A stretch of 64,000 nucleotides of DNA from assembly GCA_041650755.1 (NCBI GenBank), contig JBAZKN010000003.1, forward strand, positions 86,466-150,465, in the 5' to 3' direction. Source of the DNA: Patescibacteria group bacterium. Lineage in GTDB: Bacteria > Patescibacteriota > Patescibacteriia > UBA1558 > GWA2-36-10. Shown here in pieces: positions 1-64,000 of this stretch. The notes under the pieces were generated by a model that saw nothing but the letters and a program-made list of their open reading frames with translations, ran no database searches and was not told where the DNA came from. How positions within the stretch are numbered: position 1 is the first letter of the stretch; each line of letters starts with the position of its first letter. The translations under genes and the position numbers were made by a program.

Positions 1-1308
1 AATCTCCCTAACTAAATCATCCAGCTGCCCCCGACTAGAGCGCACCTCTACACCGGGATCCAAAATGTAAGTAGGTCTGATCAATTGTTCAACTACTGCT
101 TGCGATCGCCGTAGTTCATAATCTGCCGGCGTAGCCGAAGCATAGATCACCTGCTTGATATTTTGCTCAAACTCTTGAAAGGTAAGGGGCCGATTATCAT
201 AAGCGGCCTTGAGTCTAAAACCAAAATCAACCAAATTTTGCTTTCTGGCCCTATCGCCATTATACATACCCGAGATCTGCGGCAGGGTAATGTGCGACTC
301 ATCAATAATCAACAAAAAATCATCGGGAAAATAATCTATCAAACTATTGGGCGGGTCGCCCACGCTGCGACCATCAAAATAACGCGAATAGTTTTCAATG
401 CCATTACAATAGCCGGTTTCCTGGATCATTTCCAAATCATTGTTGACCCTGATTTTTAGCCTCTCAGCCTCTAAAATCTTTTTCTTCTTCTCTAGGGCCG
501 CCACTTCCCGCTTCATATCCTGACGGATAGTCTCCAGGATGCCAGCTATGTTTTCTTGGTGGGTAAAAAAATGCTTAGCTGGAAAAATTTGTGCTTGGTT
601 GATCCGGCTGATTGTCTGGCGACTAAAAATATTGATAATTTCCAGATTCTCCAAAACATCTCCATGAAAAAACAAGCGATAAAATTCGCGTTCTTGCCCG
701 GAAGCAAAAATCTCTATCACCTCTCCTTTGACAGTATAGTTCCCCCGCTGCAAAACCAGGTCATTGCGCTGATACTGGAGATTGTTTAAATTTTTTAATA
801 ATTTGAATCTGTTGTATTCCTTACCGACTTGCAAGTCAACTTTAAAATCCATATACTCGGCCGGGTTGCCTAAATTATATATGCAGGAAACCGAAGCCAC
901 AATCAAAACATCACGGCGGGTAAGCAGGCTCTGAGTGCTAGCATGACGCAAACGATCAATTTCTTCATTAATCTGGGTTTCTTTTTCTATATAGGTATCC
1001 GAAGCCGGCATATAGGCTTCTGGCTGATAATAATCATAGTATGAGACAAAATAATGCACAGCATTTTCCGGGAAAAAATCCTGAAATTCAGAAGCCAGTT
1101 GGGCAGCCAAAGTCTTATTGTGCGAAATCACCAAAGTAGGCCGTTGCACTTGGGCTATAACGTTGGCCATGGTAAAAGTCTTGCCAGACCCCGTCACACC
1201 CAAAAGCGTCTGTTCTTTATATCCCGACTTCAAGCCTTGGACCAATTTTTTTATAGCAATTGCTTGATCGCCGGCTGGTTTAAATTTTGAGCTTAATTTA
1301 AATTCCAT
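1..1308 (-). CDS. uvrB: Excinuclease ABC subunit B (UvrB), N-terminal ~435 aa; the gene runs off the window start
   Basis: Reverse-strand translation from the ATG at 1308 reads MEFKLSSKFKPAGDQAIAIKKLVQGLKSGYKEQTLLGVTGSGKTFTMANVIAQVQRPTLV... This is the UvrB N-terminus with the GSGKTFT Walker A motif. No stop codon occurs before position 1. The plus-strand small ORFs at 163-1290 are shadows of this gene. Confidence 0.85.
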   Translation of the reverse strand, partial: MEFKLSSKFKPAGDQAIAIKKLVQGLKSGYKEQTLLGVTGSGKTFTMANVIAQVQRPTLVISHNKTLAAQLASEFQDFFPENAVHYFVSYYDYYQPEAYMPASDTYIEKETQINEEIDRLRHASTQSLLTRRDVLIVASVSCIYNLGNPAEYMDFKVDLQVGKEYNRFKLLKNLNNLQYQRNDLVLQRGNYTVKGEVIEIFASGQEREFYRLFFHGDVLENLEIINIFSRQTISRINQAQIFPAKHFFTHQENIAGILETIRQDMKREVAALEKKKKILEAERLKIRVNNDLEMIQETGYCNGIENYSRYFDGRSVGDPPNSLIDYFPDDFLLIIDESHITLPQISGMYNGDRARKQNLVDFGFRLKAAYDNRPLTFQEFEQNIKQVIYASATPADYELRRSQAVVEQLIRPTYILDPGVEVRSSRGQLDDLVREI

Positions 1309-1391
1309 ATCCAAGGTATCATAATAGTTTTTTAGATTTGTGGCAAGCCTGACCAAAAACAAAAACAGCCAACTAATTGGCTGCTTTTAGC

Positions 1392-4298
1392 TTATTGAAC
1401 ATTAACAATAATTGAGGGGCTGGTAATAGCTTTGTCCGCCTGATCTTTGACCACCATATAAATCTTATAAACCCCCTTATCCAAACCCTGCCCCCACTGC
1501 ACCGACAAATTATTGCTGCTGGGATTCTCTAAATAATCAAACCATTGCGAACTATTGTTGCTCGGCATATAATAAAAATCTATTTTTTTGACGTTGCTAG
1601 GTTTATCCAGATTAAATTTTAAGGTCAAAGGCAGGTCGCTTTGACTGACATTGGCGCCATTGCTTGGCTCAAGCCAGACAATATTAAATTCACGGCTGGA
1701 GCTATCTAGCTGAAAATTAACATTGATAATGGCTGCACGAAAATTTTCCGCATCATCATAAACAACCGCTTTCAATTGATGACTGCCGTTACTGACAAAG
1801 GGATCCGTCTGATAATTAAAGCTATAAGGCGCTGTTTGGCTTTCGCCAATCTTTTTATCATCCAAATAATACTCAACTCGCCGTGTACCGCGCGGTCCAG
1901 AAGCCTGCACTTGAAAAATAATATTGCTCTGATTAATGGTCTGCCCTTCGCCTGGGTTCTGCCAGCTAATATTCGGCTGATCAGCTTGGGTATGGCTATC
2001 GTCGAGCTCGGTTGGCGGGCTGTCTGTACTGTAGCCATTATCTTTGGCCCACTTAGCGACTGGCGCCTCCCAAGAGCTATATTGCGGATCACTGTCTGGA
2101 TTATCCGGAGCTGGTCCCAAAGGATCATTAATGTTTACATAATATAAAATATTGTGTATTTCGCTATATTTCCTCTCTTCGATCTCTGATGGCGGAGTAA
2201 GGTCAGTAGCTAATTTACCATTAAGTTTGTTTACTTTCACAGTGGTCTCTTGAGCCAGCTGGCCACAAATCATAGCCTTACTGCAAGACTCAAGCTCTTC
2301 GGTCTTGAGGCTCGTCGCTGGTATCTTGCTCGTCACCTCGCGCATAAACCTGTTCCAAATCGGAGCAGCTACCACCGAGCCATCAGCCCCCCTTTTCATG
2401 GCCTTATTGTCACTATTGCCAACCCAGACACCGGCAGCTATATCTGGCGTAAAGCCCATGGTCCAAGCATCATGATAATCGTTGGTAGTACCGGTTTTGG
2501 CTGCTACTGGCCTATCGGGCAAAGTCAAATAATTACTTTCCCCAAAAATAAAGGCCCGGGCTGAATTATCAGACATAACATCAGCCAATATTCTAACAAA
2601 CTTTTTATCAATCACGCGCCGACCCTTATTTTCTTTACTTTCTTCAATAACATTGCCCTTGGGATCTTCAACTTCCAAAATGGCAATGCTGTCAGAATAA
2701 ATGCCCTCTCTGGCAAGGGCTGCGTAAGCATTGGTGTGCTCCAATAATTTTACCTCTCCGCCGCCCAAAACCAAAGACAAACCATATCTATCCCTGTCTT
2801 TCAAGGTAGTGTAGCCAAAATCAGCCACTAGCTTCAATACGTTATCTAAACCAGCTAGGTACAAGGTCTTCACGGCCGGAATATTGAGAGAGCCGGCTAG
2901 AGCCTGACGCATAGAAACTATACCATGCTCTTTACCATCATAATTTGGCGGCTCGTATGGCGTGCCATCAGCCTTGACACCGAATTTGGTTCTTAAGTCA
3001 AACAATAAAGTATCGGGTCTAAAACCTTGGGTAAAGGCTGTCAGATAAACAAAGGGCTTTAGCGAGCTGCCTGGTTGTCTGGGGGCCAGAGCCACGTTGA
3101 CCTGGCCATCAATATTATCATCAAAATAATCTTTCGAGCCAACCATGGCTTTGATCTCACCGCTATTCACATCAATGGCCACTAAGGAAGCATTACCAGC
3201 ATCATACTTTTCTAAATTTTTTGGGACCTGATCGTTAATGACTTTTTCAGCGACTTGCTGCATATCCCAATCTAAGGAAGTGGTTATCTTCCAGCCGCCC
3301 TGCTCAACATTATTGGTGCCGTATTTTTCTTCTAATAGGTCTTTGACATACATGACAAAATGCGGAGCCAACATGTTTTCTGCTCGTTTTTTAAAATTCA
3401 GTGGTTCTTGCTTGGCTGATTCAGCTTCTTCTTTGGTAATGTAGCCCTGCTCAACCATCATATTCAAAACTAAATGTTGTCGATTAATCAATTTATCTTT
3501 ATTATTACCATAAGGGGAATAATATGATGGCGCTTGTGGCAAGGCAGCCAGAACAGTCGCTTCTGCTAAAGTCAAATCTTTGGCAGACTTATCGAAATAA
3601 GAGTGCGCGGCCGATTCAATCCCATAGGCCGAACCGCCATAAGGAATCTCGTTGAAATATAATTGCAAAATTTCATCCTTGCCATATTTCTTTTCGATCT
3701 GATAGGACAAAATCCATTCTTTAATTTTCCTGGAAATCCGGCGCTCATTAGTCAAAATAGCATTTTTGACGAATTGCTGAGTCAGAGTAGACCCGCCCTG
3801 CACCCTTTCGCCTTTGACTGCCTGCAAAAAGAGGCCGCGGATAATGCCACGAATAGAAATGCCGCCGTGCTCATAAAAATCTTTGTCTTCAATGGCAATC
3901 GTCGCTTCAGTAATATATTTTGGTAAATCTTTTATTGATACCAGCGTGCGCTGTTCTGGACCATGCACCTCATAAAGTAATTTTTCGCCTGTCCGGTCAT
4001 AAATCTTAGTGCTTAAAGGCACGCTTCTGTCCATAATCTTATTTGGGTCAGGTAAATCCTTGGAGTAATAAGCTGCAGCGCCAACCAAAATAATGCCCCC
4101 CAACAGTATTAGGCCAATCAAATATGGAAAAAAACGCCAAAACCAAGGTCGCTGTTTTTTTTGCTTAGGTTTGGGAGCATAAAATAAATCATGGCCGGAT
4201 TTAGGGGCTGGTCGCTTTTGACCTAATGGGTGGCTGGTAAAGCCGCTGCCCCCAAAAGATCTACGCTTAAAAGTTGTTTTGAGTTGTGGTATCGGCAT
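1392..4298 (-). CDS. Class A penicillin-binding protein (PBP1A-type bifunctional transglycosylase/transpeptidase) with a C-terminal repeat extension
   Basis: 968 aa with an N-terminal TM anchor. It carries GT51 motifs (EDKDFYEHGGISIRGIIRG, QGGSTLTQQ), the transpeptidase SLKPF (SxxK) motif and KTGTT. About 250 extra C-terminal residues form two Ig/FN3-like repeats. Confidence 0.85.
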   Translation of the reverse strand: MPIPQLKTTFKRRSFGGSGFTSHPLGQKRPAPKSGHDLFYAPKPKQKKQRPWFWRFFPYLIGLILLGGIILVGAAAYYSKDLPDPNKIMDRSVPLSTKIYDRTGEKLLYEVHGPEQRTLVSIKDLPKYITEATIAIEDKDFYEHGGISIRGIIRGLFLQAVKGERVQGGSTLTQQFVKNAILTNERRISRKIKEWILSYQIEKKYGKDEILQLYFNEIPYGGSAYGIESAAHSYFDKSAKDLTLAEATVLAALPQAPSYYSPYGNNKDKLINRQHLVLNMMVEQGYITKEEAESAKQEPLNFKKRAENMLAPHFVMYVKDLLEEKYGTNNVEQGGWKITTSLDWDMQQVAEKVINDQVPKNLEKYDAGNASLVAIDVNSGEIKAMVGSKDYFDDNIDGQVNVALAPRQPGSSLKPFVYLTAFTQGFRPDTLLFDLRTKFGVKADGTPYEPPNYDGKEHGIVSMRQALAGSLNIPAVKTLYLAGLDNVLKLVADFGYTTLKDRDRYGLSLVLGGGEVKLLEHTNAYAALAREGIYSDSIAILEVEDPKGNVIEESKENKGRRVIDKKFVRILADVMSDNSARAFIFGESNYLTLPDRPVAAKTGTTNDYHDAWTMGFTPDIAAGVWVGNSDNKAMKRGADGSVVAAPIWNRFMREVTSKIPATSLKTEELESCSKAMICGQLAQETTVKVNKLNGKLATDLTPPSEIEERKYSEIHNILYYVNINDPLGPAPDNPDSDPQYSSWEAPVAKWAKDNGYSTDSPPTELDDSHTQADQPNISWQNPGEGQTINQSNIIFQVQASGPRGTRRVEYYLDDKKIGESQTAPYSFNYQTDPFVSNGSHQLKAVVYDDAENFRAAIINVNFQLDSSSREFNIVWLEPSNGANVSQSDLPLTLKFNLDKPSNVKKIDFYYMPSNNSSQWFDYLENPSSNNLSVQWGQGLDKGVYKIYMVVKDQADKAITSPSIIVNVQ

Positions 4299-4581
4299 GT
4301 CCCCGAAAATAACAAATGAATAAACTTATAATTACTAAATATGCTGCAAAATATTGCCAAACTGCTTCTAATGAGATGCAGTATTTGAATTATAACAGAA
4401 ATAGGCTATAATTTGAATGTATTAGCTGATGGCAAATAGCCCATGGCTTATGACTATTAGTTAATAACATTTTGACCTATAACTATATACTTAATTTGAA
4501 ATTAATATTAATCAAAATAGCTTTTGTTTATACTCTATGGCCTAAACCATAGGCGATAAGCTATGAGCTATTAGCGATAAC

Positions 4582-5790
4582 ATGGCTAAAATTAACACAG
4601 ATCAAGTAAAAATTCAAGAAATATTGACTCGGGGTGTGGAAAATATTTACCCCAATAAAGAGTACCTAAAAAAATTGTTAAGCTCGGGAAAACAATTGTC
4701 TTTGTACTTAGGTATTGACCCCACTGGCCCAAGCCTACACTTGGGGCATGCTATCAATTTAGAAAAATTGCGCCAATTTCAAGCTTTGGGCCACAAAATC
4801 ATATTACTAATCGGGGATTTCACTGGTACAGTAGGCGACCCAACTGATAAATCAGCTGTCAGAAAAGCCCTGACTAGAGCAGAAGTTCTTAATAATGCCA
4901 GAGATTATAAAAAACAGGCCAGTCGGGTGCTTAATTTTTCCGGCAACAATAAGGCAGAAATAAAATTTAACAGCACCTGGCAAAATAAAATGAACTTCGC
5001 TCAAGTTTTGGATGTGGCGAAAAATTTTACTGTCCAACGCCTCCTGGAAAGAGATATGTTTCAAGAACGACTCAAGTCTGCCCGACCAATATACTTGCAT
5101 GAATTTATGTATCCGGTCTTGCAGGCCTATGATTGCGTGGCTATGGGTGTGGATGGCGAGCTTGGCGGTAATGATCAAACTTTCAACATGCTGGCCGGCC
5201 GCGAGCTTATGAAGACCTTGAAAAACAAAGAAAAATTTGTTATAACCATGAAGTTGCTCACTGACTCAAGTGGTAAAAAAATGGGCAAAACCGAAAACAA
5301 TATGGCTGCCTTATCAGATACGCCCCAAGATATGTTTGGTAAAATTATGTCCTGGACTGACAATATGATTGTTCCGGGTTTTGAGCTTTGCACTAGGGTA
5401 GCAATATCTGAAATCAAACAAATCGAAAAAGACCTTAAGTCTGGTAAAAATCCTCGAGATCTAAAATTTACTTTAGCTATGGAGATTGTTGAAATCTATT
5501 TTGGCGAAAATGCTGCCCAAAAAGCCGGACAAGAATTCACTAATATTTTTGCCAAAAAAGAAAACCCCTTAGATATTCCTGAATTTGCTATCAAAACTGG
5601 CAAAATAAACCCAGCTGATTTATTGATGCTAATGTCTTTGGTTGGTTCTAAATCAGAAGCTAGACGCTTGGTTGATGGCGGCGGCATGAAGATAAACCAT
5701 GCTAAAATTGCAGCTTGGGATAAAGATATAGAAATAAAATCAGGTGATGTGGTACAGGCTGGCAAGAGAAAATTCGGCAAGGTCAAATAA
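4582..5790 (+). CDS. tyrS: Tyrosyl-tRNA synthetase
   Basis: 402 aa with a HIGH-type motif (LHLGHA), a KMSKS-type motif (KKMGKT) and a C-terminal S4 RNA-binding domain (ARRLVDGGGMKINHAKI). Confidence 0.85.
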   Translation: MAKINTDQVKIQEILTRGVENIYPNKEYLKKLLSSGKQLSLYLGIDPTGPSLHLGHAINLEKLRQFQALGHKIILLIGDFTGTVGDPTDKSAVRKALTRAEVLNNARDYKKQASRVLNFSGNNKAEIKFNSTWQNKMNFAQVLDVAKNFTVQRLLERDMFQERLKSARPIYLHEFMYPVLQAYDCVAMGVDGELGGNDQTFNMLAGRELMKTLKNKEKFVITMKLLTDSSGKKMGKTENNMAALSDTPQDMFGKIMSWTDNMIVPGFELCTRVAISEIKQIEKDLKSGKNPRDLKFTLAMEIVEIYFGENAAQKAGQEFTNIFAKKENPLDIPEFAIKTGKINPADLLMLMSLVGSKSEARRLVDGGGMKINHAKIAAWDKDIEIKSGDVVQAGKRKFGKVK

Positions 5791-5798
5791 AAAAACAC

Positions 5799-5888
5799 AT
5801 GATACCAATAATAATTATTATAGTGGTAATTGTCCTGATCGGCGGAGCTGTTTTGCTAGGTGCTAAAGAAGACCAAGGAAAAAAATAG
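5799..5888 (+). CDS. Possible 29-aa hydrophobic micro-protein (MIPIIIIIVVIVLIGGAVLLGAKEDQGKK)
   Basis: Short ORF between tyrS and the antiporter gene. It encodes a single TM helix, has no clear RBS, and may be spurious. Confidence 0.2.
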   Translation: MIPIIIIIVVIVLIGGAVLLGAKEDQGKK

Positions 5889-5894
5889 TAAACT

Positions 5895-6824
5895 ATGCTG
5901 CAAAATTTACTTATCCTAGCTGTCGCGCTATTTTTTGTTATCAAGGGAGCGGTGCTGGCTACTAAATATGCCGCTCGTTTAGCAAAAAATTTCCAGCTAT
6001 CAAAATACGTCGTTGGCTTCATTGTTGTAGCCATTATTTCAATATTGCCGGAAACCTTTATCGCCATCAATGCTTCCTTAAGTGGCCTGCCGGCTTTTGG
6101 CTTAGGTACATTATTTGGCTCCAACGTAGCTGATCTGACTTTAGTATTTGCTATTATCATCTGGCTGTCCGGTAGAAATATAAAAATTGAAAGTCGAATA
6201 TTAAAAAACAACATCATTTATCCCTTTTTATTTATTATCCCTCTGGTCCTAGGGTTTGATGGCCACTATTCGCGCCTAGAGGGGGCAACCCTCATCATAG
6301 CTGGCATAATATTTTATTATTTCGCTTTCAAAAATAGCCACCAAAAAACAGAGAAAGTGAAAGATGCGGACCACCCCTATAAAAACTCCCTGCTCTTGAT
6401 ATTCAGTATGGCTATATTGTTGGTAGGCTCGCATTTTACTGTCATATCAGCGACTGACCTAGCGCAAAACCTGGGCGTCACGCCAATACTCATTGGCATG
6501 TTGATTGTCGGCATAGGCACGACTATGCCCGAGATGCTTTTTTCATTGCAAGCAGTCCGGAGGCATAATGACTCTCTGGCAGTCGGCGATATTTTGGGTA
6601 CAGTCTTAGCTGATGCTACTGTAGTAGTCGGCATCATTGCCCTGATCCAACCCTTCTTCTTCCCGATAAAAATAATCTATGTCACCGGAGTTTTTATGTT
6701 GCTGGCCACTTTTGCCTTATCTTATTTTATGCACACTGGTAAAGTGATTTCTAAAAAGGAGGCTTTTTTATTACTGGGATTTTGGCTGATATTCGTCTTG
6801 ACTGAATATTTGGTTAATCGATAA
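5895..6824 (+). CDS. Ca2+/cation antiporter (CaCA family, YrbG-like Na+/Ca2+ exchanger)
   Basis: 309 aa polytopic membrane protein with two alpha-repeat motifs (GLGTLFGSNVADL and GDILGTVLADATVV) typical of CaCA exchangers. Confidence 0.75.
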   Translation: MLQNLLILAVALFFVIKGAVLATKYAARLAKNFQLSKYVVGFIVVAIISILPETFIAINASLSGLPAFGLGTLFGSNVADLTLVFAIIIWLSGRNIKIESRILKNNIIYPFLFIIPLVLGFDGHYSRLEGATLIIAGIIFYYFAFKNSHQKTEKVKDADHPYKNSLLLIFSMAILLVGSHFTVISATDLAQNLGVTPILIGMLIVGIGTTMPEMLFSLQAVRRHNDSLAVGDILGTVLADATVVVGIIALIQPFFFPIKIIYVTGVFMLLATFALSYFMHTGKVISKKEAFLLLGFWLIFVLTEYLVNR

Positions 6825-6848
6825 TTTTAGCTAATATTAGACAAAAAA

Positions 6849-6878
6849 TAGAGGATGCTAACCTCCTATTTTTTTTAA
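6849..6878 (+). terminator. Hairpin plus T8 terminator downstream of the antiporter gene
   Basis: Sequence aatagaggatgctaacctcctatttttttt forms a short GC stem (gagg/cctc) followed by a run of 8 T. Confidence 0.45.
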
Positions 6879-6882
6879 TTTA

Positions 6883-7041
6883 TTGACAATAGATTGACTA
6901 TGTATATAAAAAATGATAAAACACCAAGATACCTCAACAATGAAGGGGGGTGTTCTATGAAAGTAAAGGTCTGGTCTCGCGTAATCGGGTGACGCTCGGG
7001 GTAAAATGCTGTCTTGCATCAGTACTTCGCCCCGATTTTTT
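6883..7041 (+). ncRNA. Candidate orphan transcription unit or small RNA (promoter TTGACA-16-TATAAA to intrinsic terminator), about 130 nt
   Basis: -35 TTGACA at 6883-6888 and -10 TATAAA at 6905-6910. The terminator is cgggg...(atgc tgtctt gcat)...ccccg followed by T6 at 6997-7041. No downstream plus-strand gene exists, since the next gene is convergent. It contains only a 15-codon ORF. Confidence 0.3.
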
Positions 7042-7054
7042 AATATTTATTAAT

Positions 7055-7993
7055 CTAATACCGCCCTAAACCCTGTCTATAAAATCTAGCTGCCTCCTCT
7101 GGGGCAATCGGATTAATGATCAGACCCGAACCAATCTCTACTCCGGCCCAGACCGAACCCCGGGGCACAATCTTCATATAAAGATGTTGATCTTCATCAT
7201 GAATCACCTGATGAAAATAATAATTGTAAGGCAAATTTAGCTGGCTGATTTTTTTCAGGCTGTGTTTTAATATTTTTGCCCAAGACAGGCGCTCAAGCCT
7301 GGTCAGTTGAGTGATATTATCAATGTGCCGCTTGGGCATGATCCAAATCTCATAATTAAACGTAGAAGCATAGGGCGTAAAAGCAATAACGTGCTTATCC
7401 TGCCAGACAAAACGCGGACCCTTCTTTTCTTTTTTTATTACATCACAATAAACACAAGTGCCATTTTTTAGCTTATAAGCCTGCTGGCGCTGGGATTTGT
7501 CAGCCAAATGCGGCGGCAAAAAACTAGTGGCAAAAATCTGGCTGTGGGCATGCTGCAAACTGGCGCCAGCCGTACCGCCATTATTTTTGAAAATCAAAAT
7601 ATACTCTATTTTTTTATTTTTAGTAATAGTTTTGGTGCGCTCGGCATAAGCCATCAACAAATCCGCCAAATGGTCAACCGGCAAATCCTCAAGCTCCCTG
7701 ACATGGTCGGGTGTTTCAATCACCACCTCTTGCTGGCCATAAGCCTTGGGGTTATTCAAGGTCACGGCTGGATATTTATTTGGTCGGACAGCAATACGCC
7801 AATTTTTGGCTGGACCAACTTTATATAATAATTTTAAACCGGCTAGTTTTTTTGGACAAAACTGACAAGCCTCATCAAACTGCTTACTGGCCTGATTGGG
7901 GGCCACCGCTACATCATGCGGCCTCAGGGCTCGACGTGGAGCAATAATGACATATTTGTCTTGAATGTAATCTTTTCTAATTTCTGGGTGCAT
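7055..7993 (-). CDS. Galactose-1-phosphate uridylyltransferase-family nucleotidyltransferase (GalT-like, HIT superfamily)
   Basis: 312 aa with an N-terminal Cys pair (CQFCPKK) and a His-x-His-x-Gln active-site-like motif (LQHAHSQIF), as in the GalT family. Confidence 0.65.
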   Translation of the reverse strand: MHPEIRKDYIQDKYVIIAPRRALRPHDVAVAPNQASKQFDEACQFCPKKLAGLKLLYKVGPAKNWRIAVRPNKYPAVTLNNPKAYGQQEVVIETPDHVRELEDLPVDHLADLLMAYAERTKTITKNKKIEYILIFKNNGGTAGASLQHAHSQIFATSFLPPHLADKSQRQQAYKLKNGTCVYCDVIKKEKKGPRFVWQDKHVIAFTPYASTFNYEIWIMPKRHIDNITQLTRLERLSWAKILKHSLKKISQLNLPYNYYFHQVIHDEDQHLYMKIVPRGSVWAGVEIGSGLIINPIAPEEAARFYRQGLGRY

Positions 7994-7995
7994 AA

Positions 7996-9480
7996 TTATT
8001 TTAATAATTTTTGATAAAGTTCCATGTAGCTAACAGCTGATTTGCGCCACGACCAATCAATAGACATGGCTGATCCCATCATCTGGCTCATTTGTTTTTT
8101 ATTCTGATATAGCTTTTTGGCCTGATAAAGTGCCCGCTGCAAATCAGCCGCATTATGCTTTTTAAAAACTAAGCCATTGCGGCGATGCTTGACCGTATCT
8201 TTTAAGCCCCCCGTTGCCCTGACAATCGGCAAGCTGCCATAGCGCATAGCAATCATCTGACCTAAGCCACAAGGCTCAAAGCGCGATGGCATCAAAAAGA
8301 AATCAGTGGCTGCATAAATATTCTGCGCTAGCCCCAAATCAAAGCCAATCACAGCCGCCATCTGCTCTGGGTGTTTTTTGGCTAAACTTTTTATTTTTTC
8401 TTCAATGATTTTCTGGCCAGTACCCAAGATAAGCAACTGCCAATCTTTCTTGCTTAACATTTTCTCTATTGCTGGTAATAAAATATCAAAGCCTTTTTGA
8501 TCAACCAGCCGCGTGACAATGCCAAAAAGTGGCAGATCTCTGACCGGCAACTTTAATCTGGCCTGCAAGCGGCTTTTATTAAACTGCTTACCTGGCAGAG
8601 CCTGATCTTTGGAATACTTTTTATAAATATACTTATCTTTTTTGGGATCAAACAAATCAATATCAATACCGTTGAGTATGCCTAACAAATGCTTCCTGCG
8701 ACGCTGCAAATAGACCTCCAAATCTTCACCGTATTCTTTGGTTAAAATCTCTTTGGCATAACTTGGGCTGACAGTATTGATATAATCAGCGGATAAAATG
8801 CCAATTTTCATAAAATCTAAAACATTGCCATCTCGATCATAATAATCTTCCATAAGGGCCGGGGTCAAATCATGATGCAGACTAGCATAATCCAAAATAT
8901 CTAAAGGGGCCACGCCTTGATTAGCCAGATTATGGATAGTAAAAAGTGTTTTAATGTTGGGGAAATCCTGATGTTTGATACTATATTCATCTATATAGGT
9001 AGGCAGTAGAGCTGTATGCCAATCATGGCAATGCACAATATCTATTGGCCAATGCTTGGCATAAATAACTTCAGCTACCGCCTGACTGAAAATGGTGAAT
9101 CTCTCTACGTCAATATAGGTGCGGGTATAAGCACCATTAGATAAATACTTACGCGAACCAAAATAAATATTTGGACTATTAAATAATCTGTGTTTTACTA
9201 AATAAACTGGGATTTTACTATCAGGCAAAATAGTTTGGTATAAACTAAAATGTTCTTTAGCGCCTGCCGACTTCACCATTAAGTGCTGTGAAATCTTAAT
9301 TGTTTTATACTCATTGGTATTGATACTACCATAAAAAGGAATGATAATTTTTACATCAACCCCTGTCTTAGCTAATGCTTTGGGCAAAGCCCCTATGACA
9401 TCGCCCAAGCCGCCAACTTTAACCAGGGGCGCCAATTCTGCGCCAACAAATAAGACAGAAATTTTCTTTTTTTGTGGCAT
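7996..9480 (-). CDS. glgA: Glycogen/starch synthase (GT5, GlgA-type), paralog 1
   Basis: 494 aa. The N-terminal KVGGLGDV motif in LAPLVKVGGLGDVIGALPKALA is the ADP-glucose-binding signature of GlgA. It has the retaining GT-B architecture. Confidence 0.85.
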   Translation of the reverse strand: MPQKKKISVLFVGAELAPLVKVGGLGDVIGALPKALAKTGVDVKIIIPFYGSINTNEYKTIKISQHLMVKSAGAKEHFSLYQTILPDSKIPVYLVKHRLFNSPNIYFGSRKYLSNGAYTRTYIDVERFTIFSQAVAEVIYAKHWPIDIVHCHDWHTALLPTYIDEYSIKHQDFPNIKTLFTIHNLANQGVAPLDILDYASLHHDLTPALMEDYYDRDGNVLDFMKIGILSADYINTVSPSYAKEILTKEYGEDLEVYLQRRRKHLLGILNGIDIDLFDPKKDKYIYKKYSKDQALPGKQFNKSRLQARLKLPVRDLPLFGIVTRLVDQKGFDILLPAIEKMLSKKDWQLLILGTGQKIIEEKIKSLAKKHPEQMAAVIGFDLGLAQNIYAATDFFLMPSRFEPCGLGQMIAMRYGSLPIVRATGGLKDTVKHRRNGLVFKKHNAADLQRALYQAKKLYQNKKQMSQMMGSAMSIDWSWRKSAVSYMELYQKLLK

Positions 9481-9519
9481 GGAAAAAATTGTAGTAATAA
9501 TAATATATTATACCACAAT

Positions 9520-10098
9520 TTATTGTTCACCGATAAAATGTAGGATTTCTCCAATAATTTTTGGGTTGGGCAAAACCGATGAATCCAATAGCAAAACAGG
9601 CAGACTACTTTTTTTCAGCAAGTCCAGAAAAACTGTTTGCTGATGTAAATAGGCCCTGGGCTCTTGCGCGACTCGCTGATAATGCGGATAAAGATTTATC
9701 CGATCTTGTAAGCGTTTTTTTATCAGTTCCTCGTCTTCAGCAAAAGTGGTTAAAATAATCTTGGCACCAAGGGATGCCAGCCTTTTTTCTATTATTGAAA
9801 AGTCAAAAGCTTGGTTATTATATATCTGCTGATAAACCGCTTCACTAATGTGAAATTTCTCGATTAATAAATTTAATCCCGACAGCTCCTCAAATATTTC
9901 TACGTATTTATTTAAGGTTGCCTGGCCAAAGGCTGTGCCAAACAAGCCAACATCACAATTAAACCAATGGCAGCCATCCAAAATTCTGCCACCGCTATTA
10001 TATTTCGGCTCCAAAAAATTATAAACCTGGCTCATAACAAAACTCTTGCCAGATAATTCTGCTCCTTCGAAAATCAATTTATGTTTAGCTGACACCAT
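9520..10098 (-). CDS. Hypothetical P-loop kinase-like protein
   Basis: 192 aa with an N-terminal Walker A-like motif LIFEGAELSGKS. This resembles nucleoside or nucleotide kinases, but no further family assignment is possible by eye. Confidence 0.45.
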   Translation of the reverse strand: MVSAKHKLIFEGAELSGKSFVMSQVYNFLEPKYNSGGRILDGCHWFNCDVGLFGTAFGQATLNKYVEIFEELSGLNLLIEKFHISEAVYQQIYNNQAFDFSIIEKRLASLGAKIILTTFAEDEELIKKRLQDRINLYPHYQRVAQEPRAYLHQQTVFLDLLKKSSLPVLLLDSSVLPNPKIIGEILHFIGEQ

Positions 10099-10100
10099 TA

Positions 10101-11147
10101 TTATTCATAAAGATTGATTATTAGTTTATTTGTCCTGATGGCCTGCAAATATTGCTCAATCTCGATCAATAACTCATTTAATCTGGCGCTACGGGCATAA
10201 AATAGAAAAACAGAGGTGCGTAAAGCTGTCCAGGCTTGATATAAGTTTATCCGATTGATAAAAACTTGGTCAATGTCTTCAAAGTTTTCTGAAAAATAGG
10301 CTTCTACAAAAAATTTCTTATAATCATTTATTTTGTTTCTGGGTAAAAGGTTGTTTAACATAAAATCAAACTGCTGTAAAAATATGCCAATGTCAAGACA
10401 AGGATCGCCCCAAGACAAATCAGTAAAATCTATCACTTTGAGATGGTTGGGTTCCAAGCCGCTGACAATGATATTTTCCGGATGAAAATCGCCATGCACC
10501 AAAGTTTTGTTGAAAGTCGCCGCCAGACTAGCCTCTATTCCCAAAATGTCCCTTAGGGCAGTTTTTATAATTTCCCCTTCACTTGGCTTATATTGGCTAA
10601 AATCAGCTAAAAAATCTCCAGTCTTGGGGGTCATGTCTTTAATGAAAAAATCCTTAACCTTGAGGTTTATGGCGCTAGCCTCTAGGTTATGCAGTCGGGT
10701 CAGCCAATTGGCTGCCATGGTCAAAACTGGATGCAAATCTCTCTGCGGTTCATCGCTAATTAATTTTTTCAAAATCCTGCCCCTAACTCCCTCATAAAAA
10801 AAAGCTTGCATATCCGGCAAATAAAATAATGGCTTGGGCACCAAATAGTGGCCACTGGCAAAACCATGTTGATACAAAAACTGATTATTTAAATAGGCGG
10901 CTTGTCTTGAGCCATCGGTGTGAGCGGAGACGAAAATATTTAAATAGGCTTGGCTACCGGTTTGTTTCTGGTAGGTGCATAAATAGCCAACTACATAAAC
11001 CGCACTAGTGCGACCAAGATGTTTTTTGTAGGGCCGAAGCTCAATATTCAAAATTTCCTTGAATTCAGGATAATATTTTGGTAAGTATTGCATCAACAAT
11101 CGCCGCACATAATCCTCTTCCAATAATTTTTTCAAATCAGTAATCAT
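10101..11147 (-). CDS. APH/choline-kinase-fold phosphotransferase (possible sugar kinase, e.g. maltokinase-like)
   Basis: 348 aa with a catalytic-loop HGDFHPENIIV and a DFTDLSWGDPCLDIG motif (HGDxxxxN and DxD of the protein-kinase-like fold). It is embedded in the alpha-glucan locus. Confidence 0.6.
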   Translation of the reverse strand: MITDLKKLLEEDYVRRLLMQYLPKYYPEFKEILNIELRPYKKHLGRTSAVYVVGYLCTYQKQTGSQAYLNIFVSAHTDGSRQAAYLNNQFLYQHGFASGHYLVPKPLFYLPDMQAFFYEGVRGRILKKLISDEPQRDLHPVLTMAANWLTRLHNLEASAINLKVKDFFIKDMTPKTGDFLADFSQYKPSEGEIIKTALRDILGIEASLAATFNKTLVHGDFHPENIIVSGLEPNHLKVIDFTDLSWGDPCLDIGIFLQQFDFMLNNLLPRNKINDYKKFFVEAYFSENFEDIDQVFINRINLYQAWTALRTSVFLFYARSARLNELLIEIEQYLQAIRTNKLIINLYE

Positions 11148-11155
11148 TTTTCTTA

Positions 11156-12313
11156 TTAATTATTTTTATAATATTTGCGCCAATGGTCAAGCCAGAGATG
11201 TCTTTTTATATCAAGACAGATTTCCTCGGCCCTGATCTTGTCTTTGCTTGATGCCGAACCAAGTGAGCGAATACTACGCACCAGATCATCTGCCCCCTGA
11301 TCAACCATGTCCGGATGCCAAGTCAGCGCAGAAAATGGCGATGGCTTTTTGGCGCTAGCCCACCACCAAACACAAGACGACAAGCCCCTGTCTAAATGCC
11401 GGCGCGCCCAAGTAATATTTTTGTCTTTGGCTGATTTGCCCACTAAAACAATGGCTAGATTAGCTAAACGCCATAAATTGATATGAATATTGTTTTTCGG
11501 GTCAGACCACATGGCATAAGGTATACCCTTTTTCAGCTCTGCCTCGGTGCTTGCTTGGGAAGCTGGACGCAAATCAATATTTTGGCTCTTTTTTAAAGCA
11601 GACAGGTATTTGGTGGCCGTCAAAACCTGTAAATTTTTATCCAATAATATTTTTTCTATATGGCCTTGCCAATCGGTATGAAAATGCCCATAAATCTCTC
11701 CATCGGTAGCAGTGATTATCAACTGAGATTGCTTTAGGCTCCTTAACTTGTGAAAAATAATCTCTGGTGGATATGACCTGGAAATTTCTCGATTGCGAAA
11801 AACTACCGTGAGCCCCAAATTTTTTATTTTATACAAAATTTTATTGTCGACCGCACCACGATAAACAATCGGATCCAAAATAATCCACTGAAAACCCAGT
11901 TGTTTGATGATTTTGGCAACTGGCAAGCTATAGGCCATCTCAGGTAAATAAAAGCCTGATATTTTTATTTTACCAAAATATTTCTTTAAAATGGCCTGGT
12001 TTAGCTCAATCTGCCTGATAATTTCAAACTTTGGTAAGAGTGGTAAAAGCGGGTGATAATAAGCCGACGCCGTCAACTCCACTCGACCACTGGCTACTGC
12101 ATCCTTAAGCCTAGCTAAAATATCAGGATGTTGAGCAGCCAGAACCTCTACTAGATTCCCACTAATATTCAAAGTAAAAGAAAACTTTGGATATTTGGCT
12201 AGCAGAGTCAAAAGATAATCGTAGCTCTGGTTGGCCACCTGTTCAATCACGCCCCTGTCTTGCCAGGGCGGCTGATAAATATGCAAAAAATTAACCCAAG
12301 TTATTTTATCCAT
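11156..12313 (-). CDS. Glycoside hydrolase family 57 protein (alpha-glucan acting)
   Basis: 385 aa. The N-terminus WVNFLHIYQPPWQ (HxHQP-like), the NISGNLVEVL segment and the GRVELTASAYYHPLLPLLP segment match the conserved GH57 N-terminal catalytic region. Confidence 0.65.
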   Translation of the reverse strand: MDKITWVNFLHIYQPPWQDRGVIEQVANQSYDYLLTLLAKYPKFSFTLNISGNLVEVLAAQHPDILARLKDAVASGRVELTASAYYHPLLPLLPKFEIIRQIELNQAILKKYFGKIKISGFYLPEMAYSLPVAKIIKQLGFQWIILDPIVYRGAVDNKILYKIKNLGLTVVFRNREISRSYPPEIIFHKLRSLKQSQLIITATDGEIYGHFHTDWQGHIEKILLDKNLQVLTATKYLSALKKSQNIDLRPASQASTEAELKKGIPYAMWSDPKNNIHINLWRLANLAIVLVGKSAKDKNITWARRHLDRGLSSCVWWWASAKKPSPFSALTWHPDMVDQGADDLVRSIRSLGSASSKDKIRAEEICLDIKRHLWLDHWRKYYKNN

Positions 12314-12395
12314 CCCGTTAGAAATTATAGTAAAATTTATTCATTAGAATATGTATTTACACGTACCCGCTAGATATAGTAAATTTCTAGCAGGA

Positions 12396-13865
12396 TTAAT
12401 TTTTGTTTTTTATAGCTTTTTGATATAGCTCAATATATTCTTTGGCCGGCAACTCCCAGGAAAAAGACGACTTCATACCTCGGCAGGCCAAGTCTCGCCA
12501 AACTTTCTTGTGTTTATAGGTTTCTAAAGCTCTGGTCAAAGCAATCAAAAACTCCTGCTGGTCATAATTTTTGAAAGTAAAGCCGGTACCCCTTTTATTG
12601 GCTGGCTCAAAATTTTCTACAGTATCATTTAAACCCCCTGTTTGTCTGACTATTGGCACGCAGCCATAACGAAAACTTTTCATTTGGTTGATGCCACAAG
12701 GCTCCTGATGAGAAGGCAGTAAAAATATATCTGAACCGGCATAAATCAAGGTCTCATATTTAAATAACGTCTCCTGAGAAGGAACGACTGCCAGCTGCTT
12801 GGGGTATTGTTTGGCTAACCTGGCAAATTCCTTGAGATATTGTTTGTCGCCTGAACCGATGATTATCAGCTGGGCACCAAGGTCCATGATATTTTTAGTA
12901 ACCCCGGCAATCAGCTCAAAGCCCTTCTGAAAAGTGACTCGTGAAGTAGTGCAAAGTACCGGTGCTTCCGGATCTATGCGCAGGCCGAATAATTTCTGCA
13001 CCTTGGCTTTGTTTATTTTTTTCCTTTTTATTTTTCTATAATCATAGTTAGCCACTAGGCCAAGATCGTTGATCGGGTTAAAATCCTTATAATCAATGCC
13101 GTTGACTATACCAAATAATCTATCCTGATGATTGCGCAAAATTCTATGTAAATCCTGACCAAATGTCGGTCGCAAGATCTCCTTAGCATAAGTCTCCGAA
13201 ACGGTATTGACCACGTCAGCATGCAAAATACCTCTTTTGGCAAAATTAATATGCTCTAATTTTTTGTCAGAAAATTTTGGCAAAGATTTCTGGCCCTTAT
13301 CCCGATATTTTAGCGGCACTTCCCACCAATTATGCCCCAGTTGAAAAACTAAATTATGAATGGTAAAAACCGTAGCTGCCCCGGCAAGCGTTTGACTGTG
13401 CTTAAAACGAGTTTTCTTTAAATATGGTATCAAGCCAGTATGCCAGTCATGGCAATGAATAATGTCGGCCGGAAATTTCAATAAAGAAATCAACTTTAGA
13501 CAGGCCACATCAAATAAATAAAAACGGGCATTTTCATGATCCGAGCCATAAAGTTTTTTGTGGCGAGAAAAATATTTTTCATTACCAACAAAATATACCT
13601 TCAGGCCGGGCATCAACTCACCCCGATAATAGCTAACAGGGGTTTCCGTCTGATCATCAATTTTTAATTTGACATCAGAGTAAATTAACTCCAAGTGATG
13701 CGCTTTTGGGTCTATTGCCTTGCCATAAAAAGGCGTAATAATAATCACCTCGTGCCCCAAGCGATGGAGAGCCTTAGGCAGTGATCTGGTAACATCAGCC
13801 AGCCCCCCGGTCTTGGAATAGGGATGGACCTCCGAAGCGATGGAGACTATTTTTAATGCCTTCAT
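12396..13865 (-). CDS. glgA: Glycogen/starch synthase (GlgA-type), paralog 2
   Basis: 489 aa with the canonical KTGGLADV motif (HPYSKTGGLADVTRSLPKAL). Confidence 0.85.
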   Translation of the reverse strand: MKALKIVSIASEVHPYSKTGGLADVTRSLPKALHRLGHEVIIITPFYGKAIDPKAHHLELIYSDVKLKIDDQTETPVSYYRGELMPGLKVYFVGNEKYFSRHKKLYGSDHENARFYLFDVACLKLISLLKFPADIIHCHDWHTGLIPYLKKTRFKHSQTLAGAATVFTIHNLVFQLGHNWWEVPLKYRDKGQKSLPKFSDKKLEHINFAKRGILHADVVNTVSETYAKEILRPTFGQDLHRILRNHQDRLFGIVNGIDYKDFNPINDLGLVANYDYRKIKRKKINKAKVQKLFGLRIDPEAPVLCTTSRVTFQKGFELIAGVTKNIMDLGAQLIIIGSGDKQYLKEFARLAKQYPKQLAVVPSQETLFKYETLIYAGSDIFLLPSHQEPCGINQMKSFRYGCVPIVRQTGGLNDTVENFEPANKRGTGFTFKNYDQQEFLIALTRALETYKHKKVWRDLACRGMKSSFSWELPAKEYIELYQKAIKNKN

Positions 13866-13866
13866 T

Positions 13867-14361
13867 TTAAACTAAATTCTTATTAAAATAGGCGGCTGTA
13901 ATGGCAACTGCCAAGGCATCAGCCGCATCGTCTGGCTTGGGTACGCTAGACAAACGCAAAAGGCTCTTTACCATTAAGCCGACTTGTTTTTTGCTGGCTG
14001 TCCCGCTGGCAGCAATAGCCTGTTTTATCTGCAAGGGGGTGAACTCTACCAATTGCCTATTAGACTGCTCAATGGCCAGCAAAACTACTCCTCTGGCTTG
14101 ACCAACAGCCAAGGCGGTTTTGACATTTTTGGCAAAGAATAGCTTTTCTACGGCCACAATATCCGGCCGGTGCTGTTCAATCAAGCTTAAAATTTCCTTA
14201 TATATCTCTTGCGCGCGTCTAGAAAAACTGAATCGCGGGCTAGTCCTTATGCTGCCGGCTGCCACAAACTTCAAAATCTGCCCATGTTTACTGAGCACGC
14301 CAAAACCAGTATCTGCTAGTCCCGGGTCTAAGCCTAAAATGATGGTAGCTTTTGGCATCAA
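13867..14361 (-). CDS. ruvC: Holliday junction resolvase RuvC
   Basis: 164 aa with the N-terminal ILGLDPGLADTGFGV (RNase H-fold catalytic Asp). It lies immediately downstream of yebC, the classic yebC-ruvC synteny. Confidence 0.85.
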   Translation of the reverse strand: MMPKATIILGLDPGLADTGFGVLSKHGQILKFVAAGSIRTSPRFSFSRRAQEIYKEILSLIEQHRPDIVAVEKLFFAKNVKTALAVGQARGVVLLAIEQSNRQLVEFTPLQIKQAIAASGTASKKQVGLMVKSLLRLSSVPKPDDAADALAVAITAAYFNKNLV

Positions 14362-15066
14362 TCAGATATTAGCGTTGGTATAAATATTGTCGACGTCATC
14401 GTCATCATCTAATGCATCCAAAAGACGCAACAACTTATCTGGATCAGATAAATTCACTTGGTTCTTGGCTTGGTATATAATCTCTGACGACTTAATAAGA
14501 AAATTTTTACTTTGCAAATTATTTTTTACTTTTTCTAGATCATTGAGCTCGGTGATAATCCTAATCTGCTCATCGTGAATAATATCCAAAGCACCGGCCT
14601 CAATAATATCTAATTCTGCCTGCTCACTCAAATTGCTTTGCCCCAGATCAATGGCCCCTCGAATGTCAAACATCCACAAAACGCTGCCCGCGCCGGCCAG
14701 ATTGCCGTCATATTTACTAAGAATATTTTTTATATTAGCAACCGCTCGATTTTTATTATCAGTCACCACTTCGATAAGCAATGCTGCGCCCTCTGGACCA
14801 TAGGCCTCATATAGTAAGCTCTCAATGCTGTTACCGTCACCCACGCCGGCCGCCCGCTTGATAGCCCGCTCAATGCTGTCTTTGGGCATATTTAAATCAC
14901 GGGCCTTATCAATGGCCATGCGCAATTTAAAATTGGCGTTTGGGTCCAAGCCACCACGAGCAGCTACGGTAATATTTTTTGAAAGTTTAGTAAATAAATT
15001 ACTGCGCTTGGCATCAACTGCCGCTTTGGCCCTTTTGGTCGTTGCCCACTTTGAATGACCACTCAT
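14362..15066 (-). CDS. yebC: YebC/PmpR family DNA-binding transcriptional regulator
   Basis: MSGHSKWATTKRAKAAVDAKRSNLFTKL is the conserved YebC N-terminus. The start is placed at this Met, 18 nt inside the ORF-track start. Confidence 0.85.
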   Translation of the reverse strand: MSGHSKWATTKRAKAAVDAKRSNLFTKLSKNITVAARGGLDPNANFKLRMAIDKARDLNMPKDSIERAIKRAAGVGDGNSIESLLYEAYGPEGAALLIEVVTDNKNRAVANIKNILSKYDGNLAGAGSVLWMFDIRGAIDLGQSNLSEQAELDIIEAGALDIIHDEQIRIITELNDLEKVKNNLQSKNFLIKSSEIIYQAKNQVNLSDPDKLLRLLDALDDDDDVDNIYTNANI

Positions 15067-15240
15067 AAAAACCGTAAAAATCACTGATAAAAAATAGCTA
15101 GTAAAGCTGTGTTTATGTGTCTATCTTAACAATTATCAGGTAAAAAATCAACCCGCTCACCCTTGTGTAAAAAAGCCCTTGACTATTCGATTGGTCCATG
15201 AGAAACTAAACTCAGTTAAAAAATCCCAACCCCTTCTCAC

Positions 15241-15273
15241 ATCTCCGCGCCCATGCCTGGCGGAGATTTTTTA
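15241..15273 (+). terminator. Intrinsic terminator-like hairpin immediately upstream of the 15288 membrane-protein gene (possible attenuator or small-RNA end)
   Basis: A perfect 8-bp stem (atctccgc ... gcggagat) is followed by T6. Confidence 0.4.
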
Positions 15274-15287
15274 TTCTTATTCTTTTC

Positions 15288-16937
15288 TTGGCGTACTATA
15301 CTTTTTTTTGCTACAATAAAGCCATGCCTAAAATGAAAATGTATATCAATTGGCGCTTGTTGAGAACTGGATTTTTCGATTGGCGACTAAACTATGCCGG
15401 TATTTTTTTACTTATGCTGGGCTACTACGGCTGGCTGCAGCGCGTCCCTTATATCGGCGATCCTGATGGCTTCTATCATGCCAAAATGGCTGTGTTTTTG
15501 CGCCAAGGCATTATTCTAAAATCTTTACCCTGGATGCAATTTAGCACTTTGCGGGATCATTTCACCGACCATCATCTCCTCTATCATATATTACTGGCGC
15601 CATTTACTCTTATCCAAGATAACCCACTGCTTGGCGTCAAAATTGCCGCTATAGTTTTTGCCGCCATAATGGTGACTGTTTTTTATTGGCTACTAAAAAA
15701 ATTAGATATTGCCTGGCCGGCTTGGCTAACCCTACTTTTCGTCACCTTATCCGGTTTAAATTTTCGTCTAGCTTTAATAAAAGTAAGCCCCCTATCAATA
15801 CTAGTTGTCTGGCTGCTAATTTACGCTTTATACAAAGAAAAGAATTGGCTTACCTTTGCCTTGGGTTTTATCTTTGTCTGGCTGTATGGCGGCTGGCCCA
15901 TAGCTCTGATGGTATTACTTGCTTATCTGCTGGCGGAAAAAATATACATTTTTATCCATCAGAAAAAAATTAATCTGCTGCACAAAAAGATAGTATTAGC
16001 TCTCCCTTTTGCCCACAAATCTAAAGCTTATTTCCGCCAAAGCTTGGCGCTAATCTCCGGCCTAGTTGCTGGCCTTATTGTAAATCCTTATTTCCCAACT
16101 AATTTATATTTTTATTACCAACAATTTGTCCAAATCGGTGTTATCAATATGGGCAATAAATTTTCGGTGGGGGAAGAGTGGTATGGGGCCAACTTTGGCC
16201 AAGTGGTCAGTGTCGCGCCCCACATATTTGCCTTGGCTTGTGTTTTGTTTGTCATTCTATTTTACAACCACCGCCGCATCAGTCGCCTGACCATATTTAG
16301 CTTTGGTCTGACTTTTGTCTTCTTATTTCTAACCATGAAGTCGCGCCGCTACTTAGAATATTATTCTCCATTTTTATTATTATATGCTGCCACAGCCTTA
16401 AATGATGTCAAAAACGCCATTTCTTGGAAAAAAATGAACAAATTTTGGGATAGTCTAGCCTGGTATGTAAGAACTTATTTAGCTATTACCGTATTATTTT
16501 TCTGCATACTGGCTATGCCAAAAATATATGAACAAGCCCTCAATACGGCTATAAATAAACGGCTGCCCTTAAACCAATTTGCCGGAGCGGCCAATTGGCT
16601 AAAAAACAACACGCCAGCACACAGCTTGGTCTTCCATACTGACTGGGATGAGTGGCCGATGTTATTCTATTTTAATGACCAAAATTATTATATGGTTGGG
16701 CTGGACTTTACTTTTATGTACAACTATAGTCCGGAGCTACAAAAAGAATACATTGACATCACCACCAACCAAATGCCAGAGCCCTTGGCCAAAAAAATCA
16801 AACAAGATTTTGGGGCCAGTTATATATTTATAGAAAAAATGGACCGCGATAATCTAATAAAAAAATTAGAAACCGATCCGGATATGTCCCGAGTCTATAA
16901 TGATGAAAAAACTTCCATCTACAAAATAAATCTATGA
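15288..16937 (+). CDS. Large polytopic membrane protein, possibly a GT-C-fold glycosyltransferase
   Basis: 549 aa with more than 10 predicted TM helices and an acidic DPDGFYH motif in the first loop. It has a 4-bp overlap with the next gene. Confidence 0.45.
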   Translation: MAYYTFFCYNKAMPKMKMYINWRLLRTGFFDWRLNYAGIFLLMLGYYGWLQRVPYIGDPDGFYHAKMAVFLRQGIILKSLPWMQFSTLRDHFTDHHLLYHILLAPFTLIQDNPLLGVKIAAIVFAAIMVTVFYWLLKKLDIAWPAWLTLLFVTLSGLNFRLALIKVSPLSILVVWLLIYALYKEKNWLTFALGFIFVWLYGGWPIALMVLLAYLLAEKIYIFIHQKKINLLHKKIVLALPFAHKSKAYFRQSLALISGLVAGLIVNPYFPTNLYFYYQQFVQIGVINMGNKFSVGEEWYGANFGQVVSVAPHIFALACVLFVILFYNHRRISRLTIFSFGLTFVFLFLTMKSRRYLEYYSPFLLLYAATALNDVKNAISWKKMNKFWDSLAWYVRTYLAITVLFFCILAMPKIYEQALNTAINKRLPLNQFAGAANWLKNNTPAHSLVFHTDWDEWPMLFYFNDQNYYMVGLDFTFMYNYSPELQKEYIDITTNQMPEPLAKKIKQDFGASYIFIEKMDRDNLIKKLETDPDMSRVYNDEKTSIYKINL

Positions 16938-18526
16938 AAAAAATATCTGTTTGGTTCAAAAAAAATTGGGTCCTGATTACTATAATTATAATATTTTTAT
17001 TATTAAACAATCTCAATTATCTAGCTGGTTTTCTATTTAGCGTGAAATCGACTGATCTTATATACGGCGGTGCACCAACCACCAATATTGGCGACTATAA
17101 TGTTTATCTGTCATACATACAACAGGGTTGGCAAGGCCACCTATTCATGAAAATATTATACAACCCGGCTAGCCGATATCTTTTATTTTCCCCTATTTGG
17201 TTTCTCATCGGGCAGTTCAACCGCCTGACCGATCTAAATATAATCTTCAGCTACCACTTATTTAGGGCTTTACTTAGTTTGGTATTTATTGGCGTACTTT
17301 ATTGGTGGCTAAAAAAAATATTTAACCAAAAATGGCTACGCTTGTCTGCTTTAGCCTTTATTTTATTTAGTAATGGTTTTGGCTTATTTTTTCTCAATAT
17401 TTTACATCATTATCAGTTGTCGCCAAGCAATCAATGGATACCGGAATCTATTACTTTTTTAAACCTCAATCAGGGCCCTCTATTCATCATCTCCCAAGCC
17501 TTACTGCTACTGGTCTTTAGCCTGTTCATAAAGGCCTGGCAAGAAAGAAGACCCCGGCTCCTGTTTTGGGCCTGTCTAGCCAACTTATTTTTAGGTTTAA
17601 ATCATCCCTATGACCTGGTGACTATAATGTGCATTCTCTTGATCTTTACTACTTGGGAGTATCTAGAAAAAAGACAAATTAAGATTATTTTTTATTATGC
17701 TGCTTTGGGTATCTCCACTTTGCTGGCTGGCGCCTACCTGCTCTACTTGCTCAAAGACCCCAGCATGCAACAATACCAGGCGCAAAACATACTGCTGTCA
17801 AAAAACATCTGGGAATATATTTTTGGTTTTGGTGCTTTGACTGTTCTGTCTCTACTGGGAATATTTTATGTATTAAAACAAAAATTATATATCAACCCTC
17901 ACATCAAATTACTGGCTATCTGGGCACTATGCGGCTGGGTCCTAGTGTACTTGCCGCTTGACTTTAACCGGCGTCTAAGTAATGGCTGGCACATTGCCCT
18001 GGCCGCCATAAGTTTTTTGGCTATTATCCAAATTTCTAAAAAAATAAATTTTTACTGGCGCCTGATTTTTTTAGGTTTTATAATGAGTGTTTGCCTTTTT
18101 GACACTCTGGGGCACATAATAAATGATGTTATTATTACCCGAGACATCGCCAGGCGGCCTCTATTTTTTTTCAGCCAGGCGCGGATGAAAAATTATCAAT
18201 TTATTAAAAAAATAAACACCGAGCACGATGTGTTTTTAAGCCGTAATAACGACGCCGGACTTTTACCGGCCTTTACCGGCTGCACTGTCTATATGGGCAA
18301 TTCCATACTCACGCCCAATGCCAGCCAAAAAAATGCGCAAATTGCCAATCTTTGGGCTAGCCGACAAGATATTGGTGATTGGCTAAAAGACAATAAAATC
18401 ACCTATATCTTTGCCAGCCGAGACTATATACCGGAATTTGAACAAATAAAATGGCTGGCCGATCAGCCATATATAGAGCCGGTTATTGATAATGATTCTT
18501 TTTTATTATACAAGGTCAGAAGCTGA
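16934..18526 (+). CDS. Large polytopic membrane protein, possibly a GT-C-fold glycosyltransferase, with a C-terminal soluble domain
   Basis: 530 aa with many TM helices and a C-terminal soluble region of about 150 aa. It is translationally coupled to the upstream gene. Confidence 0.45.
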   Translation: MKKISVWFKKNWVLITIIIIFLLLNNLNYLAGFLFSVKSTDLIYGGAPTTNIGDYNVYLSYIQQGWQGHLFMKILYNPASRYLLFSPIWFLIGQFNRLTDLNIIFSYHLFRALLSLVFIGVLYWWLKKIFNQKWLRLSALAFILFSNGFGLFFLNILHHYQLSPSNQWIPESITFLNLNQGPLFIISQALLLLVFSLFIKAWQERRPRLLFWACLANLFLGLNHPYDLVTIMCILLIFTTWEYLEKRQIKIIFYYAALGISTLLAGAYLLYLLKDPSMQQYQAQNILLSKNIWEYIFGFGALTVLSLLGIFYVLKQKLYINPHIKLLAIWALCGWVLVYLPLDFNRRLSNGWHIALAAISFLAIIQISKKINFYWRLIFLGFIMSVCLFDTLGHIINDVIITRDIARRPLFFFSQARMKNYQFIKKINTEHDVFLSRNNDAGLLPAFTGCTVYMGNSILTPNASQKNAQIANLWASRQDIGDWLKDNKITYIFASRDYIPEFEQIKWLADQPYIEPVIDNDSFLLYKVRS

Positions 18527-20405
18527 CCCGCCCGCCAAGCGGCTCAAGTTTAGCATCTAGATAAACCTCATTGATCTGACCCAGCTTATTATCACCACTC
18601 CAATAAAAGACTTGATAACTGTCCACTGCAACCTCTGGATAATAATAAAAATTAACCAGTTTATCATCGGGCCAGTCTTTGACTGGCAATAAGCCATAAT
18701 CAAGCGGCAAATCAAAATAATATTCGCCCCGATAAAAACGCACTAGATAATTTTTTTCCTGATCACCGGTCTTTTGATAACTTATTTTTAATACCGACCT
18801 ATCACCATCTATTTGTCTTTGGCCATAAACGACCATGCCCTGCTCTATCTTATCGGGCAAAGCACTAAAATCATAAAGCTTTAATTCTGGCCGCTGGCTG
18901 AATTTTTTATTTTGCCATAAATACATATTATTTTCTGCCCTGACCAAGCCATAGCCAGACAATATCTGACGCCAGTGCTTAGCCATATTGGGCCAATATG
19001 CCCTGGTGGGTGCTTTCTGGGCCTCTGATAGGGTGGTCAAAAAATCATTATAATCGACCACAATATAGTCGACTTCCGGCATCTCAAATTCAGTAAAGAC
19101 AAACTGTGAAACTCCAAAATAGGCATAATCTAAATTATATAAAGTCGACCGATTGCTTAGGGCTGGCAATAAATTTACCTGGGCAGTGGCTATAGCAGTA
19201 TCTGGTATCTCCTGCAAGAAACTGACCACCTGCTCGTGATATCCTGCAGGATAAGTCCTGGCCAAAATATGCCTGGCCGGCGAAAGAAAAACAGCAAAAT
19301 AAAGCAAAGTAAAAATAAAAATAAATTTAAAAAAACCAAAATTATTATAAACCACCCCACTGCCTAAAAATTTTTCTCGCTGGCTGATCTTGTCTAAAGC
19401 AAAGATTAGCGCCACGAAAATGCCTGGTAGAATTAATAACACAAAACGACTGCTATAAGCTACGCTAGAAAAACCGGCCGTACCCAAAGCTAGTTGTAAA
19501 AACGGCAATAATGACAACAATAAATATTTTGGCTTCAAAATAGGCAAAAATAACAAGGGCAGCAGCACAATAGCTAAACTAGATATGTTTCTCCAGGAAA
19601 ATAGGTGCGCTAAAAAAGCTATCGGGTGACTTAGCCAACTTAAAAATATAGACCACAGGTCTTTGCCGCCCAACCAACCATAATAGATAAAATATTTATA
19701 ATTACCGGCCAAAGAAAAATATTTGATAATAAAAACTGCTAAGATAAAATATGAAATCGGTAATAAAATACTGGTTATTTTCCATTTAACGCTTTTTTTG
19801 TCAAAGAAAGACAGACCAAAAAAGGCCAGCAAAATAAAACTGATGTCTTCTCTGACCAGGAGCGCTAAAATAAAAAATAATAAAAATAATTTATAATTAT
19901 TTTTTAGATAAAAATAAAAACAAAATAAAACCAAAAAGGCGGCCATATACATCAGATGGGATTCATCTAAGTTGGCACTTTGGACAAATGGACTCAAGAG
20001 CCAGGCAATAGCTGCCAGCAAACTCAGTTGAATATTTTTGGTCACCTGCTTGGCAATCAAGTAGAGCGGCCAAGCTGATAAACCCAAAAAAATTGTTTGT
20101 AAAATCAGCAGGACCTGCGGGCCCGGCTTAATGGCGTAAAATGGCAATAGCAAAATAATGATGGGGGAAAAATGATCGCCTAAATAACTATTTAGAGTAA
20201 TCGTCTCTTGAAACCAGCGGCCATGCAGAGTGTTAAAAAATACTTGGTTAAAAATAGCTAGGTCACTGACATTATAAGTAAAATAATAATATCTTTTGAG
20301 TGCCAAAAAAATAAAAACTGCAGTGTATATGGCTATTACCAACCACAAAAATAAGCTAGCCCGTCTATTTAAAATAATATTTATTTTATTTTTGAATACA
20401 GGCAT
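18516..20405 (-). CDS. Large polytopic membrane protein with a C-terminal extracytoplasmic domain
   Basis: 629 aa with about 12 or more TM helices followed by a soluble tail of about 130 aa. It is convergent with the two preceding membrane-protein genes. Confidence 0.45.
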   Translation of the reverse strand: MPVFKNKINIILNRRASLFLWLVIAIYTAVFIFLALKRYYYFTYNVSDLAIFNQVFFNTLHGRWFQETITLNSYLGDHFSPIIILLLPFYAIKPGPQVLLILQTIFLGLSAWPLYLIAKQVTKNIQLSLLAAIAWLLSPFVQSANLDESHLMYMAAFLVLFCFYFYLKNNYKLFLLFFILALLVREDISFILLAFFGLSFFDKKSVKWKITSILLPISYFILAVFIIKYFSLAGNYKYFIYYGWLGGKDLWSIFLSWLSHPIAFLAHLFSWRNISSLAIVLLPLLFLPILKPKYLLLSLLPFLQLALGTAGFSSVAYSSRFVLLILPGIFVALIFALDKISQREKFLGSGVVYNNFGFFKFIFIFTLLYFAVFLSPARHILARTYPAGYHEQVVSFLQEIPDTAIATAQVNLLPALSNRSTLYNLDYAYFGVSQFVFTEFEMPEVDYIVVDYNDFLTTLSEAQKAPTRAYWPNMAKHWRQILSGYGLVRAENNMYLWQNKKFSQRPELKLYDFSALPDKIEQGMVVYGQRQIDGDRSVLKISYQKTGDQEKNYLVRFYRGEYYFDLPLDYGLLPVKDWPDDKLVNFYYYPEVAVDSYQVFYWSGDNKLGQINEVYLDAKLEPLGGRVSF

Positions 20406-20441
20406 GCAAATATTATAACATGGTAAAAAATTTCTTACCTC

Positions 20442-20470
20442 TTGACAAAAGCAGATTTGTATTATATAAT
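20442..20470 (+). promoter_or_regulatory. Consensus sigma70-type promoter (TTGACA-17-TATAAT) upstream of the GC-rich islet 1 gene
   Basis: TTGACA at 20442-20447, a 17-nt spacer, and TATAAT at 20465-20470. Confidence 0.5.
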
Positions 20471-20576
20471 ATAATGTTGAATAGAAAGCCGCGCCAAAAA
20501 CCCTTGGATTGACGGCTTTTGCCCTTTACAACACACCACAGCGTTCTCTGCCCAAAAAAGGCAGAAAGGAGCCACC

Positions 20577-21278
20577 ATGAAGCGTCTGGTCGTTTTCCTG
20601 TGCCTGCTGGCCCTGGCCAGTGGGTGCGCTACTGTTCGGGACCCCAGTGGAAGGGTCCTCACCGGGCATCGCAGCGACCCAGAGCCCACGGCCCGGCTCA
20701 TCCTCAAACAGCGGGCCAGTCAACCCATCGAGGTTGACTATCGCTGGCCGGCAACAGACTTCCAGCTCGTCATGCCTGGCACCGACTTCTCGATCGACTC
20801 GAAAACGTACTGGCAGTCACGCATTACCATCAGGTGGTACTGCAGTGGCTGTTCGACAACCGAAGTGGGCCAGACCGCAGAGCAGATGTCGTTCGAAACG
20901 ACAATGCTCTATGACCAAAAGCCAATAGTGATCGACGATTTCTTCCTGCGGAAAATGATGCTCCAACACGGAGTCATCATGAATAGCGACATCCTCCCTG
21001 TGCACATATGGAATAACAGGGGCATCGACTATGGCATCATCGAACCGCGAAAATCGACGGGCATCAAGGAGCTACTGCCCGGCACAGTGACGTTCTACTG
21101 TCAATACATGGTGCGCCGAGCCGATCGCTGGCTATACAGCTACGATCGCAGCATCCGCTCGATCACCATTTCGATCGACAACAAGGACGACAACTTCGTC
21201 TGGGTCGACGAAAGGGGTGTATCCCACCTATTGGGTTGGCATGTCAATGCCGAGCCAATGGCCATCCCTGAACGCTGA
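20577..21278 (+). CDS. GC-rich islet 1: lipoprotein of unknown function (233 aa)
   Basis: Strong RBS AAAGGAG 5 nt upstream. The signal peptide carries a lipobox (LALASG-C). Codon usage is rich in GCC/CTG/CGC, unlike the host. I recognise no conserved family motif. Confidence 0.55.
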   Translation: MKRLVVFLCLLALASGCATVRDPSGRVLTGHRSDPEPTARLILKQRASQPIEVDYRWPATDFQLVMPGTDFSIDSKTYWQSRITIRWYCSGCSTTEVGQTAEQMSFETTMLYDQKPIVIDDFFLRKMMLQHGVIMNSDILPVHIWNNRGIDYGIIEPRKSTGIKELLPGTVTFYCQYMVRRADRWLYSYDRSIRSITISIDNKDDNFVWVDERGVSHLLGWHVNAEPMAIPER

Positions 21279-21285
21279 AAACAAA

Positions 21286-21336
21286 GGGCCCCGGCGCCGC
21301 CGCTATGCGGCGTGCGCCGGGGCCCTCTTCTTTTTC
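21286..21336 (+). terminator. Intrinsic terminator of the islet 1 gene
   Basis: A perfect 12-bp GC stem (gggccccggcgc ... gcgccggggccc) is followed by a TCTTCTTTTTC T-tract. Confidence 0.7.
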
Positions 21337-21355
21337 TAAAAAATTTTAAAATTAT

Positions 21356-21754
21356 CTACCCCCCACCAGTCATGCCGCCACCCGTTGGGCTAAGACTAGC
21401 CCTAGCCAAAAACTTGACTACATAATAAACAATCGCGTAAGAAGCAAAGATAATCAACAAGCCAATCATGGAATTAATAATGGTCTCTTTGGCTTTTTTT
21501 ATTTGGTCAGGATTGCCGGACGAGGTCATCCAGCGAATGCCAGACATAATAATCAAAACTATAAATATCGCCCCGACAAAAGATAGAATGATGTTGATTA
21601 TGGCCGAGATAATTTGCACCGGATCACGATTAGTAATCAAACCAGTATTGCTACCAGCTCGACGCAAAGATTCTAATGGGTCAACCTCATCAGCTAATGC
21701 TACTGCCGGCAATAGTAGAATAAAAAGAAAAATAATTTTTAAGAGATATCGCAT
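21356..21754 (-). CDS. T4SS-pilin-like (TrbC/VirB2-like) small secreted membrane protein, paralog A
   Basis: 132 aa with a signal peptide and two hydrophobic helices flanking the conserved core IINIILSFVGAIFIVLIIMSGIRWMTSSGNPDQIKKAKE...IGLLIIFASYA. This core is shared with the three neighbouring genes. Confidence 0.55.
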   Translation of the reverse strand: MRYLLKIIFLFILLLPAVALADEVDPLESLRRAGSNTGLITNRDPVQIISAIINIILSFVGAIFIVLIIMSGIRWMTSSGNPDQIKKAKETIINSMIGLLIIFASYAIVYYVVKFLARASLSPTGGGMTGGG

Positions 21755-21846
21755 AAAAAATAGCTAATACAAGCTCTATAGTCCAAGCCCTAGTAGGCTA
21801 TAAAATAGCCTACTATAGTCTAGACTATATGTCTAAGATAAAAAAA

Positions 21847-22221
21847 CTATGGAGTTGTGGCAACAGTATTATTGAACAATGAACCGATGATGAAGGTGGA
21901 TAGAGCATAAGCGGCAAAGATGATGGCAATGCCGATAACGGCAGCGCCCATCAATTTCTTGGCTTCATCAATCTTATCGGTGTTGCCCTGGGAAGTTAAC
22001 CATTTGAAGCCAGCATACAAGAATAACAAAATGGCTAAAGCGCCCAAAAAGCTCAAAATGATGTTGATGATATTTGATACGGTTTCATAAACATTCTTGG
22101 TGGAATAAACCAACAAATTGTTTAAGTTTTGGGTACCAAAATTGGTAACGTCAACAGCTAAAGCTTGGTTGGCCACCAACATACTGGGCAATAAAAGCGC
22201 TAAGGCTAATAATTTTTTCAT
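21847..22221 (-). CDS. T4SS-pilin-like small secreted membrane protein, paralog B
   Basis: 124 aa with the core IINIILSFLGALAILLFLYAGFKWLTSQGNTDKIDEAKK...IGIAIIFAAYA. Confidence 0.55.
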   Translation of the reverse strand: MKKLLALALLLPSMLVANQALAVDVTNFGTQNLNNLLVYSTKNVYETVSNIINIILSFLGALAILLFLYAGFKWLTSQGNTDKIDEAKKLMGAAVIGIAIIFAAYALSTFIIGSLFNNTVATTP

Positions 22222-22321
22222 TTTTTCACCCCCTTTCTTGTTTTAGGCTATTATCAAATAAATGGACTAAACCTACTAAAGTATAAACTAAAATTAGCTT
22301 TTTTTCAAGTTTTGTCAAGCC

Positions 22322-22651
22322 TTATCTAGTAACTAATAGCGTACCCATAATAAAATTCAAAATCACATAAGAAACAAAGATCATGACCAGGCCAAAAATT
22401 GCCCAAACCAATGTGTCTTTGCCCCTAGTAATACGGTCTTTATTGCCTTGGGAAGTAAGCCAAGTTACGCCCCCAATAATCAAGTATATCAAGGCTATGG
22501 CTCCAACTATGCCCAAAACGCCCCTAATAGTATACTGAATGGCTGTCTCTACATCATTAGCTTTTAATGGATTATACAGGGGAACATCAGCCCTAGCCAC
22601 CCACGGGGCTAGTAATGGCAACAAACCAAAGATTATTTTTTTATTTTTCAT
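22322..22651 (-). CDS. T4SS-pilin-like small secreted membrane protein, paralog C
   Basis: 109 aa with the core VLGIVGAIALIYLIIGGVTWLTSQGNKDRITRGKD...FGLVMIFVSYV. Confidence 0.55.
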   Translation of the reverse strand: MKNKKIIFGLLPLLAPWVARADVPLYNPLKANDVETAIQYTIRGVLGIVGAIALIYLIIGGVTWLTSQGNKDRITRGKDTLVWAIFGLVMIFVSYVILNFIMGTLLVTR

Positions 22652-22671
22652 ATGTATAAAAATAAATTATC

Positions 22672-23373
22672 TTAAGGCAAGCTGACGCAGCCGGGCGTAA
22701 GTAAACAATCACTAATGGCCTGATAGGTGGGGTCAGCAAAAATCGCCGGGTTGCCACTAGCATCAAATTTGGTGCAAATATTACTCACGCCGCCGGGACA
22801 CAGGTCTTTCTCAAAGTAAGCCGGTGCATTGATACTGGCCGCTAAACTTTCAGCAATAGTATGGCAGCGCCAGTCTTCGTTAGCCATCACTGCCTTCATC
22901 TCGCAGCGGCTAATGCAATCCTCTTGATAACACACGTAAACATCACTGCCGCCACAAGCAGTATTATCCGCCTTACCTTGGCACTCTGGTACTTCTTGGG
23001 CAATCCTGACCTCTTCTTTAACATTCAACATATTGTTGACGAAAAAACTCAAAACCAAATAGCTAGTAAAAGCTATAACCAGCGCCCAAATGGTGTTGAC
23101 CATTATTTCTTTACCCCGGCTAATGCGATTTGGCACGCCTTCAGATGTCAGCCACTCTATGCCACCATAGATAAAAAATAACAGGGCCACGCCGGCCATA
23201 CCACCCAAAAGCAATTTAATCAAAAGTATCAATGCTGTGCTAATATCCGCCAGCTGGCAATCACCGCTATCTAAACAATTTTTCAAAGCTGGATTATCCA
23301 AAAATCCGGTAATGGCCGCCTGGCTGCCAAGTGGCCAAAGTAAAAAAATAAGCCAGCCAAGTTTTTTAATCAT
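22672..23373 (-). CDS. T4SS-pilin-like N-terminal module fused to a cysteine-rich extracellular domain
   Basis: The N-terminus has the same core (GGMAGVALLFFIYGGIEWLTSEGVPNRISRGKE...WALVIAFTSYL). It is followed by about 120 aa containing 13 Cys (CQGKADNTACGG...CYQEDCISRCE...CPGGVSNIC...CLLTPGC). The start is placed at the internal Met (MIKKLGW). Confidence 0.5.
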   Translation of the reverse strand: MIKKLGWLIFLLWPLGSQAAITGFLDNPALKNCLDSGDCQLADISTALILLIKLLLGGMAGVALLFFIYGGIEWLTSEGVPNRISRGKEIMVNTIWALVIAFTSYLVLSFFVNNMLNVKEEVRIAQEVPECQGKADNTACGGSDVYVCYQEDCISRCEMKAVMANEDWRCHTIAESLAASINAPAYFEKDLCPGGVSNICTKFDASGNPAIFADPTYQAISDCLLTPGCVSLP

Positions 23374-24745
23374 TTTTTGATTGATAAGTTTGATTAATGC
23401 GATCAACTAGTGCCCTCAGATCGGTCGTCTTATTTAAATCTATTTTGCCGGAATTTATATCATTTATAAAATCGGCAAAATATTGTTCGGCTTTATTATA
23501 ATCATAGCCATTATACCAATTGTCGGCTGTCAAAACCTGCGAAGCGAAAACAGCTAACTCTGGATCGGCTGTCTGCTCTTTGATCAAAGAACGCAGCGCG
23601 GTTGGCTTTTTAGTATTCTTTAAATAAGTCTTTACCAGATCGGCTGAAGCAGTGCTTTGGATAAAATTCCAGGCCGCATCACTATTTTTTGATTTGGCCG
23701 GCACTACATTGACCCAATAATCAGAGTAATATTTGGTGCCTTGGCTACCGGGAGTTTGGGGAAAATTAGTTATTCGCCACTCAAAGGGCGTGCCCTTCTG
23801 TCGCAAAGCATCAGCGTGATAACTATAGCCAAAAAAATAAGCTAATTTACCTTCGGCAAACATATCAAAAGCATTGGGTAAAGAATTGCTCCAGCTATAA
23901 CTAGATAGGCCGACCCGCATAAAATCAGTGTAAAAACCCAGATCTCTGGCAAGATTACTGGCTGAAGTGTCATCGCGCAAAGGCAAAAAAGAATTACCCT
24001 TAATATTTACATTTGTTTGCAATAATAAATTGGATATGATGCCTAAAAATCCCGGTATATTATCAGCTCCACCCATAGCTACAGCTGCCTGATAAATCTC
24101 ATTATCTTGGCCAACCTTAGTCAATTTTGGGGTCTGCTCTATTAATTCAGAAAAATCCTTCATCGGCTCGGCTATACCAGCAGCGGATAACAATTTTGAA
24201 TTATAAAAAGTCACCATAGTATCCAATGAATACGGCAGGCCATATATCTTTCCATCTCTAACTACATTATTATAAACCACATCAACAAAACGAGATTTAA
24301 TATCATCAGACGAGTATCCCTTTACTTCCTGCAAACTAGTAACGACTTCTTTTTTAATAGACCCCTTTACCTCTTGTACTGGGATTTTTACGCTGGCTGG
24401 CATCGGTTTCAAACGCGACTCATATTCTTTTAGCCAACTAGCTGGTATGGCAAATATGTCTGGGCCACGATCATCGGCCCAGGCTTCTAATAGTTCGTTC
24501 TCATATTCTTCATAACGCAATTGGCGGTACTGTACCTTGATGGTTGGGTGAGTAGCTTGATAAGCCTGAATCAATGGCCCAATTTGGGCTTGGCTATCCC
24601 ACACCCCCCAATATTGCAAAGTGACTGGTCTGGCTTCTGGTGGCTTGGTAATACTGCAACCGCCAGTAGAATTTTTACAGGCAAAACCAGAGGTGATCAT
24701 CAACACGCCAATTAATAATAATGATAATTTTTTGTAGCTGCGCAT
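23366..24745 (-). CDS. ABC transporter extracellular solute-binding lipoprotein (family 1, sugar-type)
   Basis: 459 aa with a lipoprotein signal and lipobox (ITSGFAC). The length and composition are typical of carbohydrate-type substrate-binding proteins. Confidence 0.65.
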   Translation of the reverse strand: MRSYKKLSLLLIGVLMITSGFACKNSTGGCSITKPPEARPVTLQYWGVWDSQAQIGPLIQAYQATHPTIKVQYRQLRYEEYENELLEAWADDRGPDIFAIPASWLKEYESRLKPMPASVKIPVQEVKGSIKKEVVTSLQEVKGYSSDDIKSRFVDVVYNNVVRDGKIYGLPYSLDTMVTFYNSKLLSAAGIAEPMKDFSELIEQTPKLTKVGQDNEIYQAAVAMGGADNIPGFLGIISNLLLQTNVNIKGNSFLPLRDDTSASNLARDLGFYTDFMRVGLSSYSWSNSLPNAFDMFAEGKLAYFFGYSYHADALRQKGTPFEWRITNFPQTPGSQGTKYYSDYWVNVVPAKSKNSDAAWNFIQSTASADLVKTYLKNTKKPTALRSLIKEQTADPELAVFASQVLTADNWYNGYDYNKAEQYFADFINDINSGKIDLNKTTDLRALVDRINQTYQSKND

Positions 24746-24751
24746 TGGTAT

Positions 24752-25612
24752 TTACCTATTTTTTATATATTTTTTTAAGGCTTCTCTAAATTCTTTTCTG
24801 TCCCAGGCATATTCTAAGGTTGTCCTAAATAAATTAAGCGGGTCGCCAGTGGTCAACCATTGACCATCCTCTATCTCTTTAGCATAAAATTCACCGCCCG
24901 ACTCAATGTAGGTTCTAATAGCATCGACTACCCATAGTTCACCACCCTTACCTAACCTGGTTTTTTTTAAAATATCCACGATGTCTTGATTTAAAATCAT
25001 TCTGCCAAAATCAGCCAGACGAGAAGGAGTATTTTTTGGTGACGGCTTCTCAACTATATCGACAATTTGCATTGTTTTTTTATTTTTTATTTTAACAATG
25101 CCATATCTAGCAACTTGATCAAGCGGCACTTTTTGGACGCCGATCATTAGGTGGCCAGTCTTGTAATAGTCGTCAACCATCTGCTTGGCAAAAGGGATTT
25201 TTGACTTTACCAGGTCATCTCCCCAAACATACATGAATGGCCCATCATCAACCAGACTAGCCGCCGACAGAACTGGCGTACCATTACCATAGGGGCCCTT
25301 CTGTCTGACATAAATAAAATTGGCCATCTCAGATATCCGTCTGATCTCTTCCAATTTTTCTTTTTTGCCAGCTCTGGCCAGCTCCTGCTCCAGAGCCCAA
25401 GAATTATCAAAATGATCTTCCAGGGGCTTTTTATCCCACTTAGTCACCAGAATTATATCTTTAATGTCAGCGGAAACTAATTCTTCCACTACCAATTGAA
25501 TGGCCGGCTTGTCGACTATCGGCAACATTTCCTTGGGCATTGTTTTAGTGGCTGGCAAAAACCTAGTCCCAGAACCAGCCACGGCAATAATTGCTTTTCT
25601 GATCTTAAGCAT
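24752..25612 (-). CDS. galU: UTP--glucose-1-phosphate uridylyltransferase
   Basis: 286 aa with the N-terminal AVAGSGTRFLPATKTMPKEMLPIVDKP nucleotidyltransferase signature of GalU. Confidence 0.8.
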   Translation of the reverse strand: MLKIRKAIIAVAGSGTRFLPATKTMPKEMLPIVDKPAIQLVVEELVSADIKDIILVTKWDKKPLEDHFDNSWALEQELARAGKKEKLEEIRRISEMANFIYVRQKGPYGNGTPVLSAASLVDDGPFMYVWGDDLVKSKIPFAKQMVDDYYKTGHLMIGVQKVPLDQVARYGIVKIKNKKTMQIVDIVEKPSPKNTPSRLADFGRMILNQDIVDILKKTRLGKGGELWVVDAIRTYIESGGEFYAKEIEDGQWLTTGDPLNLFRTTLEYAWDRKEFREALKKYIKNR

Positions 25613-25716
25613 GGATATATTATACTAAAATTCGACCTAATTGTAAATTTTATAACAAACAATTGACGCGTGTGCCAATCTCATCAAAAATAAAAATCGA
25701 TAGCCGCTACTTCCTT

Positions 25717-27024
25717 TTATCCCTGCGGGGGAAGAGTGTTTTTGGACAATATAGTAAACGCTAATAAAGCAAAAAATAAAATACTTAGATCATTTTTGAA
25801 ATATGGTACGTCTACTAGGCCCTGGGTAAACCAAGTAAGCCAGGCTAGGGTCAGGGGCCAAGCTAGCCAATGTCTGACTTTATGTAAGGCAAGCAAATCC
25901 TGGACAATAAAAAATAAGCACAATAAAAATACCAACAATCCTAAAAACCCCACCTCGCTCCAAAAATTTAAAAATACATTATGCGGATACAGGTAAATTT
26001 CTAGCCAATCCACTTTATGATAAGCACCCATAGCTGCCTGGTAGCCATTGATGCCGGCACCAAAAATAAAATTGTGCCTTAACATTTGCCAGGTTTCTTG
26101 CCATTGGCTGCTCCGAATCTCCAAAGAACTTGCTTGTAAATTCAATTCTGGTTTGAATAATTGCTGACGAAAGCTTTGACCAGCATTGCTCTGCCAAACC
26201 AGCACTAGTATGGCAACACCCAAAACTAACCAGGCACCAAAATTATACTTACCAAATTTCTTATAAGAAATATTCCACAGAATAACCAGGCACCAAACAA
26301 CTAGAGCGGTGATAATGCCAGCCAGAGCGCCCTGGCTAACTGCCCAAACAGACAACATCACGCCCATGGCCGTCAAAACTAAATAAAATAAATTATTTTT
26401 TTTGGTGATCAAATAAAGTCCCGCAAAAAAACTAGTCAGAGGAGCCGTTAATAAGCTCAGGGCGTTGGGATAAGAAAAAATTGAAGTAAGGCGAATAGTG
26501 TTGGGGTAATTATATTCTGGCGGCAAATACCAAAAACCATATTTTTGCCAAGCGGCTACGAAAAATAGCCAAAGCACCAGTAACCCCGAGGCACGAATAA
26601 TCATTCTTGTGTCTTCCGACTTACGCACCACATACATAAAAACCATAAAAAACATCATTGGTTCGAGCCAATAAGCCCGCCATAAACCCAAAGCGTGAAA
26701 ACTAGGGTGAACCACCAAGCCGATAATACTCACCAACAACCAAGCCAAAAGCAAATAGCGCCATTTGCCGGGTACCACATTTTCTGCTCTGCTCTGAAAA
26801 TAAAAATTAATACGTTCAAAGCGTTGATCCTTAAGCAGCCAGACCAAGAATAAAAGCCAGATCATTATTTCTAAAAAAGTGCTGGGTAAGCCAAAAAATT
26901 GCCAGCGCCAAAGATAGCTTGGCAACAAAACCAAAATAACAGCCACGCCGAAGCTTAATCGGTAATAGGCTAGATAAATAAATAATAGGCTGGCCAATAA
27001 AAGCCAAATGAGGCTAGGCATCAA
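25717..27024 (-). CDS. O-antigen ligase / Wzy_C-domain membrane protein
   Basis: 435 aa polytopic membrane protein. A periplasmic loop carries RSSQWQETWQMLRHNFIFGAGINGYQ, resembling the Wzy_C R...W...FG.G.G motif. Confidence 0.55.
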   Translation of the reverse strand: MMPSLIWLLLASLLFIYLAYYRLSFGVAVILVLLPSYLWRWQFFGLPSTFLEIMIWLLFLVWLLKDQRFERINFYFQSRAENVVPGKWRYLLLAWLLVSIIGLVVHPSFHALGLWRAYWLEPMMFFMVFMYVVRKSEDTRMIIRASGLLVLWLFFVAAWQKYGFWYLPPEYNYPNTIRLTSIFSYPNALSLLTAPLTSFFAGLYLITKKNNLFYLVLTAMGVMLSVWAVSQGALAGIITALVVWCLVILWNISYKKFGKYNFGAWLVLGVAILVLVWQSNAGQSFRQQLFKPELNLQASSLEIRSSQWQETWQMLRHNFIFGAGINGYQAAMGAYHKVDWLEIYLYPHNVFLNFWSEVGFLGLLVFLLCLFFIVQDLLALHKVRHWLAWPLTLAWLTWFTQGLVDVPYFKNDLSILFFALLAFTILSKNTLPPQG

Positions 27025-28447
27025 CTTGTCTATTCAAAATGTTTCTTATTTTTTCTCGGTCTATCACTTTAAATAAGTAGAGCCAGACAAAATAAACCAG
27101 ACTGGCCAATATACCAGAGATGATTACTTCTGCGCCCCTAAAAAACCAGAAAATAACAAAGGTCAAGGCACCGGCCGCCAATATCCGCCAAAAGCCAGAG
27201 GTTTGTAATCTAATGGTTAATTTCTTTTGCACCAATCTAAACGCCCAAATACAAATCAAGGTTTCCACCAAAACCGTGACTATGGCGGCTGCCCAATAAT
27301 AATATCGCGGTATAAAGATAAAATACCCCAACAAACCAATGATGGCGGCTGCTAAATAATAGCGCACCATGGTTTTCTGTAAACCCAAAGCCACCACCAA
27401 ATAAGTAAACATGGTGCCAAAAAATATCGCCGCCACCGCTAAAACCAAAATATTTAGTATCGGACCAGAGCCAGCAAATTCTTGGCCAGTAAGTAAAACC
27501 ATCATTGGCTTGCTCAAGAGCCAAACTATCAGAACAACCCAGACATTAATGATGCTAAAAAAATCGAAAGTGTTTTGCTGGATGGTCTGCAGCCGATCCA
27601 AATCTCTTTTCACCCAAACAGCCGTAAAAATTGGCAAGACCAAACTCATAAACATGTGTGGAAAGGTAGTTAAAACCTCTAGCACTTTATAGGCTGCCCC
27701 ATAAAGGCCAACTTTTTCGGCTGAATGATAAGCGGAGAGTATCAGGGTGTCGGCTCTAAAATAAACTAAGTTGAGAATAACCCCCAGAGACAGTGGCCAA
27801 GATATTTTAAAAACTTTTTTCCAATAAGAAAAATCCCAAGCAAAGCTCAATGGCTGGTGGCGCCAGAAAAAAAATAAAAATAATATCAAGCCGAGAAAGG
27901 CGCTAGCTGAATTCCAAAAAAGTATCTGATTTAAATTGCCGGCATGTAAATAAATATAAATAAGTGGCAACAAATAAACTATTTTGGAAAAAACATAAAC
28001 CAACGTGGCTCGAGCCATGTCTAGGTATTTAGCAAAAATAGCTGTCAGGGTGGAAATCAAACTTTGCCAGACAAAAGCGCCGGCCAAAAATATCACTCCG
28101 TTTTTTACCGCCTGATCATAGGGGAAAATTTTTATCAAAAATGGCGCCAAGATAAAAATCAATAATGAAGCCAGGAGACGAATAGTAAAAATATTATCAA
28201 CTCTCTTTTTCTCTTCTTTTTTATCTTCAGTAGTAGAAATTTCATTCAAGAGTGTCATATATAAACCCAAGTCGCTAATGGTCATTAAGGTTTGTAGAAA
28301 AACAAAAACGGTAGTATAAAAACCAAACTGTGTCTGCCCCAAAATCCTAGTAATCAGGCCAATATTTACTATACCAATTACAATATCAAAAAACCTGATT
28401 ATTATCTGCCAGAGAGTATTGGTAAATATTTTATTGGCTGTTGACAT
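27014..28447 (-). CDS. Polysaccharide biosynthesis protein / oligosaccharide flippase (MOP superfamily, Wzx-like)
   Basis: 477 aa with about 12-14 TM helices and the composition typical of Wzx/MurJ-type flippases. Confidence 0.6.
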   Translation of the reverse strand: MSTANKIFTNTLWQIIIRFFDIVIGIVNIGLITRILGQTQFGFYTTVFVFLQTLMTISDLGLYMTLLNEISTTEDKKEEKKRVDNIFTIRLLASLLIFILAPFLIKIFPYDQAVKNGVIFLAGAFVWQSLISTLTAIFAKYLDMARATLVYVFSKIVYLLPLIYIYLHAGNLNQILFWNSASAFLGLILFLFFFWRHQPLSFAWDFSYWKKVFKISWPLSLGVILNLVYFRADTLILSAYHSAEKVGLYGAAYKVLEVLTTFPHMFMSLVLPIFTAVWVKRDLDRLQTIQQNTFDFFSIINVWVVLIVWLLSKPMMVLLTGQEFAGSGPILNILVLAVAAIFFGTMFTYLVVALGLQKTMVRYYLAAAIIGLLGYFIFIPRYYYWAAAIVTVLVETLICIWAFRLVQKKLTIRLQTSGFWRILAAGALTFVIFWFFRGAEVIISGILASLVYFVWLYLFKVIDREKIRNILNRQVDA

Positions 28448-28513
28448 GAGCTTATTATACTAATAAGAAACAAAAAAAACAACCCGAAATTTTTTCCGGG
28501 TTGTTCCAAAAAA

Positions 28514-29530
28514 TTAAGTTAATTCAGCGGCTTTATGCGCCACCCAAACATCTTTTTTGATGCTGGTAATTATATCTGGATTTTCCTTCAAAAATGCCTT
28601 GGCGTTTTCCCGACCTACGCCCAACTTTGTTTCTCCATAACTATAAGAGTTACCGCTTTTGGCTACTATACTGAAGAGCAAACCAACGTCCAGCACATCA
28701 CCAGCCACCGAGATCCCCTCATTATACATGATATCAAAAGTAGCACTCTTAAATGGTGCGGCTACCTTGTTTTTTACCACCTTGGCCTTGACTTGATTAC
28801 CAATAATTTTTTCGCCTTGTTTTATCTGGGCTGCTCGCCTTACCTCAATGCGCACAGAGGAATAAAATTTCAAAGCATTTCCGCCAGTGGTGGTTTCCGG
28901 ATTACCAAAGAAAACGCCGATCTTCATCCTAATTTGATTAATAAAAATAACCATGGTCTGACTTTTGTGGACAATGCCGGCTAGTTTGCGTAAAGCCTGG
29001 CTCATTAGCCTGGCCTGCAAACCCATGTGTTGATCGCCCATGTCACCCTCTATCTCTGCCTTGGGGACAAGAGCAGCCACTGAATCGACCACAATCACCC
29101 CGACACTACCTGAGCGAACCAAGGTTTCTACTATTTCCAGAGCCTGCTCACCAGTATCTGGCTGAGAGATTAAAAGACTGTTGACATCTACGCCTATGCG
29201 GCGGGCATAATCTGGATCAAGAGCGTGTTCGGCATCAACAAAAGCCGCTATACCACCTTTTTTTTGCACTTCGGCAACAATATGTTGGGCTAAAGTTGTC
29301 TTACCAGAGGCTTCTGGCCCATAAATCTCAATTATCCTGCCCTTAGGCACGCCGCCCACCCCCAAAGCTAAATCCAAGGAAAGGCAGCCTGTACTCACTG
29401 TTTCCACATTCATGGCTTTGGCATCGCCTAGGCTCATAATTGCCCCTTCGCCAAAACGACTTCTAATTTGTTCGATGGCTGTCTTGGTGGCTTGGTCGAA
29501 GTTTGTTTTTACTTTTTTGTCACTCGCCAT
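28514..29530 (-). CDS. recA: Recombinase RecA
   Basis: 338 aa with the Walker A motif [13 protein letters not shown] and the highly conserved RecA core ([31 protein letters not shown]). Confidence 0.9.
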
Positions 29531-29580
29531 AAATTTATCCCTTTTTTAGCAAACTTGCCTGTAACAGCCTGCTTAATTAA

Positions 29581-30258
29581 TTATTCTAAAGCTTCTCTTA
29601 AAATTACTAATTCCAAATGTCTAGTCTGGCTATGTTTCTTTTTAGCACTAATCTGTAAATTATTCAAGCCGACTACTAAATTAACGGTTTTTTTAAAATT
29701 ACCCTGTTCATCCAATAATACTAATTCATTATTTATTATCAGAGTGGCTTCGGCCTTGGTCCTACCAATAATTTCTACGGTAGTAGCTGTGGTTTTAAAA
29801 TTGTTTGGTGGTTGGGCTATCGCCAAGCTTGGCGGCGCAATAATATTAAACACCTCCCAACTCAAATAAGCAAGCAAAGCAAGCACCACTAAGCCGATAG
29901 CTAACCAGCGACCCAAGCGTGGCCGCCACCATGGCGGTGTTGTTGGTTGTTTTATTTTACCAGCAAACTCAACTGTGTCTATTTTTCGCGATATATTTTT
30001 TTCAATCTGATAATCTGCCAATAAACTATCTAGGGCCAAGGAAAACAACTTTGCATATTGCCTAAGCCAGGCGCGCACATAAACATCGCCCGGTAAGCTC
30101 GACCATTGACCAGCTTCTAAATATTCTAGATACTTCGTGGGGACGCAAAGCTGTTTGCTCAAATCGGCCAAAGATACGTTTTTATCTAAACGGGCCAGTT
30201 TTAATTTTTCCGCCAAAGTTTGATTACGGCTAATAGATTTTTTCTGCCAACTAGACAT
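29581..30258 (-). CDS. RodZ-like HTH membrane protein (XRE-type HTH, TM helix, C-terminal domain)
   Basis: 225 aa with an N-terminal HTH (LAEKLKLARLDKNVSLADLSKQL), a central TM helix (WLAIGLVVLALLAYL) and a C-terminal beta-rich domain. Confidence 0.5.
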   Translation of the reverse strand: MSSWQKKSISRNQTLAEKLKLARLDKNVSLADLSKQLCVPTKYLEYLEAGQWSSLPGDVYVRAWLRQYAKLFSLALDSLLADYQIEKNISRKIDTVEFAGKIKQPTTPPWWRPRLGRWLAIGLVVLALLAYLSWEVFNIIAPPSLAIAQPPNNFKTTATTVEIIGRTKAEATLIINNELVLLDEQGNFKKTVNLVVGLNNLQISAKKKHSQTRHLELVILREALE

Positions 30259-30279
30259 AAACCAATAATTCTAAATAAG

Positions 30280-32583
30280 CTAACTCAACTCTTCTTTATT
30301 TTTTTCTTCTATTTCCTCACCCAGCTCATTATCTAACTCCTCGTCAGCATTAGATCCTGTTTCATTTATATCTAAGGCTGAGGAAAAATTCTCTTCCAGG
30401 TCTGCCTGGTTGACCAAAACCTCGCGCGGCTTTGAACCGCGATCTGGCCCGACCACTCCCATTTGCTCCAAAATATCCAGCAAACGAGCGGCTCTAGCAT
30501 AGCCTACGCGCAAACGGCGCTGCAATAAAGTAGCCGATGCCTTGCCTGCCTTGATCACCTCTTCTTTGGCGGCTTCAGTTAAACTATCCTCATAGCCGTC
30601 ATTGCCGCCCACAATACTCACTCCACCAACCTTGTCAGTCACGCTAGAATTGTATTCCGGCTCAGCTTGTGTCTTGAGATAATTGACTACATCATTAATC
30701 TCTTCGTCGGTGACATAAGCGCCCTGAATGCGCTTTACTTTTGACGATTCGGCGGTCATAAATAGCATATCTCCTTTACCCAATAATTTATCAGCCCCGC
30801 TAGTATCAATAATTGTCCTGGAGTCCATGGCTGAAGCAACCGCGAAAGCAATGCGCGAAGTGATGTTGGCCTTAATCAGACCAGTAATCACATCCACTGA
30901 TGGCCGTTGGGTAGCCAATATCAAATGAATACCGGCGGCCCTACCCAATTGAGCCAAGCTCACCACGGCAGCTTCCACTTCTTTGGCGGCCAAAGACATC
31001 AGGGCGGCAAACTCATCAACTATAACCACAATATACGGCAGACGATTGACTATCACTGCTTTATTATAGCTATCTATATTGCGCTTATTAGCTGCTTGCA
31101 ATAATTTATAACGCTCATGCATTTCTTTGACCACCCAGCGCAAAGCATTAATAATTTTATCAGTGTCATTTATAACTGGGGTCAACAAATGGGGGACATC
31201 ATTATAGGCTGAGAGTTCTACGCGTTTTGGATCTATTAAAATGAATTTTAGGTCATCGGGGGAATTTTGATAAATTAAACTTAAAATAATATTATTGATG
31301 CAAATAGATTTACCGGAGCCAGTGGCGCCAGCGATCAAAAGATGCGGCATGTTGACTAAGTTAGCCATAATAGCGCTGCCGGCCACATCCTTGCCCAAAG
31401 CAATATAAAGATTACTCTTACGTTTGGCGTAAACGCTGCTCTCTAAAACATCCCGTAGCTTGACTGTGGAAATACTTTGATTTGGCACCTCAATGCCCAC
31501 CAATGACTTACCCGGTATGGGAGCTTCCATACGAATGGGGTGCGCAGCTAAAGCTAGGGCTAAATCATTCTGCAGAGTCAAAACTTGGGCCAAGCGAACA
31601 CCTTCGGCTGGACGTAAAGTATATTGTGTGACTGTCGGGCCCACACTAACCTCGCCCATAGTAACCTCAATCCCAAAATTTTCAAAAGTTTTTTTGATCT
31701 TCTGCATATTGGACTGAATATCACCAGAGTCTGGCTTGGTGTTGGAAAAAGTCAAAAGGTCTATCGGTACAATTATTTTTTTCCGGACGGTTTTTTTGGG
31801 AGCAAGCTGGGCATCTGGCTCCTCTGGAACACCGCTAGACGCATCTTTTTCTTCAGTAATGGTCTCTTCTGAAGCGGTTTGGCCAAGCAGTATTTCGTCA
31901 GGCAAAAATTCTTCTTCCTCCTCCGGATCTGGCTGTTCATCACTGGCTGGCAAAATCTTTTCTTTTAATAAACCTAGCGCCTTAGCTCTTTCATTTATAT
32001 CTCTAAAAGAAGTATTGAAGGCCAAAAAGAATCCAATTAAAAATACCGCTAATAAAACCAGTAGCGCCCCCCAAAAACCCAAGCCCCTATCCAAACCATA
32101 ACCAATTGCCCAGCCCAAGGCACCACCGCCATCGCCGGCACTGGTAATTTCCTGAAAAGTGAAATCACTAACCAAAAAATTGCTCAAACCGGTAACCGCC
32201 AAGATAACTAAAAATAGCCCGAGATAACTAGACCATTTGACTCGATAGGTGTGGCTCTTTATCAAAAAATAGCCAACTACTAAAAGAACAACGATGAATA
32301 GCCAGTCGGCCCAACCAAATAAATACCCCAGACCAAAACCCAAATAATTACCGGCCGGGCCAGCCAAATTAAATAATGACAAAATACACAAAAAGGCCAC
32401 TAAAAATACCAAAATAGTAATTATTGCTCCTTTGGTGTCTGGACTTAAATTAAAGCCCTGGGCTTCGTCGCTTTCTATGGCTATTTTTTGTTTAGTTTTT
32501 CTCGACATATCTAGATTTTTTAGCTTAAATCCAGTTAATTTTAACACACTTGTAAATAAAAATAAACACAAAAACGGCCCCAA
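30280..32583 (-). CDS. ftsK: DNA translocase FtsK/SpoIIIE
   Basis: 767 aa with N-terminal TM helices, an acidic linker and the motor domain with Walker A GATGSGKSICINNIIL. The true start may instead be the internal Met at 32508 (MSRKTKQK). Confidence 0.85.
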   Translation of the reverse strand: MGPFLCLFLFTSVLKLTGFKLKNLDMSRKTKQKIAIESDEAQGFNLSPDTKGAIITILVFLVAFLCILSLFNLAGPAGNYLGFGLGYLFGWADWLFIVVLLVVGYFLIKSHTYRVKWSSYLGLFLVILAVTGLSNFLVSDFTFQEITSAGDGGGALGWAIGYGLDRGLGFWGALLVLLAVFLIGFFLAFNTSFRDINERAKALGLLKEKILPASDEQPDPEEEEEFLPDEILLGQTASEETITEEKDASSGVPEEPDAQLAPKKTVRKKIIVPIDLLTFSNTKPDSGDIQSNMQKIKKTFENFGIEVTMGEVSVGPTVTQYTLRPAEGVRLAQVLTLQNDLALALAAHPIRMEAPIPGKSLVGIEVPNQSISTVKLRDVLESSVYAKRKSNLYIALGKDVAGSAIMANLVNMPHLLIAGATGSGKSICINNIILSLIYQNSPDDLKFILIDPKRVELSAYNDVPHLLTPVINDTDKIINALRWVVKEMHERYKLLQAANKRNIDSYNKAVIVNRLPYIVVIVDEFAALMSLAAKEVEAAVVSLAQLGRAAGIHLILATQRPSVDVITGLIKANITSRIAFAVASAMDSRTIIDTSGADKLLGKGDMLFMTAESSKVKRIQGAYVTDEEINDVVNYLKTQAEPEYNSSVTDKVGGVSIVGGNDGYEDSLTEAAKEEVIKAGKASATLLQRRLRVGYARAARLLDILEQMGVVGPDRGSKPREVLVNQADLEENFSSALDINETGSNADEELDNELGEEIEEKNKEELS

Positions 32584-32600
32584 AAAGAGGAGGCCGTTTT
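32555..32600 (-). terminator. Intrinsic terminator downstream of rpoC
   Basis: A 9-bp stem (aaaacggcc / ggccgtttt) is followed on the minus strand by a T-rich tract. Confidence 0.55.
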
Positions 32601-32610
32601 CTCAAAAAAC

Positions 32611-35600
32611 TTAATTTCTCTCACCAAAACCAGTGCCGGCAGGTATTTTGCGACCAATGATCACATTTTCCTTTAGCCCTTTCAGGTGGTCTACTCTACC
32701 AGTAATAGCTGCGTCTATTAATACTCTGGCTGTTTCCTGGAAAGAAGCGGCCGACAGAAAAGAATCTGAAGTCAGGGCCGCTTTGGTAATACCCAAAAGC
32801 ATTACCTCGCCTTTAGCTGCTTGACCCTTGACCTTATTGTTAGCCTCTTTGAATTGAGTAATGGTCACCACCTCGCCAGGCAAAAGATCGGTATCACCAA
32901 CCTCTTTTATCAGAATTCTTGAGAACATCTGTTTGACTATCAATTCAACGTGTTTATCATTTAGATTCTGGCCCTGCGAAGAATAGATGTGTTTTATTTC
33001 TTTGATGATATATTTTTGCACAGCTAGCTGGCCTTGCAAATTATATAATTCATGCAAATCAATGCTCCCCTCGGTCAACGTCTGACCCTCGACCACCAAA
33101 TCCTTGTCTCGAACCCAGAGGGTATAGCCGGCCGGGATAACTGCTTCCTGAATTTCATCTTTGTGGCTGATCACCTGTAATTGATCGTTGGTAATTTTGA
33201 TCACACCATTGAACCCAGCTCTAATTTCTTCTTCCTCATTGATAAACAACAGTTGGTCCTTAGTTATTTCTTGACCATCTTTCACTTTTAGCTCCAGGCC
33301 TTTTTCCAAATCATATTTAGCGACCCTTGAGCCTTGAGGCTGTATCTTTACTATGCGATTATCCTTGCTGATTAGTTTGTTATCGTCCTGCAGTACGGCT
33401 ATGCCGGTGACCGGAGACAAAATAGCTGGCTTCTTTGGTGGACGTGATTCAAACAATTCCTCTACCCGCGGTAAACCTTGGGTGATATCACCCTCGGCCA
33501 CACCGCCAGTATGAAACGTGCGCATAGTCAGCTGTGTGCCCGGCTCGCCGATACTCTGGGCAGCCACAATGCCCACGGCTGTGCCTATCTCTACTAATTT
33601 ATTATAACCCAAGTCATACCCATAGCACTTGCGACAGACGCCTCTGATTGCCTGACAAGTGAGCACTGAACGGATTCTAACTTCCTCGGGGTTAGCTTTA
33701 ATAATGTGTTCGGCCAATTCTTTGGTCACTAGGGTTCCTTTTTTAATCAGGGTCTTTTTGGTCTTTGCGTCTTTGATGTCTTCAGCCAAAACTCTGCCAA
33801 TAATTCTCTCCTGGATTGGCTCATTGAGGGCTTTGCTTTCTTCGCGAGTAATCACTAGGCCCTTGGTGTCATGACAATCTTCTTCAAGCACCACCACATC
33901 TTGAGAAACATCTACTAGGCGGCGCGTCAAATATCCGGCACTAGCTGTACGTAAGGCAGTATCAGATAAGCCTTTGCGGGTGCCGTGAGTAGAAATAAAA
34001 TATTCCAAAACATCTAGGCCCTCTTGAAAACTAGCCTTCACCGGTAACTCAATCACATCGCCTGCCGGGTTAATCACCATGCCTTTTAGACCCATAATCT
34101 GAACCATCTGGGAAAAAGAGCCCCTGGCACCAGAGTTAATAATTCCGGCAATAGAATTTTCTGGGTTAAGCAAGTTTTTACACTGCTCGCTGATGCGGTT
34201 CTTGATGTCGTTCCAAACTTCAATGACCTTGATATACCTTTCTCGATTGGTCAACAAACCATTGTTGTATTGATCCTTGATTTCCTCAACTTTGGTTTCG
34301 CCTTCCTTGATCAGGGCATTTTTACTGGTCAATTTTGGTATGTCGTCCATGCCCCAGGAAAGGCCAGAAGAGGTGATATATTTAAACGCCAAATCTTTAA
34401 TATCATCCAAAAGCTTGACTGTGCTTTCGTGTGAGAGGCGACGAAAAGCCTCAGCCACAATATTCTTCATACCCTTCTTATCTAGGGTGTAATTCACGTA
34501 CTCTATCTCCTCCGGCAATATTTTATTAAATAATATGCGACCAACTGAGGTTTCAAGCAACTGATTGTCTAGTTTCTTAATCCTAACTTTAATTAAATCC
34601 TGTATACCCACCAGGCCCAAGACAAAAGCTTTTTCTGCTTCGTCTTCATCAGAAAAAAACTTGCTGGCCTTAGCTTCCGGTTTAATATAAGTCAAATAGT
34701 AGCCGCCCCAGACAATATCCTGACTGGGGATGGCAACTGGATCACCGGTAGCCGGCTTCAGTAGATTATTGGCTGACAACATGATATTGGCTGCCTCTTG
34801 CTTGGCTTCCTCAGTCAAAGGAACGTGAACAGCCATTTGATCGCCATCAAAGTCAGCATTAAAAGCAATACAAACCAATGGATGCAGCTGAATAGCCTTA
34901 CCCTCTATTAAGACCGGTTGGAAAGCTTGGATGCCTAAACGGTGCAGGGTAGGAGCACGATTTAGTAATACATGGGCTCCTTTGATAATATCTTCCAAAA
35001 TGGCCCAAACTTCTGATTGACCAGATTCGATGTAGCGGTTAGCCGAACGCACATTGTGCACCAGCTCTGCTTTTATCAATTTGGATATTACGATTGGCCT
35101 AAAAAGCTCAAGGGCCATTGTCTTTGGCAAGCCACATTGATAAATCTTGAGATGCGGACCGACTACGATTACTGAACGGCCAGAATAGTCTACGCGCTTA
35201 CCTAAAAGATTCTGACGAAAACGTCCCTGCTTACCTTTGAGCATGTCGGCGATGCTCTTTAACATCCTCTTCTGCCCAGTAGAGGCGGTGACGGTCTTGC
35301 CGTGGCGAGCATTATTATCTATCAAGGCATCAACTGCTTCTTGCAACATGCGTTTTTCGTTGCGCTGAATCACCTCTGGGGCATTTAACTCTTTGAGACG
35401 CTTGAGACGATTATTGCGATTTATCACCCGGCGATATAAATCATTAAGGTCAGATGAGGCAAATCGACCACCATCCAACTGAACCATCGGCCGCAGGTCT
35501 GGCGGGATGACTGGTATGGCGCTCATGATCATCCATTCTGGTCTAATCTTATTTATAATCAAGCTCTTAATCAGGCGGGCGCGACGAATCAATTTTTTGG

Positions 35601-36498
35601 TCTTAGAGGGGATGGCGGTAGTAATTTCTTTTTCCAATTTATCAAGCAAATCTTCTAGGCTTATGCGGTGTAAAAGTTGGCGAATGGCCTCGGCGCCAAT
35701 ACCGGCTTCAAATACATGACCATAGCGCAAAGACAGCTCTTGATATTTATTTTCTGAAACGATTTGTAGTTCGTGCAACTCTTTGAGGTCACGCATAGCA
35801 ATATCAGCCGCCTCTTCCAAGGTCTTTATCTTATCAATCTTAGCTACATTGAGCGCCAATAATTCCTGCTCTGATTTTTTATCAACCTTGTCCTTGGATT
35901 CACCGTCGGCCAGCATCTTGGTCTTGCGTCGATTAATTTCCTGCGAACGCTGATTAAATTCATTGTCTATCTGTTTGCGCTTACTTTTTAATTCACTTTT
36001 GATAAGCTCAATTGTCTCTTGGCGAGCTTTTTCATCAATGTGAGTAATAATAAAAGAAGCAAAATATATCACCTTTTCTAGGGACTGGATGCTAAGGTCC
36101 AAAACTAAACCTATCTTTGAAGGAATGCCGCGTAAAAACCAAATATGAGAAACTGGGGCCGCCAAATCAATGTGGCCCATGCGTTCACGTCTTACCACTG
36201 CCCTGGTTACCTCTACGCCACACTTATCGCAAATAATACCCTTATAACGAATCCGTTTATATTTACCACAATAACATTCCCAGTCTTTAGTCGGACCAAA
36301 TATCTTTTCACAAAACAGGCCGTCCTTTTCTGGCTTTTGTGTGCGGTAATTAATGGTTTCTGGCTTCAAAACTTCACCGTGCGACCAGGCGTGGATATCG
36401 TCCGGCGATGCTAAACGTAATTTAATAGCATCAAATTCTAGCACCGTATTTTTGTCTGCGGCCACAAAAGTTGTTTTGGCTGATGATGGAGTTGACAT
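32611..36498 (-). CDS. rpoC: DNA-directed RNA polymerase subunit beta-prime
   Basis: 1295 aa with zinc-finger cysteines ([20 protein letters not shown]), the catalytic NADFDGDQM motif and trigger-loop regions. Confidence 0.95.
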
Positions 36499-36521
36499 AT
36501 TATTTAAATTTATATTTTTTA

Positions 36522-39500
36522 TTATTCACCAACGGCATCACTCTCGACCGACACACCAGATCCATCATTGATGACAGGAGCTGCCTCCTCCAGAATCTCT
36601 CTAGTCTCGGAACTGACATCCTCAATTTTTCTCTCTCGCTGGCCAATCAGCTCCACTTCTAGGCCTAAGCCTTTTAGTTCGCGCACCAAGACGTTAAATG
36701 ATTCGGGTATATTCAAACGATTAATTGGCTCGCCCTTGATGATTGACTCATAGGCCTTGGAGCGGCCCGGCACATCATCAGATTTTATGGTCAACATTTC
36801 CTGCAGGGTGTTGGCGGCACCATAAGCCTCCAAAGCCCAGACCTCCATTTCACCAAATCTCTGGCCGCCAAATTGAGCCTTACCGCCGAGTGGCTGCTGA
36901 GTGACCAATGAATATGGTCCAATGGACCGTTGATGGATTTTATCCTCTACCAAGTGGTTGAGTTTTAACATATAGGCTACGCCAACAGTGGTTTTGTTTA
37001 CAAAGGCTTCACCTGTGCGACCATCATAAAGTTGTAGTTTGCCACCTTCTGGCCAACCGGCCTTATTGAGTTCTTGCCTAATGATTTCTTCTGGCACGCC
37101 ATTAAGGGCTGGACAGGCCACCTTATACCCAAGGGTTTTGGCGGCTAGGCCCAAATGGGTTTCAAGCAGCTGCCCCAGATTCATGCGGGAAATAACGCCC
37201 AGAGGATTCAAAATAATATCAACTGGCGTACCGTCGGCTAAAAATGGCATATCTGACTCTGGCACAACTCTGGAAATAACGCCCTTGTTCCCATGACGGC
37301 CGGCCATCTTGTCGCCAACTTGTATTTTGCGTAATTGGGCAATAGTGATCTGTATAGTTTTAATAACGCCGGCTGGCAATTTATCACCCTTGTCTCGAGA
37401 AAATATTTTGATATCAATTACTTTGCCGCGTTCACCGTGTTTTAAATATAGAGAAGTGTCTCTTACATCCTTGGCTTTTTCGCCAAAAATAGCGCGCAAC
37501 AATTTTTCTTCAGCTGATAATTCTGTTTCACCTTTGGGGGTAATCTTACCGACCAAAATATCACCAGAAGAAACATTGGCACCGATGCGCACTATACCCT
37601 CTCTGTCTAAATCTTTTAGTTTTTCTTCACTAACATTTGGTATGTCACGAGTAATGACTTCTGGGCCCAGTTTGGTGTCCCGAACATCAATAGAATAATC
37701 CTCAATGCTAATAGATGTATAAAAATCTGATTTGACTACGCGCTCAGAAATTAAAATAGCGTCTTCATAGTTACCACCATCCCAGGTCATGTAGGCAACC
37801 AGTACATTACGACCCAGAGCTAATTCTCCTTGATCAGTAGCCGCGCCATCGGCAATCGCCTGGCCCCGCTTCACCTTGTCACCCTTATTGACGATCGGGT
37901 GTTGGTTCATGCTGGTAGAAGTATTTGAGCGAGCAAATTTATTTAGATAATAAGCGGTAGATACACTGTCTTTATTGGTCACCTCGATGCGACGACTATC
38001 TACATAAGTAATTTCACCGTCTTCCTTGGCAACCACCACTTGGCCAGAATCAATAGCAGCCTTGGCCTCTACGCCAGTGCCCACCAAGGGTGCCTCTGGT
38101 TTAATCAAGGACACTGCTTGGCGCTGCATATTTGTACCCATCAAAGCGCGCACTGCGTCATCGTGTTCCAAGAATGGTATCAAGGATGTAGCAATGCTAA
38201 TAATCTGATTCGGTGCCACATCCAAGAGATCTATCTTTTCCACTTGGTCGTAAGTGGGGTTACCCTTGACCCTGATTTCTGCGTGGCTATCAACAAAATA
38301 TCCATTTTCATCAATTGGCGTAGTGGCTGCGGCGGTGTTAAACCTTTCCTCTTCAAAAGCGTCCAAATATGCCACCTCATTAGTAACCAATGGCTTAATA
38401 GGAATATTAATAATTTTTTTGTAGTGAGCTAGCTCTTTGGCCTTGGAGGCGGTGATGGTCTCACCGGCCTTTACTATGGTTTGGTGACTATCTGAATCAA
38501 CAATATCTGCTCTGGCAATTTTTCCTTCAGTAATTTTTGGGTCATTGCCGATATCATGCAAAACGCGCCTAAACGGTGTCTCAATAAAACCAAAGTCGTT
38601 CACTCTGGCATAAGAAGCTAGGTGACCCACCAAACCAATGTTTGGACCTTCGGGGGTAGCAATCGGGCAGATGCGCCCATAGTGAGTGCGATGCACATCG
38701 CGCACTTCAAAGCCAGCCCGCTCGCGAGACAAGCCGCCCGGCCCCATGGCTGACAAACGGCGCTTGTGTTCTAGCTCGGCCAAAGGATTGACCTGATCCA
38801 TAAACTGAGACAGCTGTGAGCTCATAAAAAATTCCTTGATCACGCCGATCACTGGTCTGGCATTAATCAGCTGATTGGGCGTCAGATTATTTATGTCCAA
38901 GGTGCTCATTCTGTCTTTGACAATGCGCTCCATGCGAGCCAAGCCTATTCTAAAACGACCCTGCACCAATTCACCAATAGCTCTCACCCGACGATTGCCC
39001 AAATGATCAATATCGTCTGCCTCCTCTTGACTGAGATTTAAACGAATTATCTCCTTAATAACGAGAACCAAATCCTCTATGCGCAAAACCCTGGTCTCTT
39101 TGTTGTTTGGCAAAGATAAGCCGAAGCGGGCATTTATTTTGTATCTACCCACTCTACCAAAATCATAGCGGTCAAAGTCGAAAAACATTGAGTGTATTAG
39201 GCTGCGCGCATTATCTGTGGTAGCTAGGTCACCCGGACGGATGCGCCGATAAACTTCGCGCAAACCCTCAGCCTCGTCGTGGGAAATATCTTTTTCTAAC
39301 GTGCTCTTGATGAATCTTACTTCTGGGTGGATATCAACATCAGCAAAAAGTTGTAAAATTTCTTCATTGTTTGGTTTGCCCAAGGCGCGCAAAAGGGCAG
39401 TGACCGCCACTTTGCGTTTACGATCAATTTTTACTGAGATAACATTGTTGCTATCGGTCTCGATCTCTAGCCAAGCGCCTCGGTTAGGAATTATTTTGGC

Positions 39501-39965
39501 ACCATAATATCTGCGGGCTCTAAGAATATTTGAGGTGAAAAATACGCCGGCGCTACGAATTAATTGAGAAACCACCACCCTCTCTACGCCATTAACAATG
39601 AAGGTGCCCCGTTCGGTCATCAGCGGGAAGTCGCCTAAATATATTTCTTGCTCTTTAATTTCATTGGTGCGCTTGTTGACCAAGCGAACATTCACGCGCA
39701 AAGGGGCTTCAAAGGTGAGGTTTTTGGCTTTAGCGGTTACTTCATCAAACTTTGGTTCGTCCAAATAATAATCCAAAAAATACAACTCTAAATCACGACC
39801 AATAAAATCCTTGATCGGGGAAATCTCCTCAAACAATTCCTTGAGACCTTCGGTAAAAAACCAGTTATAGGACTTCTTCTGGACTTCTACCAAGTCGGTC
39901 AAAGGAATAGCTTCTCGTGAAGAGGTGAAGTACTTACGAGAAGCAGTGATCTTGGCTTGGGGCAT
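36522..39965 (-). CDS. rpoB: DNA-directed RNA polymerase subunit beta
   Basis: 1147 aa with conserved RpoB blocks ([33 protein letters not shown]). It lies immediately upstream of rpoC. Confidence 0.95.
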
Positions 39966-40379
39966 AAATTTTGCTAATTATTTGTTAATTAGCCGCGCGA
40001 GCACTAGCGACAAAAATTGACGGCGCAAAAAAATAACTCACCCGCCTGGTATGGGGTCAGTCTTTATGTTTTTTAGACTAAATTATATTAGTCTGCAAAA
40101 AATGCATGACTGTATGCTACCAGAATAAGTTGCGTCTGTCAAGGATTTTAGCACCAAATAGCCAAAATTAGGTAAAAAAATATTTTTTTTACCTAATATT
40201 AGCAAAAAAATAAAGATGTATATATAAAAAAATTTGTCAAATACTTTTGTTTTTTTGCTAAAATATGCACAAAAATCATGGTTTATATACAAGTTATCCA
40301 CAATACAAATCCAAATATAAATAATAGGCCCGCCCAATTAAGTTTATATTGATCGATATTTTAACCAAATTTTGGCTAA
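39966..40379 (-). promoter_or_regulatory. AT-rich upstream region of the rpoB-rpoC operon (promoter/leader)
   Basis: About 400 nt of highly AT-rich non-coding sequence with multiple TTGACA/TATAAT-like hexamers. The ORF-track ORF at 40083-40337 looks spurious here. Confidence 0.4.
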
Positions 40380-41678
40380 TTATAGCAACTTATTTAATTC
40401 TTCTCTGACTACTACCCTGTCATCCCACGGTAGCTTCTTGCTGTTAGCTACACAAATAAACTGTTCGGCTCCTTTGCCGGTAATAAGCACCAGATCATCC
40501 TTTTTGGCTAAAGTAAGCGCTTTTTTGATAGCTGCTCGCCTGTCTGATATTTTAAACAGGTTTGCCCCCAAAACCTTGCCCGCCTCTATTGATCCCTGAG
40601 CAACATTGGCAATAATCGCCTCTGGGTCGTCATCATATGGGTCTTCATTGGTCACAACTACCAGATCAGCGGTTTGACCAGCCATCTTACCTAAAATGGG
40701 CTGGCGAGCCTTGTCTCTGCCTCCCCCGCAAGATCCGATAACATGAATTAGCCTTTTGTGTTTAACATCTTTTAGCGCTGAATATAATTGCTCAAGACTA
40801 GCTGGCTCTGGTGCATAATCTATCAAAACATTAAAATCCTGCCCGGCAGTAATCCATTCCTGCCTGCCCGGCACGCCTCGCAACTGTGCATCCGCTACCC
40901 TGGCCAAATCAAAACCCAAAATTTTTACCACGCCAAGACTGGCTAAAATATTATAAACATTAAACCGGCCCAAAAAATTGGTTTTTATTTTTTGACCATC
41001 TACAAAAAAACTTAAATGGCCGGTGGATAAATCTATCCGCTCAGCCATCAGGTCGGCTGGCTTGTCTAGGCTATAAGTGAAAAATCTATCCACGGGAAAT
41101 TTCTTTAAAATCTCTGTCTCTTGATCGTCGCCATTGCTGACAATTGCCTTGTCAATCAGGCGTCCACCAATTTTTTTATTTCGCGACCCACTTAAGTGGG
41201 CAAATAATTTTTCTTTGGCTGCTTTATAATTTTCCCAGCCGCCATGCGCTTCGATGTGCTCTGGTGTAAGGTTGGTAAACACCACCACATCATAATTTAT
41301 ACCAATGTGTCTATATTGATCTATGCCTTGTGACGATGTTTCGATCACTGCGTAGCGACATCCGTTTTTTACGGCTTCTCGCAAAAACTTCTGTGTCTGA
41401 AAGCGACCCAACATGGTCATCTTTTTATTATTAAGCCGCTCATTACTACCCACCTTAAAACTGGCTGTTGATACCGACCCAACCTTTTGGCCTAGGGCTT
41501 CCAAATATTGAGCAATAAAACTCACTGTGGTGGTTTTTCCGTTGGTACCGGTCACACCAATCACTATCAATTTATTGCTGGGGAAAAAATAATACAAAGC
41601 TGCCAGCCTAGCTAGCGACCAATGATAAAAATATAGGAGTTTTTTTGGTACTAATTTTTTTATAATTCTTTTAAACAT
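40380..41678 (-). CDS. Mur ligase family protein (MurE-like UDP-N-acetylmuramoyl-peptide ligase)
   Basis: The P-loop is VIGVTGTNGKTTT. The ETSSQGID...RH segment and the NLTPEHIEAHGGWENYKAAKEKLF segment match the Mur ligase central domain. The start is placed at the internal Met to avoid a 74-nt overlap with the upstream gene. Confidence 0.65.
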   Translation of the reverse strand: MFKRIIKKLVPKKLLYFYHWSLARLAALYYFFPSNKLIVIGVTGTNGKTTTVSFIAQYLEALGQKVGSVSTASFKVGSNERLNNKKMTMLGRFQTQKFLREAVKNGCRYAVIETSSQGIDQYRHIGINYDVVVFTNLTPEHIEAHGGWENYKAAKEKLFAHLSGSRNKKIGGRLIDKAIVSNGDDQETEILKKFPVDRFFTYSLDKPADLMAERIDLSTGHLSFFVDGQKIKTNFLGRFNVYNILASLGVVKILGFDLARVADAQLRGVPGRQEWITAGQDFNVLIDYAPEPASLEQLYSALKDVKHKRLIHVIGSCGGGRDKARQPILGKMAGQTADLVVVTNEDPYDDDPEAIIANVAQGSIEAGKVLGANLFKISDRRAAIKKALTLAKKDDLVLITGKGAEQFICVANSKKLPWDDRVVVREELNKLL

Positions 41679-41682
41679 AATA

Positions 41683-42690
41683 CTATCTAAAAAATCTTCT
41701 GGCCTTCCGCAAATAAGCATAAAATTTATACCAACTGTGGTCGTAAACAAAATCATAGGTGCCGGCTGAATATACGCGCCTACCAGAAAATCCTTGCTTG
41801 AACCTGGTCACGCCCTGCCAGCCTGGTTTTGAACCATCTTCTGGCGCTATGCCCCACCAATCATAGGTTTTATATCCCTGATCGCGATATCTTTTTATGC
41901 TCTCCCAATGCAAAAGCTGTGGCGCCATTAGACTCCTATTCTGATAATCAGAGGCACCATGCAAGTAGGTGGCTGTTTGGCCGAATTTTATTAAAAAATT
42001 AGCCGCCACCACTTGATTACCGGCATAAGCCAGGGCCAGTTCGCCAGAATTATCCGCTAATAACACTGACCATAGTTGATGATAATATTCGCCGGAGTGC
42101 AAGCCAATATGGTTTCGCTTGGCCGTCTTTTTTAGTAGCGACAAAAAAACCTCAAGGTCTTTTTCTGTCTGGCTAAAAACTATTCTGACGCCCTTTCTTT
42201 TGGCTAAGGCTATATTGTATCTGGTTTTAGGGTGGCTTTGCCTCAGCAAAGCTTCGTTGTCTAAATCTAAATTGGTACACCAGGTCTCGCGAGGCTGAAT
42301 ATCAATAGCTCGCCACGTGTTTTCTAGCTCAATTTTGGCTTGAGGTTCAAGGCGAAAAAATATTTCTTGGTATTGCCGCGTTTCAATTGTAATATCCCTC
42401 ACGCTAGACAATAGTAGTTTGGTGCCAATTAGAATTTCATCGGCTGCCAGATCATTTGCCCAAATTGGTCCTTTGGGCGCATAGAGATAGCTCTTGCCCA
42501 AGCCCAGCTTGGTTTCGTACAAAAGACAGCGACCAATTATTCTGCTCTTGGATTCTAGATTTAATGTCCAATTTTTTTTGCCTTGCCTATCCAAAAATTT
42601 TTGCCAAAGACTGCTTTGCAAAAAGGCGCCGGATGCGCCGGATTTTTCTAACCACTGATCTTGGTTTTTAGAATCCAAAAATACCCTCAT
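41683..42690 (-). CDS. FemAB-family peptidyltransferase-like protein (putative peptidoglycan peptide-branch aminoacyltransferase)
   Basis: 335 aa. The size and composition are consistent with the FemX/FemAB GNAT-like family. It sits adjacent to a Mur ligase gene. The assignment is by general similarity only. Confidence 0.45.
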   Translation of the reverse strand: MRVFLDSKNQDQWLEKSGASGAFLQSSLWQKFLDRQGKKNWTLNLESKSRIIGRCLLYETKLGLGKSYLYAPKGPIWANDLAADEILIGTKLLLSSVRDITIETRQYQEIFFRLEPQAKIELENTWRAIDIQPRETWCTNLDLDNEALLRQSHPKTRYNIALAKRKGVRIVFSQTEKDLEVFLSLLKKTAKRNHIGLHSGEYYHQLWSVLLADNSGELALAYAGNQVVAANFLIKFGQTATYLHGASDYQNRSLMAPQLLHWESIKRYRDQGYKTYDWWGIAPEDGSKPGWQGVTRFKQGFSGRRVYSAGTYDFVYDHSWYKFYAYLRKARRFFR

Positions 42691-42693
42691 AAA

Positions 42694-43263
42694 TTACTTT
42701 TGACCAGCCTGCAGGGCGCGCTTAATTTTACCGGCCAGATCATCGTTGTCGACCGGCAAATTTTTCACCATCTCTTGCGCTTCTCGCTCTTTATACCCAA
42801 GCGATACTAGGGCCTCCACAACTTGCCTATTACTGCCCGTTGACCCAGCAATAGAAGAGAGTTCGTCTATAAACTTCTCTTTGAGTTCAACTACAATGCG
42901 CTCGGCTGTTTTTTTGCCAATGCCAGAAACCTGACGCAGAAAATCTGGATCCCCAGTAGTAATGGCTCTCTTTAGTTCTTCTATTTCTGCCAATCCTAAA
43001 ACATTAATGGCACTTTTTGGCCCCACTCCAGAAACAGAAATTAATTTTTTAAAAAAATCTAAAGCGCCCGTAGTTTTAAAACCGTATAAATCAAAGGTAT
43101 CTTCTTTTATATAAGAATAAACAAAAAACTCGACTGGACTATTTTTTTCAAGCGCCTGCCAATCCTTGGCGCTTAAAAAAACCTCATAGCCAATATCCCC
43201 GGCCAAGACAATCACTGATTTTTGGGTTTTTTCCAATATACTACCTTTTAAATAGGAAATCAT
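42694..43263 (-). CDS. ruvA: Holliday junction branch-migration protein RuvA
   Basis: 189 aa with the N-terminal OB-fold MISYLKGSILEKTQKSVIVLAGDIGYEVFL and HhH motifs (SVSGVGPKSA, SGIGKKTAERI). Confidence 0.85.
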   Translation of the reverse strand: MISYLKGSILEKTQKSVIVLAGDIGYEVFLSAKDWQALEKNSPVEFFVYSYIKEDTFDLYGFKTTGALDFFKKLISVSGVGPKSAINVLGLAEIEELKRAITTGDPDFLRQVSGIGKKTAERIVVELKEKFIDELSSIAGSTGSNRQVVEALVSLGYKEREAQEMVKNLPVDNDDLAGKIKRALQAGQK

Positions 43264-43301
43264 ATCTTCCTAAGCTTAACAAAATCTGGCAATAAATTCA
43301 A

Positions 43302-43328
43302 TTGACAAAAGCGCGCTTGTGTTATAAT
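43302..43328 (+). promoter_or_regulatory. Promoter-like TTGACA-15-TATAAT upstream of the GC-rich islet 2 gene
   Basis: TTGACA at 43302-43307 and TATAAT at 43323-43328. The 15-nt spacer is short. Confidence 0.35.
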
Positions 43329-43411
43329 TTATATTGTCAACCAAGAACAACAAAATGGTTGGGTACCTTCGCTTCCCAAACGCGGAACCAAAAGCCATGG
43401 AGGTGGCCGGT

Positions 43412-44032
43412 ATGTCAGCGTCCTCTGGTGGTCACAGTCTCCTTGTCCGCATGGGCCTTGTGTTTCTGGCGGTGCTGGTCCTGTCCTCGCTGGCCTGGAC
43501 CAGCTACGAAGCCCGCCTGGGCCACGCTCCCCACAACAACGCGACGCTGCTCTTCAACTGGTCCTGGCTGGCCAACCTGCCTCGGCCCGATTCCGACCCG
43601 CTGGCGCTCGGCATCCTGCTGCTCGGAATCTACGCCCTGCTCAAGCTCGTCAGCTTCAACCCGATCGCGAGCGTGGGCCAAATGGCTATTGGCCTCACGG
43701 TGTATTGCCTGGCCGGCTCGTGGCTTGGGCCTGCCTGGGGTCTGCTGGCCAGCTTGATCGTCGGCTTGGTGATTTCTTTTCTTTTCACGCTCCGCCACAT
43801 TAGGCGGATCCAGCAGGGTCACCGCCGAGAGCGTCTGCTCTTCAGTGATGTAGTATTCGAGCTCTTCTTATCGCCGCTAACTGGGGGCAACGGCATTATG
43901 CCAGGTATAGTACTGGGCATTGGTGCAATCAACGGCTTTGCGGTAGCACTACCCATGGCCTTTGTCCTGTTGGTGCTGCCCCTGATTCTGCTCTGCGGCG
44001 TCTTGGCCATAGCAGAAAACGACGACCTCTAG
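43412..44032 (+). CDS. GC-rich islet 2: polytopic membrane protein of unknown function (~207 aa)
   Basis: RBS GGAGGTG lies 6 nt before the ATG at 43412. About 5-6 hydrophobic helices. High-GC codon usage. The ORF-track version starts further upstream at 43334. Confidence 0.5.
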   Translation: MSASSGGHSLLVRMGLVFLAVLVLSSLAWTSYEARLGHAPHNNATLLFNWSWLANLPRPDSDPLALGILLLGIYALLKLVSFNPIASVGQMAIGLTVYCLAGSWLGPAWGLLASLIVGLVISFLFTLRHIRRIQQGHRRERLLFSDVVFELFLSPLTGGNGIMPGIVLGIGAINGFAVALPMAFVLLVLPLILLCGVLAIAENDDL

Positions 44033-44044
44033 CCACACTGATTC

Positions 44045-44094
44045 ATTGCGAGATTCTCGCAACCGTTGCTTGCCAGGCAACGGTTTTTTCTTTT
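44045..44094 (+). terminator. Intrinsic terminator of the islet 2 gene
   Basis: Tandem hairpins (ttgcgag...ctcgcaa, then aaccgttgc ttgccag gcaacggtt) are followed by TTTTTCTTTT. Confidence 0.65.
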
Positions 44095-44107
44095 ATAATA
44101 TAGAAAT

Positions 44108-44338
44108 ATGAAAAAATATAAAGTCATCATAAATCGCAAAGAGTGCTTGGGCTGTGGTTCTTGCGTGTCTATTATGTCTAGGCTTTTGTCTTTGGACCCA
44201 ACGGATAATTTAGTCAACTTCAAAAACTCAAGCTTATTCGAGAATGCCTTGGTTGGTGAAATAAACGAGGAAGACTTGGCTGATTTCAGTCTGGCGGCCG
44301 ATGCCTGCCCTTTGGGAATAATAAAAATCGAAAAATAG
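44108..44338 (+). CDS. Small [4Fe-4S] ferredoxin
   Basis: 76 aa with a CLGCGSC cluster motif and a distal AADACP ligand, as in single-cluster ferredoxins. Confidence 0.6.
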   Translation: MKKYKVIINRKECLGCGSCVSIMSRLLSLDPTDNLVNFKNSSLFENALVGEINEEDLADFSLAADACPLGIIKIEK

Positions 44339-44364
44339 CCAAAAAACACCTTAAAACAAAAAAA

Positions 44365-44392
44365 CACCTTAATCGCGCAAAGGTGCTTTTTT
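44365..44392 (+). terminator. Terminator after the ferredoxin gene
   Basis: cacctt aatcgcgcaa aggtg followed by T6. Confidence 0.5.
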
Positions 44393-44506
44393 AGTCTTTC
44401 TTGCGAAAGAAATCAATATTTTCTGGAATATCCCAGGAGATCCACTTCGACGCGAGAACCTCCAAGGTTATAACATTATAACAAATCTTTTTAAATGTGG
44501 CAAAGT

Positions 44507-45610
44507 CTATTGCCTAATAGGCATCACTAAATACAAATAGTCTTGGTTGCTGGTTGGCTGCAATAATCCAGGGGAAGAATTATTGTTAGTCTTTAAGATT
44601 GTCTGGCTGCCATCAATTGTGTTAAGCCCATCCAATAAATATCTGTAATTAAAAACAATGTCGTTGTTTTCTCCTTTAATTTCTGCTTGAATCTTAGCCG
44701 TACTATTGCCTGTGTTGGCCGAAGCAGTAGAAACTACAATTTCGCCCGCGCTATGATCAAGGCTCAAGCGAATGTCATTGATGCCTTGTTTGCAAAATAA
44801 TGACACGGCCTTAATGGCTGGTATCAATTTATCAATGTCGCATTTGGCTGTTGTCACAAAACTATTGGGAATTATTTGCTTGTAGTCTGGATAGCGACCA
44901 TCAATCACTCGAGACACCAACTCTACTCCATCAAAAACAAACAGTATTTGGTTTTCATTAAAATATAATTTTATTTTTTCATCATTTTGCTCGACTAGTA
45001 TGCGGGACAGTTCTTGTAGGGTTTTGAGAGGAATAATTAAACTAATTTCCCTGCCCTTATTTTCAATTTTAATTTTTCTCTCCGCCAACCTGTAGCTGTC
45101 GGTGGCTGCTAAAACCAGCTGATCTTTATAAAAATGAAAGTTTACGGCATTAATCTCAACCCTAGAGCTATCCAAAGAGGCTGCAAATAATACTTGGTTT
45201 AACCCCTTTTTAAGATCGCTGGCCGCTATTTCAATTTCATTGTTTTTTTCTATTTCTGGTATCAAAGGAAAGTCCTCTGCTTCTAAGCCCTTAATACTGG
45301 TTTCTTGATTTGAGCTTTTAACTTCTAGGCTGCCATCCTTTAGTTCTAAAATAATATTCTCTTTGGGTAAGAGGCTAATGAAGTTATTTAATAATTTGGC
45401 CTCAACGGTAAAATCTCCTTCCTCTTCTACTTTACTACGAACAAAAACTCTGATACCAATTTCTAAATCAGTGGTTACAAGGATTAAACCCCCTTTATCG
45501 GCTTTTAATAAAACGTTGTTTAAAATAGGAAGATTACTATTTTTATTAGCAATGTGGGAGACTAGTCCTAAGCCCTTGTTTAAATTTTCTTGGGTGCAAA
45601 CGATTTTCAT
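44507..45610 (-). CDS. dnaN: DNA polymerase III beta sliding clamp
   Basis: 367 aa with the three-domain beta-clamp architecture and an N-terminus MKIVCTQENLNKGLGLVSHIA typical of DnaN. It lies directly downstream of dnaA. Confidence 0.85.
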   Translation of the reverse strand: MKIVCTQENLNKGLGLVSHIANKNSNLPILNNVLLKADKGGLILVTTDLEIGIRVFVRSKVEEEGDFTVEAKLLNNFISLLPKENIILELKDGSLEVKSSNQETSIKGLEAEDFPLIPEIEKNNEIEIAASDLKKGLNQVLFAASLDSSRVEINAVNFHFYKDQLVLAATDSYRLAERKIKIENKGREISLIIPLKTLQELSRILVEQNDEKIKLYFNENQILFVFDGVELVSRVIDGRYPDYKQIIPNSFVTTAKCDIDKLIPAIKAVSLFCKQGINDIRLSLDHSAGEIVVSTASANTGNSTAKIQAEIKGENNDIVFNYRYLLDGLNTIDGSQTILKTNNNSSPGLLQPTSNQDYLYLVMPIRQ

Positions 45611-45855
45611 ATTATTATTAATTATATATTTATAAATAAAGTAGTATTAGTAGAGGGTGTTTATATGTGGATAGAGAGCAGAAAATTTTTAATTTACTGG
45701 GGTTGGGCGCCTATATTTTCTATAAATCAATAGGGGAAAAGTTGTTGGCAAGTTGAAAAAATATTTTTTAGTTTGGGGACAAGTTTAGAAAAAAAGTTTC
45801 TTATTAAAAAGTTTTTATTATCTATAAACAATTTGTTCTAAGTATTATACACAGC
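45611..45855. other. Putative oriC segment (dnaA-dnaN intergenic) with DnaA-box-like 9-mers
   Basis: AT-rich spacer of 245 nt. It contains TGTGGATAG (45666-45674), TTATCTATA (45818-45826) and TTATACACA (45845-45853). These have 1, 2 and 1 mismatches to TTATCCACA or its reverse complement. Confidence 0.45.
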
Positions 45856-47232
45856 TTATTCATAGATTTTCTGTCTTAGGACAGATAGATCATTTTTTAT
45901 TTTGTCGTCCGCTGTGGCCAGTTCAGCAATTTTTAAGCAAGCGTGCATAGCCGTGGTGTGGTCTCGGCCACCAATCTCTTGACCAATGTTTGGGAAAGAA
46001 CTTTTTAGCTGTTCGCGCATCAAAAACATTGCAATTTGGCGGGGTAAAACCAGCTCTTTTTTACGACTAGAGCCCAACAATTGCTCTAAGGTAATGCCAA
46101 AAAAGTCAGCCACAACACGAAGTAGTTTTTTGCTGGTTAGGCCGGCTTTTTTTGGGTTGGCAGATATGCCACTAAGTAAAGAACGCACGCTTTCTATAGT
46201 GGGAGCAGTATTGTTTAATTGGTGAAAGGCAATAATTCTGTTTAGTGCGCCCTCTAATTCACGGATATTTTCCTGGATGTTTTCTGCAACCAAATGGACG
46301 ATGTCAATTGCCAGGCGGTAATTGCGTTGTTGGCACTTCATTTCTAGGATGGCCACCCGGGTTTCTAAGTCGGGGAAAGAAATATCAGCGATCATTCCCC
46401 ACTCAAAACGAGAAATTAGGCGGTTTTCAATGCCCGGTATAGCCTTGGGCGGCCGGTCAGAAGAAATAATAATTTGTTTATTGTTTTGGTGCAAGGCATT
46501 AAAGGTGTGAAAAAATTCCTCCTGAGTTTGCTCTTTTCCGGCGATAAACTGGATATCATCAATTAATAAAACATCAACATTGCGGTAAATGTTTTTGAAT
46601 TGATCAGTCTTCCCGCTTTTTATTGCGAAAATGAAGTCATTGGTAAATTTTTCGCTGTTTATATAGAGAATCTTTTTCTTGGGGTTTTTTTCTAAGATAT
46701 AGTTACCAACGGCCTGCACCAGGTGAGTTTTTCCCAAGCCAACCCCACCATAAATAAATAAAGGGTTATAAATTTCCCCCGGTTTTTGGGCGGCTGCCAG
46801 GGCCGCTGCTTGAGCCAGCTCATTTCCCGGGCCAACTATGAAAGTATTAAAAACATAGTGGTTGTTTAGGCCGAATTTATTGGTATTTTTTTGTCCATTT
46901 TGAGAAGCAGAGTTATTCACAGGGGGTATTTCAGCAACAGCAGTTTGGCTAGTTTTTTGGCTAATATTAGCCGAATAGCTCTTTGATTCCACCCTGTAGA
47001 TAACCTGTAGATTATTTTTTAACAAAACATCCTCTAGTGCCTTGGCGATGTGGTTGTGGTATTTCTTTTCCAGCCAAACTTTAGTAAAAGAATTTGGTAC
47101 ACCAACCACTACCTGTTGGTCATCAAACTCAACCAAAAAGGTATTTTTGAACCAAGTGGTAAAATTAGCTCGGCTAATCAAAAGCTCAAGCTGGCCCAAG
47201 GCACTTTGCCAAATTTTGTCATTATTTTCCAT
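45856..47232 (-). CDS. dnaA: Chromosomal replication initiator DnaA
   Basis: 458 aa with the AAA+ Walker A GGVGLGKTHL, Walker B LLIDDIQF and a C-terminal DnaA-box-binding domain. Confidence 0.9.
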   Translation of the reverse strand: MENNDKIWQSALGQLELLISRANFTTWFKNTFLVEFDDQQVVVGVPNSFTKVWLEKKYHNHIAKALEDVLLKNNLQVIYRVESKSYSANISQKTSQTAVAEIPPVNNSASQNGQKNTNKFGLNNHYVFNTFIVGPGNELAQAAALAAAQKPGEIYNPLFIYGGVGLGKTHLVQAVGNYILEKNPKKKILYINSEKFTNDFIFAIKSGKTDQFKNIYRNVDVLLIDDIQFIAGKEQTQEEFFHTFNALHQNNKQIIISSDRPPKAIPGIENRLISRFEWGMIADISFPDLETRVAILEMKCQQRNYRLAIDIVHLVAENIQENIRELEGALNRIIAFHQLNNTAPTIESVRSLLSGISANPKKAGLTSKKLLRVVADFFGITLEQLLGSSRKKELVLPRQIAMFLMREQLKSSFPNIGQEIGGRDHTTAMHACLKIAELATADDKIKNDLSVLRQKIYE

Positions 47233-47420
47233 GAATTTAAAGAAATAAACTAGCTTAAATATAGCACAGAAATTTATTAACTCAAATATACACAGCAGAT
47301 GATAAGGTGTTTATAAGCTGTTGATAAGATAACACACATTTTTTGTCTAATAAAGACCTTGCTAAAACCAGGCCATCATGTTATCATAAGTACGATAATT
47401 TTATAAAAAGCTCAAAAAAT
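47233..47420. other. dnaA upstream / rpmH promoter region (possible second oriC module)
   Basis: AT-rich divergent intergenic region with only weak DnaA-box-like 9-mers (ATATACACA at 47286-47294). Confidence 0.3.
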
Positions 47421-47561
47421 ATGGCAACCAAAAGAACGTATCAACCAAAAAAAAGAAAAAGAGCAAAAAAACACGGGTTTAGAAAACGGATGGCCACCAA
47501 AAATGGTCGCAAGGTGTTGAAACGGCGCCGAACCAAGAAAAGAGCCAGGCTAACAATTTAA
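47421..47561 (+). CDS. rpmH: 50S ribosomal protein L34
   Basis: [46 protein letters not shown] is canonical bL34. Confidence 0.85.
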
Positions 47562-47566
47562 ATATT

Positions 47567-47926
47567 ATGTTGGCTAAGGCCTACCGCTTGCAAAAAGACA
47601 CAGAAATTAAAAGGTTGATCCATTCAGGTAAAACCTTTTTTTTGCCTCAAATGACTATAAAATACCTATTTCAAGCAAATTCTGGTATTAAAATTGGTTT
47701 TGTTGTTTCCAATAAGATAGATAAGCGGGCCACAGTCAGAAACCAGCTAAAGAGAAGACTCAGGGAAGCGGTTCGCAAGCTTTTGCCCGATTTGAAAAGT
47801 GGGTATTCTTTGCTAATTATAGCTAAAAAATCAGCGCTAGATTTAGGTGTTTTGTCGCTAAACAAGCAATTAATTTTTGCTTTAAATCAAATAAAAGTAT
47901 ATAATAAGAAAATTGATAAAACTTAA
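47567..47926 (+). CDS. rnpA: Ribonuclease P protein component
   Basis: 119 aa basic protein (MLAKAYRLQKDTEIKRL..., RNR-like KRATVRNQLKRRLRE) directly after rpmH. Confidence 0.8.
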   Translation: MLAKAYRLQKDTEIKRLIHSGKTFFLPQMTIKYLFQANSGIKIGFVVSNKIDKRATVRNQLKRRLREAVRKLLPDLKSGYSLLIIAKKSALDLGVLSLNKQLIFALNQIKVYNKKIDKT

Positions 47927-48189
47927 TGTTAGTTTTTAAATATTTTAGTCTAATATTAGCCAAAATATTATTAAAACTGATAAGGCTATATCAGAGGACC
48001 ATTTCTCCGGACACAGGATGGTTTAGGGCCCTAAACCCCTATGGTTTCTGTCGCTTTGAGCCGCATTGTTCAGAATATGGTTATAGGGCAATAGCTAAAT
48101 ATGGCCCATTTTTGGGGTCATATAAGGCCCTAGCCAGAATTATTCGTTGCCATCCTTGGGCTGGCGGCGGCCATGACCCCCTAGTGTAA
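47926..48189 (+). CDS. yidD: Membrane protein insertion efficiency factor YidD
   Basis: 87 aa with the conserved CRFEPHCSEYGYRAIAKYGPFLGSYKALARIIRCHPWAGGGHDP. Confidence 0.8.
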   Translation: MLVFKYFSLILAKILLKLIRLYQRTISPDTGWFRALNPYGFCRFEPHCSEYGYRAIAKYGPFLGSYKALARIIRCHPWAGGGHDPLV

Positions 48190-48203
48190 TCAAAACATTA
48201 AAT

Positions 48204-48902
48204 ATGAATATTTTTTATACAATTTTTTATCAGCCAATTTTCAACCTGCTTATTTGGATGTATAATCTTATCCCAGGTCAAGATCTGGGCTTGGCGATAT
48301 TATTATTGACGCTACTGGTGCGTTTGGCCTTATATCCCCTATCTCGACAATCGATCAAGTCGCAGAGAGAGTTGCAGGTTTTGCAACCACAAATTGAAGC
48401 GCTGAAAGAAAAATACAAAAACGACAAAGAGAAAATGGGTCCAGAGTTAATGGCTCTATATAAGGAAAAGAAGATTAACCCCTTTGCTTCTTGTCTGCCG
48501 ACGCTTATCCAGCTCCCGTTCTTATTTGCTATTTATAAAGTATTTTTTAACGGCCTGACCAAAGAAAATAGTTTATCAGCACTTTATGGTTTTGTAAGCA
48601 ACCCGGGGCAACTAAATATGCTTGCCTTTGGTTTTATAGACTTGTCACAAAAAAGTATTCCTTTAGCTATCGCTGCTGGCATTGCTCAGTTCTGGCAATC
48701 AAAAATGTTAATGGGTCAAAACAAGGGAGGCGGATTGGCCGGCGCCATGAATACTCAGATGATTTATATTCTGCCGATTTTTACCGCGGTCATTGGTTCT
48801 AGCTTGCCGGCCGGGCTTACGCTTTATTGGTTTTTTACAACCGTGTTTTCAATCGCCCAACAATATTTGGTTTTAGGAACCAGAAAACAAAAAACTGCCT
48901 AA
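48204..48902 (+). CDS. yidC: Membrane protein insertase YidC (short Gram-positive type)
   Basis: 232 aa with five TM helices and conserved YidC/Oxa1 core segments (LPTLIQLPFLFAIYKVF, LYWFFTTVFSIAQQY). Confidence 0.8.
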   Translation: MNIFYTIFYQPIFNLLIWMYNLIPGQDLGLAILLLTLLVRLALYPLSRQSIKSQRELQVLQPQIEALKEKYKNDKEKMGPELMALYKEKKINPFASCLPTLIQLPFLFAIYKVFFNGLTKENSLSALYGFVSNPGQLNMLAFGFIDLSQKSIPLAIAAGIAQFWQSKMLMGQNKGGGLAGAMNTQMIYILPIFTAVIGSSLPAGLTLYWFFTTVFSIAQQYLVLGTRKQKTA

Positions 48903-48929
48903 GGCAGTTTTTTGTTTGTAAGTTTTTTA

Positions 48930-49676
48930 TTAATCAAAAGAGCGATCCGGTCCGACGATGACTCTTAATTTTTGTGGGACAATTTTTATTTCAGCCGGGG
49001 TTTTCATGATTATTTGTTCATCGGTAAGTATTGCTACCTGCTCTTCAGCCTGGCTAGAAATTTTTATTTTAGTAAAGGGCAAAACTGTACCGGCGATGGC
49101 CTTTTTGCCTAAAAATGTCGATTTTATTGGGGTAATTACAGCTTCCAGCACTCCATCAACCGGGCTAGACTGGCTGATCTGTTGGGGGTCAGCAAAATTA
49201 TAAATCGTGATTTTATTATTGAGCGTGGTGGGCTGAACTTTGAAATCATCGTACTCTATAGTGACGTCGCCATTGCTAATTTCGGCGCTACCAATAAAAT
49301 AATGATTGTTGATTTGGCCCAAATCAACTTTTTTTATAATGCGAGCGGCCAAAGCATCGCAAGCCAAAATTTTTGGCGGCACACCCAAGAGTCGGGCAAT
49401 CTTGTTGTCATTATCAACCGGTATGATGCCCAGCACAACATCCAAATCAGCCACAATATTTATTACCTTGGCAAAAGTTTGGGTATCGCCGATCACCACA
49501 ATTGTCTGGATGCCATCTTTGACACCATCGACGATAAGCTCCTTCATGTTTTTGAGAATAGATAAACGAGCTATGCGTCCCTTGATGCCCAGGTCAGTTA
49601 CTCTTTTTTCAATCTGCACCAATAGGTCGGCGTACTTTTTATCGTTCAAAAAAGAGTCGTAAATATATAGATACAT
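48930..49676 (-). CDS. Diacylglycerol-kinase catalytic-domain family protein (YegS/BmrU-like putative lipid kinase)
   Basis: 248 aa with a DAGK_cat-like N-terminus (GIQTIVVIGDTQTFAKVINIV...GIIPVDNDNKIARLLGVP). Confidence 0.5.
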   Translation of the reverse strand: MYLYIYDSFLNDKKYADLLVQIEKRVTDLGIKGRIARLSILKNMKELIVDGVKDGIQTIVVIGDTQTFAKVINIVADLDVVLGIIPVDNDNKIARLLGVPPKILACDALAARIIKKVDLGQINNHYFIGSAEISNGDVTIEYDDFKVQPTTLNNKITIYNFADPQQISQSSPVDGVLEAVITPIKSTFLGKKAIAGTVLPFTKIKISSQAEEQVAILTDEQIIMKTPAEIKIVPQKLRVIVGPDRSFD

Positions 49677-49690
49677 AATCAGGCCAACTT

Positions 49691-50128
49691 TTAGGCTGTT
49701 GGTATAATTTCGTCAGATTCGTTTTCTATTTTTCTACCTTCCTTTTCTTTGTGGGTTGATTCTTCTTTACCCGGATTAGCGACAGGCATGGCCAAGTTAC
49801 CCTGCAATAGAGCGCCGCTTTCGATAGAGATGATTTGGGTTTTGATGTCCCCCAAAATAACTGCCGTGCCGGTGATTTCCAGTTTGCCCTTGACAGTTAT
49901 GTTGCCCTTGACTTTGCCGGAGATAAAAGCGTTGTTTGCCTTGATGCTCGCTTCTACTACTGCATTCTGCCCAATCTTGAGGTTATTTTTTGTCTGTAAG
50001 CTACCTATCAGCATGCCCTCAATAATCAAATCTCCCTCGCCCCTAAAATCTCCTTCTACTTTGACTGACGGCCCAATGATAGTTTCAATGTTTTTTTGGT
50101 TTACTAGAGGTTGATTTTTGTTGAACAT
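49691..50128 (-). CDS. Bactofilin (polymer-forming cytoskeletal protein)
   Basis: Beta-helical repeat core (IIGPSVKVEGDFRGEGDLIIEGMLIGSL...VVEASIKANNAFISGKVKGNITVKGKLEITGTAVILGDI) with an acidic C-terminal tail. The start is placed at MFNKNQ. Confidence 0.7.
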   Translation of the reverse strand: MFNKNQPLVNQKNIETIIGPSVKVEGDFRGEGDLIIEGMLIGSLQTKNNLKIGQNAVVEASIKANNAFISGKVKGNITVKGKLEITGTAVILGDIKTQIISIESGALLQGNLAMPVANPGKEESTHKEKEGRKIENESDEIIPTA

Positions 50129-50492
50129 ATTGGTTGTTGTTAATTTAAAAATAAAGCATATGAATTTTAGTGGAAAAATCAACAAAAGTCAAAGAAAAAA
50201 TAATAGACAATTTAGCCAATATATATTAGAATATGGGTATTAATTTTTAAGACAAAACCTTTATGCAAGATTTTAAGTTTATTAAGCAAGACCTGAGAAA
50301 GATATTTTTGACACTATTATTGATTATTGTCATTTTTGGAGTGCTGTATTATTTAGAAAGCAGTCGTTCTCTGTTAACAAAAATGTTGCCTTAATATAAT
50401 ATATTACGACACAATATTTTAACTAAGTACAGCGAAAATATCATATATTATTTTTTTGATAGATTAATAAGGCAGTAGAAATCCCCTTATTT

Positions 50493-50568
50493 GACCCCAT
50501 AGTTTAAATGGATAAAACGGGAACCTCCTAAGTTCCAAATCTAGGTTCAATTCCTGGTGGGGTCACCA
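50493..50568 (+). tRNA. tRNA-Arg (anticodon CCT)
   Basis: Cloverleaf: acceptor GACCCCA/TGGGGTC, anticodon stem GGAAC/GTTCC with loop CTCCTAA, T-arm CTAGG-TTCAATT-CCTGG, discriminator A and encoded CCA. Confidence 0.75.
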
Positions 50569-50751
50569 CGTTGATATTTGTTAGCCCCCTAATTATTACT
50601 AATACTATTTAATATAAGAAATATAAAAAGGTGTAGAATATGCTACACTTTTTTATGTGCTATACTTTATACAAATTCCGTAAAGAAAGCCATATTTTAT
50701 CTAATATTTGCTATATTGTAGATTATTGGTATAAATTTTAGGTAAAACAAA

Positions 50752-50795
50752 GGGGCCCATGTGAACACAGCGCTAAACGCTGTTGCTCGGGCCCC
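50752..50795 (-). terminator. Intrinsic terminator of the islet 3 gene
   Basis: Nested GC hairpin ggggccc ... (acagcg ctaaa cgctgt) ... gggcccc, followed on the minus strand by CTTTGTTTTACC. Confidence 0.6.
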
Positions 50796-50800
50796 AGGGC

Positions 50801-51148
50801 TCAGTACCACCTCGGGCTCAGGATGTGGAATATCGGCGGCACCAGGAAAAACCTGCCGATTATCCAGAACAAGAGCACGAGCAGCACGTAAGCTACTGCC
50901 GGAGACTTGCCTTTCCAGAGAGCGATGATCTGGCTGAAGATGACGAACATGAGCCAGACCACCCCAAGAAACAGGATCGAGCGGCCGACACACCAGAAGG
51001 TAGCGCCGAACGCCCAATGAGACAGGATCGCCGGCCGGAACAGCCACTTGTAACTGAGGCAACCCAGGAGCACGATCATGGCCCAGGTCACCAAAGTCCA
51101 GAGCAGTCCGCCGAACCCCTGAAAGAACACTCCCAGAAACTCCTTCAT
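50801..51148 (-). CDS. GC-rich islet 3: small polytopic membrane protein of unknown function (115 aa)
   Basis: RBS GAGGAGGTG lies 5 nt before the ATG. 3-4 TM helices (MKEFLGVFFQGFGGLLWTLVTWAMIVLLG...). High-GC codon usage. Confidence 0.5.
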   Translation of the reverse strand: MKEFLGVFFQGFGGLLWTLVTWAMIVLLGCLSYKWLFRPAILSHWAFGATFWCVGRSILFLGVVWLMFVIFSQIIALWKGKSPAVAYVLLVLLFWIIGRFFLVPPIFHILSPRWY

Positions 51149-51198
51149 GGGTCACCTCCTCGAACGGGTCTAGGGGGCGGGCTTTCTTGTAACATTAA

Positions 51199-51227
51199 AT
51201 AATAGCATAAATATATATATTTGTCAA
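51199..51227 (-). promoter_or_regulatory. Consensus sigma70-type promoter (TTGACA-17-TATTAT) driving the islet 3 gene
   Basis: On the minus strand, TTGACA is at 51227-51222 and TATTAT at 51204-51199, with an exact 17-nt spacer. Confidence 0.5.
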
Positions 51228-51255
51228 GATTAAATAAGCTAGTCAACGGTGCTAT

Positions 51256-51299
51256 TTGACAGCGAATTTTATCTATGCTAACATACCCTGTGGGGGTAT
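51256..51299 (+). promoter_or_regulatory. Promoter (TTGACA-17-TAACAT) overlapping a GC-tract inverted repeat ATACCC-tgtgg-GGGTAT (CsoR-type operator) upstream of the csoR-like-trxA-trxB operon
   Basis: -35 at 51256-51261 and -10 at 51279-51284. The inverted repeat ATACCC/GGGTAT at 51283-51299 overlaps the -10/+1 region. Confidence 0.5.
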
Positions 51300-51307
51300 A
51301 TAAGAAT

Positions 51308-51571
51308 ATGACTAATAAAATTTGTCAGCCAGAAAAAATAATTGCCCAACTGCATCGCATTAAGGGCCAAGTCGAAGCCATAGAAAAGATGTATCATGAG
51401 CAGAGGCCAATAGAAGAAATTGTCAGAGTAATGAAAGCGGCTCGCGCTTCTTTGGACTCAGTGGCTAAAAATTTGATTACTGATAAAGTGAACGGCTGCT
51501 ACCGCGGCCCGAATCTAGTAAAGCGCCGCGAGCTTTTGGCCTTGATAGAAACCTTTTTTCACCATACTTAA
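51308..51571 (+). CDS. CsoR/RcnR/FrmR-family (DUF156) metal- or thiol-sensing transcriptional repressor
   Basis: About 88 aa. IIAQLHRIKGQVEAIEKMY matches the family signature (L-RI-GQ-x-I-x-M). Candidate sensing residues are Cys (KICQ...), His and a C-terminal Cys/His (GCYRG, FFHHT). Confidence 0.6.
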   Translation: MTNKICQPEKIIAQLHRIKGQVEAIEKMYHEQRPIEEIVRVMKAARASLDSVAKNLITDKVNGCYRGPNLVKRRELLALIETFFHHT

Positions 51572-51597
51572 AAATAATTATTAATCTAAAAAAACAT

Positions 51598-51924
51598 ATG
51601 GTTATAGAACTAAACGATCAAAATTTCGCCAGTGAGATAAAAAATTTTTCCGGCGTGGCCCTAGTTGATTTTTGGGCGCCCTGGTGCGGACCGTGCAAAA
51701 TGCAGGGGCCGATAATCGATGAGCTGGCCAAGGAACTTAGCCAAGACACCAAGATCAAAGTTGGCAAACTTAATGTTGATGATAACCAACAGACATCTCA
51801 AGAATGGCAGATTATGAGTATCCCGACTTTAAAAATATTCAAAGATGGGAAAGTGGTAGAAGATTTAGTCGGTCTGCAAAATAAAAATTTTTTAATGGAT
51901 AAAATCAAACAACATTTAAAATAA
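51598..51924 (+). CDS. trxA: Thioredoxin
   Basis: 108 aa with the WCGPC active site (FWAPWCGPCKM). Confidence 0.9.
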   Translation: MVIELNDQNFASEIKNFSGVALVDFWAPWCGPCKMQGPIIDELAKELSQDTKIKVGKLNVDDNQQTSQEWQIMSIPTLKIFKDGKVVEDLVGLQNKNFLMDKIKQHLK

Positions 51925-51928
51925 TTTT

Positions 51929-52876
51929 ATGCCTGAACAAAAAATTTATGATGTGGTTATAATTGGAGCTGGCCCCAGTGGTTTGACTGCTGCTATTTAT
52001 ACTGTGCGGCGGGCATATAAAACCCTAGTGATCAGTAAAGATATTGGCGGGCAGATGTCTTTGACGGAAAATATTGAGAATTACCCGGGTTTTAAGCAAA
52101 TTTCTGGCCCGATCCTAGCTCAAAAAATGAAAGAACAGGCTGAAGGATTTGGTGCTGACTTTATTTTTAGTGAGGTAGATAGAATAGAAAAGCTTGATAA
52201 AGAATTCTTGGTGGCTACAGTTGATGGCCAGAAAGTTCAAGCCAGAGCAGTCATTCTGTCTTTTGGCTTGACGCCTAGAAATTTAGACGTGCCGGGTGAA
52301 AAGGAATTGACTGGCAGAGGAGTGGCTTATTGTGCTACTTGCGATGGGCCGCTGTATAAAGACAAGGATCTGGTGGTGGTCGGTGGCGCCAATGCGGCTT
52401 TGGATGCGGCAGAATATTTGAGTAAGCTAGCTAAACAAGTTTATATCTTGGTGCGTAAAGATAAATTTCGCGGAGAGCAAGTTTTAATTGACAGAGTTAT
52501 GCATACTGAAAATATAAAGGTTATTTTTGGCGGTGTTACCAAAAAAATTATTGGTCAGAATAAAGTAGATGGTTTGACATATTTAGACGCTCAGCAGCAG
52601 GAGCAGACCATCAAGGTAGATGGAGTATTTATTGAGATCGGGCATATTGCCAAAACAGACTGGCTGAAACATTTATTAAATCTGAACTCCAATAATGAAG
52701 TGCTGGTGTCTGCCGATAACGAGACTAGTTTACCTGGTATTTTTGCTGCCGGCGACCTCACCCAGATCACTTATAAGCAAGTAGTGATTTCGGCTGGCGA
52801 GGGTGCCAAAGCTGCTTTGCAGGCTTGTAAGTATTTGCAAGGTGGTAAGCTAGTCGGGCCAGACTGGGGTAAATAA
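51929..52876 (+). CDS. trxB: Thioredoxin-disulfide reductase
   Basis: 315 aa with the FAD-binding site VIIGAGPSGLTAA, the redox-active CATC (YCATCDG) and the NADPH site VVVGGANAALDAA. Confidence 0.9.
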   Translation: MPEQKIYDVVIIGAGPSGLTAAIYTVRRAYKTLVISKDIGGQMSLTENIENYPGFKQISGPILAQKMKEQAEGFGADFIFSEVDRIEKLDKEFLVATVDGQKVQARAVILSFGLTPRNLDVPGEKELTGRGVAYCATCDGPLYKDKDLVVVGGANAALDAAEYLSKLAKQVYILVRKDKFRGEQVLIDRVMHTENIKVIFGGVTKKIIGQNKVDGLTYLDAQQQEQTIKVDGVFIEIGHIAKTDWLKHLLNLNSNNEVLVSADNETSLPGIFAAGDLTQITYKQVVISAGEGAKAALQACKYLQGGKLVGPDWGK

Positions 52877-52892
52877 TGAAAGGGTAAAAAGT

Positions 52893-54122
52893 ATGAATGC
52901 TTTTGATAATGCTCGGCGGCAGCTCGAAAAGGCCAGCCAAATTATAAAATTAGCTCCGGCAGTACTCAAAAAATTGAGCGTGCCAGACAGGACGGTTGTG
53001 GCCAATTTGTCAGTCAAGATGGATAATGGCGAGTGGCAAATCTTTGAAGGTTACCGTGTCCAATATAATAATGCTCGAGGCCCATACAAGGGTGGCATAC
53101 GCTTTCACCCTCAAGTCAATCTAGACGAGGTGAAGGCTCTAGCCTTTTGGATGGCTATAAAGTGCGCGGTGGTTGATATACCGATGGGCGGTGGCAAAGG
53201 TGGGGTAGTAGTTGACCCTAAGAGTTTATCCAAAAATGAATTGGAAAGACTGTCTCGAGCCTGGGTCAGTGCCTTTGCCGACGTGATCGGCCCGCACAAA
53301 GATATACCAGCACCAGATGTCTATACCAACGCACAAGTTATGGCTTGGATGGCCGACGAATATTCAAAATTGATAGGTAAACAAGCCTGGGGCGTGGTGA
53401 CCGGAAAGCCCCTGGATATGGGGGGCTCTTTAGGCAGAGACAAGGCCACTGCTCAAGGCGGATTTTATGTTTTGGATGAGGCAGTCAAGACCCTTGGGCT
53501 AGACCCACGGCGTCTGTCAGTAGCCATTCAGGGGCTTGGTAATGCCGGCGGCGTAATGGCTAGGCTTTTAGCATCAGCCGGGTACAAAATTATAGCCCTA
53601 GCCGACTCTAAAGCAATTGTTTATGACGAGCAGGGCCTAGACGTAGAGGATGTCGGTAAATACAAGGAGCAATACGGACACCTGCTTGGTCATCCAAAAG
53701 TAAAGAATATTCAGCAGGCAGAATTATTTACCTTACCGGTAGATATCATTGTGCCGGCTGCTTTGGAAAATCAGATCAGCCGAGAACTTGCCAAAAAAAT
53801 GCAAGCTAAAATTTTATTAGAATTGGCTAATGGGCCTACTCTACCGGCTGCCGATGAGGTTCTGTTTGCTAAAAATATTTTAGTAATTCCTGATGTTTTG
53901 GCTAATGCTGGCGGTGTGACTGTATCCTATTTTGAGTGGCTACAAAATCTGGAAAATAATTATTGGACCGCAGACGAGGTGGCCAAGCAGCTAAAAGATA
54001 GGATGGTGACTGCTTGGGAGGCGGTATATCGCACTGCGCAACAATATAAAATTGATTTACGTACGGCAGCCTTTATTAGTGCTATAAATAAGATCGCGGC
54101 TGCTATGCGAATAAGCCAATAA
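52893..54122 (+). CDS. gdhA: Glutamate dehydrogenase (Glu/Leu/Phe/Val dehydrogenase family)
   Basis: 409 aa with the catalytic K-containing motif DIPMGGGKGG and the Rossmann site IQGLGNAGG. Confidence 0.85.
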   Translation: MNAFDNARRQLEKASQIIKLAPAVLKKLSVPDRTVVANLSVKMDNGEWQIFEGYRVQYNNARGPYKGGIRFHPQVNLDEVKALAFWMAIKCAVVDIPMGGGKGGVVVDPKSLSKNELERLSRAWVSAFADVIGPHKDIPAPDVYTNAQVMAWMADEYSKLIGKQAWGVVTGKPLDMGGSLGRDKATAQGGFYVLDEAVKTLGLDPRRLSVAIQGLGNAGGVMARLLASAGYKIIALADSKAIVYDEQGLDVEDVGKYKEQYGHLLGHPKVKNIQQAELFTLPVDIIVPAALENQISRELAKKMQAKILLELANGPTLPAADEVLFAKNILVIPDVLANAGGVTVSYFEWLQNLENNYWTADEVAKQLKDRMVTAWEAVYRTAQQYKIDLRTAAFISAINKIAAAMRISQ

Positions 54123-54129
54123 AAAGCCT

Positions 54130-54717
54130 ATGGGCAAAATTATTGTTGGTTTAGATGAGGCCGGCAGAGGACCGGTGGCTGGGCCAATAGTTGGCGCGGC
54201 AGTTTTGACTGATGGCAGTAGGCTTCATAAAAAAATTCTAGCCAAGGTCAAGGACTCAAAAGTTTTGACCGCCAAACAGCGCCAACACCTTTTTATTTTG
54301 ATTACCGAAAATTTTCCCTGGGCAGTCCATGCTATAGATAATAAATTTATTGATCGTTATGGTATCCAGGCATCTAATGTTTTGGTTTTGGAAAAATCCT
54401 GTCAACAGCTCTTATCTTTATGCAGCAGCGAATATCTATTGGTGTCAGACTATGTGGGCGGCGCTAAAAAATATTTGACCACAGAACAGGTAATTAGTTT
54501 TTATAAACACGGGGAAAATAAATTTAAAATTATTGCGGCCGCCTCTATCGTTGCCAAAGTTTATAGGGATAATCTGTTGATTAATCTGCATCAAAAGTAT
54601 CCGGATTATAATTTTATCCAGCACAAGGGCTATGGGACAAAACAGCATTTGTCGGCTATAAAAAAATATGGCCCAAGCCCAATACATCGCCGGAGCTTTT
54701 TAAAGAATTATTTATAA
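54130..54717 (+). CDS. rnhB: Ribonuclease HII
   Basis: 195 aa with the N-terminal GLDEAGRGPVAGP catalytic motif. Confidence 0.85.
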   Translation: MGKIIVGLDEAGRGPVAGPIVGAAVLTDGSRLHKKILAKVKDSKVLTAKQRQHLFILITENFPWAVHAIDNKFIDRYGIQASNVLVLEKSCQQLLSLCSSEYLLVSDYVGGAKKYLTTEQVISFYKHGENKFKIIAAASIVAKVYRDNLLINLHQKYPDYNFIQHKGYGTKQHLSAIKKYGPSPIHRRSFLKNYL

Positions 54718-54747
54718 TAAAAATCCACCCCACTGGTAGCAGGGTGG
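54711..54747 (-). terminator. Intrinsic terminator of the islet 4 gene
   Basis: On the minus strand: ccaccctgctaccagtggggtgg hairpin followed by ATTTTTATT. Confidence 0.55.
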
Positions 54748-54771
54748 TTGTGCGCCCAAGGGGCTAAAAGG

Positions 54772-55011
54772 CTACTGGCGCAGGATCATTTCGGTGGTAG
54801 AGAACTTCTGCGGATCGGTGAACACGACGCTGCAGGTGGTGCAATGGTAGCGTCGGTTTTTGGGGTCGTCGTGGGGGTTGGCCACAGTGAAAGCGTGGCC
54901 ACGGCAGACACGGCAGGTGAACCAGCCCTCGATACCAAGAGGCATGTGCTGAGCGTCGGGGAGAACAGCCACCCCTCTCCCAGCAATGGATGCTACGACT
55001 CCGCTCGGCAT
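54772..55011 (-). CDS. GC-rich islet 4: small zinc-ribbon-like protein of unknown function (79 aa)
   Basis: RBS GAGAAGGAGAG upstream. Two Cys pairs (CRVCRGH ... HCTTCS). High-GC codon usage. Confidence 0.45.
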   Translation of the reverse strand: MPSGVVASIAGRGVAVLPDAQHMPLGIEGWFTCRVCRGHAFTVANPHDDPKNRRYHCTTCSVVFTDPQKFSTTEMILRQ

Positions 55012-55076
55012 TAGTCTCTCCTTCTCGTTCCTACTTGTTGGTAGCTATAGCAAAGGTGCATTTAGTGAACAGACTA

Positions 55077-55104
55077 ATTTTACAGGCTGATTTATATATG
55101 TCAA
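55077..55104 (-). promoter_or_regulatory. Promoter (TTGACA-16-TAAAAT) on the minus strand upstream of the islet 4 gene
   Basis: On the minus strand, TTGACA is at 55104-55099 and TAAAAT at 55082-55077. Confidence 0.4.
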
Positions 55105-55142
55105 CCAAAGGTCCAGCAAGTGGGCTTATTTATTTTTATGCT

Positions 55143-55171
55143 CTTGACAGCTAAATATTTTTTGCTAAGAT
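55143..55171 (+). promoter_or_regulatory. Promoter-like TTGACA-16-TAAGAT with a ~380-nt non-coding leader upstream of ssb
   Basis: cTTGACAgctaaatattttttgcTAAGATagag. No convincing ORF lies between here and the ssb start at 55551. Confidence 0.35.
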
Positions 55172-55550
55172 AGAGAAGCAAATCTAAGACGGCTATTTTT
55201 ATAGAGACGGCTTAGTTGAAGAAAAAGAAAAGCGATGTTTATCTTAAATTATAAATTAAGACTCCGACAAATCGGCGATATTTACTTAACGCACAATTTT
55301 TGCGATTATTTGTTTTATATAAAAAGCAAGAACCCCGCTTGCGCAGGGCTCTTACCAAGAAAAGCGATTTTGAGGGTGACTATTTCCTTGCGGAAATGGT
55401 TAGCCTCATTGCATATATTAGAATAAATAATCAATTTTGTCAACTCGTGCCCAGACTATAGCCGGGCAAAAGTCGGCGTGAAAAAAGACAGGCACTTTAA
55501 TAATCTAATTCTGTCTTATTATTTTTGGCAGAAAGGGAAAGGAAAGCGAT

Positions 55551-55961
55551 ATGGATTTAAACAAAGTTAATTTGATTGGCAACCTGACCGGCGATCCAGT
55601 CAGTAAAAATTTGCCCTCCGGGCAGAGCGTGGCCCAATTTAATTTGGCTACCAACTACAATTGGCGCGATGTGCGCACCAAGGAAAAGAAAAGCCGGGCT
55701 GATTTTCATCGCGTCGTTGCCTGGGGGCATCTGGCGGAGATTATTACCACTTATTTGAAAAAAGGCTCGAAGATTTTTATCGAAGGGCGCCTGCAAAACC
55801 GTTCTTGGGAGGACAAAAATAAAAATAAAAAGTATATTACCGAGGTGGTGGCTTCAGATTTGATTATGTTGGGCGGCAGCCATAAAAAAGAAGTTAAGGG
55901 CGATGAAACAGCCAAAGAAGAAATTGACGTGGAAGAAATTCAAATTGAAGAAGATAACTAA
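55551..55961 (+). CDS. ssb: Single-stranded DNA-binding protein
   Basis: 136 aa with the OB-fold N-terminus MDLNKVNLIGNLTGDPVSKNLPSGQSVAQFNLATN and an acidic C-terminal tail. Confidence 0.85.
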   Translation: MDLNKVNLIGNLTGDPVSKNLPSGQSVAQFNLATNYNWRDVRTKEKKSRADFHRVVAWGHLAEIITTYLKKGSKIFIEGRLQNRSWEDKNKNKKYITEVVASDLIMLGGSHKKEVKGDETAKEEIDVEEIQIEEDN

Positions 55962-56048
55962 TTTATCATATTCCGGATAAGATAATTATTATCTTGGGCC
56001 AAGGCTTGGAGTTTGCCTGTGTCTTCAAGTCTTGCCTAAGCTAATAAT

Positions 56049-58553
56049 ATGAAAAGAAAAGCGATTTTATTTTTGAGTTTTTGTCTGCTAAGTAATTTTT
56101 ATTTGGCGAAAACGAGTCTGGCAGCGCCTAATGATCTGGTGGTTTCCGAAATTATGTATGACGACCAAGGGTCAGATAGCGGGAAAGAGTGGGTAGAAGT
56201 TTATAATGCTGGCAATGAAACAGTAGAAATACTGGCCGGCTCTGGTCGGCAAGCCTGGCGTTTTTATGATGGCTCCAATCATACTATTGATTTGATTCAA
56301 GGCACCAGCACAATTGCTAGCCAGGAGTTTTTTATTTTAGCTAGCGACGCTGATCAGTTTTTATCTGATCACCCGGGTTTTTCCGGCACAGTTTTTGATA
56401 CGGTGATGAGTCTATCTAATTCTAGTAGTACTGTGGCCTTGAGCTTTGATGGTGGGTCCAGCCAGACTATTTTGGCTAGCTATGATGCTGCTTGGGGAGC
56501 TGGTGGAGACGGGTATACCTTAGAAAAAAAATCTCTTATCCAAGACAGCAGCCAGAGCAATTGGCAAATAAGTTCTGCGATTGGTGGTACGCCCGGGCTA
56601 GCCAATAGCCAGGGCAGTGTCCTGCCACCAGAGCAAGATCCGTCGCCAGAGCCGGGGCCAGAGCCAGAACCCGTAGATAGCCAGCCCAGTGGGCAAAACA
56701 TTGTTAACCATAGTGAATGGTGGCAGATTAGGATCTCGGAATTTATGCCAAATCCAAAAGGAGCAGATGATGCCGAGTGGATCGAGCTATACAATAGCGG
56801 TCCAAGCACCGTGAGTTTAGCCGGATTTAAGTTGCAGGATAATTCGGCCAGAGTATTTACTTTAGAAGAGGACGGTGGTTTAAATTTAAATTTATCCCCC
56901 GGGACATATTTAGTTTTATATAAACAAATTACGGGCATTAGTTTAAATAATAGTGGCGGAGACAGCGTCAAACTCTATGATCCAGACAGTGTTTTGTTGG
57001 ATAACGCCAGTTATCAAGACAATGCATCAGAGAATAAGAGCTATGCTCGCGCAGCGGATAATTTTTCTTGGACCAGTACACCGACCCCTGGTTTAGTCAA
57101 TCAATTTGTTGCCAACCAAGCGCCGCAAGCAGTGATAAAAATCAAGTCTAGAGAATTGTTGGCCGGGCAAAGCATTGTCTTATCGGCTGAAGATTCCAAT
57201 GATCCGGAAGAAGGACCACTGAAATATATTTGGGATTTTGGTGATGATTCGACTGGCGATGAAAAAACAGAGAACCACGCTTATCAAGCCGGCGGCGACT
57301 ATTTGCTTAGGCTAAAAGTTGTTGACCCAGAAGGCTTGATGACCGAAACTACCAATATACTCAATGTGCAGGATGTACAGCCGGATATTAGATTGCAGGA
57401 AATTCAACCGATAGATTTTACGCCCAGTGATTTTATTATTTCCGAGTTTTTGCCCGATCCAGTTGGTAGCGATGATCTTGAGTGGGTTGAATTATATAAT
57501 CTGTCCAATAAAGATATCAATCTAACCGGTTGGCAGCTGGATGATGTAGAGGGTAGCAGCCGGCCATATGTATTTAATGCTAGTAGCACCATTGCTGCCG
57601 GGCAGTTTTTGGTGGTTGATAGACAGACAAGCCGCTTGAGCCTCAATAATCAAGGAGATGAAGTCAGGCTGCTCACCCCCTTAGCACAAGTTTGGCAGAC
57701 AGTGCCCTATGAAAAAGTTTCTGAAGGCGAGTCACAAGCCTGGGACCCAATAAATCAAGAATGGTTTATATCAAAACAGCCAAGCCCGGGCGCGGTTAAT
57801 ATTAATCAAGGAGACGAATTTCTGTCAGCCAGTTTAAGTATTGCCGAGATGCATGATAAACAAATCGTAAATTTTACGGGCATGGCTCTAGGCCCAAGCA
57901 ATACCAGCACTGCCAGCTTGTTTTTGGCTGAAATGTCTGACAGCCAGCCAGATTATACTAAAATAGTAGAAATTTATTATACTAAGAAAAACTGGCCACT
58001 CATTGATATCGGCGATCTAGTTTCTACTAGTGGTGCTATCAGTAAAAGTGCTGATATTTTTAAAATAAAATTAAAGCAAGCGGAAGATTTGTCAATTATA
58101 GGTAATGTGAGCGATTTCCCCAAACCAGAGACAATAGGGGCGGGTGATTTGTCAGACGAATACCTTAATCAATATTTAACAGTCCACGGCTTGGTTGTCA
58201 AAAAGGTGGGCAAGAATATTTATTTGGCTGCTGACCAAGAAGATGAGCCCACCTTTCGTTTGGCTACCAATTTTTCTACTAAAGATTTATCAATCAAGGT
58301 TGGTACCGAGGTCATTGCCAGCGGCGTCTTAAGTAAAAAAGATGATAAACTAAAATTATTGGTTTTGGATAAGAGAGATCTGGCCCTCTCACAGGAGGTG
58401 CTGGGCGAAAAAGAGCTTAGCACTTCTAGCCTAGATTTGTTGGCAGATTCAGACGATAGCAGATCAATTAAAAATATATTGTTTTTTATTGGTGGGGGTA
58501 TTTTACTGGCTAGCTTAATTTTTTGGTTAAAATATAAGATGGGGAGACCATAG
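56049..58553 (+). CDS. Cell-surface protein with three lamin-tail domains (LTD), a PKD domain and a C-terminal TM anchor
   Basis: 834 aa with a signal peptide. Three LTD-like repeats: LVVSEIMYDDQGSDSGKEWVEVYN, IRISEFMPNPKGADDAEWIELYN, FIISEFLPDPVGSDDLEWVELYN. A PKD-like segment (KYIWDFGDDSTGDEKTENHAYQAGGDYLLRLKVVD). A C-terminal hydrophobic anchor (ILFFIGGGILLASLIFWL). Confidence 0.65.
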   Translation: MKRKAILFLSFCLLSNFYLAKTSLAAPNDLVVSEIMYDDQGSDSGKEWVEVYNAGNETVEILAGSGRQAWRFYDGSNHTIDLIQGTSTIASQEFFILASDADQFLSDHPGFSGTVFDTVMSLSNSSSTVALSFDGGSSQTILASYDAAWGAGGDGYTLEKKSLIQDSSQSNWQISSAIGGTPGLANSQGSVLPPEQDPSPEPGPEPEPVDSQPSGQNIVNHSEWWQIRISEFMPNPKGADDAEWIELYNSGPSTVSLAGFKLQDNSARVFTLEEDGGLNLNLSPGTYLVLYKQITGISLNNSGGDSVKLYDPDSVLLDNASYQDNASENKSYARAADNFSWTSTPTPGLVNQFVANQAPQAVIKIKSRELLAGQSIVLSAEDSNDPEEGPLKYIWDFGDDSTGDEKTENHAYQAGGDYLLRLKVVDPEGLMTETTNILNVQDVQPDIRLQEIQPIDFTPSDFIISEFLPDPVGSDDLEWVELYNLSNKDINLTGWQLDDVEGSSRPYVFNASSTIAAGQFLVVDRQTSRLSLNNQGDEVRLLTPLAQVWQTVPYEKVSEGESQAWDPINQEWFISKQPSPGAVNINQGDEFLSASLSIAEMHDKQIVNFTGMALGPSNTSTASLFLAEMSDSQPDYTKIVEIYYTKKNWPLIDIGDLVSTSGAISKSADIFKIKLKQAEDLSIIGNVSDFPKPETIGAGDLSDEYLNQYLTVHGLVVKKVGKNIYLAADQEDEPTFRLATNFSTKDLSIKVGTEVIASGVLSKKDDKLKLLVLDKRDLALSQEVLGEKELSTSSLDLLADSDDSRSIKNILFFIGGGILLASLIFWLKYKMGRP

Positions 58554-58655
58554 GGCTGATTGACTTTATTTGTATTATATTATATAAACAATACTTGTCT
58601 GTTCGTTTGACCAGGGTTTAGGATCTTGGCTAAAAGCCAGAATGAGAGGTGCGTC

Positions 58656-59084
58656 ATGACCAAAAAGCGTGGTTTGGCTTGGGTGCTGATTGCGACCGTG
58701 CTGCTCTGCTGTCTACTTTTGCTTATCCCACTGGTGCAGCGTGGCATACGCGTTTTGCAGGAACAGGACCAGCAGAGCCGCGAGCAGTGCATGATCTCTT
58801 ACGCCGAAATGATTGACAATTACCTACAACGCACCCATCAGAATGGTCAGGACCATACCTTTGGCCTGTTGGTTCTTAACCAGCAGTTAGAGGGGTACGC
58901 TAGCCCTTATTCTACAGACTTGGGGCCCATGCGAGTGGTTAGCTGCAACGAGTTCGGTGAGCCCTTGCAGCCAGTTGATCGGCGCTGTCACCTTATCGGG
59001 TACTATACCAGTGTTGACGGCAAGGTTTACAAGCTGTTTGTCTGGGATACCGCGGGTCGGCTTATCTGGGTGCGGCGTAATTAA
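58656..59084 (+). CDS. GC-rich islet 5: N-terminally anchored protein of unknown function (142 aa)
   Basis: RBS GAGAGGTG lies 5 nt before the ATG. An N-terminal TM/signal helix (LAWVLIATVLLCCLLLLIPLV) precedes a soluble domain. High-GC codon usage. Confidence 0.5.
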   Translation: MTKKRGLAWVLIATVLLCCLLLLIPLVQRGIRVLQEQDQQSREQCMISYAEMIDNYLQRTHQNGQDHTFGLLVLNQQLEGYASPYSTDLGPMRVVSCNEFGEPLQPVDRRCHLIGYYTSVDGKVYKLFVWDTAGRLIWVRRN

Positions 59085-59108
59085 GTCGAACACTCATCTT
59101 ACTCTTTG

Positions 59109-59138
59109 CCGTCGCGTCCTTAGCGGCGGTTTTTCTTT
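59109..59138 (+). terminator. Terminator of the islet 5 gene
   Basis: ccgtcgc gtcctta gcggcgg stem (one G-U pair) followed by TTTTTCTTT. Confidence 0.5.
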
Positions 59139-59181
59139 GACATTTTTGTTATTTTTTAGTATAAATATAGCATTATTATCT

Positions 59182-59266
59182 GCCGGAGTGGTGAAATTGG
59201 TAGACACGCATGGCTTAGGACCATGTGCCGCAAGGCTTGGGGGTTCAAGTCCCTTCTCCGGCACCA
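59182..59266 (+). tRNA. tRNA-Leu (anticodon TAG)
   Basis: Acceptor GCCGGAG/CTCCGGC, anticodon stem-loop CATGG-CTTAGGA-CCATG, long variable arm, T-arm GGGGG-TTCAAGT-CCCTT and encoded CCA. Confidence 0.8.
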
Positions 59267-59276
59267 TAAAGTTTTC

Positions 59277-59780
59277 ATGCTAATATTTTTTTTAATTTTT
59301 ATTTTAGCTATTGCCGTGACTACCACCTATGCTCTGTTTAGTGGCATTGGTTGGGTGCCCACTCGCCAGGCGGATATTGATAGATTTTTGCGTCTAGCCG
59401 ATGTTGGGTCCAAGGAAAAAGTTTACGATCTGGGTTGCGGTGATGGACGTTTGGTAATCTCGGCCAGTAAGTTGGGTGCCGAAGCGATTGGTTTGGAAAT
59501 ATCCATTTTGTTATATATTGGGGCAGTACTTAGAAAATTTTTTTCCGGCAGTAAGGCTAAAATAAAGTTTGGTGATTTTTGGAGAGTTGACCTTAGACAA
59601 GCAGATGTAGTATATTTGTTTTTGATACCCCGGGTTTATAGCCGTTTAAAAAACAAATTAGAAAAAGAGCTAAAGCCTGGCGCCAAGGTCGTAGTCTTGG
59701 TTTGGCCGATTCCTGGTTGGCAGCCAAGTGTGGTGGATAAAATTATAGGTCGTCCGACTTTATATTTATATGTGAGATAG
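59277..59780 (+). CDS. Class I SAM-dependent methyltransferase with an N-terminal TM helix
   Basis: SAM-binding motif I VYDLGCGDGRLVI, followed by the acidic motif II region. The start is placed at MLIFFLIF, not at the ORF-track start, which would overlap tRNA-Leu. Confidence 0.6.
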   Translation: MLIFFLIFILAIAVTTTYALFSGIGWVPTRQADIDRFLRLADVGSKEKVYDLGCGDGRLVISASKLGAEAIGLEISILLYIGAVLRKFFSGSKAKIKFGDFWRVDLRQADVVYLFLIPRVYSRLKNKLEKELKPGAKVVVLVWPIPGWQPSVVDKIIGRPTLYLYVR

Positions 59781-59840
59781 TCTATTGGGTATATAGCTCC
59801 CGCCTGCGCCAAGGCTACGGCGGGCAGGCAGCTGCTTTTA

Positions 59841-59917
59841 GGGCACGTAGCTCAGCTGGTTAGAGCGCTACGTTGACATCGTAGAGGTCGGAGGTTCGAG
59901 TCCCCCCGTGCCCACCA
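59841..59917 (+). tRNA. tRNA-Val (anticodon GAC)
   Basis: Acceptor GGGCACG/CGTGCCC, D-arm GCTC-AGCTGGTTA-GAGC, anticodon stem-loop CTACG-TTGACAT-CGTAG, T-arm GGAGG-TTCGAGT-CCCCC and encoded CCA. Confidence 0.85.
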
Positions 59918-59926
59918 CTCGACTCC

Positions 59927-59947
59927 CCCGCACCATATGGTGCAGGG
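59927..59947 (+). repeat. Hairpin element copy 1 (cccgCACCATATGGTGcaggg)
   Basis: Palindrome GCACCATATGGTGC immediately after tRNA-Val. A near-identical hairpin recurs at 62728-62755. Confidence 0.5.
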
Positions 59948-60138
59948 TAGCCCATGGTCTTCGACAATTCAATGATTAATATATGCTGTTTGGTCGAGCA
60001 TCCGGAGCGAATCAGATAACTGGCGGATGAGCCGGAGGGCAGCTATATGTTTCAGGCTGCAAATGGTACGGCCTTTTTTGTTTGCCTTTACTTTTATGGA
60101 GTTAGATTTTATAATATAGATATAAATTTCATAAAACT

Positions 60139-60612
60139 ATGTTTAGCCTAAAAAAGAAAAATAAAACAGACAAGGAAAAAAAAGGAAATATTGAGATATC
60201 AGACGAATCGCCAGCTGATCAGGATGTGATTGACGCTATAAATGATCAGGGTGCATCGACAGAAGAAGAGGAGGGCCTGACTGAAGAAGGCCAGTTGTCA
60301 GTTGATGTTTATCAGGATAAGTCGAACATCATCATTCGATCTACTATAGCTGGGGTTGAGCCAGAAGATATTGATATTACTTTTGACAATGATATGATCA
60401 CTATCCGCGGTAAGAGGAAGAAGGACGCCAGTATTCGAGAGGAAAATTATTTTTATCAAGAGTGCTATTGGGGGAGTTTTTCCAGGTCAATCATTCTGCC
60501 AGTCGAGGTGCAGGCCGATAAAATAAAGGCTAGTATTCGCAATGGCGTTTTGACCATAGTTATGCCCAAAAGCCACAAGGATCTAAATATCAAAGTAGAG
60601 GAAGAAGATTAA
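60139..60612 (+). CDS. Hsp20/alpha-crystallin family small heat-shock protein
   Basis: 157 aa with an alpha-crystallin domain (LSVDVYQDKSNIIIRSTIAGVEPEDIDITFDNDMITIRG ... NGVLTIVMPK). Confidence 0.85.
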   Translation: MFSLKKKNKTDKEKKGNIEISDESPADQDVIDAINDQGASTEEEEGLTEEGQLSVDVYQDKSNIIIRSTIAGVEPEDIDITFDNDMITIRGKRKKDASIREENYFYQECYWGSFSRSIILPVEVQADKIKASIRNGVLTIVMPKSHKDLNIKVEEED

Positions 60613-60614
60613 CT

Positions 60615-60845
60615 ATGTTGGTAAAGAATTTATTGCTTACTTTTGACCATCAGGCTGATGGCCAAATATTTTTTCGCACCGACAATGGGGCGACAATTAG
60701 TCTGCCGGATTTTTTGTTTTCGGCCAGTTTGGAGCCGGAACAAAAAATTTATTTATCAGCTGATCTGATACCCATGGTCAACATCGAGGAAAATAAAAAA
60801 CAGCTGCTCAACGAGCTTTTGGGGGGTAATGATGATAAAAGCTAA
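60615..60845 (+). CDS. Hypothetical small protein (76 aa) translationally coupled to hsp20
   Basis: Begins 3 nt after the hsp20 stop and overlaps the next gene by 17 nt. No recognisable motif. Confidence 0.35.
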   Translation: MLVKNLLLTFDHQADGQIFFRTDNGATISLPDFLFSASLEPEQKIYLSADLIPMVNIEENKKQLLNELLGGNDDKS

Positions 60846-62715
60846 AGAATTATTAAAATCACGTCCAGAACATACTTTATTAATAGCTAAAATTGTTATC
60901 CTGCTTTTGGCTATTTTATTTTTTATTCTAGCTTTGTTATTTTTAGGCAACGCCATTATCAATAGCCGCTACCAAAATGTTTTTTTACCCGGAGTAAAAT
61001 TAGGCAGCGTTGATATAGGCAATTTGACCTATGATCAGGCCCAAAAGAAAGTTCAAGAAAGGGTCGATCAGCTGAATCAACGTGGCTTTGTTTATAGAGT
61101 GGGTGAAGATAAGGTGACGGTTTTACCCTTGGTATCTTCAGCTGAATCGGCTGACATCTCTTACTCGATAGTTACTTGGCATATAGAAAATAGTCTGGCA
61201 GCTATAAAAAATTGGCAGGTAAACAACAATCTGACCAATATGGCCAGTAAAGTTTTGGCTTGGCAGTTGGGCCGTGATTGGCCCGTGGCTTTTACTTTGG
61301 ATCAAGAGCAGTATCTAAAAATTTTGCAAGAAAACGTAGGCAGTTTTTTGCCAGCCAAACAAGAGGCCAGCTTTCACTTTGATGAGCAGGGGCTAGTCAT
61401 CACAGCGGAAAAGTCCGGGCAAACAATCATTTATCAAGAGGCGCTCAAAAAAACTTTGCCGCAAATAAAGTATTTGGGAGGCCCAGAAATAGAGCTATCA
61501 ATTATTGAGGATAAACCACAGATTACGACGCGCATTATTGAACAGCACCGCCAGTCTATAGAAAATATTGCCAGCCGCGGAGAATTTATCTTGACCTTTG
61601 AGGATCAATCTTGGTCAGTGGCTAGCCAGGATTGGCGTCAGTGGTTGCAGGTCGGGCTGGTCAATGAAAAGCCTCGACTGGTTTTTGATCCAATGGCAGT
61701 AGAAAAATATTTAGCGGTCAAAGGCATTAAAGAAAAAGTGGAAATACCCATGCAGGACGCTAGGTTTAAATTGGTTAATGGCAAGATGGCAGAGTTTATG
61801 GCCAGCAATGCTGGTCGAGGCATTGATTTTACCCAGACAACAGAGCTTATGAATCAGGCCGTCAAAGATAATGGTGCATTAAAGGCAGCTTTGGTTACCG
61901 TGATTATAGAGCCAAAAGTCATGAACAGTGACGTTAATGACTTGGGTATTAGCTCAATCATCGGTACGGGCGTATCGGATTTTAAAGGTAGTCCGGTCAA
62001 TCGCATTCATAATATTGGTGTGGGTGCTAAAACTCTTGATGGCATGCTGATTTCCCCGGGCGAGGAATTTTCTTTGGTGACTGCTTTGGGCGAAATAGAT
62101 GGTGAGCACGGCTACAGGCAGGAATTGGTCATCAAGGGCAACAAAACTACACCAGAGTATGGTGGCGGTCTGTGCCAGATCGGCACTACTGTATTTCGCG
62201 CAGCCTTGGGCACTGGTTTGCCAATTACTGAACGGCGCAATCATTCTTATCGGGTGGTTTATTATGAACCGGCTGGCATGGATGCTACTATTTATAGCCC
62301 CAAGCCGGACTTAAGATTTATCAATGATACGGGGCATTATATTTTGATTCAATCGCGCATTGAAGGGACTAAATTATATTTTGATTTTTGGGGAACGCCA
62401 GATGGTCGGGTAGCATCAACCACCAAACCAATTATCTATAATCAAGTTGCGCCGCCACCCAAGAAAGTGATCAAGACCACTGAATTGCCGGTCGGGCAAA
62501 CAAAGTGCACCGAAAGTGCTCATGCTGGGGCAGACACCAAATTTGATTATCTTGTCCAGTATTCGGGAGCGACTGAACCAGTTAAGGTAACTTTCTCTAG
62601 TCATTATGTGCCATGGCAATCGGTCTGTTTATTGGGTGCTACTCAAGAAGAAATTGACGCCGAACAAAGTGGCGGCACTACGGCTACTTCCACCAGCACT
62701 ACGACACCACAATAG
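60829..62715 (+). CDS. VanW-family protein with an N-terminal TM anchor and a C-terminal Thr/Ser-rich tail
   Basis: 628 aa. The C-terminal region GGGLCQIGTTVFRAALGTGLPITERRNHSYRVVYYEPAGMDATI matches the conserved VanW domain core. The tail ends GGTTATSTSTTTPQ. Confidence 0.65.
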   Translation: MMIKAKELLKSRPEHTLLIAKIVILLLAILFFILALLFLGNAIINSRYQNVFLPGVKLGSVDIGNLTYDQAQKKVQERVDQLNQRGFVYRVGEDKVTVLPLVSSAESADISYSIVTWHIENSLAAIKNWQVNNNLTNMASKVLAWQLGRDWPVAFTLDQEQYLKILQENVGSFLPAKQEASFHFDEQGLVITAEKSGQTIIYQEALKKTLPQIKYLGGPEIELSIIEDKPQITTRIIEQHRQSIENIASRGEFILTFEDQSWSVASQDWRQWLQVGLVNEKPRLVFDPMAVEKYLAVKGIKEKVEIPMQDARFKLVNGKMAEFMASNAGRGIDFTQTTELMNQAVKDNGALKAALVTVIIEPKVMNSDVNDLGISSIIGTGVSDFKGSPVNRIHNIGVGAKTLDGMLISPGEEFSLVTALGEIDGEHGYRQELVIKGNKTTPEYGGGLCQIGTTVFRAALGTGLPITERRNHSYRVVYYEPAGMDATIYSPKPDLRFINDTGHYILIQSRIEGTKLYFDFWGTPDGRVASTTKPIIYNQVAPPPKKVIKTTELPVGQTKCTESAHAGADTKFDYLVQYSGATEPVKVTFSSHYVPWQSVCLLGATQEEIDAEQSGGTTATSTSTTTPQ

Positions 62716-62727
62716 GTGATAAAAAAC

Positions 62728-62771
62728 AGCCCTGCACCGTATGGTGCAGGGCTGGATTATTTTCCCAGACA
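62728..62771 (+). terminator. Intrinsic terminator after the VanW gene (hairpin element copy 2)
   Basis: Perfect stem cagccctgcacc gtat ggtgcagggctg followed by GATTATTTTCCC. Confidence 0.6.
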
Positions 62772-62939
62772 ACTGTGCCCAAGAAAACCATTTCTTGAAT
62801 AAATTCAGCCAGAGCCAAATGAAATCAGAAAAATGATTCCCATGCTTGTCGTGGACACAGTTGCCTAGGAAAATAAGGCTTTTTAAGCTGCTTTTTTAGT
62901 TTTTGTTATGACCAGTCATAATAGCATAAGTTTTTTATC

Positions 62940-62968
62940 TTGTCAAGTGGAGACTAATTTGGTATAAT
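62940..62968 (+). promoter_or_regulatory. Consensus promoter TTGTCA-17-TATAAT upstream of rpmF, with a ~90-nt leader carrying a direct repeat (TCTGATAAT / TCAGATAAT)
   Basis: -35 TTGTCA at 62940-62945 and -10 TATAAT at 62963-62968. Confidence 0.5.
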
Positions 62969-63059
62969 ATCTGATAATGGGGGGAGAATTATCGTCCTTG
63001 ACCACTAATTTTTTTTCCGTTAGAATCAGATAATCTAATTTATTAAAAAATCACCATCT

Positions 63060-63251
63060 ATGGCCTTACCAACACAAAAAAGGACCAAGTCGTCAGCTCG
63101 TCGTCGGGCTTCGCACTTTGCCTTAAAGGTAAAAAGTAGCAACAAATGTTCAAATTGTGGTGCTACCATCTTACCGCACCGTGCTTGCAAAAAGTGCGGC
63201 CATTATAAAGGACAGAAAAAGACGCCCGCCAGAGGCGGAGTAAAAAAATAA
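63060..63251 (+). CDS. rpmF: 50S ribosomal protein L32 (zinc-ribbon type)
   Basis: 63 aa. MALPTQKRTKSSARRRASHFAL is the bL32 N-terminus. CSNCG...CKKCG is the zinc ribbon. Confidence 0.75.
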   Translation: MALPTQKRTKSSARRRASHFALKVKSSNKCSNCGATILPHRACKKCGHYKGQKKTPARGGVKK

Positions 63252-63254
63252 TAA

Positions 63255-64000
63255 ATGGCTAATCGTCACCTAGCTAGAACCATTGCCCTGCAAGCTTTAT
63301 TTGAGTGGGATTTTACTAATGCCGAACATGATGTTTTGGAAAGCTTAGAATATGATCAGAAAGAGTTTGCTCCTGATTTTGATGACCAGGGCTTTGCCTT
63401 GAATTTAGTTAGGCAGGTGATAAAGCACCGCAAGGAGATTGACAAGCTGATCATTAAGTTTGCACCCGAGTGGCCAATTGACCAGATTACCATGATTGAT
63501 CGTAATGTTTTGCGCATGGGTATTTATGAATTAAAGATTGATAATGAAATACCCCCTAAAGTAGCCATCAATGAAGCCATTGAGTTGGCCAAAGTTTTTG
63601 GTGGCGATGCCAGCGGCAAATTTGTCAATGGTGTTCTGGGCAGTATCTATAAAGAGATGATGGCTAAAGGAGAAAAACAGACCCTGGCCAGCCAAGGCAT
63701 AAAAGAGGTGTCAGCTGGCGGCATGATATACCGTCGGGCAGACGATGGTTATTATTTTGTCTTAGTGCTGGATGCTTATGGCAAGTGGACATTCCCCAAG
63801 GGGCACGTAGAGGATGGTGAGAGCCAAGAGCAGGCGGCTTTACGGGAAATAAAGGAAGAAACTAATTTAAAAAATCTCAAAGTTATTGATTATTTGGGGG
63901 AAACTGAGGTCAAGGTGCATAAACCAGATACTAAACCATTTCGTAAATTGATAAAATATTATTTAGTTGAAACGGTTGATTTGGAAATAAAAATTCCAGA
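63255..64000 (+). CDS. nusB: NusB antitermination factor fused to a C-terminal NUDIX hydrolase domain (partial; runs off the window end)
   Basis: The N-terminus NRHLARTIALQALFEWDF... is NusB-like for about 145 aa. From about aa 155 a Nudix domain follows, with the Nudix box GKWTFPKGHVEDGESQEQAALREIKEETNL (GX5EX7REUXEEXGU). It is one continuous frame with no stop codon up to position 64000. Confidence 0.7.
   Translation, partial: MANRHLARTIALQALFEWDFTNAEHDVLESLEYDQKEFAPDFDDQGFALNLVRQVIKHRKEIDKLIIKFAPEWPIDQITMIDRNVLRMGIYELKIDNEIPPKVAINEAIELAKVFGGDASGKFVNGVLGSIYKEMMAKGEKQTLASQGIKEVSAGGMIYRRADDGYYFVLVLDAYGKWTFPKGHVEDGESQEQAALREIKEETNLKNLKVIDYLGETEVKVHKPDTKPFRKLIKYYLVETVDLEIKIP

Follow-up and report, generated by a model that had tools for sequence, protein, structure and literature searches.

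Lipoproteins that bacteria process through the Sec, Lgt and LspA pathway carry an N-terminal signature captured by the PROSITE rule PS51257. The gene considered here lies in a 64,000-nucleotide stretch of a Patescibacteria genome (hereinafter the window), and its product resembles these proteins in the K/R residues at its start, the hydrophobic core, the lipobox and a cysteine at position 17 (Cys17). It is likewise predicted to present a soluble β-rich ectodomain on a flexible tether, but its mature domain fits no lipoprotein family described in Pfam, NCBIfam or the sequences of the PDB.

A second point of reference is provided by the VirB2-like pilin arrays of Patescibacteria, which comprise 2–11 genes and were reported from 383 assemblies (PMC12102498), and which are essential for the epibiotic growth of Southlakia epibionticum (PMC10633639), the one tractable Patescibacterium (PMC10633639, PMC12102498). 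The arrays of 3–5 divergent pilin paralogs that we observe beside the lipoprotein gene match these reported arrays; the lipoprotein, however, is not a pilin and is not mentioned as array-associated in either study (PMC12102498, PMC10633639). The former of these describes the T4SSs of Patescibacteria as being of the monoderm type and notes that VirB7 is without a usable HMM (PMC12102498).

Like the lipoprotein discussed here, VirB7 and TraV of diderm T4SSs are fast-evolving lipoproteins encoded beside VirB2-type pilin genes. However, VirB7 is a protein of about 45–65 aa whose partners are the outer-membrane proteins VirB9 and VirB10, whereas our protein has 233 aa, two predicted β-sandwich domains and no VirB9 or VirB10 gene adjacent to its own. 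Given this size and its neighbors (DUF2079, pilins, SBP, NTP_transferase and Wzy), we rejected the assignment as a VirB7/TraV-type T4SS lipoprotein. Tandem Ig-like modules (e.g., PepT1/2, 6fwv, 5cag, Caf1M and FimC) likewise consist of two consecutive β-sandwich domains, but their TM-scores against the predicted structure are only 0.15–0.28 at 7–13% identity, amounting to a generic resemblance of fold.

Finally, in the amelioration framework of Lawrence and Ochman, compositionally atypical genes are classed as horizontally acquired islands. The lipoprotein gene is like these in that its GC and GC3 fall well beyond the genomic distribution, but differs from them in being orthologous, syntenic and co-diverged with its flanks, with silent sites that appear to be at a GC-rich equilibrium; hence, we regard the atypical composition as the property of a native gene. 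Overall, we consider it likely that this is a native, vertically inherited, monocistronic Patescibacteria gene whose product is a surface lipoprotein belonging to an undescribed family; its composition may be kept by selection at the level of the transcript.

The transcription unit and its neighborhood

The features of the locus are as follows (coordinates are those of the window).

18516–20405, minus strand: gene for a DUF2079 multi-pass membrane protein (Pfam PF09852, E = 1.8e-52), a divergent neighbor with a separate transcript
20406–20476, no strand: AT-rich divergent control region of the DUF2079 gene (minus) and the lipoprotein gene (plus), the stretch best conserved between the window and locus L001
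20412–20417, minus strand: TATAAT, 6 nt upstream of the DUF2079 start codon (20405)
20442–20470, plus strand: sigma-70-type promoter, −35 TTGACA at 20442–20447, 17-nt spacer, −10 TATAAT at 20465–20470
20477–20576, plus strand: predicted 5′ UTR of about 100 nt, with a 5′-proximal hairpin (20484–20520) and a second hairpin (20547–20565) before the ribosome-binding site
20565–20571, plus strand: Shine–Dalgarno sequence AAAGGAG, 5 nt upstream of the ATG
20577–21278, plus strand: lipoprotein coding sequence, 233 aa and stop codon, protein start MKRLVVFLCLLALASGCATV
20577–20627, plus strand: type II signal peptide (residues 1–16, MKRLVVFLCLLALASG) and putatively lipidated Cys17 (20625–20627), by a PS51257-style rule
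20628–20687, plus strand: predicted flexible tether, residues 18–37, rich in Pro/Arg/Gly/Ser, pLDDT 62–64, without regular secondary structure
20688–20912, plus strand: predicted β-sandwich domain 1, residues about 38–112 (AlphaFold2 model)
20925–21251, plus strand: predicted β-sandwich domain 2, residues about 117–225 (AlphaFold2 model and family alignment)
21285–21337, no strand: bidirectional intrinsic terminator, GC-rich stem 21285–21326, A-tract upstream, T-rich tract 21327–21337
21356–21754, 21847–22221 and 22322–22651, minus strand: three VirB2/TrbC-like T4SS_pilin genes (Pfam PF18895, PF04956)
22672–23406, minus strand: longer Cys-rich pilin-like gene, the last of the convergent array (21356–23406)

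All the sequence features singled out by an earlier, sequence-only reading of this DNA were found at or near the positions it gave. The 233-aa ORF with a type II signal peptide and lipobox indeed lies at 20577–21278 (LALASG directly ahead of the cysteine) and is recorded at NCBI as hypothetical protein MFA5127058.1 (locus tag WC465_03620). Compared with the ortholog in locus L001 (GCA_964540095.1), the identity at the three codon positions is 0.76/0.81/0.48 and dN/dS is 0.13, which indicates that the ORF is a real gene. An overlapping antisense gene was entertained as the cause of the GC content and rejected, the longest antisense ORFs being only 62–81 aa and unremarkable.

The gene stands, as had been noted, between a membrane-protein gene and a pilin-like array, the neighbors being the DUF2079 gene and the T4SS_pilin genes. 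The array is downstream and convergent in all 13 loci with sequence on that side, while the DUF2079 gene adjoins the lipoprotein gene in 9 of the 13 loci readable on its side and is not adjacent in L010 and L014–L016. The order GT5, RuvC, YebC, 530-aa membrane proteins, (DUF2079), lipoprotein, pilins, SBP, NTP_transferase and Wzy is collinear across the loci; since these surroundings are shared over 14 loci, the region belongs to the core genome. In the window the pilin array sits in a cell-envelope polysaccharide neighborhood, and the neighboring genes scanned gave no match to VirB4.

The consensus promoter read at 20442–20470 (TTGACA-17-TATAAT) agrees at 12 of 12 positions and is the sole perfect match on either strand of the window, in which seven sites have at most one mismatch as compared to 0.69 expected from shuffles. 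TTGACA…TATAAT-like promoters occur at the equivalent place in L001, L002, L004, L005 and L007, and transcription would start near 20477. The alignment of the window and L001 DNA shows almost no change over 20411–20476, and the same layout of the divergent control region is seen in the six loci compared. On the other strand, ATTATA(A/C)C is kept directly upstream of the DUF2079 start in 6/6 loci compared, and the TATAAT at this place probably serves as the −10 element for DUF2079, whose transcript would be leaderless or nearly so.

GC-rich DNA starts within the 5′ UTR, at about 20488. Despite their differing sequences, the window and L001 are both predicted to form the two UTR hairpins, and the block ACGGCTTTTGCCCTTT is conserved between them. 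We rejected a riboswitch or attenuator as the hairpin z-scores (−1.2) fall short of significance and the UTR is not kept in other loci of the family, being much shorter and of unrelated sequence in L004, L005 and L007. The AAAGGAG ribosome-binding site reported ahead of the ORF is present at 20565–20571, and the orthologs are preceded by GGAG-type sites.

Downstream of the gene, the perfect 12-bp hairpin with a T-tract of the sequence-only reading (GGGCCCCGGCGC at 21286–21297 pairing with GCGCCGGGGCCC at 21314–21325) is the core of a longer stem of 19 pairs with one bulge (21285–21326). It folds with −46.1 kcal/mol on the plus strand (z = −7.05 versus shuffles) and −48.4 kcal/mol on the minus strand. 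As the minus strand folds equally well and an A-tract lies upstream, we consider the terminator bidirectional and common to the lipoprotein gene and the convergent pilin gene, whose end lies at 21356. In 6/6 loci compared, the equivalent place holds a hairpin with A- and T-tracts; in L001 the stem has another sequence with the pairing retained.

The lipoprotein family and its predicted fold

Lipoprotein signals were recognized with a scripted PROSITE PS51257-style rule, using the lipobox pattern [LIVMFWSTAG]2-[LIVMFYSTAGCQ]-[AGS]-C with the Cys at 15–35 and a K or R within the first 7 residues. In the window protein, the n-region MKR supplies the charge, with two K/R among the first 7 residues, the lipobox reads A-S-G before the C, and the mean Kyte–Doolittle value is 2.17 over the 12 residues before the lipobox. 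The rule identifies the window protein and 13 of 14 correctly scored family sequences, the exception (P0007) being N-terminally truncated; among four further sequences judged by eye, P0003 and P0005 fit it and P0004 and P0013 are near or ambiguous. A cysteine closes the hydrophobic segment in every full-length family member. From the signal and lipobox, which the rule establishes, we infer the processing of the product as a lipoprotein. No match to Lgt or LspA was found among the ORFs scanned in the window, which covers 64 kb of a contig of at least 236 kb.

An exhaustive phmmer search of 1.84 billion representative proteins recovered 14 distant relatives (E 4e-22 to 5e-5), nearly all of them lipoproteins of about 215–240 aa, with pairwise identities of 21–35% among distant members. 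A word-indexed search of 5.8 billion proteins returned one relative only and a word-indexed profile search only 5 proteins; it was the exhaustive search that revealed the family. All relatives recovered stem from Patescibacteria-type contexts, and none from outside Patescibacteria was seen in the searches of 5.8 billion and 1.84 billion proteins. The impression that the mature protein has no recognizable motif is borne out by curated collections: the window protein matches no Pfam or NCBIfam family at E up to 10, 17 family members give only isolated chance-level matches to curated families, and single-sequence and profile searches of the PDB sequences were both empty. Within the reach of these searches, the family is small, undescribed and clade-restricted.

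An AlphaFold2 model built on the 17-sequence alignment (mf536cbbbba61) attains a pLDDT of 83.9 and a pTM of 0.59, as compared to a pLDDT of 34.6 for a single-sequence model. It predicts that the mature protein consists of two tandem β-sandwich (Ig-like) domains on the tether, the latter being encoded by the most GC-rich part of the gene (GC 0.66–0.72). The strands of domain 1 in the model are 39–45, 51–54, 63–65, 70–75, 80–90 and 99–109. The CSGC pair picked out from the sequence is found at residues 89–92 (20841–20852) in a β-hairpin of this domain; such a CxxC pair is carried by only about half of the family. The best-conserved motifs of the family belong to domain 2 (PIVIDDFFLRKMMLQHGVIMNS, WN.RG.DYG, PG.VTFY, IDNKDDNF.W and GW), and the family alignment shows no variation at L124 and G132 and next to none at Q130 and N136.

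The fold search suggested in the sequence-only reading returned weak matches to this two-domain prediction. The best Foldseek matches are tandem Ig-like ectodomains and surface adhesins, namely the PepT1/2 extracellular domain, the Bacillus anthracis TIE protein 6fwv and a Bacteroides putative adhesin 5cag, with E of 6e-5 to 5e-3 but TM-scores of only 0.2–0.28; as TM-scores are at most 0.29, these matches mean only "tandem β-sandwich". A chaperone of the chaperone–usher type (PapD, FimC, Caf1M) was rejected, with Foldseek probabilities of 0.1–0.47, TM-scores of 0.15–0.21 and no match to Pfam PapD, and no usher-like gene is found among the neighbors of the lipoprotein gene. The alignment, read by eye, shows no thioester or isopeptide signature (a conserved Cys-Gln or Lys-Asn/Asp pair) among the family motifs.

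We envisage export of the precursor through Sec, acylation at Cys17 and cleavage by signal peptidase II; a flexible linker of some 20 residues would then hold the two tandem β-sandwich domains to the external side of the cytoplasmic membrane. Drawing on just the invariant gene neighborhood and the fold, we offer as a tentative suggestion that the protein is an envelope binding or scaffolding module that works with the VirB2-like pilins or with a surface glycoconjugate of the DUF2079, Wzy and flippase genes. The family presents a concrete candidate partner of VirB2-like pilin arrays.

Inheritance, base composition and the folding of the transcript

The sequence-only reading took the gene for an islet inserted into host DNA and named a native close homolog at the same locus in related low-GC genomes as the finding that would speak against this. 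The insertion reading fails because just such a homolog exists: an ortholog, 69% identical, occupies the same slot in L001 with the same promoter, GC-rich boundaries and kind of terminator, amidst flanking genes that are 63–91% identical to those of the window. The comparison of synteny that it had advised covers 14 distinct loci; a metagenome scan with a 4-sequence alignment gave 4 loci. All 14 have an ortholog or family member in this slot, the occupants of the 12 loci beyond the window and L001, drawn from independent metagenomes, being distant relatives (21–35% identity). For the pair of the window and L001, dS is 1.87 for the lipoprotein gene and 0.85–2.13 for the flanking genes; as it is like that of the flanks, we conclude that the gene has descended vertically. 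The lipoprotein evolves faster than its neighbors, with identities of 21–35% in family pairs versus 42–55% for DUF2079. As a test of co-divergence, the pairwise identities of the lipoprotein and DUF2079 are informative for one close pair only, the phylogeny being star-like.

The gene is GC-rich, as had been read, and compositionally aberrant: its GC is 0.56 (GC1 0.53, GC2 0.43, GC3 0.73) versus a window mean of 0.415, and the other window ORFs of ≥200 aa have a GC3 of 0.36–0.47, save a second GC-rich cassette. The GC-rich block corresponds to the extent of the transcript, with abrupt edges at the promoter and terminator. Within it, the 3′ half is less GC-rich than the 5′ half, as had been observed; in 100-nt windows, the 5′ third is richest (0.61–0.72) and the middle falls to 0.46–0.50. 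The GC3 of the lipoprotein gene tops that of its neighbors in 12/14 loci (for example, 0.73 vs ≤0.50, 0.77 vs ≤0.40 and 0.63 vs ≤0.32), the excess being marginal in L014 and gone in the most AT-rich relatives, L015 and L016. Several other GC-rich mini-cassettes of the same design are seen in the window, four besides the lipoprotein gene (at 43.3–44.1, 50.7–51.2, 54.7–55.1 and 58.6–59.1 kb), and a search with the islet 2 protein recovered only itself. The large GC-rich genes of Protochlamydia (PMC2216083) were considered as an analogue and rejected as not comparable, the shift there being small and ascribed to transfer.

At conserved residues, 51% of the synonymous third positions of the lipoprotein gene have changed between the window and L001, as compared to 32–38% in the flanks. 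Changes from G/C to G/C outnumber those from A/T to A/T by 15 to 1, the unchanged sites are 83% GC, and GC3 is 0.73 in the window and 0.77 in L001 though half of the silent third positions have changed. The comparison thus indicates that silent sites turn over around a GC-rich equilibrium.

In the window gene, C-ending codons make up a fraction of 0.80 for Phe, Tyr, Ile and Asn, versus about 0.2 in typical genes, with intermediate values (0.47–0.62) in the genes for thioredoxin, ferredoxin, bactofilin and one pilin. Pooled over 11 loci, this fraction is 0.59 for the lipoprotein, 0.30 for the pilins, 0.11 for DUF2079 and 0.18 for SBP and NTP_transferase. A preference for C-ending codons is commonly linked to efficient translation. 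Here, that link is weakly anchored, since rpoB, rpoC and recA show no GC3 shift and the window holds no ribosomal-protein operon or EF-Tu gene. Moreover, GC is also raised at purine-ending codons, at four-fold G, at Leu CTG and Arg CGN and in the UTR, none of which translational selection alone predicts.

We compared the minimum free energy of the mRNA with that of synonymous-codon shuffles. In 11 orthologs the z-scores average −3.3 (range −1.4 to −6.5), versus −0.6 in 18 other genes of these loci taken as controls (Mann–Whitney one-sided p = 4e-5); the excess structure is diffuse, and the shuffling homogenizes the 5′–3′ GC gradient, which could create part of it. We rejected the idea that one localized, conserved RNA element lies within the coding sequence, as the local z-score profiles share no position. 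On these sequence comparisons, the GC-rich state and the folded mRNA appear to be actively maintained.

Selection at the transcript level is suggested by the conjunction of top GC3 in 12 of the 14 loci, the GC-rich silent equilibrium and the excess mRNA folding. It would act on the whole transcript, favoring C-ending codons and excess secondary structure, and we put this forward as a serious contender for the cause of the composition, at somewhat short of an even chance. As seen in the sequence, and kept in relatives, the unit comprises a near-consensus sigma-70 promoter in AT-rich DNA, driving a transcript with a strong Shine–Dalgarno site that stops at a very stable bidirectional terminator used in common with the convergent VirB2-like pilin array. 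Together with the codon and folding components, this strong promoter, ribosome-binding site and terminator make the unit suggestive of an abundant, long-lived message, and from these signals only we infer high expression of the gene. With one ortholog followed over many genomes, its GC-rich silent sites and excess mRNA structure make it a clear natural example for studying how selection acts on the composition of transcripts in reduced genomes.

A broader and rather speculative extension, to which we give a low probability, is that the gene belongs to a small set of native monocistronic genes with strong promoters held by selection at a GC3 of about 0.65–0.75, versus 0.42 for the genome, and with excess mRNA folding. 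The lipoprotein gene would be one of them, perhaps joined by the window's four other GC-rich cassettes. If true, this would amount to a gene-specific, composition-encoded expression program in a Patescibacteria lineage, the mirror image of the rare-TTA/bldA control of GC-rich Streptomyces. Such a program might give long-lived or ribosome-sparing envelope-protein messages in an ultra-small cell or tie translation to the tRNA pool, and GC-rich "islands" in such genomes could then not be read as horizontal transfer.

Other explanations of the GC-rich composition

The best surviving alternative to selection on the transcript, though an unlikely one, is a local non-adaptive process, either GC-biased gene conversion at a recombination hot spot or mutation bias from strong head-on transcription. 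In every locus the lipoprotein gene is set apart from its neighbors by its orientation and, as judged by the GC-skew minimum near dnaA/dnaN at about 45.5 kb, is head-on to replication. So are 3/4 of the other GC-rich cassettes, but the cassette at 58.6 kb is co-directional. The faster evolution of the lipoprotein than of its neighbors recalls recombining surface antigens, and the rise in GC reaches the UTR and non-optimal codon classes. However, conversion tracts are not expected to match the limits of a transcript as the GC block does, and the effects reported for GC-biased conversion in bacteria are far below a GC3 rise of 0.3. Further, such a process leaves unexplained both the C-ending excess at Phe, Tyr, Ile and Asn and the folding beyond composition.

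Less probable still is an ancient acquisition by the ancestor of the clade, with the GC excess being an unselected relic that is still drifting towards the AT-rich genome. The variation of the excess by lineage, down to its absence in the most AT-rich L015 and L016, is what decay might give; the GC enrichment of the UTR and all three codon positions, and a family found only within the clade, would also be compatible with it. Against it, at 21–35% identity the silent sites must have been saturated many times, yet GC3 remains 0.15–0.35 above that of the flanks in most lineages. Likewise, the closest pair retains its GC3 of 0.73/0.77 despite the change of half of its silent third positions; by our calculation, replacements at the genomic GC3 of about 0.4 would need an ancestral GC3 of at least 1.0. 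Decay also does not predict the excess mRNA structure.

We deem very improbable a recent horizontal acquisition, by which a GC-rich cassette of foreign, possibly host, origin was inserted between the membrane-protein gene and the pilin array. It would account for a GC of 0.56 and a GC3 of 0.73 with sharp boundaries in a window of 0.415 GC, for the self-contained unit with its own promoter and terminator, for the single relative in the word-indexed search and for the similar mini-cassettes in the window. Yet the gene is at the same locus in L001, whose flanks are only 63–91% identical, with a dS equal to theirs; distant family members fill the slot in 12 more loci; and the promoter, conserved between the genomes, lies within native AT-rich DNA. 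No flanking direct repeats or integrase were found, the nearest tRNA is 29 kb away, and searches of phage, plasmid and IMG/VR collections gave no relatives of the lipoprotein. Every relative found is from a Patescibacteria-type context, with no GC-rich donor lineage among the 1.84 billion representative proteins. Composition-based island finders would nevertheless call this old syntenic core gene foreign, which bears on estimates of transfer in Patescibacteria, a group for which gene flow from hosts is a frequent topic.

A structured non-coding RNA with the ORF as a by-product of high GC can be practically dismissed: GC-rich islands in low-GC genomes are often structural RNAs and this transcript folds unusually well, but the codon-position conservation and low dN/dS, the protein homologs down to 21% identity with conserved motifs and lipoboxes, the confident protein model and the lack of a conserved local RNA element all count against it. 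A scan at Rfam gathering thresholds found only three tRNAs, all of them outside the lipoprotein region.

Clustering of GATC/TCGA was examined as a methylation or regulatory signal and rejected as a codon-pair by-product that is not family-wide. TCGA itself is 5-fold enriched in the window gene though avoided by the genome, an enrichment that stems from codon pairs such as ATC-GAC and TCG-ATC.

A lipoprotein gene with its own transcription unit

The GC-rich block at ~20488-21330 has sharp edges, reaches a GC content of 0.72 in 100-nt windows (window GC 0.415), and contains a single long ORF, which forms a compact unit with the following elements:

20442-20470, + strand: promoter TTGACA-17-TATAAT, 12/12 match
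5 nt upstream of the ATG, + strand: ribosome-binding site AAAGGAG, from sequence
20577..21278, + strand: lipoprotein ORF, 233 aa
21285-21326, 3′ of the stop codon, both strands: terminator hairpin, 19-bp stem, −46.1 kcal/mol, z = −7

This ORF is a real gene: compared with its ortholog, identity by codon position is 0.76/0.81/0.48 and dN/dS is 0.13. Its product is the hypothetical protein MFA5127058.1 of a 'Patescibacteria group bacterium' MAG at NCBI, and Rfam has no match at the gene. The sequence-only reading had described a consensus promoter and AAAGGAG site, a type II signal peptide with a lipobox, and a GC-rich hairpin terminator, all of which are borne out; in a scripted check, the N-terminus, MKRLVVFLCLLALASG followed by the cysteine, conforms to a PROSITE PS51257-type lipoprotein rule, supporting the lipoprotein assignment. 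The promoter is the sole perfect TTGACA-17-TATAAT on either strand of the 64 kb, with sites bearing at most one mismatch numbering 7 versus 0.69 expected. On the opposite strand the hairpin folds at −48.4 kcal/mol. As the stem folds equally on both strands and has an A-tract at its 5′ side, we read it as a bidirectional terminator, common to the convergent pilin gene ending at 21356. On the other flank, a minus-strand TATAAT is conserved ~6 nt upstream of the start codon of the gene for the DUF2079 membrane protein (window 20403-20420) in six loci (the window, L001, L002, L004, L005 and L007), suggesting that the DUF2079 mRNA is leaderless or near-leaderless, back-to-back with the lipoprotein promoter.

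Family, fixed gene slot and predicted structure

Beyond the protein itself, a word-indexed protein search recovered a single relative, P0002, which is 68–69% identical and is encoded on a 4.4-kb contig (locus L001, assembly GCA_964540095.1) in the same order as in the window, namely DUF2079 (−), lipoprotein (+) and T4SS_pilin genes (−). The database call for P0002 (L001 2371-3234, 287 aa) starts 53 codons early and so takes in the promoter; translation from the conserved start, MKRLLSLLCLLVLASGC at L001 2530, gives 234 aa. An exhaustive phmmer search of 1.84 billion representative proteins added 14 further relatives (E 4e-22 to 5e-5, 28–35% identity). Full-length members span 216–240 aa, have a signal peptide ending in cysteine, and share the motifs G.PI.(I/V)DD.FLR...LQ.G.V.N, D..G..YG.L.PG, GP.TF and ID...D..W and a terminal GW. 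The family is undescribed and clade-restricted, and its product is a surface lipoprotein, i.e., of a known kind.

Genomic contexts were recovered for nine phmmer relatives and three further tblastn matches, yielding 14 distinct loci (L001, L002, L004, L005, L007, L008 = L013, L009-L012, L014-L016 and the window). The slot of the lipoprotein gene is identical in 14/14. A convergent array of 3–5 VirB2-like pilin genes accompanies it wherever that side is sequenced (13/13 loci), and a divergent DUF2079 gene in 9/13; L010 and L014-L016 lack the DUF2079 gene. Collinearity extends to the wider region (GT5, RuvC, YebC, the 530-aa membrane proteins, lipoprotein, pilins, SBP, NTP_transferase and Wzy), and the unit has one design in every locus examined: a promoter resembling TTGACA/TATAAT, a GGAG site and, between A- and T-tracts, a hairpin.

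The gene had been regarded as an inserted islet, for which a synteny comparison with related genomes was among the suggested checks. That comparison refutes insertion by the condition that the sequence-only reading had itself named, with the 69% identical ortholog and the distant relatives occupying the same slot in all 14 loci. Between the window and L001, protein identity is 69% for the lipoprotein and 63–91% for the flanks, and the lipoprotein dS of 1.87 lies inside the flank range (0.85–2.13); thus, the common ancestor already carried the gene at this position, where it has since diverged alongside its neighbors. There are no signs of mobility at the gene in the form of bracketing repeats or a nearby tRNA, and phage, plasmid and IMG/VR collections contain no relatives.

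Two further features recur in this region. Two tandem paralogous multi-pass proteins of ~530–550 aa (window 15288-18526, +), which lack a Pfam match, are conserved throughout the clade upstream of DUF2079 with a tail-to-tail overlap, being also present in L005, L009, L010, L012, L014 and L015; they probably represent additional glycosyltransferase-like proteins of the envelope. Each pilin array is closed by a longer pilin-like protein (window 22672-23406, −; also L004, L005, L007, L009-L011 and L016) with the conserved N-terminal motif AG(F/I)LD.L.C...G.CGL, a Cys-rich C-terminal extension and a weak T4SS_pilin match.

Consistent with the earlier failure to recognize a motif in the mature protein, searches of Pfam, NCBIfam and PDB sequences with the single sequence or the family profile found no match. 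AlphaFold2 gave a pLDDT of 35 for the single sequence, and 83.9 (pTM 0.59) with a 17-sequence family alignment, predicting:

residues 3-15: signal helix
to ~residue 37: disordered tether
residues ~38-112: β-sandwich domain 1
residues ~117-225: β-sandwich domain 2

The top Foldseek matches in the PDB are tandem Ig-like ectodomains or adhesins (the PepT1/2 extracellular domain, the B. anthracis TIE protein and a Bacteroides putative adhesin), with chaperone-usher chaperones lower down, at TM-scores of only 0.15–0.28 across the PDB matches; BFVD matches with similar scores are Ig-like modules of tail fibers and baseplates. These matches to a predicted model fix the fold class only. The previously noted CSGC pair is present, mapping to a hairpin of domain 1 in the model, and is found in about half of the family; we regard it as a probable local disulfide, not as part of a site for catalysis or metal binding. 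As nothing among the conserved residues hints at catalysis, the protein would be a binding or scaffolding module.

Its neighbors with links to envelope glycans are DUF2079, the two Pfam-less 530-aa multi-pass proteins, SBP, NTP_transferase and Wzy. VirB2-like pilin arrays are widespread in Patescibacteria (PMC12102498) and essential in Southlakia epibionticum (PMC10633639), with no assembly partners described for them (PMC10633639, PMC12102498). Given the pilin linkage, the glycan neighborhood, the tethered lipid anchor and the two Ig-like domains, we tentatively propose that the lipoprotein might be tethered at the surface and partner the pilin-like proteins or the surface polymer, a role we rate as possible but short of probable. 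Identifications as a VirB7 homolog or a chaperone-usher chaperone were rejected, as the lipoprotein lacks their defining features. Elsewhere in the window, the + strand at 56049-58553 encodes a candidate surface adhesin, a secreted protein of 834 aa that combines three lamin-tail domains with a PKD domain.

A maintained compositional and RNA-folding anomaly

The most interesting loose end is that the compositional and RNA-folding anomaly of the lipoprotein gene is maintained over evolutionary time. Its GC3 tops that of its neighbors in 12/14 loci, the excess being absent in L015 and L016, the two most AT-rich genomes.

Table. GC3 of the lipoprotein gene and of its highest neighbor, by locus
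Locus; lipoprotein; highest neighbor
Window; 0.73; 0.50
L001; 0.77; 0.40
L009; 0.63; 0.32
L011; 0.67; 0.49
L005; 0.65; 0.51
L007; 0.55; 0.36
L002; 0.54; 0.34
L012; 0.54; 0.36
L004; 0.54; 0.51
L013; 0.47; 0.36
L010; 0.62; 0.56
L014; 0.24; 0.23

With pairwise identity in the family at only 21–35%, silent sites are long saturated, and a composition left over from transfer would be expected to have faded. L001 is as AT-rich as the window, and its lipoprotein gene has a GC of 0.58 and a GC3 of 0.77. The AT-rich promoter block is nearly invariant between the two, GC-rich DNA begins and ends at matching points, and the terminator stem differs in sequence with its pairing kept. At conserved residues, 51% of silent third positions have changed in the lipoprotein gene versus 32–38% in the flanks, with G/C-to-G/C and A/T-to-A/T changes at 15:1 as compared to 7:17 in DUF2079; 83% of its unchanged silent sites are GC. 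That GC3 stands at 0.73 and 0.77 despite this turnover points to a substitution process with a GC-rich equilibrium. Had replacements followed the genomic spectrum, an ancestral GC3 of at least 1.0 would by our estimate have been required.

The strongest codon shift is to C-ending codons. Highly expressed bacterial genes commonly favor these for Phe, Tyr, Ile and Asn; in the window, their C-ending fraction is 0.80 for the lipoprotein gene, about 0.2 for typical genes, 0.27–0.28 for rpoB/rpoC and 0.47–0.62 for thioredoxin, ferredoxin, bactofilin and one pilin. Pooled over 11 loci it is 0.59 for lipoprotein genes, 0.30 for pilins, 0.11 for DUF2079 and 0.18 for SBP plus NTP_transferase. Lipoprotein genes likewise exceed comparison genes in Ile ATC (0.63 vs. 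0.19) and Leu CTG+CTC (0.58 vs. 0.15). G-ending and four-fold sites are also up ~1.4-fold, and the UTR is GC-enriched too.

Against synonymous-codon shuffles preserving protein and codon counts, 11/11 orthologous coding sequences fold more stably (z −1.4 to −6.5, mean −3.3, window −5.8) than their shuffles, as compared to a mean z of −0.6 for 18 control genes from the same loci (one-sided Mann–Whitney p = 4e-5), an effect that may be inflated because shuffling also flattens the 5′–3′ GC gradient. The excess is diffuse, with no conserved local RNA element in the coding sequences. We infer selection on the whole transcript. On the simplest reading of these sequence features, the strong promoter, ribosome-binding site, 5′ hairpin, terminator and transcript selection would equip this unit to yield stable message in abundance.

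TCGA occurs at 111 sites in the window versus 235 expected, and at 0.25–0.8 sites per kb in the relatives. The 702-bp lipoprotein gene has 14 sites versus 2.6 expected (13% of the window's sites), an enrichment shared by the lipoprotein genes of L001, L012 and L009 and by none of the remaining orthologs. Genome-wide avoidance of TCGA or CpG might reflect a restriction system.

Further GC-rich cassettes and the replication origin

The phenomenon appears not to be unique to the lipoprotein gene, as suggested by four like-designed single-gene cassettes in the window:

43302-44095, + strand: cassette 2, GC 0.59, GC3 0.74–0.75, between ruvA and a ferredoxin gene beside dnaN
50745-51227, − strand: cassette 3, promoter TTGACA-17-TATTAT (51227-51199), ribosome-binding site GAGGAGGTGA, ATG 51148
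54725-55105, − strand: cassette 4, GC 0.60, ATG ~55012 after GGAGAG, hairpin 54726-54748
58570-59135, + strand: cassette 5, GC 0.53, GC3 0.64, ATG 58656, terminator ~59110-59135

Cassette 2 has a TTGACA-15-TATAAT promoter (43302-43328), a hairpin terminator at ~44061-44090 and an ORF probably starting at ATG 43412 after GGAGGTG and running to 44032; it encodes a ~206-aa multi-pass membrane protein (P0018, WC465_03705) with no Pfam match, for which a database search matched only itself. The product of cassette 3 is a multi-pass membrane protein of 115 aa (MKEFLGVFFQGFGG...), and a GGGGCCC...GGGCCCC hairpin terminator (50753-50796) closes the unit. The ~80-aa product of cassette 4, whose minus-strand promoter is TTGACA-16-TAAAAT (~55105-55078), has two CxxC pairs and reads as zinc-ribbon-like, and is thus not an envelope protein. 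The 142-aa product of cassette 5 has a membrane anchor at its N-terminus (MTKKRGLAWVLIATVLLCC...) and no Pfam match; unlike the lipoprotein gene, this cassette has a codon-shuffle folding z of only −0.4.

The cumulative GC skew has its minimum at ~45.5 kb, between dnaN (44507-45610, −) and dnaA (45856-47232, −), which together with the switch in gene orientation at ~44500-47300 places a replication origin inside the window. By this skew reading, transcription of the lipoprotein gene and of cassettes 2–4 meets replication head-on, and that of cassette 5 runs in the same direction as replication.
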